The notes beneath the pieces are model-generated. The model saw only the letters and a program-made list of their open reading frames with translations, did no database searches and was not told where the DNA came from. DNA of 32,000 nt, taken from Acaryochloris marina S15 (GTDB lineage: Bacteria; Cyanobacteriota; Cyanobacteriia; Thermosynechococcales; Thermosynechococcaceae). Position numbers and translations under genes: made by a program. Location: positions 3,930,001 to 3,962,000 of the forward strand of contig NZ_CP064923.1 in assembly GCF_018336915.1 (NCBI RefSeq), given 5' to 3'. Shown in pieces: positions 1 to 32,000 of the stretch. Position 1 is the first letter of the stretch. Each line of letters begins with the position of its first letter.

Positions 1-1075
1 TGCCGGGGGATATTTGTTCCAAACCTTTTTAGGCATGTCCTACACCATTGGCGTTATTTTGCTAGCGGTCATTGTTTTGATCTACACCGCGAGTGGCGGA
101 TTATTTGCGGTTGCCTATACCGATGCCATTCAAGTATTGATTGCTCTAGTGGGTTCGCTATGCCTATTAGGTTATATTGGGCTAAATTTTGGCTTCAGTA
201 TTCCCGCAGGTACAGGTCCCTTTGCCCTTGAACAGATGACTAGCCCTGCAGCAGGTTCCCTAGTCAATTGGGCAACGCTGCTAGCCCTGGGACTAGGAGA
301 TATCGTTGCCATTGACTTCATGGCTCGAATCTTTTCTGCAGAAAGTCCTGAAACAGCTCAAAGAGCTTGCTTGATTGGCTCTTTAGGTACCGTAATTATT
401 GGTGTCCCTTTCTCGATCATCGCTCTGTCTGCACCTGAGATTCTGGCAACGGCGGGGGTTACTGCTGAGGGTCCTATTCTTTATGCGTTGTTGCAGAATG
501 TAGTGCCTTCATTTTTGGCATTATTAGTAATTGTGGCGATTTTATCGGCCTCTCTTTCAACCGCAGATGGGGCTATTTTAGGAACGTCCTCGGTGATTGC
601 TCATAATATCCTCGGTATTCGCCATGATCAGCACAATGGTAGTGGTGATCGTCTTCTCGCCTTGACCCGCTCGATGGCGGTGGTCATTACTGCCATGGGG
701 GTGTTTTTTGCACTGAAAGTTCCCCAAACGGGAGTGTTACTCCTGTTGGCCTTTGATCTGGGGTTTGCAGGGCTGCTGGTCCCTTTGGCAGGGGGTCTAT
801 TTTATCCAAAAGCGACTAAAGAAGGTGCATTGGCCTGCATTATTGTGGGATCGTTGACTCGGCTTCTTCTATTTGCACTGATGCCTGTGACGTTTGGGAT
901 TAAAAATACCCTTGTATACATACCCAATAGTATTTTTACTGCCGATTTTGATGGTATTCCCACTTTAATTAGCCCTTTGATTGGATTATGCCTATTTTTA
1001 GTAATTTCTAAGTTAACCTATCAACCCATGCCTATTGCTGAAAAGCCTGTTCGGCGCACTCTCCAGAAAATTTAA
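1..1075 (+). CDS. Sodium:solute symporter (SSS) family transporter, C-terminal part; the 5' end lies upstream of the window
   Basis: The frame is open from nt 2 (track ORF 14..1075). The product is a polytopic hydrophobic protein with the SSS-like stretch GGLFAVAYTDAIQ and many Gly/Ala-rich TM helices. Stop TAA at 1073-1075. Confidence 0.75.
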   Translation, partial: AGGYLFQTFLGMSYTIGVILLAVIVLIYTASGGLFAVAYTDAIQVLIALVGSLCLLGYIGLNFGFSIPAGTGPFALEQMTSPAAGSLVNWATLLALGLGDIVAIDFMARIFSAESPETAQRACLIGSLGTVIIGVPFSIIALSAPEILATAGVTAEGPILYALLQNVVPSFLALLVIVAILSASLSTADGAILGTSSVIAHNILGIRHDQHNGSGDRLLALTRSMAVVITAMGVFFALKVPQTGVLLLLAFDLGFAGLLVPLAGGLFYPKATKEGALACIIVGSLTRLLLFALMPVTFGIKNTLVYIPNSIFTADFDGIPTLISPLIGLCLFLVISKLTYQPMPIAEKPVRRTLQKI

Positions 1076-1753
1076 CCCTTGTCTCTTCGTTTAGAACCGC
1101 TTGATGGACGATTGTTGGTTTAGTTCTACAGGGTTGTTGGTGCCGCAAAAAATCAATCGGCGCTTGAATGACTCGCCATATAAGAGATTTAGGCAGTCAG
1201 CTTGAGTGTAATAGCAATTGAGCCATACTTTATAAGCTGAAGCGATAATATAATTTGTCACTTCATCTGGAGCATTATTACTTATGAGAACAAGTGCCTA
1301 ATGTCTGCAGATATTATTCAGTAAGTATACGCAAGCTATCCATTAGCAAGAATTCATTATATAGCTTGGAAATAATAATAGAGATACATGAATAATACTA
1401 TTATTCCTTCTTTGCATGATTACTTATAATTAATCAGCGCTTAGATTTTTGAATTTATTGATATCAATACATGAGCTTGGAACCTATAAATAGAAAGCAT
1501 TATTCGGTATTTTATCTAATTTAATGTGATTATTTTTTTAATTATTAAAGTAATTTAATCCATTAAAGATATCAGGATAATTTTAGGGTTTGAGTAGATG
1601 TCTTGACTTCCGTATTTCTCATGATGTTCGTGCCTTGAATGTCAGTCATTATAAGGATATACAAGTTATACAGAAGTTCTACCACAGGCTTTTGTTGAAA
1701 AGACAACGGACTCTTTGATCCTACTCATCGCCCTAATCACAACAGAATTAAAA

Positions 1754-2086
1754 ATGAACACACCTCACATCGGTTTTTTAGCAGCTCTCATCACCTTTTC
1801 TATCGTTCCTGTTACGCCAGCAGAGGCAATACCCAGTCAGGCAAAAGAGATGGACCAGGCCCCTGTGACCACTGATGTATTGCCTACTGTGATCATGGAG
1901 AATACAACGTTCGTTACCACTGCCCCCACTGTAACAATGGCTCGTCAAGCCCCCACACCTGTAGTTGCCGAAGGCCCAAAGGAAGCACTTTCAACAGTGA
2001 GTTCTTCACAAGATGTTCAAGCTACTGTCAATAGTTATCGCATTATCACGACAGGACGCGCTCAGGCCATTTACCAGGCTCCGTAG
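1754..2086 (+). CDS. Hypothetical secreted protein, Thr/Pro/Val-rich
   Basis: ATG at 1754 gives MNTPHIGFLAALITFSIVPVTPAEA, a signal-peptide-like hydrophobic core followed by an AxA-type site. The track start at 1715 is a TTG. The mature part is low-complexity T/P/V-rich. No family recognised. Confidence 0.4.
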   Translation: MNTPHIGFLAALITFSIVPVTPAEAIPSQAKEMDQAPVTTDVLPTVIMENTTFVTTAPTVTMARQAPTPVVAEGPKEALSTVSSSQDVQATVNSYRIITTGRAQAIYQAP

Positions 2087-2409
2087 TTACCCAAATTGGA
2101 GTTAATCGTAGGGCAAAGCAGATCTCAGCGATCCATCGCTTGTCACAAATTTAGATAGAGGGCAACCTAAGACAACCTAAGAGACCAAAATTTATGATGC
2201 TGATCAACAGAGAGTCAATCTGAACATTTCATTCCAACTATTACAAACTCACGATGATTTTTTCTTTTAATGTGTAGAAAAATATCGTGATGAAACAACT
2301 TATGTGATTATGGCTAAAGATGACACTAGGTTAAAAAATTGTTGCAAACCTAGGGAATTGAATTTTTTAGATTGACACTATTCTCGATGAGTTTGAGCTA
2401 TTAGGCATC

Positions 2410-2670
2410 ATGAATAATAAAACGGGTGGGATTGATGAGATTTCGGTACTGCAAAAACAGTTGGCAATCAGTCTCAAATTTCATCATAGTAAAACTCTCG
2501 AGCGACTTCCTTTAGAGGTTGCCGTGCAGGTTATGGCCAGCGTCTGGGATTCCTGTCATCCAGAAGGCTTGCCCGAAGACCCCCATGATGCGGCCACTGC
2601 GGTTATTCCTAGAGAACAAGTCCGCCAAGCCATTCACCAGGTCGAATCATTCGAACCCATAGAGAACTGA
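2410..2670 (+). CDS. Hypothetical protein (86 aa)
   Basis: ATG-initiated ORF in an otherwise ORF-poor AT-rich region. No recognisable motif. It ends 1 nt from the convergent DUF4347 gene. Confidence 0.35.
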   Translation: MNNKTGGIDEISVLQKQLAISLKFHHSKTLERLPLEVAVQVMASVWDSCHPEGLPEDPHDAATAVIPREQVRQAIHQVESFEPIEN

Positions 2671-2671
2671 G

Positions 2672-3121
2672 TTAATAGACATGGACATAAGCGCCTGTTA
2701 GAAGTTTTAGCCAAGAAATAAAAGCTTGGCCGACTCGGTGAGCCGCTAGGTCACATCCGTAGATGAAAATTTCAGCATTATCACTCAAACTACTTCGCCA
2801 ATGGCGAATGTCGTCAGCGTAGGCCCATAGATTAACTTCACTCAGTAAGGTGGTTCCCAGTTGTAGCTGGCCTGGTGCTCCCTGACAGATTAGGTGAAGG
2901 CTGGATAAATACTGAGACTTCAGTAATAGGGTTTGAAGTTGAGCGATACCGTCCTGTTGACCATCCAGAATATGAACATCTATACCGAGAAGGTGATTGG
3001 CGAGTAAGTACTGATAGTTATTGACGGCTGCATCAACCACGACGATAGATTGGGCTTGCTGACAAGATTCTGTCAGGGGAAGCATCTGATCTGCTGATCG
3101 ACTTTTCATGGGGTGTGGCAT
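2672..3121 (-). CDS. Stand-alone DUF4347 domain protein (149 aa)
   Basis: IVVVDAAVNNYQYLL...VHILDGQQDGIAQLQTLL...LSSLHLICQGAPGQLQLG...IFIYGCDLAAH..GQAFISWLKLLTGA follows the DUF4347 pattern as I recall it (vFiD..v.dyq.L...v.iLd...dG..qi...L......sLHivsHG.pG.l.LG...ilLYGC.vA.g..G..Fi..L..lTGA). The ATG at 3121 is preceded by GGAGGAGGA, so it is preferred over the track start at 3166. Confidence 0.6.
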   Translation of the reverse strand: MPHPMKSRSADQMLPLTESCQQAQSIVVVDAAVNNYQYLLANHLLGIDVHILDGQQDGIAQLQTLLLKSQYLSSLHLICQGAPGQLQLGTTLLSEVNLWAYADDIRHWRSSLSDNAEIFIYGCDLAAHRVGQAFISWLKLLTGAYVHVY

Positions 3122-3465
3122 GGTCCTCCTCCAGGTTAAACCAGTACAAAACATCAAGGGAAACACATCAGGTGGTTAAGTGCAGCCATTCCTGTAGACG
3201 GCTCCGTCTAGATTAGTTCCCCATACTGAATGAATTCCAGAGATCACTCACTGACCTACTGTCTATACATCTGCGCACATGAACCTTAAAGGATTCATAT
3301 ATCTCCATACGTCTACTCTATAGGTTTGGATTTAAATTGATATGCCTAGCTGCCGTTCCACAGGCCAGTACATGCATGGTTTCAGGAAGTGGATATCTTC
3401 GCCCTAGATTAGAAATACCCAGGTCCAAATAAGAGCTGCCTTCTTAACCACCCTAGGGTAAGCAG

Positions 3466-3496
3466 TTGTTGATATGCATATCCTACATATCAACAA
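3466..3496. promoter_or_regulatory. 11-bp perfect inverted repeat in a divergent intergenic region
   Basis: TTGTTGATATG (3466-3476) and CATATCAACAA (3486-3496) are separated by a 9-nt spacer. The repeat lies between the divergent starts at 3121 (-) and 3805 (+). Confidence 0.2.
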
Positions 3497-3804
3497 TATT
3501 TCAGTGAGTAGGGCTGTTGCTATATCGAAAAATTGACCTGCTCAAGAATTCAACACATCAGAATTTATACCAGTCATCATTAAGGCAAATAAATTCTTCA
3601 GACACCAATAGAGTCGTCATTATTTCCCATCTGTTTAAATCTTTTGAACATCGAAAAAATATCGCTGTTTTGATGAGATGATAAAAAATAATACATCGAC
3701 AAACTCAAGAGTCTACGTTTCAGCCTTAATAAGAAGACGCTGTATCGCAGATCTTTGGCTTTGTACGGGTACTACTAGATAAAGAAGATCACCTCGCGAA
3801 GAAC

Positions 3805-4404
3805 ATGCCAGTTTATCAATCCCACTATGAAGAGTTGCTGGCAACCTATAGTAATCATCACCATGCGGTAGAACTGCTTAGACAGCACCGTCCTTATTTT
3901 GAAAAGATTCCCAGTATTCGTCGGTCTCGGGATAGTGTAATTACCATTCCCCTACCTGTGGTTCAGGTGAGGTGTCGAATTCCCCAGTCCGAGCTGAGGT
4001 CCTCCGATAGTCCCTATGAATTGATTACACTCCCCTGCGATCTGGCCCTACTGATGTGTGATCCAGAATGGAAAATAAAAACTGGAGTAGAAATCTTAGT
4101 CTATATCCACCGTCCCCAAGAAGATTTTTCTCATTTGGTGAGCCGCTGGCGGCAAACGCAAGTTGCCTTGAGTCGGGGCTATACCTGGGAAATGCCCCAA
4201 CAGTTTCAACATATTTTTAATGAGGGGGCAGAGAAAATGTATCCCTTGTTTGTGTTGTTTGAGGAAACATCAGAACGAATTAAGCGGGGGCTTAAAGGGG
4301 CATTCTTGCCCTATGTCATTCAGAATGTGGATATTGCTGCAGAAGAGCGCAGTGAGGCTTCTGGAGTGGCTGCTACTCCAGAAGCTAAACCTGATGCCGA
4401 GTAA
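3805..4404 (+). CDS. Hypothetical protein (199 aa)
   Basis: Clean ATG ORF with normal composition. The 3' end overlaps the convergent yyaL-like gene by 20 nt. No family recognised. Confidence 0.5.
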   Translation: MPVYQSHYEELLATYSNHHHAVELLRQHRPYFEKIPSIRRSRDSVITIPLPVVQVRCRIPQSELRSSDSPYELITLPCDLALLMCDPEWKIKTGVEILVYIHRPQEDFSHLVSRWRQTQVALSRGYTWEMPQQFQHIFNEGAEKMYPLFVLFEETSERIKRGLKGAFLPYVIQNVDIAAEERSEASGVAATPEAKPDAE

Positions 4405-6448
4405 GGCTGTCTGAAATTTGTTGTTGGAGTTCTTCCAAGGTGGTGGGAGGCTCTAGACAACTGAACCCTTGACAAACTAAGCCCATTGCACCGGGAGGAA
4501 CTTCAGAAGATTGGCTATATACAGCGGTGGGTAAATACGTGGACGCTAAGTCTGTTGCTGATGTCCGAATGGAGGTGTGATGGAAGTACCAGTCCAAGGC
4601 GACAAACAGGCTAGGGCAGGCCTGGGTTGAGGAGTCCATTACTTGGCCAAAGGTTTGCAGGGCTTGTTCAGCTTGGCTGAGATACTCGGTGCGATCGCAA
4701 ACCAAACTCAGGCGTATCAGACTTGCGATCGCAACCCCATTTGCAGCAGGCGTGGCATTATCCAACCAGCTCCGCTCTCGAATCAGCAGCTCTTCAGACA
4801 TTTCACTACCAGTATTGAAATAGCCACCCCCTTCCACAGCCCATAAATGCTGATCAAATTCAGCCTGTGTGGTTTGCGCTGCCTCTAACCACCGATTGGC
4901 TTGATCCACTGCCAGGCTTTGACAAGCCTGATGAAGATCCAGAAAAGCCTTGATCAGCAGCGCATAATCCTCTGATTGGGCGATCACGGCAATTTCGCCA
5001 TCATAATTGACGCGATGGAGCCGTCCCTCTGACCATTGCTGGTCCAAGATAAAGGTGGCGGCTTGAGTTGCCAAAGCCAGATAATCAGGCTGTTGAAACA
5101 CCGCAGCTGCTCGGGCTAATCCTGAAATCATCAAGCTATTCCAGGCCACAATCATTTTGGTATCGGTGACCGGGGGGATCCGACCGGGCCAAGGATGGGT
5201 TTTCGCCACCTGGTTATTGGTGGCAGGTGGAAAGGTCGTCAGGGATTCGGGCCGTTCTCCATACCGGACCTGAAAGAGTTTCCGCAGAGCTTCTTCCACC
5301 GGTTCGCTGATTACGCCGGGTTGCTGGCGCTGTAGTACCGTTAGTCCATCTTCAAAGTTGCCCTTAGCACTCAAGTTAAAAATATCTGCCAGGGCTGAGT
5401 ATTCTTCTGCAGTCAGCAGATGGGTCAGCTCCGAGTCAGTCCAGGTGTAAAAGCGCCCCTCCTCGGGCTCTACATCTTCCGTTGTGACAAAGTTGTCGGC
5501 ATCTTGGGCCGCATAAAAATAGCCAGCTTCTGCAGTCATTTCTCGCTTTAACCAGGCAACAGTGCCAGCAATCGCCCGCTCAAAAGCCGGTTCTTCAACG
5601 CCCGAACTCCACAAATTGGCCAAATATTCGACAATTTGACCATTATCGTAGAGCATCTTTTCAAAATGAGGCACCGTCCAATTGGGGTCTACTGTGTAGC
5701 GATGAAACCCTCCGGCCACATGGTCATAAATTCCCCCCAAGGCCAAATCCAGTCCCCGCTGGCGACAGGCTTGCTGAGCCTGCTCTTGTTCTGGGGTTTC
5801 AAAACGCGATCCGTGAAGTGCGATCGCAGCATAGGGAATCATGGGAAAACTTGGCCCAGGTGTTTGGTTAATGAGCACCGTCGTATTTTTGGCAATGCCT
5901 TGACTCAATAGCTCAGGCTGGAGGGCACCAATAGGATTGAGCACCGTTGAGCTTTGCAGATGGCCACTGAGTTTTTCCTTTTGGGCATCTAATTTTTGTT
6001 TCTCATTGTCATAAAAACTGCGAATCGCTTCAAGAACTTGCAGAAAGCCAGGGCGTCCATATTTCGGCTCTTCGGGGAAATAGGTGCCGCCATAAAAAGG
6101 CACCAAATCCCCCGGCGTTAAAAACATATTCAGAGGCCATCCTCCCTGCCCAGTCATCGCCTGGACCGCCTGCATATAGATGCTATCGATATCTGGCCTT
6201 TCTTCTCGATCCACCTTGATGGGGATATACTGCGCGTTCATATACTCGGCAATCTCAACATTTGAGAAAGCTTCTCCTTCCATCACCGTGCACCAATGGC
6301 AGCTGGAATACCCTACAGAGAGAAAAATGGGCTTATTCTCTTGAGCCGCACGTTCTAGGGCTTCTTCACACCAGGGCCACCAGTCAATGGGATTATCAGC
6401 ATGTTTGCGCAGATATAGACTAGCAGAATGGGCAAGACGATTCGGCAT
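4385..6448 (-). CDS. Thioredoxin-domain protein of the YyaL/DUF255 (COG1331) type, with a glycosyl-hydrolase/epimerase-like alpha-toroid C-terminal region
   Basis: N-terminus NPIDWWPWCEEALERAAQENKPIFLSVGYSSCHWCTVMEGEAF is the characteristic DUF255 thioredoxin-like motif (SxGYxxCHWCxVM). About 690 aa, typical for the family. The ATG at 6448 (MPNRLA..., GAGGG upstream) is preferred; the track start at 6475 is a GTG. Confidence 0.85.
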   Translation of the reverse strand: MPNRLAHSASLYLRKHADNPIDWWPWCEEALERAAQENKPIFLSVGYSSCHWCTVMEGEAFSNVEIAEYMNAQYIPIKVDREERPDIDSIYMQAVQAMTGQGGWPLNMFLTPGDLVPFYGGTYFPEEPKYGRPGFLQVLEAIRSFYDNEKQKLDAQKEKLSGHLQSSTVLNPIGALQPELLSQGIAKNTTVLINQTPGPSFPMIPYAAIALHGSRFETPEQEQAQQACRQRGLDLALGGIYDHVAGGFHRYTVDPNWTVPHFEKMLYDNGQIVEYLANLWSSGVEEPAFERAIAGTVAWLKREMTAEAGYFYAAQDADNFVTTEDVEPEEGRFYTWTDSELTHLLTAEEYSALADIFNLSAKGNFEDGLTVLQRQQPGVISEPVEEALRKLFQVRYGERPESLTTFPPATNNQVAKTHPWPGRIPPVTDTKMIVAWNSLMISGLARAAAVFQQPDYLALATQAATFILDQQWSEGRLHRVNYDGEIAVIAQSEDYALLIKAFLDLHQACQSLAVDQANRWLEAAQTTQAEFDQHLWAVEGGGYFNTGSEMSEELLIRERSWLDNATPAANGVAIASLIRLSLVCDRTEYLSQAEQALQTFGQVMDSSTQACPSLFVALDWYFHHTSIRTSATDLASTYLPTAVYSQSSEVPPGAMGLVCQGFSCLEPPTTLEELQQQISDSLTRHQV

Positions 6449-6592
6449 GAAGCCCTCAGAGGAGATTGCATTCACAGTTTATCGCTATCTTATTGAGGGA
6501 AAATTTCTTAATTCCAAAAACATTCTTAAAGTCAAATCACCCTGAACAGAAACCCAAAAAAACCCATCATTTTCAACTTTCATTTCGGGGGA

Positions 6593-7039
6593 ATGAGTAT
6601 ACTTGACCCAGGCGTGATGGCAGCGGTTATGGTTGTTTCTTCCTTTCCCCAAAACAAACAGGAAACCCTTCTGTCCAAAAAAGCGGCAATGGCTGAGTTG
6701 AAAAAGACCCATCAGCTAGATATTGCCTTTGCCCAACGCATGAGTGCCGATCAAGTTCGGGCACTTCTTTATGCCGTTAGAGAACAAGATGAGCTAGCTG
6801 ATGCGATTCGAGCCTTGATCGAACAGCGTAGCCGTTTTGCTAAAAATAACCGTAGCTATGGCCTGGTCAAATATCGCATCGAAAATGAGCGAGATTATGC
6901 CTTAAACCAGCTCAACTATGTGGAACAGCAGCTCGAAAAATATCAGCAGTATTTCAAAGAACTCCTCAAAAATTTCCTCGATTTAGAACAGAGCGAACTC
7001 CTCCGATTAGTGAGAACACTATTAGCCCAACTCGATTAG
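6593..7039 (+). CDS. Hypothetical helical/coiled-coil protein, first gene of a three-gene operon
   Basis: 148-aa ORF whose C-terminal half is heptad-like (NYVEQQLEKYQQYFKELLKNFLDLEQSELLRLVRTLL). It stops 8 nt before the next gene. The start is uncertain; internal Met codons lie at 6617, 6629 and 6689. Confidence 0.45.
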   Translation: MSILDPGVMAAVMVVSSFPQNKQETLLSKKAAMAELKKTHQLDIAFAQRMSADQVRALLYAVREQDELADAIRALIEQRSRFAKNNRSYGLVKYRIENERDYALNQLNYVEQQLEKYQQYFKELLKNFLDLEQSELLRLVRTLLAQLD

Positions 7040-7047
7040 GAGGGGAT

Positions 7048-7416
7048 ATGGCTCGGACCCACGACAATATGTCCTATCGGGACCTGCAAACCTATAACCG
7101 GACTTTGCTGACTCAACACCAGCTAAATATAGAGCGCAAACAGAAAGGGCTCTTAAACCGAGGTTGGCAACAAGTGATTGATTTATACACCTGGATTACC
7201 CAAAAGCTCCAAACGACTTCTGGCCAGGTAGAAGCCAAAATCCTGTCTAACTTTGCCCGGATGCAGCAGGCTGCAGATGCTATCAAAACAACGGTTCATC
7301 AAGTGCACCAACGCTCCCAGCATTGGCAGCGCACTGAACTGGTTAACAATATTTATGAATTCGAAGCCAAGGACAGTAGCGATGACACGGATGGAAACTT
7401 GCCTGCAACTCTTTAA
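7048..7416 (+). CDS. Hypothetical protein (122 aa), second gene of the operon
   Basis: ATG at 7048 is preceded by the strong SD AGGAGGGG (7038-7045). The product is Gln/Thr-rich and helical, with an acidic tail. It overlaps the HNH gene start. Confidence 0.5.
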   Translation: MARTHDNMSYRDLQTYNRTLLTQHQLNIERKQKGLLNRGWQQVIDLYTWITQKLQTTSGQVEAKILSNFARMQQAADAIKTTVHQVHQRSQHWQRTELVNNIYEFEAKDSSDDTDGNLPATL

Positions 7417-7831
7417 CCAAATGCAAGGGGCAAAGCTGCGGGCCCATGCGGCGGTGAACCGAGTGTATGTCCAATACCGAGAGCAGTACCAAGATTGGCG
7501 ACAAACGCCGGAAGCACGTCACCTGATCAAGCAGCAGCTCCAGAAACTGGGAGACATTTGCCCCATCTGCCAGCGAGGATTAGCGGTCACCAATAGCACC
7601 ATTGACCACCTTGAACCCAAGCGAAACCATATCAGTAAAACCTTGTGTCAAGAAAATATGCTGGTGATGTGTTGGGGGTGCAACGTCAGCAAAGGGACTC
7701 AACCTTTTGTTCGATGGCGACGGCAACTACATCCGTTTCGCCAACAGTCTCTGGATTATGCCATTATGCAAATTCATGGGGAAGCTAGACTAGCTGAATT
7801 ACTTGAACCCACTACAGTAAAGCAACATTAA
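7382..7831 (+). CDS. HNH endonuclease (zinc-finger CxxC...CxxC type)
   Basis: CPICQRGL...STIDHLEPKRN...NMLVMCWGCNVSKG gives CxxC, a DH catalytic His, Asn, and CxxCN. The likely start is ATG 7382 or 7391, overlapping the upstream gene end. The longer track ORF from 7253 is judged to be read-through of an open frame. Confidence 0.7.
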   Translation: MTRMETCLQLFNQMQGAKLRAHAAVNRVYVQYREQYQDWRQTPEARHLIKQQLQKLGDICPICQRGLAVTNSTIDHLEPKRNHISKTLCQENMLVMCWGCNVSKGTQPFVRWRRQLHPFRQQSLDYAIMQIHGEARLAELLEPTTVKQH

Positions 7832-7980
7832 ACATTCTCTCTACCAACACAAACGAAAAAACATGAATCCCTGGACTTTGGAGTGAACTTTAGGTGTCAA
7901 GGTTATGCCACTCATGCGAACAACTATTAGATTTTGCTTTAATTTCGAGTGGGTTATTCTACATGTTTCTTGCTCTCTTT

Positions 7981-8424
7981 TTAACTCTCATGGGTAATGT
8001 CAATTAGACAGCTATCATGATTTAGCACAACAGACAAAAATCTATCACTTAAATCATTCGGGAATGTGAAGTCAAATACTGAGTAGCACTCATTGCTTGG
8101 GTAGATCCCTACTCTCGTGAGAATAAGCGTACCAAGCTCTAACCTAAGTCCATAGTCCTCAATCAAGTCTTGGTGGCACTCAAAATATTCAACGACTAAC
8201 TCATTATCTTTAGCTAAGTGATTTAGATATTTCTGGGCAAGTCTTATATTCTGCGGCAGGAGACCCAAAAAGACTTTTATCTGGTGGAGTTCAACCTCAC
8301 CCAAACTTAACGCCTCAAAGTTTAAGTCCAATTCAACTGATTTTTTGTCAAATTGAATTTCTGTTTCAAGATAGTCAGGTAGGTTCTGATTATCGATTTT
8401 CCCAAAGTAAGGTATTTCAAACAT
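7981..8424 (-). CDS. Hypothetical protein, DUF2004-like (call from recalled family pattern only)
   Basis: 147-aa ORF. N-terminus PYFGKIDNQNLPDYLETEIQFDKKSVELDLNFE and C-terminus LIDITHES resemble the DUF2004 pattern I recall (FG.ID...LeeYYe.ei....k.i.lDLNFe ... ITWES). The gene and its flanks are clearly more AT-rich than the neighbours. Confidence 0.45.
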   Translation of the reverse strand: MFEIPYFGKIDNQNLPDYLETEIQFDKKSVELDLNFEALSLGEVELHQIKVFLGLLPQNIRLAQKYLNHLAKDNELVVEYFECHQDLIEDYGLRLELGTLILTRVGIYPSNECYSVFDFTFPNDLSDRFLSVVLNHDSCLIDITHES

Positions 8425-8603
8425 AGTTATCCAAGCAACCTGTCAATATAAATGTGATAAGGGGTTAAAAACCTAATGGGATAAAACAGGTTCATACAAT
8501 GTTTGACTAGCCGTGTATCCCTATACTCCCTTTACTGGTCCGTATAATGCTGATACACATCAGATTGCAAACGCTACATTAAGGATAAAACGGGAAGAAA
8601 ATC

Positions 8604-9062
8604 ATGAAAATTTGGGTTGATGCCGATGCCTGCCCGAATGTGATCAAAGAAATTCTGTATCGAGCGGTCAAGCGGGTCAAAATCCACCTAACTTTGGTTG
8701 CGAATCAATATATCAATCCGCCTGCATCCGATTACATCAATGCTGTTCAAGTCCCAGCCGGCTTTGATGGCGCTGATAACCATATTGTTGAGCAGATGCA
8801 GGAAGGGGATCTAGTCATCACGGCTGACATTCCCCTTGCCGCTGCTGTAATCGAAAAATTGGGCCATGCCCTAAACCCCCGAGGTGAACTGTATACGCAA
8901 AACAATATGCGGGAACGGCTTGCCATGCGCAACTTTATGGAAGAGATGCGAGAAGGTGGATTGGTCACTGGAGGGCCACCCGCATTAAATCAACGGGATC
9001 GGCAACTGTTTGCCAATCAGCTCGATCGATTTTTAGCCAAGCACCATCAGCCTTCTGACTGA
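8604..9062 (+). CDS. yaiI: YaiI/YqxD family protein (UPF0178, DUF188)
   Basis: [21 protein letters not shown]...[13 protein letters not shown]...LNPRGE...R...MR.FM is almost colinear with E. coli YaiI as I remember it. 152 aa, as expected. Confidence 0.9.
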
Positions 9063-9667
9063 GACTTAACCGCCACAATCACCACCCAAGATTGCTGATC
9101 TTTGGGTAGTCCCGGTGGTCGGTAGTAGTGATCCGTTATGGTGAATCCTGCTGCTTGCACCAAAGGAGCGAGGGTTTCATATTCCCAATAGGATACAAAC
9201 CGCTGACCCGAAGGGCGATTGACAAAGCCCTCTTGATTGCCTCGTGCCATGGATAGAACGATCACCCCTTCCTCTACCAAGGACTGCCATAAGTTTTGGA
9301 GTACCGACTCCATTGATGTTTGGGGAACATGCAACAGAGACGCATTGGCAAAAACCCCATCAAAGTAGCACTCAGGCAAATCTAGATCCAGAAAAGTTTG
9401 CTGCCATACTTCGCAGCCCGTTTGTTGAGCCATTTCCACAAAAGCAGGAGTAGCATCTAGACCGATAACCTCATGTCCTTCAGCCTTAAATGCCACAAGA
9501 TCGCGACCCGGTCCACACCCTAAATCTAAGATGCGACCTGGATTACGGGGCATCCATTGCATTAACACCTGTCGATTTTGGGAGACATCATGGTCCCAAG
9601 TTCCTTCTCGGAAGCTGTTGGCAGTGGCCTGATATTCAGCAATAGTGATATTTTCGTGGGATTCCAC
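9047..9667 (-). CDS. Class I SAM-dependent methyltransferase
   Basis: Motif [12 protein letters not shown], post-I acidic VIGLD, and motif [21 protein letters not shown] start at 9667, 5 nt after the upstream hydrolase stop, which suggests an operon. There is a 16-nt convergent overlap with yaiI. Confidence 0.8.
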
Positions 9668-9672
9668 TCGTT

Positions 9673-10545
9673 TTAACCCATCAGAAAGGTGCGCATATAT
9701 TGGTTGACCAGCTCCGGCTGCTCTTGTTGGATCCAGTGGCTACACTGACTGAGATAGTGCAGTTCTAAATTACGAACATGGTCTTTAGTGCCATAAGTAA
9801 GTTCCTTACCCAAGGCAAAGTCATCTTCCCCCCATAGCAGCAGAGTGGGAACGTCCAAGATTCCCCAATCTTTGGGCTGCAGGAGCATATCGAGGTTACT
9901 GCGATAGTAGTTAATCATGGCGGTGAGGGCACCCCGCTTGGCAGCCGCGTCTTTGTAGGCTTCTAGATCTTCAGGGCTAAACGCACTTTTGTTAGTTGCT
10001 CGTTCTGAAAACATGGATGCGATCGCACGGTAGTCATTGGCTTGAAACATCAGTTCCGGCAGCATCGGCACTTGGAAAAAGCCGATATACCAGCTTCGCA
10101 TCATCTGTTGGGGATTACTTCGTAGCGCTTCCTGGAACTTGGCAGGATGGGGCAAGTTCATAATGATCAGTTTTTGCAGCATCTCTGGGTGGGCATAGGC
10201 GAATTGCCATGCGATCGCACCGCCCCAATCATGGGCCACCAAGATGCACTGGTCATACCCCAGCCCTTGAATAACCCCTTTCACATCCTTAATCAGCTCT
10301 ACCATGCGATAGGCACTGACATCTTGAGGTTTATCGCTATCGTTATACCCTCGCATATCTAAGGCCACGACCTTATAATCTTGGGCAAACACCGGAATTT
10401 GATGGTGCCAAGAATACCAAAATTCAGGAAAGCCATGCAGCATCAACATTAATGGCCCTTCGCCCTGGGTCACATAGTGTAGCCGCACCTGATTCGTGGT
10501 GATGTATTGATGCTGAAAAGCAGATTCTAGCTCGTTGTCAGCCAT
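9673..10545 (-). CDS. Alpha/beta hydrolase, epoxide-hydrolase/haloalkane-dehalogenase-like subfamily
   Basis: HGFPEFWYSWHHQIP (oxyanion HGxP), Asp-nucleophile elbow VAHDWGG, and C-terminal catalytic His context SQCSHWIQQEQPE. 290 aa. Confidence 0.85.
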   Translation of the reverse strand: MADNELESAFQHQYITTNQVRLHYVTQGEGPLMLMLHGFPEFWYSWHHQIPVFAQDYKVVALDMRGYNDSDKPQDVSAYRMVELIKDVKGVIQGLGYDQCILVAHDWGGAIAWQFAYAHPEMLQKLIIMNLPHPAKFQEALRSNPQQMMRSWYIGFFQVPMLPELMFQANDYRAIASMFSERATNKSAFSPEDLEAYKDAAAKRGALTAMINYYRSNLDMLLQPKDWGILDVPTLLLWGEDDFALGKELTYGTKDHVRNLELHYLSQCSHWIQQEQPELVNQYMRTFLMG

Positions 10546-10751
10546 AGCTTTAAGAAGATTCAGCTTATCTAGGGGTATCGTATTGCTTACAGACCAGTAT
10601 TGCGATTATGGGGTATCTTTCCATAAATTCAAAGTCCCATGCTGATACCTATTCACTTCTGTCCTAACCCCCATCTGGATGGATAATTATGACTATCATA
10701 AGAGGGGGAGATGCATCACCCCATGGATAAACACGTAAATTTCACCCAGGA

Positions 10752-11051
10752 ATGGATCAAGGCAAAGCACCCATCACGGTCTTCTTATCTTTAATCTTAG
10801 GGGTACTTGCTTACTTCCTCTGGAGTAAGACATCAATAGGCCACCATATTGTCTTTAAGCAATCTGAGATCCTACGGGGCGACATTGCCAAAATCTCAGT
10901 TGTGCCCAATACATTTACGAATTTACGAATTTATTTATTTGCCTATAGCATCAAGCAGACCTTTTTTTGGGTGAAATTGCTCGGGCCATTTGTGGCTGCG
11001 GCAGGATTAATGATCCTGGCTGCAACCGCTCTATTTTCTCCAGAAGAATAA
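10752..11051 (+). CDS. Small membrane protein, hypothetical (99 aa)
   Basis: Two clear hydrophobic helices (ITVFLSLILGVLAYFLW; LLGPFVAAAGLMILAATALF). No family recognised. Confidence 0.4.
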   Translation: MDQGKAPITVFLSLILGVLAYFLWSKTSIGHHIVFKQSEILRGDIAKISVVPNTFTNLRIYLFAYSIKQTFFWVKLLGPFVAAAGLMILAATALFSPEE

Positions 11052-11139
11052 GTTAGCATCTGCACATGATCGTCGCCCTTATCTAAACAAGGGTAGGTCA
11101 TATGCCATCACTCCCCTCGCAATTTCCCCATCCTTTACC

Positions 11140-11835
11140 ATGATTGAGCTATATTATTGGCCCACCCCCAATGGGCATAAGATAACCCTATTCCTAGAGG
11201 AAGCCGGGCTGGAATACGAGATTAAGCCCATCAACATTGGCAGGGGGGATCAATTTCAGCCAGAGTTCCTCAAAATCTCTCCCAATAATCGGATTCCTGC
11301 CATTATTGACCTGGACCCGGCCGATGGCGGTGGACCTATTTCAGTCTTTGAATCTGGCGCTATCTTGTTGTACTTAGCAGCCAAAACCGGGCAATTTCTG
11401 CCACAAGACATACGGCAACACAATATCGTCCAGGAGTGGCTGTTTTGGCAAGTGGGGGGATTAGGGCCAATGGCCGGACAAAACCATCACTTTTCCCAAT
11501 ATGCGCCAGAGAAACTTCCCTATGCCATTACCCGATATGTGAATGAAACGAATCGGTTATATGGCGTTTTGAATCAGCATCTCCAAGGCAAAGACTTTAT
11601 TGCAGGTGACTACTCCATTGCCGATATGGCTTGTTATCCATGGGTTGTACCCTACAAATGGCAAGGCCAACAGTTAGATGACTTTCCCGAGATTGATCGG
11701 TGGTTTCAGCTCATTGAAAATAGACCTGCCACCGTCACCGCCTATGAGAAAGGCAAGCAGGTCAGCCAATCAACCAAATTGACCGATAAAAAGAGAAAAG
11801 TCTTATTTGGCCAAACAGCGAAGACTCAACCGTGA
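11140..11835 (+). CDS. yfcG: Glutathione S-transferase, Nu-class YfcG-like (GSH-dependent disulfide reductase type)
   Basis: MIELYYWPTPNGHKITLFLEEAGLEYEIKPINIGRGDQFQPEFLKISPNNRIPAIID...FESGAILLYLA.KTG...WLFWQVGGLGPM.GQNHHF is colinear with E. coli YfcG as I recall it. Confidence 0.85.
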   Translation: MIELYYWPTPNGHKITLFLEEAGLEYEIKPINIGRGDQFQPEFLKISPNNRIPAIIDLDPADGGGPISVFESGAILLYLAAKTGQFLPQDIRQHNIVQEWLFWQVGGLGPMAGQNHHFSQYAPEKLPYAITRYVNETNRLYGVLNQHLQGKDFIAGDYSIADMACYPWVVPYKWQGQQLDDFPEIDRWFQLIENRPATVTAYEKGKQVSQSTKLTDKKRKVLFGQTAKTQP

Positions 11836-11884
11836 GGTGATGGAGACAATGTAGTGATTTGGGTTAGGTATACAGACAAAACAA

Positions 11885-11915
11885 ATCTCCTTCACCTATT
11901 ACAGGCGAAGGAGAT
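11885..11915 (-). terminator. Candidate intrinsic terminator for the minus-strand kinase-peptide unit
   Basis: 9-bp perfect stem ATCTCCTTC (11885-11893) / GAAGGAGAT (11907-11915). Read on the minus strand, the hairpin is followed by TTGTTTTGTCTG. The 13-nt loop is long. Confidence 0.3.
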
Positions 11916-11983
11916 AAATAGAGTTATTCAAAGTCTTAATCGCTTTTCACTGGAAATAAGCACTATTTCAGAAGGCAAAAGCA

Positions 11984-12002
11984 TCTAGCAAAACATTTGC
12001 TA
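11984..12002 (-). terminator. Alternative weak hairpin just downstream of the small peptide ORF
   Basis: CTAGCAAA (11984-11991) / TTTGCTAG (11995-12002) form an 8-bp stem with a 3-nt loop. On the minus strand it is followed by ATGCTTTTGCCTT. The stem is AT-rich. Confidence 0.2.
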
Positions 12003-12046
12003 GGCAAGGGTATGAAGCTCATAACCCAGAAGGACAATAACGAGGC

Positions 12047-12199
12047 TTAGTTTAGACCGCCTAGACTAGCCAATAGATCATAAGCTTGATCAGGAAGTGC
12101 GAAGGGACCCATCTTCTGCAAGTCATTCATACTGACTTGGGTTAATTCTTCAATCGCTCCATGAATTTCTAATTTAGGGGAAGTCCAAGCTTTTTTCAT
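12047..12199 (-). CDS. Small ORF (50 aa) with a lasso-RiPP-type leader motif; putative precursor peptide
   Basis: Hand translation of the minus strand gives MKKAWTSPKLEIHGAIEELTQVSMNDLQKMGPFALPDQAYDLLASLGGLN, with stop TAA at 12049-12047. W5xxP8xL10x3G14x5T20x matches the lasso leader consensus YxxPxLx3Gx5Tx. GGAG lies 14 nt upstream. The ORF starts 29 nt after the HprK-like gene stop. It is below the size cutoff of the supplied ORF track. Confidence 0.55.
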   Translation of the reverse strand: MKKAWTSPKLEIHGAIEELTQVSMNDLQKMGPFALPDQAYDLLASLGGLN

Positions 12200-12228
12200 G
12201 CTAATTTCACTTACTCCGCGATGGAACT

Positions 12229-13155
12229 CTATTTTACCACTTCATACTCTAGCGAATATTTCTCAGAATGGGTACTCCTGATATGGTCTTTTAATAATTC
12301 AGATGATTGAGAGAGCTGGTTTAAGTCTCGTGGGCGCTGCAGTCTATATAGATTTACACGCTTTGCCAATTGAGCAGCTTGCTTGAAATGGTGACGGTCA
12401 CGAACCGATAACACAGACTTTAAACCGGAAAATCTCAGCAATTCAATAATGGCTTGCTGCTGGGGAACGGGTTCTATGGACCAGTCTGATCCATATTCCA
12501 AGATGTATAAATTTTGGAGGTCATAGGCTTCGGATGGGCTAGCTGTCGAAAATGCAAATGCAGATTCTTCAGCAGTCGGTGTTGAGGGGATCAACTGCAG
12601 CTGAGCGGCGGCAGCGGCAGATAACTTCATTCTGGGAACACCAGAATAGAGTGAGGCATTATCGGTATTGATGTGAATAGCCGTTAAATCATCCGTTATA
12701 CCGATAAATCCCTGATTGACAGATGCGGCCAAAGCCGAAGATTTACCCGCACCTGAATCTCCCAGAAAGGCAATGGCGATGTTGTGGATGGTGACGGCAC
12801 TCGCATGCAAAATATAAAGTCCTCGTTGATACAGAAGAACGGCCAGCACGACTCCCAGCAATGCCTGACAGATCGGTTCCTGTTCTGCATTTTGGGCAGA
12901 AACCAGTACGATCTTGCACCCCCCTTGAACGATAAAAACGCCGATATCTCGCACGTATACTAAGGCGTCCGTTGGGTCAACTTGGAGAGCAATGGGCTGT
13001 TGGGCAACGGCTTGGGGGATAAAGTCATGGATACAGCCATCCGTTACCCACTGGATAGTGACGTCTGGATGCTGCCCTGTAGGGGATAAATCTGGCAAGT
13101 CTGGAATACAAAAGGTTGATTGAAAAATCAACCCATAGAGCTGATAAAAGTGCAT
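12229..13155 (-). CDS. HPr kinase/phosphorylase C-terminal-domain-like P-loop serine kinase (HprK-related, RiPP-associated type)
   Basis: LHASAVTIHNIAIAFLGDSGAGKSSALAA is the HprK-type P-loop (GxSGxGKS) preceded by the LHA.a motif. At 308 aa it has no HprK N-terminal domain signature and no ptsH nearby. A lasso-type leader peptide ORF is adjacent. Confidence 0.7.
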   Translation of the reverse strand: MHFYQLYGLIFQSTFCIPDLPDLSPTGQHPDVTIQWVTDGCIHDFIPQAVAQQPIALQVDPTDALVYVRDIGVFIVQGGCKIVLVSAQNAEQEPICQALLGVVLAVLLYQRGLYILHASAVTIHNIAIAFLGDSGAGKSSALAASVNQGFIGITDDLTAIHINTDNASLYSGVPRMKLSAAAAAQLQLIPSTPTAEESAFAFSTASPSEAYDLQNLYILEYGSDWSIEPVPQQQAIIELLRFSGLKSVLSVRDRHHFKQAAQLAKRVNLYRLQRPRDLNQLSQSSELLKDHIRSTHSEKYSLEYEVVK

Positions 13156-13371
13156 ATCAAGAGACGGGGCACACAGGGGCAGAGGCTCTCAGACTTGAAG
13201 AAAGTTGAGAGTAGCAGGGCGATTCGCTGACATTGAGCCGGAACATGTCAGCAATGGGTTGGGAGATGGAGCAATACTCAACTCCAAATAATAATCTAGC
13301 TTGCGTCGGGAAATAGGGTTGAAAAAACACCTTTCTGGGCATGCTCAAGAATAATGGACCTTGTGGGGAAA

Positions 13372-16300
13372 ATGGATCTTTCTGACATGCGCCTGACTCC
13401 AAGTGCTCGTTTGAGCGGATATACTCCCCTTGAGATGCTGCACGAGGGACAGAAGACGCAGGTCTATCGGGCCCTACGGACCATTGATCAACAGTCTGTT
13501 GTCATCAAAACCACGCCTCCTCAAGTGGTCTTAAGATTTTCTGATCACCTCGCCTTTCGTAATCAATTCGCCATTAGTCACAACCTGGATCATCCTGGGA
13601 TTATCACAACATTTGGCCTAGAGTCTTACGACCAGACCTATGCCCTGGTGATGGAAGATATACAGGGAATTCCACTTTCACAATTCTTACAGGTTTCTGT
13701 TGCTCTCAAAGATGGGTTAAGGGTTGCCCTGCAATTGGCCGAGATTCTGCATTACCTCGGTCAACAGCGGGTTTTACACAAGGATATCAAGCCTGCCAAT
13801 ATTCTGATACATCCCCAAACGCTGCAGGTTAAACTCATTGACTTTGGGATTGCTTCCCTCTTACCCAAAGAGACTCAAGAGATCAAAAACCCCAATACCC
13901 TAGAAGGCACCTTAGCCTATATGGCCCCAGAACAAACGGGGCGAATGAACCGGGGGATTGATTTTAGAAGTGACTTTTATGGCTTAGGCATCACCCTGTT
14001 TGAACTATTTTCGGGACAACTGCCCTTTCAAGCAGATGAACCGATGGCTTGGCTACATTGCCATATTGCTCAGGTGCCCCCTTCTCTAGGGGAGTTTGGG
14101 GTGCCAGAGGCTGTGGCGAATATCGTGGCTAAGCTCCTCGCTAAAAATGCGGAAGATCGCTATCAGAGTGCTTTGGGATTGAAGCATGATTTGGAACAGT
14201 GTTTGACGCAGTTGACGGAGCAGGGAAGGATTGAACGGTTTGAGTTGGGTAAAAGGGATGTATGCAATCGCTTCTTGATACCCGAAAAAATCTATGGACG
14301 GGAAGCGGAAGTTCAGAGCTTGCTAGATGCCTTTGAACGGGTAGCTGAGGGGAGTTCAGAGTTATTGTTGGTAGCGGGTTTCTCTGGCATTGGCAAAACG
14401 GCGGTGGTCAATGAAGTCCATAAGCCCATTACCCAGAAAAATGGCTATTTCATCAAGGGCAAGTTTGATCAATTCAATCGAAATATTCCCTTTTCTGCGT
14501 TTGTGCAAGCCTTCCGTAGCCTGATGAGGCAACTCTTAGGGGAATCGGATGCTCAATTATCGAGTTGGCAGGCCAAAATTCTAGCGGCCGTGGGTGAAAG
14601 TGGCCAGGTTCTAATTGAGGTGATTCCTGAGTTAGAACGCATTATGGGGGAGCAGCCTGCCGTACCAGAATTGTCTGGAACCGCAAACCAGAATCGCTTT
14701 AATCTCCTCTTTAGCAAGTTTATTCAGGTTTTTGCAAAACCAGCGCATCCTTTGGTCATCTTCTTGGATGACTTGCAGTGGGCAGACTCAACCTCCTTTA
14801 CCCTTCTCAAACGGTTGATGGCAGAGTCGGAGATAGGCCATTTACTGATAGTCGGTGCCTACCGAGACAATGAAGTTTATCCAGCCCATCCACTGATATT
14901 GACACTCGATGAACTGGACAAACAAAATATTGTTCTCCATACCCTTACCCTACAGTCATTGCACCTTGGCCATATCAATCAATGGGTCGCGGATGCTTTA
15001 TTATGCACCCCAAACATTGCATTTCCCCTCACCCAATTGATCTATCAAAGAACCCAGGGAAATCCTTTTTTTACAACCCAATTTTTGCAGAGACTCCATG
15101 GTGATGGACAGATCATCTTTGATTGTGATGCTGCCTATTGGCAGTGTGATTTGACGCAATTGCAGCAACTAGCCCTTACCAACGATGTAGTGGAATTCAT
15201 GGTCGGACGGTTGCAACAGTTGCCCGAGGAGACTCAGGACGTATTAAAAATTTCGGCTTGCATGGGAAATCAGTTTGACTTGGCAACCCTAGCTACCGTG
15301 TGTAAGAAATCTCAGGAGGATATCGCCAAGGCTTTATGGCCATCGTTGCAGCTCGGCTTGGTGCTCCCAGAAAGTCAAACCTATAAGTTCATGGATGGGA
15401 ACCACCGCATCCTGGAAATGGAACGAGATATCACGATTGATTATCGATTTGTTCACGATCGGGTCCAACAAGCTGCATATCTGTTAATTTCACCTCAAGA
15501 GATCCATAAAATCCATTTAAAGATTGGCCGTTTGTTATTGGCACAACTATCAGATAGTCAAAGAGATGAAAAAATATTCGACATTGTTAACCACCTCAAT
15601 CTTGGAGCTGAGTTGGTCAAGCAACCAGATGAACGTTATCAATTGGCAATACTTAATTTAGAAGCTACCCATAAAGCCTTAGCATCAACAGCTTATGATG
15701 CTGCTTTTGAATATTCAAAAATAGGCAGAGAATTTCTATCTAAAACAGCTTGGGATACCCACTATCAATTGAGTTTAGATTTTTGCGATCTGGGTGCAAA
15801 ATCTGCTTTTCTGTCTGGCAATCTTGATACAGCAGAATCTATTTCTAGATTAGTAGAGAAGCATGCTGACTCTATAGTCGACTGTGCTAATTCCTATGAA
15901 ATCAGAACACAGATATATCAGAGTCAGAACCAACCTCAACGCGCATTTGATATTTCAAAAAACTTCTTGAATGCAGTGGGGATAGAGTTTTCAAATATAG
16001 CTGATGAAAAAATCATAGAAAATGCAATTCACTCCGTCAATCACATCCGGGCTGGGCGGTCTATAGAAGATTTAGTGAATCTAAGGGTGATAGATGACCC
16101 ATCTCAAGAGATCGCTCTAAGAACTTTAGGAAAAATGTCGGTTACCTGCTTTCAGGTAAACCCAGAACTGTTCCCTATAGTGGTTGCTAAAAGCGTTTAT
16201 TTATCTCTTAAGTATGGCAATACAGAGGCTTCCTCAATTGCATATAGTTTATATGCAATGATTATGCTTTCTGTGATAGATGATATTGAGGCAGCCTCTG

Positions 16301-19300
16301 ATTATGGTCATCTGGCAATGGCCCTAATCAGCAAGCTTGATGCCAAGTCATTTGAAGCCAAGGTTATTAATGTTTTTGCGTACATTATCAAACCCTTAAA
16401 ATCACATACTAGAGACTCTTTGCCGGACTTAATGCGAGGTTTTCAATGCGGTATAGAGGTAGGAGATTTTGAGTTTTCCGCTTATTGCATTGCCGGATAC
16501 TGCTTATTTTCCTATCTAGTTAGCCAAGACTTGAACGCTCTCAATATAGAACTCAAAAAATATAGTCATGAATTAGAGCGAGTCCAGCAATCTACTGGTC
16601 AATATTGGATCAATATGGTTCAGCAGTCAGTACTCAACCTCATCGGTAGGAGTCAAGATCCGACTGTACTTTGTGGAAGTGCCTATGATGAATCGATCAG
16701 TTTACCCATTCATCATCAAAATAATGACGCTGAAACGTTGCGCTTCTTCTATTTCCATAAGATTGTTCTGAACTATTGGTTTGGTGAATATCAACAAGCA
16801 ATTCAATATTTAACCGAGATTGAACCATATATTGTCTCTAAGCAGGGGACTCCAACGGTTTGTCTCCTGCTGATGTATGATTCTCTAGCCCATTTAGGCG
16901 GGGATAAATCCATACAGGACCAAGATTCTGTTTTAAAGCGGGTGAATCATAATCAGACCAAGCTGCAGAAATGGGCCACTTCAGCGCCGATGAATTATCA
17001 GCATCGTTGGGACTTAGTCGCGGCAGAGAAATACCGTTATGAAGGCCAAAAATTAGAAGCGCTTGAGAAATATGAACAAGCAATTCTCGGAGCGAAGGAA
17101 CATGAATATCTGCAAGAAGAAGCGCTTGCTAATGAGCTAGCCGCTAAGTTTTATCTGGAGTGGGGCAAGGAAAAAATAGCCTCAACTTATATGCAAGCGG
17201 CCTATCACTGTTATGCCCGATGGGGCGCTCAAGCAAAAACGGATGATCTTGAACGACGCTACCCCGAATTAATCCAACCCATCCTGCAGCAAACACCTCG
17301 CTCTTCCCACCCACTGGACACCCTTGCAAAACTTGGCGCACCCAACCTATCCATTCACTCTTCTACTTCAGCCTACTCAACCCAGACCAACCTCAATGCG
17401 ACGTTTGATTTTGCTGCAATTCTCCAAGGTGCCCAAGCCCTTTCAGAAAGTCTACACCTGGATGAATTGCTAGAAAAACTCGCCCCAATGATGCTGCAAA
17501 ACTCAGGTGCAGATCGATTGGTGCTCTTACTCCCCGAAGCTGATGACACTTGGCTTATCAGAGCTACTGCGACGCCTAAAACGATACAACTGTCCTCAGT
17601 TCCCCTTGGTGAGTATCCGGATCTACCCCTGCAACTGATTCAGTTCGTTAAAAATACTCAAGAAGCTCTGGTTGTCGATAATTTAGAAACCGATTTACCC
17701 ATTATTGACAACTATCTGGGAACCCACCAACCCCGGAGTATTCTATGTTTACCGATTTTGCATCAAGGCCATTTGACGGGTCTACTGTACTTGCAGAATC
17801 AATTGGCGTCGGGGGTATTTACATGCGATCGCATCACCGTCCTCAACTTTCTCTGTGCCCAAGCAGGCATCGCGATTGAAAATGCTCGTCTGTATGAGCT
17901 AGAGAAGGATAGAACCACACATTTGGCTGTCTCGGAACGACGTCTTCAAACCTTATTTGACCAAACCGCAGATGCAGTCTTTTTATTGGGCGAACAAGGA
18001 TTTATTGACTGTAACCAGGCTGCCCTTAACCTCCTCGGATATGCCAGTAAGTCTAAAGTATTAGCGCTTCATCCTCATCAGATTTCTCCTGAGCGGCAGC
18101 CTGATGGTCAGCTTTCTGCAGATAAAATGGCACGGTTAAATCAAGAGGCCTTACGAGGAGGAGGTTTAAGGTTTGAATGGCTCACTCGGCATAGTAATGG
18201 AGAAAACTTTTGGGTAGAAATTACCCTCACCCCCATCCAATATCAATCAGAGATGATTCTCCATAGTGTGGTTCGAGATATTAGCGAACGTAAGCAGCTA
18301 GAACAAGAACAGGTCCGCCTCATAGCCGTTCTTGAAGCAACCCCTGATTTTATTGGCATTTCTAATGCTAAAGGGGAGGACGTGTGGTGTAACCAGCAGT
18401 TGGCCAATCTTCGACCAGATCTAGCTGAGCCAAGTCAACGATGTATTTCCAACTTTCATCCGCACTGGGTGAATGACTTAGTAGTGAAGGAAGTACTTCC
18501 TACAGCCATTCAGAAGGGGAGTTGGTCTGGAGAGCTAGCCGCCTTAGATGCTGAGGGGAATGAGATACCGGTTTCACAAGTTGTGATTGCCCATAAAGCC
18601 GCAGATGGAACCGTTGAGAACTTTTCAACGATCATGCGAGATATTAGCGATCATAAACAAGCCGATGAAAACTCCCGCCTGCTTGCATCCGTTGTTGAGT
18701 CGTCAAATGACGCGATTCTGACGAAGAGCTTAGATGGCATAATCACGAGCTGGAATCAAGCTGCCACAAATTTATTCGGGTATTCGGAAGCTGAGGCACT
18801 GGGACAATCTATCTTAATGCTGTTTCCACCAGATCGACTCCAGGAAGAACCCCACATTATTGCTCGTCTTCAGAATAAAGAGTGTATCGAGAACTTTGAA
18901 ACCGTTCGCCTCCACAAAGAGGGTTATCCGATTGATCTTTCAGTCACCATCTCCCCTTTAGTGAATAGGCAGGGTGAGGTCGTTGGGGCGTCCAAAATTG
19001 TCAGAGATATTCGCGATCGCAAAATAGCTGAGGATGCCCTGCGACAAAGCGAAACTAAATTTCGTAATCTGCTCTCAAATCTTGATGGCGTGGTCTATCG
19101 CTGCCAAAACGATGCGAATTGGACCATGGAGTTTATGAGCGATGCCATTACAGTCTTGTCTGGCTATCCCGCTTCGGACTTTATCAATAATCTCAACCGC
19201 ACCTATGTCAGCATTATCCATCCCGATGATGTGGAGCAGGTTAATCAGACCATTAACAAGGAGCTGACTGCACATCACCCCTTTTCAATGGAGTATCGTG

Positions 19301-22257
19301 TCCTCCATCGAGACGGCTCAGTTCGTTGGGTGACTGAGAAGGGAAAGGGGATTTTTAATGCTGAACACCAACTCCAATACGTAGAAGGTGTCATTGTCGA
19401 TATCACCGATCGCAAATGGACAGAACTTGCCCTTCAACTCAGCGAAGCCCGCTCCAATGCAGCCTTTCAGCAAGCTGCCATTGGCATTGCTGAAAGTGAT
19501 GTGCAAGACGGCATCATTACTCGGGCAAATGGTTATTTCTGCGAGATGGTGGGTTATTCTCCAGACGAACTCAGAACGATGACTGCCGCCGATTTGACCC
19601 ACCCGGATGATGTAGAAGAATCTGGCAGACTGATGCAGTTGCTTGACGGTGGCAAAGTCAGTCATTTCACTACCGAAAAGCGATATGTTTGCAAAAATCG
19701 TAGGGTTGTCTGGTCATCTACCACAGTAACCCTCGTGCAGATGCCGGATGGGAATTCCCAATATCTAGCGATGATTCGAAATATTAGCGATCGCAAAGTC
19801 GCAGAACTCGCCCTAAAAGACAGTCAAGCTCAATTTCGACGCATGACTGAGAATATACCGGGGATGATTTATCGCTATGTTTTGCATCCTGATGGTCAGA
19901 ATAAGCTGACGTATATCAGTTCCCAGGTCAGAGAAATATATGAAGTGGAACCAGAAGCGGCACTCCAAGATGCCAGCAAGCTTTGGGAAAGAGTCCATCC
20001 CGATGACCTTCCCCTAGTCAAGGCTGAGGCCCAAATATCTGCTGAAACCTTGCAATCGACCCCGGTCGAATGCCGCCTTCTATTGCCCCACAAAGGGCTG
20101 CGCTGGATTCAATTGATTGCTCGAATAGAACAATTAGATAATGGCGATATCGTTTGGGATGGCGTTGCCCTAGATATCAGCGATCGCAAAGCTGCTGAAG
20201 CTAATCTACGCTTTAGTGAAAAACGATTTCGGCGAGCCATTGAAGGTGCCCCTTTCCCCATCATGCTCCATGCCGAAGATGGTGAAGTTCTTCAAATCAA
20301 TGCGACTTGGACCGAGTTGACGGGTTACAGCCATGCCGACATTCCTACCACTCAAGATTGGGCACAGTATGCCTATGGGGAAGATGCTGCCAGAGTAATC
20401 AAAGAGGTGATGGCCAAAAAGTATACCCTCACCTCTCGCTGGGAAGAAGGTGAATTTACCATTCGAACCCAGGATGGTGACCCACGTCTCTGGCAGTTTA
20501 GCTCCGCTCCCTTAGGAGTTTTACCCGATGGTCGTCGAACGGTGATTTCTATGGCCGTGGATGTCACCCAACGGCGACAGGCTGAAGACAATCTTGAACA
20601 GGCCAATCAGCAGCTAGCAGAATACTCCCACACCCTAGAGCAAAAAGTTGAGGAACGAACCCAGGCGTTCCAAATTGCGAAGGAACAAGCGGATAGTGCC
20701 AACCTGGCGAAAAGTGAATTTCTGGCCAATATGAGCCATGAACTCCGTACACCCCTGAATGGCATTCTGGGTTACGCCCAAATTCTCAATCGTTCTACCA
20801 CCCTGAATGCCAAGGAGCACCACGGCATTACCGTCATCCACCAATGTGGCTCACATTTACTCAGCCTTATAAACGACATCTTAGATCTGGCCAAAATCGA
20901 AGCTCGAAAACTGGAACTTGCACCCGCTGAAACCTATTTGCCTGCTGTGCTTCAAAGTGTTGTTGAAATATGCAAGATCAAAGCCCAGCAAAAAGGCATC
21001 GCTTTTGTCTATGAACCCAGTCATGACCTACCGGGAGGGGTGAGTGTCGATGAAAAATGTCTGCGGCAAGTGTTGATCAATTTATTAGGCAATGCCATCA
21101 AATTTACGGATCATGGAGCGGTTACCCTACAAGTCGAAGTTTTGAGCACCACTGAAACGGAGGCTTCACTATTATTTCAGGTGATGGATACGGGAATTGG
21201 CATTGCTGAGACTGATCTCTCCAAACTCTTTGATGCTTTTGAACAAGTTGGATCTCGCGATCGGCGGGCGGAAGGCACCGGTTTGGGACTTGCCATCAGT
21301 CAACGCCTTGTCCAGCTTATGGGTCACAGCATTCAGGTTAAAAGCCAAGTGGGAATAGGGAGCGAGTTCTCCTTTATGATTAACCTCCCTCTGATCGAGA
21401 ATGGGGTCCGATATCAGTCCATTTTTAACAACCAGGATCGCATTATCGGCTACCAAGGTGAGCGCAAGCGGATTCTCCTTGTGGATGATCATGAAGACAA
21501 TGTCGTCATACTTTGCAACCTCCTGGAACCCCTCGGGTTTAAGGTCGATATCGCTCATGATGACTTAGAGGCTCTAGATAAACTCAGCAATCACCCCGAC
21601 TTGGTGTTAACGGATATATCCATGCCAGTGATGGATAGTTTTAAGCTATTACGGCATATTCGGGATGATGCAGATCTCCAAACCCTCAAGTTCATCGTTT
21701 CCTCAGCCTCCGTCGATCCGGTCTACCAACAGCAAGCATTAGACGTGGGCAGCGATGCATTTCTAGCTAAACCCATTGATGCCCAAGCCTTGTTTCAAAT
21801 CTTTTCTGAACAGCTCAATTTAGACTGGATTTATGAAGTGCTAACCCCCTCACCTGAGCAAAGGGAGGTTGCTTCGCCAGAAATGATATCTGAAGCAACC
21901 CAGACTATCAGATACGCTTCGACCATTGCTCAACAGAGTCTGATCAATGGTCAGCTAGAATTGCCGAGGGTTGATGGAGGGAGGCCGTCTCTAGACGTAC
22001 ACAACTACTCAGTCAAGGGAAAAAAACAGCCTTTAAAAGTGGTTTATCCACCCAAGGATACCTTAGAGAAACTAGTAGATATGGCAAATAAAGGTAGTAT
22101 ATTTGAGATCAAAGATGAACTGTTAGCGATTCATCTTACCCATCCAGAATGTCAATCCTTTTGCCAGGAAATCTTGCATTGGTCAGACCGCTTTGAACTG
22201 AATAAAATTCAAGCCTTTTTACAAGATGCTTACGAAAATCATCGGAATAACAGATAG
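13372..22257 (+). CDS. Giant HstK-type multi-kinase sensor 1: Ser/Thr-kinase-like domain, STAND/AAA ATPase, helical repeat region, GAF, 7 PAS, HisKA-HATPase_c, REC and a C-terminal helical tail
   Basis: Uninterrupted ORF of about 8.9 kb.
- Kinase motifs: [12 protein letters not shown] (from 13777), DFG, APE.
- ATPase: P-loop GFSGIGKT (14377-14400), Walker [11 protein letters not shown].
- GAF at about 17400-17900.
- Seven PAS/PAC units at about 17930-20590, each ending DI[STR][DE][RH]K.
- H-box MSHELRTP (His codon 20737-20739); N/G boxes [22 protein letters not shown].
- REC with Asp codon 21613-21615 (LVLTDISMP).
The start at 13372 is chosen because [17 protein letters not shown] aligns with the N-terminus of paralogue 3; an alternative ATG lies at 13354. 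Confidence 0.9.
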
Positions 22258-22306
22258 AAAAAGTGGTCTATTTTATCGTCATATTTACTCGCTTGAATAG
22301 TTAAGT

Positions 22307-22322
22307 CAGATCAGGGAGTTCA
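22307..22322. promoter_or_regulatory. Perfect 16-bp palindrome in the sensor1-sensor2 intergenic region
   Basis: AGTTCAGATCTGAACT is its own reverse complement. It lies 50 nt after the sensor 1 stop and 87 nt before the sensor 2 ATG. Its function is unknown; it could be an operator or a weak hairpin. Confidence 0.2.
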
Positions 22323-22408
22323 GATCTGAACTAATGTTCTGGTGCTCATTCCCCTTTACCAGCCCACACGATTCATCATTTGTTGCTGAGACTAAGGCTT
22401 AGCAGAAT

Positions 22409-25400
22409 ATGACACCTATCATTGATGTGCCCTTACCTTCCATTCCGGGTTATACCCTCTCGGAACAGATCTATGAAGGGCATCACTCTGCTGTCTATCG
22501 GGCTTTTTCTGTCGCCCGGAAGCAATCGGTCATTCTCAAGGTCTTACGGTCTCGGCATCCCAACTTGCGGGAACTGGTTAAATTTCGCAATCAGTTTACC
22601 CTGACACAAAACCTTGATATCCCAGGGGTTGTCACCCCCCTTTGCCTAGTGCCCTGGAACAGCAGCTATGTCCTGGTGATGGCAGATCATCATGCCCTCT
22701 CTCTTCACGACTACTGCCACCATCAGCCCCTGGGCTGGCCTCAGGTTCTGGAACTGGCTCTCCAGTTGGCCGATATTCTCCACCATCTCAGCCAATCGCG
22801 CATTATCCATAAGGATATTAAACCGGCCAATGTCCTGATGCATCCTCATTCGATGGAAGTTTGGCTGATCGATTTCAGTATTGCGTCGTTATTGCCGAAG
22901 GAACGACAGGTCCTCCAGAGTCCAGGAGATTTAGAAGGAACCCTGGCCTACCTGGCTCCCGAACAAACTGGACGCATGAACCGAGGAATTGACTACCGAA
23001 CCGATTTTTATGGGTTGGGGGTGACGCTCTATGAATTACTGACGGGCAAGCTCCCCTTTTTGACCGATGACTGGATGGAACTGATCCATTGTCATCTGGC
23101 CAAGCTACCCCCACCGCCCCATAAGGTGAATCCCCAAATCCCCATTCCAGTTTCCCGACTGGTGCTAAAGTTGATGGCCAAGACTGCGGAAGACCGGTAT
23201 CAAAGTGCGTTGGGGCTGAAGCATGATCTACAGCGGTGTTTGGAGCTGAGTAACGAACAAACTAGTTTTGAAATCTTTGAATTGGGGTTGCGAGATGTTT
23301 GCGATCGCTTCCTGATACCGGAAAAACTCTATGGCCGTGCAATAGAAGTCCAGACCTTGCTCAATGCCTTTGAACGGGTGGCACACGGTTGTTCAGAACT
23401 AGTGCTTGTGGCTGGATTTTCTGGCATTGGCAAAACGGCAGTGGTCCATGAAGTCCATAAGCCCATCACCCAGAAAAAGGGCTATTTCATCCAGGGAAAG
23501 TTTGATCAATTCAATCGCAACATCCCGTTCTCAGCCTTTATACAGGCCTTTCGCGGCCTAATGGGGCAGCTATTGGGTGAATCCGACTCCCGCTTAGACC
23601 GCTGGAAAGCCAAGATCCTAGAAGCGGTGGGGGACAGCGGCCAAGTGTTGCTGGAGGTGATTCCTGAACTGGAGCATATTATTGGTGAGCAGCCCACTGT
23701 CCCAGAATTATCAGGTCTCTCGGCCCAGAATCGATTCAATCGGTTGTTTAGTCAATTCGTCCAGGTGTTTACTACGCCAGAGCATCCCTTAGTCATTTTT
23801 GTGGATGACTTGCAGTGGGTAGATTCCGCTTCATTGAGCCTTCTCAAGTTACTGATGGTTGACGCCCAGGCAGGCCACCTGCTGGTACTGGGCGCTTACC
23901 GAGATAACGAGGTGTTCCCCGCTCATATGCTGATGCTGACGTTGGCTGAGCTAGAGAAACAAGATGCCTCGCTACACACCATCACCTTGGCTCCTCTTGA
24001 GTCTGCCCATGTCAATCAACTGGTCGCCGACACCCTACTGTGTGAACCGGAGGTCGCTGCTCCCTTCTCTAAGTTGGTGTTCCAAAAAACCCAGGGCAAT
24101 CCCTTTTTTATGACCCAATTTCTACAGGGATTGCAGAGTGATGGTCATCTTACGTTTAACCATGATCTGGGCTATTGGCAGTGTGATTTGGCTCAGGTCC
24201 AGCAACTGGCCCTCACCGATGACGTCGTGGCGTTTATGGAAGAGCGATTACAAAAGCTCCCCCTCCTGACCCAAGAGGTTCTAAAACTGGCAGCCTGTAT
24301 CGGTAACCTGTTTGACTTGGCAACCTTGTCTTTGGTTTGCGATCGCACCCCCCAAACCGTCGCCTCAGATCTATGGCCAGCCCTGCAAGCAGGCCTAGTC
24401 ATTCCCGAAAGTGCAATATACAAGTTTTTCCAGGGGGAGAATCGAGATCTCACCGATACAGCAGCCATCACAACCTCCTACCGTTTTCTGCACGATCGGG
24501 TCCAGCAAGCCGCCTACACCTTGATTCCAGATGCGCAAAAGCAGACCACCCATGTCAATATTGGGCGGTCGTTGCTGAAACGGCTGTCCCCCATAGACAT
24601 CGAAGAGCGACTGTTTGATATCGTCAATCATTGGAATGTCGGCATTGCTGCCCTCACCGATCCGGCCGAACAGCAGCAACTCTGCCAGCTCAACCTCAGG
24701 GCAGGAGAAAAAGCCAAGGGGGCGATCGCCTACGATATGGCTCAGCACTATGCAGCAATAGCGGTTCAGTTCCTCCAGCCAGAGAGTTGGCAAACGGATT
24801 ATGCTCAGACGCTAGCCATCCACAACTTGTCTGCCGAAGCCGCCTATCTCAATGGCGATTTTGCCCAAGTCACCTATTGGACTGGGCTGATATTGCAGCA
24901 TACTCAGGGGCTGGATCAAACGAAAGCCTATGAAATCAATATTCTGGCAACGGTGGCCCAAAAACAGTTTTTAGAGGCGATTGAATTAGGTCGACAGGTT
25001 CTTCATCAATTAGATATCGATATTCCTCGGGAGCCCGATGTCCAAGAGATTCAACGGGCCCTCGACGCTACGGCTGAGCTAGTCCCTCAAGCCAAAATTC
25101 AGTCTCTGGTGGATTTACCAGTGATGACTGATCCGAAGTCCCTCGCTGCCCTGCGAATCCTCAATAGCATCGCGGTCAGTGTTTACCTAGCTCAACCCCA
25201 ACTTTTTCCTCTGATTGTCCTGGCTCAAGTCAAACTGTCCATCTTGCATGGCAATGCACCTATCTCCGCAGGAGCCTACGCGCGCTATAGCTTAGTGCTA
25301 TGCGGCAAAGTTAATGATATTGAGACTGGCTATGCCTTTGGCCAATTAGCACTAACCCTTTCAGACCAGTTCGGCAATCGAGAAATTAATACCCGCGTCC

Positions 25401-28400
25401 TCTTGATGGTGGGGGCGTTAACGTTGCCTTGGCAACAGCACCTGAATACGGTCATTCCGTTGCTACAGCAAGCCTACATCGATGGCCTGGAATCGGGCAG
25501 CTTAGAAGCGGCGGCCTTGAGTCATTACTATGAAAGTCAATCTGCGTACCTAGTCGGTCAAGAACTCAGAGAATTTGAGCAGCAAGCACGGCTCTATAGC
25601 GAGCATATTTGTCAGATTAAACAGGCGGTCCATCTTCAGAACAATGAGCTATTACGTCAAGTTGCCCTGAATTTAATGGGGGATGGAGAAAATCCCTGGG
25701 CGTTAAAGGGAGAGGCCTTTGATGAAACGGTGATGCTGTCGCAATATCAAGCCTCCAATAATCTGTTGGGACTGTTCTGCTTCCATCTTCACAAACTGAT
25801 GCTGTGCTATTGGTTTAATCAACCGGAGCAAGCCATAGAACATGCCCAACAGGCAGTGGACTATTTATCTGGGGTGACGGCTCAGGCAACCGTACCGGTC
25901 TTTTACTTTTACGATTCCTTGGCAAGGTTATCTGAGTCTGTTTTCGATGGTGGTTCAGCCACCTTAGAACGGTCAGACCCCAGCTCGAATTTAGAGGTCA
26001 TTCACAAAAATCGCGCCAAGTTAGACCATTGGGCACAATTCTGCCCTGAAAACTTCCAACATAAACTGGACTTAATTGATGCAGAGTATCATGCTCGCTT
26101 GGGCCAAAAGCTGGAAGCAATAGAAGCTTATGACCACGCCATTCAAGGGGCGAAAAAAAATCAGTATGTCCAGGAAGAAGCCCTCGCCAATGAGCTAGCC
26201 GCCAAGTTTTACCTGAATTGGGGAAAAGAACAAGCCGCTGTTGGCTATCTGCAAGCAGCCTACTACTGCTATACCCGCTGGGGGGCCAAAGCTAAAACGG
26301 CTGACTTGGAACGATGTTATCCCCACCTGTTCCAACCCATCCTTCAGCAGTCCACCCAAGGGTCAACGTCCTTGGACACCTTAAACCGTATTGCGCCGCT
26401 GAACCTATCCATTCATTCGTCCACCAGTACGTCTCAACCGTCCACCCAGGGCGTCAATCAAACCCTTGATTTCGCTGCGATTTTGAAATCGGGCCAAGTG
26501 CTATCCACTAGCCTGCATCTAGATGAGCTACTGGAGAAACTGGCACGGATATTGCTCCAGACTTCTGGTGCAGATCGATTACAGCTTCTGCTGCCAGAAG
26601 AGAACGGCGCTTGGCAAATCAGAGTCACTGCCACGCCCGAGACGATGCAACTCGGTTCAATCCCTCTGAACGACCCTGCCAACTTCCCGATTCAACTGAT
26701 TCAATATGTCAAACATACCCAAGAAGTTCTGTGTATTGATGGCTCAGAAGCAGACCATCCCATCGTCGATCAGTACCTCCAGCAACATCAACCTCGTAGC
26801 GTCATCTGTCTTCCCCTCCTGTATCAAGGGAATCTGAATGGTCTACTGTATCTAGAAAATCAATCGGCGGTTGGCGTATTTACGTGCGATCGCATCACCG
26901 TCCTTAACTTCCTCTGTTCTCAAGCCGCCATTTCCCTAGAAAACGCCAGACTTTTTGAATCCGCTACCCTCAAATCCTCCATCATCGAATCCGCCATCGA
27001 TGGCATGGCCATATTAGAAGACGACAAATTTATTTATTTGAATGCAGCCCATATCTCTCTGTTCGGATATGAAGTGGAAGAGTTAATGGGGCAAAGCTGG
27101 GAGAAGCTTTATGCTCCGGTAGAGGTGCAACGTTTGCGCAAAATAATCTTCTCCTCCTTAGCCAAGACAGGGCAATGGTTAGGGGAGGCAACTGCAACTC
27201 GCAAAGATGGCAGTTCTTTTGCCGAAGAGATGAGCGTGTTCCTCCTGGAAGATGGCAAACTCATTTGCATTTGTCGTGATATTAGCGTTCGCAAACAGCT
27301 CGAACTGGAGCAAACCCAGCTATACGAGTCACTTGCCCTCAAATCTTCTGCCATAGAGGCATCGGACGCGGGTATCGCGATTCTCCAGGATGGAAAATAT
27401 ATTTATCTCAACGACAGCCATCTATCCCTGCTAGGTTACGAGCCCCATGAACTAATAGGGGCAAGTTGGGAAATACTTTATGCCCCTGAAGAAGCTGAGC
27501 GATTGAATCAACATATCTTCCCTCAACTGGCTAGCGAGGGACGCTGGCTTGGGGAAGCAACAGCTCGCCGGAAAGATGGGAGTTATTTTCCCCAAGAGGT
27601 GAGTTTGTCTGCATTCAAAGACAACACAGTGATTTGTATTTGCCGAGATATTAGCGATCGCAAACGACTAGAGCAGGATCAATCCCGACTGACTGCTGTT
27701 TTAGAAGCAACCCCTGACTACATTGGGATAGCCAGTGCAACAGGAGAAATCCTCTGGCACAACAGGCAGCTTAGAGCGCTCCGTTCAGATCTAGAACAGC
27801 AGAAAGATCATCGTTCAATTGCAGATTGTCATCCCGATTGGGTCAGGCAAATTATTGTCGAGGAGGCTTTACCCACCGCCATCCAAGCAGGAAGTTGGAC
27901 AGGAGAGTTAGCACTCCTAGATGGCAATGGGAATGAGATCCCTGTTTCACAAGTGATTATTGCCCATAAAGCAGCAGATGGCACTGTAGAAAACTTTTCA
28001 ACGATCATGCGAGATATTCGCGATCGCAAAGCTGCAGAAGCTAATCTACGAGCCAGTGAGCAACGGTTCCGACGGGCCATCGAAGATGCCCCTTTCCCGA
28101 TTATGATCCATGCCGAAGACGGAGAGGTTTTACAGATTAGCTCCACCTGGACCGAATTAACGGGCTACACCCATGCCGATATTCCTACCACAAGGGACTG
28201 GGCTCAGCGTGCCTATGGCACAGATGCCCCTCACATCCTTGAAGTAATGGCGTTGAAATATAGTCGAACCACTCATTGGGATGAAGGTGAGTTTGTTATT
28301 CGAAAAAAAGATGGCGACTACTGCTTCTGGCAGTTTAGTTCTGCTCCCTTAGGGACACTACCCGATGATCGCCGCCTTGTCATTTCCATGGCGGTTGACG

Positions 28401-30481
28401 TTACTCAACGGCAAAAAGCCGAAAAAGATCTGGAGCAAGCCAATCAACAATTGGCAGACTATTCTCAAACCCTAAAACAGAAAGTTAAAGAACGCACTAT
28501 TGCTCTACAGATCACCAAAGAACAGGTCGAAAAAGCCAATGAGTATGAACAGGCCCTTAACCGCATCACGAAAGATATTCGCCGCAGCTTAAACCTCAAG
28601 GATATTTTTGCCACAACAACCCAGGCAGTCAGACCCATTCTGGATTGTGAACGGGTCACGGTCTATAAATTTGACGCGGATTGGGGCGGCAAGTTTATCT
28701 TTGAATCCAAACAAGAGCCTCTAGAACCGCTAGTGTTCAGTTCTCGTCAAGCTGAATGGAATGATTCCTTCTTAGTGAATGACGAGGGAAATCTCTGCAT
28801 TTTTAACGCCACTTATCAGGTTGAGGATATTTACGAGAAAGGACTTTCACTCTGTCATCTTGAGGTTCTGGAACGATTTAACATCAGAGCTTACCTCGTC
28901 GTACCGATTTATGTTGGCAATAAGTTGTGGGGGTTACTGGCTGCTTACAATCATTCTCAACCGCGAGAGTGGCAGCCCGGTGAAGTCAGGCTATTTGAGC
29001 AGGTGAGTAGCCATTTAGGCGTTGCCCTCAAACAAGCAGAGTTGCTGTCAGCAATGGCTGAAGCCAAAGAAAAAGCCGATGCTGCAAACGAAGCCAAAAG
29101 CCTTTTCCTGGCCAATATGAGCCATGAATTACGCACGCCCCTCAACGGCATCCTGGGCTATGCCCAAATCCTGCACCGCTCAGAATCCCTATCGGGTAAA
29201 GGACGAGAGGGAGTTGACACCATTTATCAGTGTGGTTCCCACCTCCTGAACCTGATTAATGATGTTCTCGACATTTCTAAGATTGAAGCCCTCAAGCTGA
29301 AACTGGCTCCTAAAGCTATCAATCTGCCCTCATTGCTACAGAATGTTGTGGAAATGTGCAGAGTTAAAGCAGAACAGAAGGAGATTGTCTTTACCTATCA
29401 GCCCAGCTCCCAGCTCCCTCAGCAGGTGGAAGTGGATGACAAACGCCTACAGCAAGTCCTGCTCAATCTATTGGGGAATGCTGTTAAATTTACGGATCAT
29501 GGCTCAGTTACTTTTTCTGTCGAGGTCTCCCCCCTTTCGGATCAACGTATTGCCTTAGATTTTCGGGTGGTCGATACAGGGGTAGGTATCGCTCACCAAG
29601 ATGTGGCAAAACTCTTCCAGTCCTTTGAACAGGTGGGCGATCAGCATAAGCAAGCGGAAGGGACAGGCTTGGGACTCGCCATTAGTCAGCGTATTGTCCA
29701 ACTGATGGGCAGTGAAATTCAAGTCGCCAGTCAACCTGAACAAGGCAGTGAGTTTTTCTTTACGGTCAATCTTCCCCTAGGGAAGCCCATGGAGGCTCAG
29801 CAGCAGAGTAGCCCGATGATTGTCGATTACAGAGGTAAACGACGTCAGGTTTTAGTCATTGATGATCGGTGGGAAAATCGGGTTGTTCTATCAACGTTGT
29901 TAGAGTCTGTGGGCCTGACGGTACTTGAAGCAGAACAGGGACAGGCTGGACTCGACATTCTAAAACAGGTCAAACCTGATCTAGTGATTACGGATCTCGT
30001 CATGCCTGTGATGGATGGGTATGACTTTTTGGCTGCAGTTCGTCAGTCTGAAGCTATTCAAGGGACTCAGGTGATTGTTTCGTCAGCAACATTTACTCAA
30101 AATGTTCAGAAGAGAGCATTTAATGCGGGCTGTAATGCTTTTTTGCCAAAACCCATCGATGCTCAGGAACTCTATAACACCCTTGCAGAACAACTACAGC
30201 TGGAGTGGATTTATGAAACACCGGCAGAGGGGCATCCCTCGACACCTGCAGACAATACTGCCCAAATAAAGATTCCCACAGCAGCGGAACTGGAAGTTTT
30301 GCTTGAATTCGCTGCTAGCGGCATCATCAAAGATTTCCGCGAGCAGCTCGCTCAATTAGTGGCATCCAACCTAGAGTATGCAGCCTTTGCCCAACCTCTA
30401 ATGGTTCTATCCAAACAGTTCAAGATTGAAGAGATAGAGGTTCTGCTTGAAGATTATCTAAACCCATCGGACCCAGGATGA
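22409..30481 (+). CDS. Giant HstK-type multi-kinase sensor 2: Ser/Thr-kinase-like domain, STAND/AAA ATPase, helical repeats, GAF, 4 PAS, a second (phytochrome/CBCR-like) GAF, HisKA-HATPase_c, REC and a C-terminal tail
   Basis: Uninterrupted 8.07-kb ORF.
- Kinase motifs: [12 protein letters not shown] (from 22808), DFS, APE.
- P-loop GFSGIGKT (23414-23437).
- GAF1 at about 26464-26960.
- PAS units at about 26969-28420.
- GAF2 at 28541-29089 with LSLCH (Cys codon 28853-28855).
- H-box His codon 29123-29125.
- REC Asp codon 29993-29995 (LVITDLVMP). Confidence 0.9.
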   Translation: MTPIIDVPLPSIPGYTLSEQIYEGHHSAVYRAFSVARKQSVILKVLRSRHPNLRELVKFRNQFTLTQNLDIPGVVTPLCLVPWNSSYVLVMADHHALSLHDYCHHQPLGWPQVLELALQLADILHHLSQSRIIHKDIKPANVLMHPHSMEVWLIDFSIASLLPKERQVLQSPGDLEGTLAYLAPEQTGRMNRGIDYRTDFYGLGVTLYELLTGKLPFLTDDWMELIHCHLAKLPPPPHKVNPQIPIPVSRLVLKLMAKTAEDRYQSALGLKHDLQRCLELSNEQTSFEIFELGLRDVCDRFLIPEKLYGRAIEVQTLLNAFERVAHGCSELVLVAGFSGIGKTAVVHEVHKPITQKKGYFIQGKFDQFNRNIPFSAFIQAFRGLMGQLLGESDSRLDRWKAKILEAVGDSGQVLLEVIPELEHIIGEQPTVPELSGLSAQNRFNRLFSQFVQVFTTPEHPLVIFVDDLQWVDSASLSLLKLLMVDAQAGHLLVLGAYRDNEVFPAHMLMLTLAELEKQDASLHTITLAPLESAHVNQLVADTLLCEPEVAAPFSKLVFQKTQGNPFFMTQFLQGLQSDGHLTFNHDLGYWQCDLAQVQQLALTDDVVAFMEERLQKLPLLTQEVLKLAACIGNLFDLATLSLVCDRTPQTVASDLWPALQAGLVIPESAIYKFFQGENRDLTDTAAITTSYRFLHDRVQQAAYTLIPDAQKQTTHVNIGRSLLKRLSPIDIEERLFDIVNHWNVGIAALTDPAEQQQLCQLNLRAGEKAKGAIAYDMAQHYAAIAVQFLQPESWQTDYAQTLAIHNLSAEAAYLNGDFAQVTYWTGLILQHTQGLDQTKAYEINILATVAQKQFLEAIELGRQVLHQLDIDIPREPDVQEIQRALDATAELVPQAKIQSLVDLPVMTDPKSLAALRILNSIAVSVYLAQPQLFPLIVLAQVKLSILHGNAPISAGAYARYSLVLCGKVNDIETGYAFGQLALTLSDQFGNREINTRVLLMVGALTLPWQQHLNTVIPLLQQAYIDGLESGSLEAAALSHYYESQSAYLVGQELREFEQQARLYSEHICQIKQAVHLQNNELLRQVALNLMGDGENPWALKGEAFDETVMLSQYQASNNLLGLFCFHLHKLMLCYWFNQPEQAIEHAQQAVDYLSGVTAQATVPVFYFYDSLARLSESVFDGGSATLERSDPSSNLEVIHKNRAKLDHWAQFCPENFQHKLDLIDAEYHARLGQKLEAIEAYDHAIQGAKKNQYVQEEALANELAAKFYLNWGKEQAAVGYLQAAYYCYTRWGAKAKTADLERCYPHLFQPILQQSTQGSTSLDTLNRIAPLNLSIHSSTSTSQPSTQGVNQTLDFAAILKSGQVLSTSLHLDELLEKLARILLQTSGADRLQLLLPEENGAWQIRVTATPETMQLGSIPLNDPANFPIQLIQYVKHTQEVLCIDGSEADHPIVDQYLQQHQPRSVICLPLLYQGNLNGLLYLENQSAVGVFTCDRITVLNFLCSQAAISLENARLFESATLKSSIIESAIDGMAILEDDKFIYLNAAHISLFGYEVEELMGQSWEKLYAPVEVQRLRKIIFSSLAKTGQWLGEATATRKDGSSFAEEMSVFLLEDGKLICICRDISVRKQLELEQTQLYESLALKSSAIEASDAGIAILQDGKYIYLNDSHLSLLGYEPHELIGASWEILYAPEEAERLNQHIFPQLASEGRWLGEATARRKDGSYFPQEVSLSAFKDNTVICICRDISDRKRLEQDQSRLTAVLEATPDYIGIASATGEILWHNRQLRALRSDLEQQKDHRSIADCHPDWVRQIIVEEALPTAIQAGSWTGELALLDGNGNEIPVSQVIIAHKAADGTVENFSTIMRDIRDRKAAEANLRASEQRFRRAIEDAPFPIMIHAEDGEVLQISSTWTELTGYTHADIPTTRDWAQRAYGTDAPHILEVMALKYSRTTHWDEGEFVIRKKDGDYCFWQFSSAPLGTLPDDRRLVISMAVDVTQRQKAEKDLEQANQQLADYSQTLKQKVKERTIALQITKEQVEKANEYEQALNRITKDIRRSLNLKDIFATTTQAVRPILDCERVTVYKFDADWGGKFIFESKQEPLEPLVFSSRQAEWNDSFLVNDEGNLCIFNATYQVEDIYEKGLSLCHLEVLERFNIRAYLVVPIYVGNKLWGLLAAYNHSQPREWQPGEVRLFEQVSSHLGVALKQAELLSAMAEAKEKADAANEAKSLFLANMSHELRTPLNGILGYAQILHRSESLSGKGREGVDTIYQCGSHLLNLINDVLDISKIEALKLKLAPKAINLPSLLQNVVEMCRVKAEQKEIVFTYQPSSQLPQQVEVDDKRLQQVLLNLLGNAVKFTDHGSVTFSVEVSPLSDQRIALDFRVVDTGVGIAHQDVAKLFQSFEQVGDQHKQAEGTGLGLAISQRIVQLMGSEIQVASQPEQGSEFFFTVNLPLGKPMEAQQQSSPMIVDYRGKRRQVLVIDDRWENRVVLSTLLESVGLTVLEAEQGQAGLDILKQVKPDLVITDLVMPVMDGYDFLAAVRQSEAIQGTQVIVSSATFTQNVQKRAFNAGCNAFLPKPIDAQELYNTLAEQLQLEWIYETPAEGHPSTPADNTAQIKIPTAAELEVLLEFAASGIIKDFREQLAQLVASNLEYAAFAQPLMVLSKQFKIEEIEVLLEDYLNPSDPG
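26969..27706 (+). repeat. Intragenic tandem duplication of a 123-codon PAS module in sensor 2
   Basis: Unit 1 (26969-27337) is LKSSIIESAIDGMAILEDDKFIYLNAAHISLFGYEVEELMGQSWEKLYAP...GQWLGEATATRKDGSSF...ICICRDISVRKQLE. Unit 2 (27338-27706) is LKSSAIEASDAGIAILQDGKYIYLNDSHLSLLGYEPHELIGASWEILYAP...GRWLGEATARRKDGSYF...ICICRDISDRKRLE. The period is exactly 369 nt. Confidence 0.8.
28541..29089 (+). other. Phytochrome/cyanobacteriochrome-like GAF domain with a Cys-His motif (domain of sensor 2 that is absent from sensor 1)
   Basis: CERVTVYKFDADWGGKFIFES...VEDIYEKGLSLCHLEVLERFNIRAYLVVPIYVGNKLWGLLAAYNHSQPREWQPGEVRLFEQVSSHLGVALKQAELL follows the bilin-GAF pattern DRV.iY.F..dW.G.vvaEs ... diy.agl..CH...L..f.v.A.LvvPI....LWGLL.a......R.W...E..ll.q...ql.iAi.QaeL. 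Confidence 0.6.
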
Positions 30482-30749
30482 TGTGCTGACATGATCCCAT
30501 TGCACCTTAAATCTATTGCAGCTTATGAGTTTTTGAGATTTGCAGATGAGCCTCTTAGCGGCCCCTTTCCTGAGATTTTGCATCCAAGGTAGTGGCGATG
30601 ACCGCACATCTTTTTCCCCGATTCACGTTCCTTCATTCAAACTATGAGGCAATGGATTTTGGGGAGAGTGCCGGAAAGCAGTTCATTACTAGATTATGCA
30701 ACTTCTGCTTTTCTGGGCATTCTCAATAGTAAGGGCTATTACAGGGAAT

Positions 30750-32000
30750 ATGGAGCATTCATCTGTTCGCTTACCTCATCATATGATTCTCCAGGGATAC
30801 GCCCCCCTGGAGATCCTATATGAAGGACAAAACACGCTGGTCTACAAAGCCCTGCGGCTTGAGGATCGCACCCCTGTCATTATTAAAACGTCTTCGCCTC
30901 ATGTAGCCCGACAATATTCCGATTATCTGACTTTTCGTAATCAATTCACAATTGGCTACGATCTTGACCATCCTGGAATTATCCAGCTTTTTAGTCTAGA
31001 ACCTTGCAGCCATACCTATGCTTTGGTGATGGAAGATATGCAGGGGATTCCTCTGTCTGAGTTCTTGCAGTCTTCTGTCTCTCTCACAGATGGCTTAAAT
31101 ATTGCTCTACAACTGGCAGAAGTGCTGCATTACCTTGGTCAACAGCGTGTCCTTCACAAGGATATCAAGCCTGCCAATATTCTGATTCATCCCCAAACGC
31201 TGCAGGTTAAACTCATTGACTTTGGGATTGCTTCCCTCTTACCCAAAGAGACCCAAGAGATCAAAAACCCCAATACCCTAGAAGGCACCTTAGCCTATAT
31301 GGCCCCAGAACAAACGGGGCGAATGAACCGAGGGATTGATTTTAGAAGTGACTTCTATGGCTTGGGCATCACGCTATTCGAGTTGTTTGCAGGGCAATTG
31401 CCGTTCCAAGTGGATAAGCCGATGGCATGGCTACATTGTCATATTGCCCAAGTGCCGCCTTCTCTAACGGAGTTTGGGGTACCAGAAGCTGTGGCGAAGG
31501 TCGTGGCTAAGCTACTGGCTAAAAATGCGGAAGATCGCTACCAGAGTGCGTTGGGGTTGAAACATGACTTAAAGCATTGCCTGACTCAATTAACGGAGCA
31601 GGGAGGGATTGAACCGTTTGAGTTGGGTAAAAAGGATGTGTGCGATCGCATCTTGATACCCGAAAAACTCTATGGTCGTGAGGCAGAAGTCAAAGCCTTA
31701 CTAGAGGCCTTTGACCGAGTCGCTCAGGGCAGTTCAGAACTGATGTTGGTATCAGGTTTCTCTGGGATTGGTAAAACGGCAGTCGTCAATGAAGTTCACA
31801 AACCTATCACCCAGAGACAGGGCTATTTCATCAAAGGCAAGTTTGACCAATTCAATCGAAATATTCCCTTTTCTGCCTTTGTCCAAGCCTTTCGTCGTTT
31901 GATAGGTCAACTGCTCGGGGCATCGGATGCTGACTTAAGACATTGGCGAGCCAAAATCTTAGCGGCTGTAGGCGAAAGTGGGCAAGTTCTGATTGAAGTC
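30750..32000 (+). CDS. Giant HstK-type multi-kinase sensor 3, N-terminal 417 codons only (kinase-like domain plus start of the AAA ATPase); continues beyond the window
   Basis: It is missing from the supplied ORF track because it has no stop within the window. Hand translation from ATG 30750 gives MEHSSVRLPHHMILQGYAPLEILYEGQNTLVYKALRLEDRTPVIIKT...[29 protein letters not shown]...[22 protein letters not shown]...[47 protein letters not shown]. This is colinear with paralogues 1 and 2 and open to nt 32000. Confidence 0.85.
   Translation, partial: MEHSSVRLPHHMILQGYAPLEILYEGQNTLVYKALRLEDRTPVIIKTSSPHVARQYSDYLTFRNQFTIGYDLDHPGIIQLFSLEPCSHTYALVMEDMQGIPLSEFLQSSVSLTDGLNIALQLAEVLHYLGQQRVLHKDIKPANILIHPQTLQVKLIDFGIASLLPKETQEIKNPNTLEGTLAYMAPEQTGRMNRGIDFRSDFYGLGITLFELFAGQLPFQVDKPMAWLHCHIAQVPPSLTEFGVPEAVAKVVAKLLAKNAEDRYQSALGLKHDLKHCLTQLTEQGGIEPFELGKKDVCDRILIPEKLYGREAEVKALLEAFDRVAQGSSELMLVSGFSGIGKTAVVNEVHKPITQRQGYFIKGKFDQFNRNIPFSAFVQAFRRLIGQLLGASDADLRHWRAKILAAVGESGQVLIEV

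Follow-up and report, generated by a model that had tools for sequence, protein, structure and literature searches.

A two-gene operon in the 32,000-nucleotide stretch of Acaryochloris marina S15 analysed here (NZ_CP064923.1, positions 3,930,001 to 3,962,000; hereafter the window) encodes an HprK-like P-loop kinase and, downstream of it, a 50-residue peptide; its ancestor was a cyanobacterial cluster for phosphorylated lasso peptides with a Trp-type (WxxP) leader, whose kinase and precursor genes gave rise to it. Both genes are real and under strong purifying selection. The reading that we prefer, namely a leader-guided linear phosphopeptide that depends on helper proteins in trans and is a counterpart of the Linear Polyphosphorylated Peptides (LPPs) of Bacillota, has in our estimate about an even chance of being right as a whole. 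The features of the operon are listed in Table 1.

Table 1. Coordinates of the two-gene operon and its flanking features, numbered from the first nucleotide of the window.
Feature	Position	Strand	Basis or remark
Precursor-like peptide, 50 aa	12047..12199	-	ORF; leader match to NF033528; orthologues; dN/dS
Intergenic spacer, kinase stop / peptide start	12200..12228	-	29 nt; GGAG ~14-17 nt upstream of ATG
HprK-like P-loop kinase, 308 aa, 'orphan' clade	12229..13155	-	ORF; relative of lasso-precursor-tailoring kinases
Intergenic region, divergent, kinase start / giant sensor kinase gene	13156..13353	.	operon promoter presumed here
Terminator-like hairpin	11885..11915	-	14-bp stem, 3-nt loop, then TTGTTTTGTC; ~130 nt downstream of peptide stop

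Both reading frames lie on the minus strand where the initial annotation had placed them, with identical translations, and the other particulars it gave are equally found in the sequence: the P-loop FLGDSGAGKSS of the 308-aa protein, residues W5, P8, L10, G14, T20, Q21, G31 and D37 of the peptide, and a gap of 29 nt between the kinase stop and the peptide start. A promoter scan detected no promoter-like site in this spacer, which makes co-transcription of the two genes likely, and no consensus sigma-70 site in the divergent region upstream of the kinase. At orthologous loci the spacer measures 23-65 nt, and the strong hairpin beyond the peptide gene likely marks the end of the operon.

Residues 1-21 of the peptide form a W-type lasso leader (MKKAWTSPKLEIHGAIEELTQ) that carries the [Y/W]xxPxL...G.....T-x motif, followed by a conserved core at residues 22-50 (VSMNDLQKMGPFALPDQAYDLLASLGGLN) in which G31, an acidic residue at position 37, D41 and S45 are invariant. 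The NCBIfam model NF033528 ('lasso_cyano') matches only leader residues 1-23, with E 1.6e-6; the search proposed at the outset does recover the leader, but its 28 bits fall short of the curated cut-off of 33 bits. The orthologous peptide of L005, a locus in a related cyanobacterium, reaches 34.7 bits, and cluster-encoded cyanobacterial precursors score 26.6-39 bits (n=5), four of the five lying under the cut-off at 26.6-32.7. Since the peptide scores within the range of these precursors, the similarity of its leader reflects homology and not chance, and by this comparison the leader is homologous to those of cyanobacterial lasso precursors. Searched against proteins, the 50-aa peptide gave only eight close relatives, none with a name, and an AF2 model of the peptide alone (pLDDT 63) shows helical tendencies only and no confident fold.

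The kinase belongs firmly to the family of HprK-like kinases that tailor lasso precursors, a placement that, despite weak family-model scores, is based on the neighbourhoods of its homologues, a PDB profile match and the fold of its AlphaFold model. Models of HprK-related proteins, suggested early on as a check, do match it, but all below their curated cut-offs: PF07475 (Hpr_kinase_C) gives about 20 bits (20.1) against 33.3, and TIGR04352 and TIGR04355 give 18.2 and 20 bits against 200. Most of the 119 homologues retrieved that fall beyond its own, 'orphan' clade adjoin PqqD (B1), B2 and cyclase (C) genes and usually an ABC exporter (D), and the nearest relatives by identity, 35-38% over the full length, are kinases of cyanobacterial W-type-leader clusters with PqqD, B2, C and ABC flanks. 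In addition to the P-loop, the protein carries the catalytic residues of PadeK/ThcoK-type kinases, as H117, K138, D155 and D156 are invariant (kinase alignment A1) and lasso kinases carry a His-Lys-Asp-Asp motif (PMC9266682). The PDB profile search matches HprK (1jb1, E 1e-6), and the AF2 model (pLDDT 86) has the PEPCK-like fold of the HprK/P C-terminal domain, with Foldseek matches to PEPCK (E 2e-7) and to HprK/P (1kkl, E 3e-5). The family assignment made in the initial annotation has therefore stood. Similarity of fold to PEPCK and HprK/P, together with the record names on the A. marina orthologue, would fit a true HPr kinase/phosphorylase active in carbon-catabolite signalling, or else a PEP carboxykinase, an identification that we reject and consider to have almost no probability at all: the HprK models match only ~50 residues around the P-loop, far under their cut-offs, the majority of the retrieved homologues sit in lasso clusters, Pfam scans of the window show nothing like a pts operon, and 308 aa falls far short of the 504-588 residues of the matched PEPCK chains.

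The pair is found in at least ten Acaryochloris/Acaryochloridaceae lineages and in three flanking contexts, and every orphan-clade kinase with available downstream sequence has a peptide orthologue directly downstream. Kinase identity drops to 39-49% among the orthologues and peptide identity holds at about 60-98%. With synonymous sites diverged or saturated, dN/dS is 0.05-0.08 for the peptide and 0.11-0.14 for the kinase, and both ORFs are intact in every lineage, close relatives showing neither a frameshift nor a stop codon. Conservation of the pair under purifying selection, which had been put forward as a test, is thus observed, and the match to NF033528, the orthologues and the low dN/dS together bear out the view that the small frame is genuine and encodes a lasso-type leader. 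These observations contradict the explanation that the locus is a decaying, functionless remnant of a lasso cluster or that the small ORF is spurious. Loss of the neighbouring B/C/D genes and family-model scores under the cut-offs are what would be expected of such a remnant, but strong purifying selection on both genes, intact ORFs, invariant catalytic residues, conserved spacing and the presence of a terminator make it very improbable, and we reject it. A metagenome scan with the orphan-clade kinase alignment returned two loci, neither of them new. A second kinase of Moorena, the closest to that of L005, was considered as a further peptide-bearing case and discarded, as no leader-bearing ORF lies beside it.

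Searches with phmmer, tblastn and Pfam found no PqqD, transglutaminase-like B2, Asn-synthase-like cyclase, ABC exporter or NTP_transf_5 in the 32 kb, which for the first four agrees with the initial annotation, and no leader protease, cyclase or exporter was found within up to ±10 kb of the Acaryochloridaceae orthologues, where sequence reaches. The pair is nevertheless an orphan within its neighbourhood and not necessarily genome-wide: co-localised B (or B1+B2) and C genes are absent from the window but occur in two other Acaryochloris assemblies that also carry the pair, on separate contigs, namely JAAUOM01 (pair L018, complete lasso cluster L093) and JANQOY01 (pair L015, cluster L095). This complete cluster has the order PqqD-B2-oxygenase-cyclase-precursor-second kinase-ABC (B1-B2-oxygenase-C-A-K2-D) and lies next to the polysaccharide genes GT-Wzz; similar lasso clusters are present on further Acaryochloris-type contigs, and for the PqqD search the best 120 of 1319 matches were considered. 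Kinase P0022 and PqqD P0134 each belong to a 90%-identity protein cluster that bears the name Acaryochloris sp. RU_4_1, which indicates a third strain. A window-like strain, SRR12447962, shares its run series with three strains that have the full cluster, which is no proof by itself. A tblastn search of PLSDB plasmids with the Acaryochloris cyclase gave no close Acaryochloris-like match (all <60% identity), and literature searches returned nothing usable on an A. marina lasso cluster and only unrelated papers on 'HpsJ'.

Supply of RRE, protease and exporter by such a resident cluster, one of the two possibilities raised in the initial annotation, is feasible, as judged from the two assemblies that hold both, and may apply to the strain of the window. 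Use of the resident B1 is not assured, since the resident precursors carry Tyr-type leaders (KTYHRPQL), the orphan peptide carries a Trp-type leader, and in Bacillota the Y/W difference between leaders blocks cross-recognition; in the sole case tested, however, RREs from other phyla than Bacillota proved promiscuous. A different arrangement is found at L005/L006, where the order is K-A-HpsJ-B1-D-GT-Wzz and B1, D and GT are 60-71% (Wzz 53%) identical to the proteins of the Acaryochloris cluster. This arrangement cleanly lacks B2, the oxygenase, the cyclase, the precursor of Y-type and K2, and it shows no remnants of them (for L005, within ±10 kb).

The core begins VSMNDLQKM... and has acidic residues at positions 4-5 only, counted from the Thr-x site; Asp/Glu at positions 7-9, where a ring acceptor would be expected, is missing, both features being shared by all 11 orthologues compared, which confirms the earlier description of the core as non-canonical. 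Cluster-encoded relatives have Asp at core positions 7-10. An invariant LTQ junction followed by a core of this kind suggests that the product most likely stays linear. In the mechanism that we propose, the lasso-type leader that the peptide has kept would allow the cognate kinase to recognise it, probably with the assistance of a PqqD-type recognition protein (RRE), and the kinase would phosphorylate it. Ser45, the serine of the invariant DLLAS motif (residues 41-45), is the candidate site because it is the sole invariant Ser/Thr of the core in the alignment, and multiple phosphorylation may occur, as in related systems. The peptide ends in ...DLLASLGGLN, so that it lacks the terminal Ser acceptor of PadeK/ThcoK-type substrates, and across the orthologues 3-6 residues separate Ser45 from the end; as known lasso kinases phosphorylate a C-terminal Ser (PMC9266682), this counts against the proposed site. 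RRE binding, leader removal, if any, and export would most likely be provided in trans by the complete cluster. The unusually conserved core, unlike that of an antimicrobial in an arms race, suggests a fixed molecular partner, for instance in an exopolysaccharide- or cell-surface-linked role. We infer phosphorylation, its site and the linearity of the product from these features.

The same core could instead be read as that of a true lasso peptide made in trans, the peptide being an extra precursor of the resident cluster from which B1/B2 remove a 30-residue leader, whereupon the cyclase joins Gly31 to Asp/Glu37 (a 7-membered ring with a 13-residue tail) and the kinase phosphorylates the tail. 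Every orthologue, even the distant one of L005, indeed has G31 and an acidic residue at 37, at an exact 7-residue spacing; two assemblies contain complete B1/B2/C/D clusters as well as the pair; and the literature shows that one lasso cluster can serve several precursors. Position -2 of such a cleavage site is, however, Lys/Arg/Gln and not Thr, and the LTQ junction that is itself invariant lies 9 residues upstream; moreover, Asp and Glu are exchanged at position 37, which is unusual in a ring acceptor, the L005 pair is accompanied by B1 and D without B2, C or their remnants, and the resident precursors bear Tyr-type leaders. The G31...D37 ring proposed in the initial annotation thus survives weakly, and we regard a lasso made in trans as improbable.

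Slightly better placed, if still unlikely, is an intracellular kinase-substrate or kinase-regulator pair, in which the peptide would be neither cleaved nor exported but phosphorylated or merely bound, with the leader as a docking element. It would account for a two-gene unit that travels through three unrelated Acaryochloridaceae neighbourhoods, for Acaryochloridaceae copies without exporter or protease in the flanks searched, and for conservation of the entire peptide including its core, unlike typical hypervariable RiPP cores. In the sole outgroup architecture, in contrast, an RRE and an exporter of lasso type directly adjoin the pair, retention of the Thr-x junction suggests a continuing importance of processing, and the peptide alone yields no confident AF2 fold.

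A bolder form of the linear-phosphopeptide reading is that the pair represents a distinct, undescribed cyanobacterial class, independent of Bacillota LPPs, in which a core-conserved phosphopeptide is modified by a dedicated HprK-like kinase without cyclase or dedicated protease and, instead of being an antimicrobial, has a conserved signalling or structural role connected with exopolysaccharide or the cell surface; taken furthest, this would mean that the kinase alone reads the leader and that two genes suffice. We advance this form only tentatively. Confirmation of the linear-phosphopeptide reading would mean that lasso machinery has given rise to cyclase-free phosphopeptide systems repeatedly, once in Bacillota and again in cyanobacteria, as a recurrent outcome. 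The Acaryochloris pair, with two genes, an unusually conserved core and one candidate phosphosite, is the smallest version among the loci examined. It offers a tractable system for leader recognition by HprK-like RiPP kinases and for their need of an RRE, and a W-type orphan precursor that shares a genome with a Y-type lasso cluster would be a natural test of the Bacillota cross-talk rules in another phylum. The recurrent adjacency of polysaccharide genes may strengthen the hypothesis that these peptides act on the cell envelope or biofilm. Genome-mining tools centred on B/C genes will overlook such pairs.

Among known systems, the paeninodin-type kinases (PadeK, ThcoK, SyanK, PsmK) have the family, the His-Lys-Asp-Asp motif and the HprK-like fold in common with the window kinase; they work on a linear, leader-bearing precursor, as the window kinase would, and a W-type leader is a further likeness. 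Their genes, however, lie within B1/B2/C/D clusters, and their substrate, phosphorylated at its C-terminal Ser, is cyclised afterwards, whereas the window pair has no adjoining B/C/D genes, no acceptor at 7-9 and a candidate Ser short of the terminus. Closest in kinase sequence are the cyanobacterial W-type clusters with a kinase and NTP_transf_5 (L009, L020, L022 and L032, from Chroococcidiopsidaceae and other cyanobacterial assemblies), whose leaders are near-identical (MKKTWNTPEL..YG..ELTQ) and whose precursors, at 47-53 aa, are similar in length; they differ in gene order (A then K within PqqD-B2-C-A-K-ABC-NTP5, as opposed to K then A in the orphan pair) and in their cores, where Asp stands at 7-10 and the chain terminates with Ser or Ser+1. 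The resident Acaryochloris cluster (L093, L095, L096, L098, L099), belongs to the genus of the pair and shares a genome with it in two assemblies; it too has genes for an HprK-like kinase and a lasso precursor, and RRE, protease and exporter likely come from it, but its kinase, at just 30% identity to the orphan kinase, groups with another clade (Y-type), its precursors carry the canonical Asp at 7-10, and it includes a 2OG-Fe(II) or JmjC oxygenase.

The nearest functional parallel is provided by the LPPs (LppA/K/B/S/D/N), described by Popov et al. (Nat Commun 2026, PMC13381572), so that a cyclase-free, leader-guided kinase system is no longer undescribed, as the initial annotation had supposed. 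LPP clusters comprise a kinase, a precursor with a [Y/W]xxP leader, an RRE and an exporter, without a cyclase and within polysaccharide loci; their kinase polyphosphorylates an internal Ser, and they are reported as confined to Bacillota (PMC13381572). The window pair resembles them in combining an HprK-like kinase with a [Y/W]xxP-leader precursor and no macrolactam cyclase, in an internal Ser as candidate acceptor (Ser45), in its evolutionary derivation from phosphorylated-lasso machinery and, for L005 and the Acaryochloris helper cluster, in the link to polysaccharide loci. In contrast, LPP clusters contain a discrete RRE and an MsbA-like exporter, which are absent from the window and all Acaryochloridaceae loci and stand beside the pair in L005/L006 only, L005 keeping just these two; they also encode a SipW-like signal peptidase I (LppS) and an NTP-transferase (LppN), whereas no Peptidase_S26 (Pfam scans of ORFs of at least 99 aa) or NTP_transf_5 (tblastn) is found in the window. 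The leaders differ as well (YxxPxVLxHQxIxFETxxS in LPPs, the cyanobacterial W-type MKKxWTxPxL..HG..E.LTQ in the pair), as do the cores, variable in LPPs and short (29 aa) and highly conserved here, and the hosts, Bacillota and a cyanobacterium. Since the closest relatives of the kinase by identity are cyanobacterial lasso kinases, the pair appears to have originated independently of Bacillota LPPs, and it looks like a cyanobacterial LPP-like variant whose product is probably a linear phosphopeptide with Ser45 as candidate site.

The HprK-like kinase gene and, 29 nt after it, the gene for the 50-aa peptide look like one operon, since a promoter scan of the window found no promoter-like site between them and a terminator-like hairpin lies downstream (see the table). 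The peptide translation is identical to that quoted in the initial annotation. The pair is flanked by a GST gene and two tandem giant paralogues, the first transcribed divergently from the operon; in both, a Ser/Thr protein-kinase domain at the N-terminus precedes AAA_16, and synteny with A. marina suggests GAF/PAS repeats and a histidine-kinase/receiver end for the remainder. More distant genes encode a methyltransferase, an alpha/beta hydrolase, DUF188, a DsbH-like thioredoxin protein, DUF4347 and a solute symporter. An HNH-endonuclease-domain ORF is present at the syntenic spot in A. marina MBIC11017 and missing from two other A. marina-like records, which suggests a small mobile insertion. 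The reported lack of helper genes holds: phmmer, tblastn (cyanobacterial and Acaryochloris reference proteins as queries) and Pfam found no PqqD, transglutaminase-like leader protease (B2), 2OG/JmjC oxygenase, Asn-synthase-like cyclase, lasso-type ABC exporter, NTP_transf_5 or HpsJ in the 32-kb window.

Positions of features in the window and in homologous loci
Locus	Feature	Position	Strand	Remarks
Window	122-aa ORF	7048-7416	+	
Window	HNH-endonuclease-domain ORF	7253-7831	+	overlaps 122-aa ORF
Window	GST gene	11140-11835	+	neighbour of pair
Window	terminator-like hairpin	11915-11885	-	14-bp, T-rich tail; ~130 nt downstream of peptide gene
Window	peptide ORF	12047-12199	-	50 aa, MKKAWTSPKLEIHGAIEELTQVSMNDLQKMGPFALPDQAYDLLASLGGLN; ORF call
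Window	kinase ORF	12229-13155	-	308 aa; ORF call
Window	giant Ser/Thr-kinase/AAA_16/sensor protein	13354-22257	+	2967 aa; tandem, neighbour of pair
Window	giant Ser/Thr-kinase/AAA_16/sensor protein	22409-30481	+	2690 aa; tandem, neighbour of pair
L005	polysaccharide genes	14525-20951		
L010	polysaccharide genes	1-3300, 10984-17931		
L010	precursor	9623-9760		core ESPVPGFRPPRMGSGYS
L021 (Moorena)	example of locus with tandem precursor genes and second, lone kinase	3795-5805, 9863-10918		
L042, L043	two lasso sub-clusters	about 400-12500		back to back
L054	lasso/kinase locus	8531-9976		three precursor genes
L096	resident cluster	10001-18279		
L099	resident cluster	3946-11270		

Direct profile matches of the kinase are weak (20 bits to PF07475, about 18-20 bits to TIGR04352/TIGR04355), while its family profile aligns with the P-loop region of HprK structures (1jb1, E 1e-6), and a confident AlphaFold model (pLDDT 86, pTM 0.84) finds its matches among PEP-carboxykinase and HprK/P folds, a likeness that accounts for the misplaced label 'PEP carboxykinase' carried by the A. 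marina orthologue. H117, K138, D155 and D156 are invariant in the family alignment and correspond to the His-Lys-Asp-Asp motif of lasso-tailoring kinases, essential by mutagenesis (review PMC9266682). The decisive evidence for what the two proteins are comes from homologue neighbourhoods (80 loci from species-level genomes, plus several from assemblies). Outside Acaryochloridaceae, most kinase homologues lie beside a PqqD-type RRE, a B2 protease and an Asn-synthase-like cyclase, usually also with an ABC exporter and an NTP_transf_5 protein, in Nostoc, Calothrix, Symploca, Moorena and Chroococcidiopsidaceae as well as Chloroflexota, Acidobacteriota, Paenibacillus, Methanobacterium and haloarchaea; a small leader-bearing ORF adjoins the kinase in most cyanobacterial, Chloroflexota and archaeal loci. 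Set against these neighbourhoods, a true HprK or PEPCK, which the predicted fold alone would also fit, is practically inconceivable.

The peptide matches NF033528 ('lasso_cyano') with 28 bits, confined to the leader; scores on this model are 26.6-39 bits for five cyanobacterial precursors encoded in clusters and 34.7 bits for the orthologue in L005. The leader and the kinase are thus both of lasso type, as initially annotated, and both genes are homologous to those of lasso clusters. The orphan kinases make up a separate clade on a long branch and by identity (35-38%) come nearest to kinases of cyanobacterial clusters with W-type leaders (MKKTWNTPEL...ELTQ). AlphaFold of the peptide alone was uninformative (pLDDT 63).

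Moorena loci (L021, L025, L029, L034, L027) carry up to five tandem Tyr-type precursor genes per cluster. A second HprK-like kinase, encoded on its own downstream of the ABC gene, is the closest relative of the L005 kinase and has an N-terminal insertion that varies; it has no leader-bearing ORF as a neighbour, the next gene being exonuclease III-like. In the haloarchaeal locus of Natronococcus sp. A-GB7 (L054), one precursor core consists of about 21 consecutive glycines (MRDDYEPPRLTTFGNVEEITKRGGGG...GPIGYGQ).

At least 10 distinct Acaryochloris/Acaryochloridaceae lineages and one further cyanobacterium (L005/L006) share the kinase-then-peptide pair, with the peptide gene 23-65 nt downstream of the kinase gene in every case and in at least three flanking contexts (GST and giant kinases; DNA ligase; AMP-binding enzyme). 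The MBIC11017 locus (L003) is syntenic and its kinase 83% identical; across pairs kinase identity falls to 49% and 39%, and peptide identity is ~60-98%. Codon alignments indicate purifying selection on both genes in comparisons of the window with MBIC11017 (peptide pN 0.025, pS 0.25, dN/dS 0.08; kinase dN/dS 0.14) and with L014, a further homologous locus (peptide 0.05, kinase 0.11), synonymous sites being saturated in pairs more distant than these. Constraint covers both leader and core of the peptide, which, with the recurrence of the pair, excludes a chance ORF and makes a decaying remnant exceedingly improbable.

The core is indeed non-canonical. LTQ is invariant in the orphan peptides, as LT[QE] is in canonical W-type precursors, but whereas the latter have Asp at core position 7-10 and end in Ser or Ser plus one residue, the highly conserved orphan core has no Asp/Glu at 7-9, the acidic residues of this stretch lying only at positions 4-5. 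Gene order is also reversed, the closest canonical clusters placing the precursor before the kinase. Invariant in the core are G31, an acidic residue at 37 and D41-L-L-A-S45, followed in orthologues by a short variable tail (GGLN, GGLTS, TI, GI, EGL). A lasso matured in trans could use G31 and residue 37 for a Gly31-Asp/Glu37 ring, a reading that we consider improbable. Ser45, the sole invariant hydroxyl residue of the core, is a candidate phosphosite. Non-canonical cores occur in complete clusters too, as the predicted L010 core, beside a full RRE, B2 and cyclase set and a kinase, has no Asp/Glu at 7-9.

The pair is locally isolated as described, but its "orphan" status is not genomic in two Acaryochloris assemblies. 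Lasso-type PqqDs named as Acaryochloris were retrieved with profile A2, built from lasso PqqD proteins of cyanobacteria; at least 13 distinct Acaryochloris-type PqqDs (mutual identity 80-98%) stand among the matches listed. The neighbourhoods are complete clusters that run from PqqD and B2 through either a 2OG-Fe(II) oxygenase or a kinase-JmjC pair and the cyclase to a precursor of 43-46 aa, a second HprK-like kinase and the ABC exporter, directly followed by a glycosyltransferase (GT) and a Wzz/BY-kinase-like gene. JAAUOM01 carries the pair on contig 12 (L018) and such a cluster on contig 2 (L093); JANQOY01 carries them on contigs 82 (L015) and 80 (L095). The source name Acaryochloris sp. RU_4_1, shared by the kinase P0022 and PqqD P0134 protein clusters, points to a third strain, and the run series that includes the window-like strain SRR12447962 also includes three strains with the cluster. 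Between the kinase of this resident cluster and the orphan kinase, identity is just 30%, and the two belong to separate clades; resident precursors have Tyr-type leaders (e.g. MDKKTYHRPQLTNHGNVETITLQGGIVNSD...). Two layouts, contrasted in L096 and L099 versus L093/L095/L098, occur, with B1 the RRE, C the cyclase, A the precursor, K the kinase and D the exporter: B1-B2-2OG oxygenase-C-A-K-D and B1-B2-(2OG)-K-JmjC-C-A-D, the latter with a different precursor family (...VTDVPIGTAPNPDIDDVTS, C-terminal Ser).

L005/L006 physically ties the pair to an RRE and an exporter. There the kinase and peptide genes are followed by those for an HpsJ-family membrane protein, PqqD, the ABC exporter, GT and Wzz; the last four are arranged as in the Acaryochloris cluster, with identities to its proteins of 60-71% for PqqD, ABC and GT and 53% for Wzz. 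B2, oxygenase, cyclase, Tyr-type precursor and second kinase are absent, without remnants, from L005/L006, where only about 70 nt separate PqqD and ABC; this argues that neither B2 nor the cyclase is indispensable, at least locally. A self-contained intracellular kinase-substrate or kinase-regulator pair, to which the bare window locus would correspond and the L005/L006 linkage less so, appears rather unlikely; interest for RiPP specialists would be greater if the two genes were self-sufficient or the peptide a conserved signal. In the mechanism that we propose, the kinase would bind the leader, alone or aided by a PqqD RRE, and phosphorylate Ser45, possibly repeatedly; the peptide would stay linear, the resident cluster supplying RRE and exporter and perhaps B2 cleavage after Gln21. 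The conserved core suggests a fixed partner, perhaps with an exopolysaccharide-connected role. Taken whole, this scheme stands evenly between right and wrong, and the initial interpretation is supported in part, the observation behind it being confirmed.

Linear Polyphosphorylated Peptides (LPPs), reported as restricted to Bacillota, derive from a precursor whose YxxP leader is lasso-like and which an HprK-like kinase polyphosphorylates at an internal Ser; the system further comprises a discrete RRE, a SipW-like peptidase for the leader, an exporter and an NTP-transferase, but no cyclase; it is embedded in capsular-polysaccharide loci and often adjoins W-type paeninodin clusters, and RRE selectivity within Bacillota is governed by whether the leader carries Y or W, an actinobacterial RRE being promiscuous (Popov et al., Nat Commun 2026, PMC13381572). 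A cyanobacterial parallel to this Y/W co-localisation is seen in Rivularia sp. UHCC 0363 (L042) and Plectonema cf. radiosum (L043), where a sub-cluster of Tyr-type-leader precursor, kinase and ABC exporter adjoins one of PqqD, B2, cyclase, Trp-type-leader precursor, kinase and NTP_transf_5. Polysaccharide-biosynthesis genes (glycosyltransferases, Wzz/BY-kinase-like, Wzy, polysaccharide synthase, sulfotransferases) adjoin kinase-containing lasso clusters (L010; L093, L096, L098 and L099, with GT-Wzz straight after the ABC gene) and the L005 pair, matching the link to capsule loci that has been reported in Bacilli for LPP and paeninodin clusters. The Acaryochloris pair, a kinase with a leader-bearing and apparently non-cyclisable precursor, resembles the LPP core, but lacks RRE, SipW-like peptidase, exporter and NTP-transferase in cis, and has another leader consensus and a short, conserved core. 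It is also a mirror image, a W-type orphan set against a Y-type lasso cluster that adjoins polysaccharide genes. As the closest relatives of the orphan kinase are cyanobacterial lasso kinases, sequence comparison indicates an origin independent of LPPs, and the pair is a minimal, dispersed cyanobacterial offshoot of phosphorylated-lasso/LPP-type systems.
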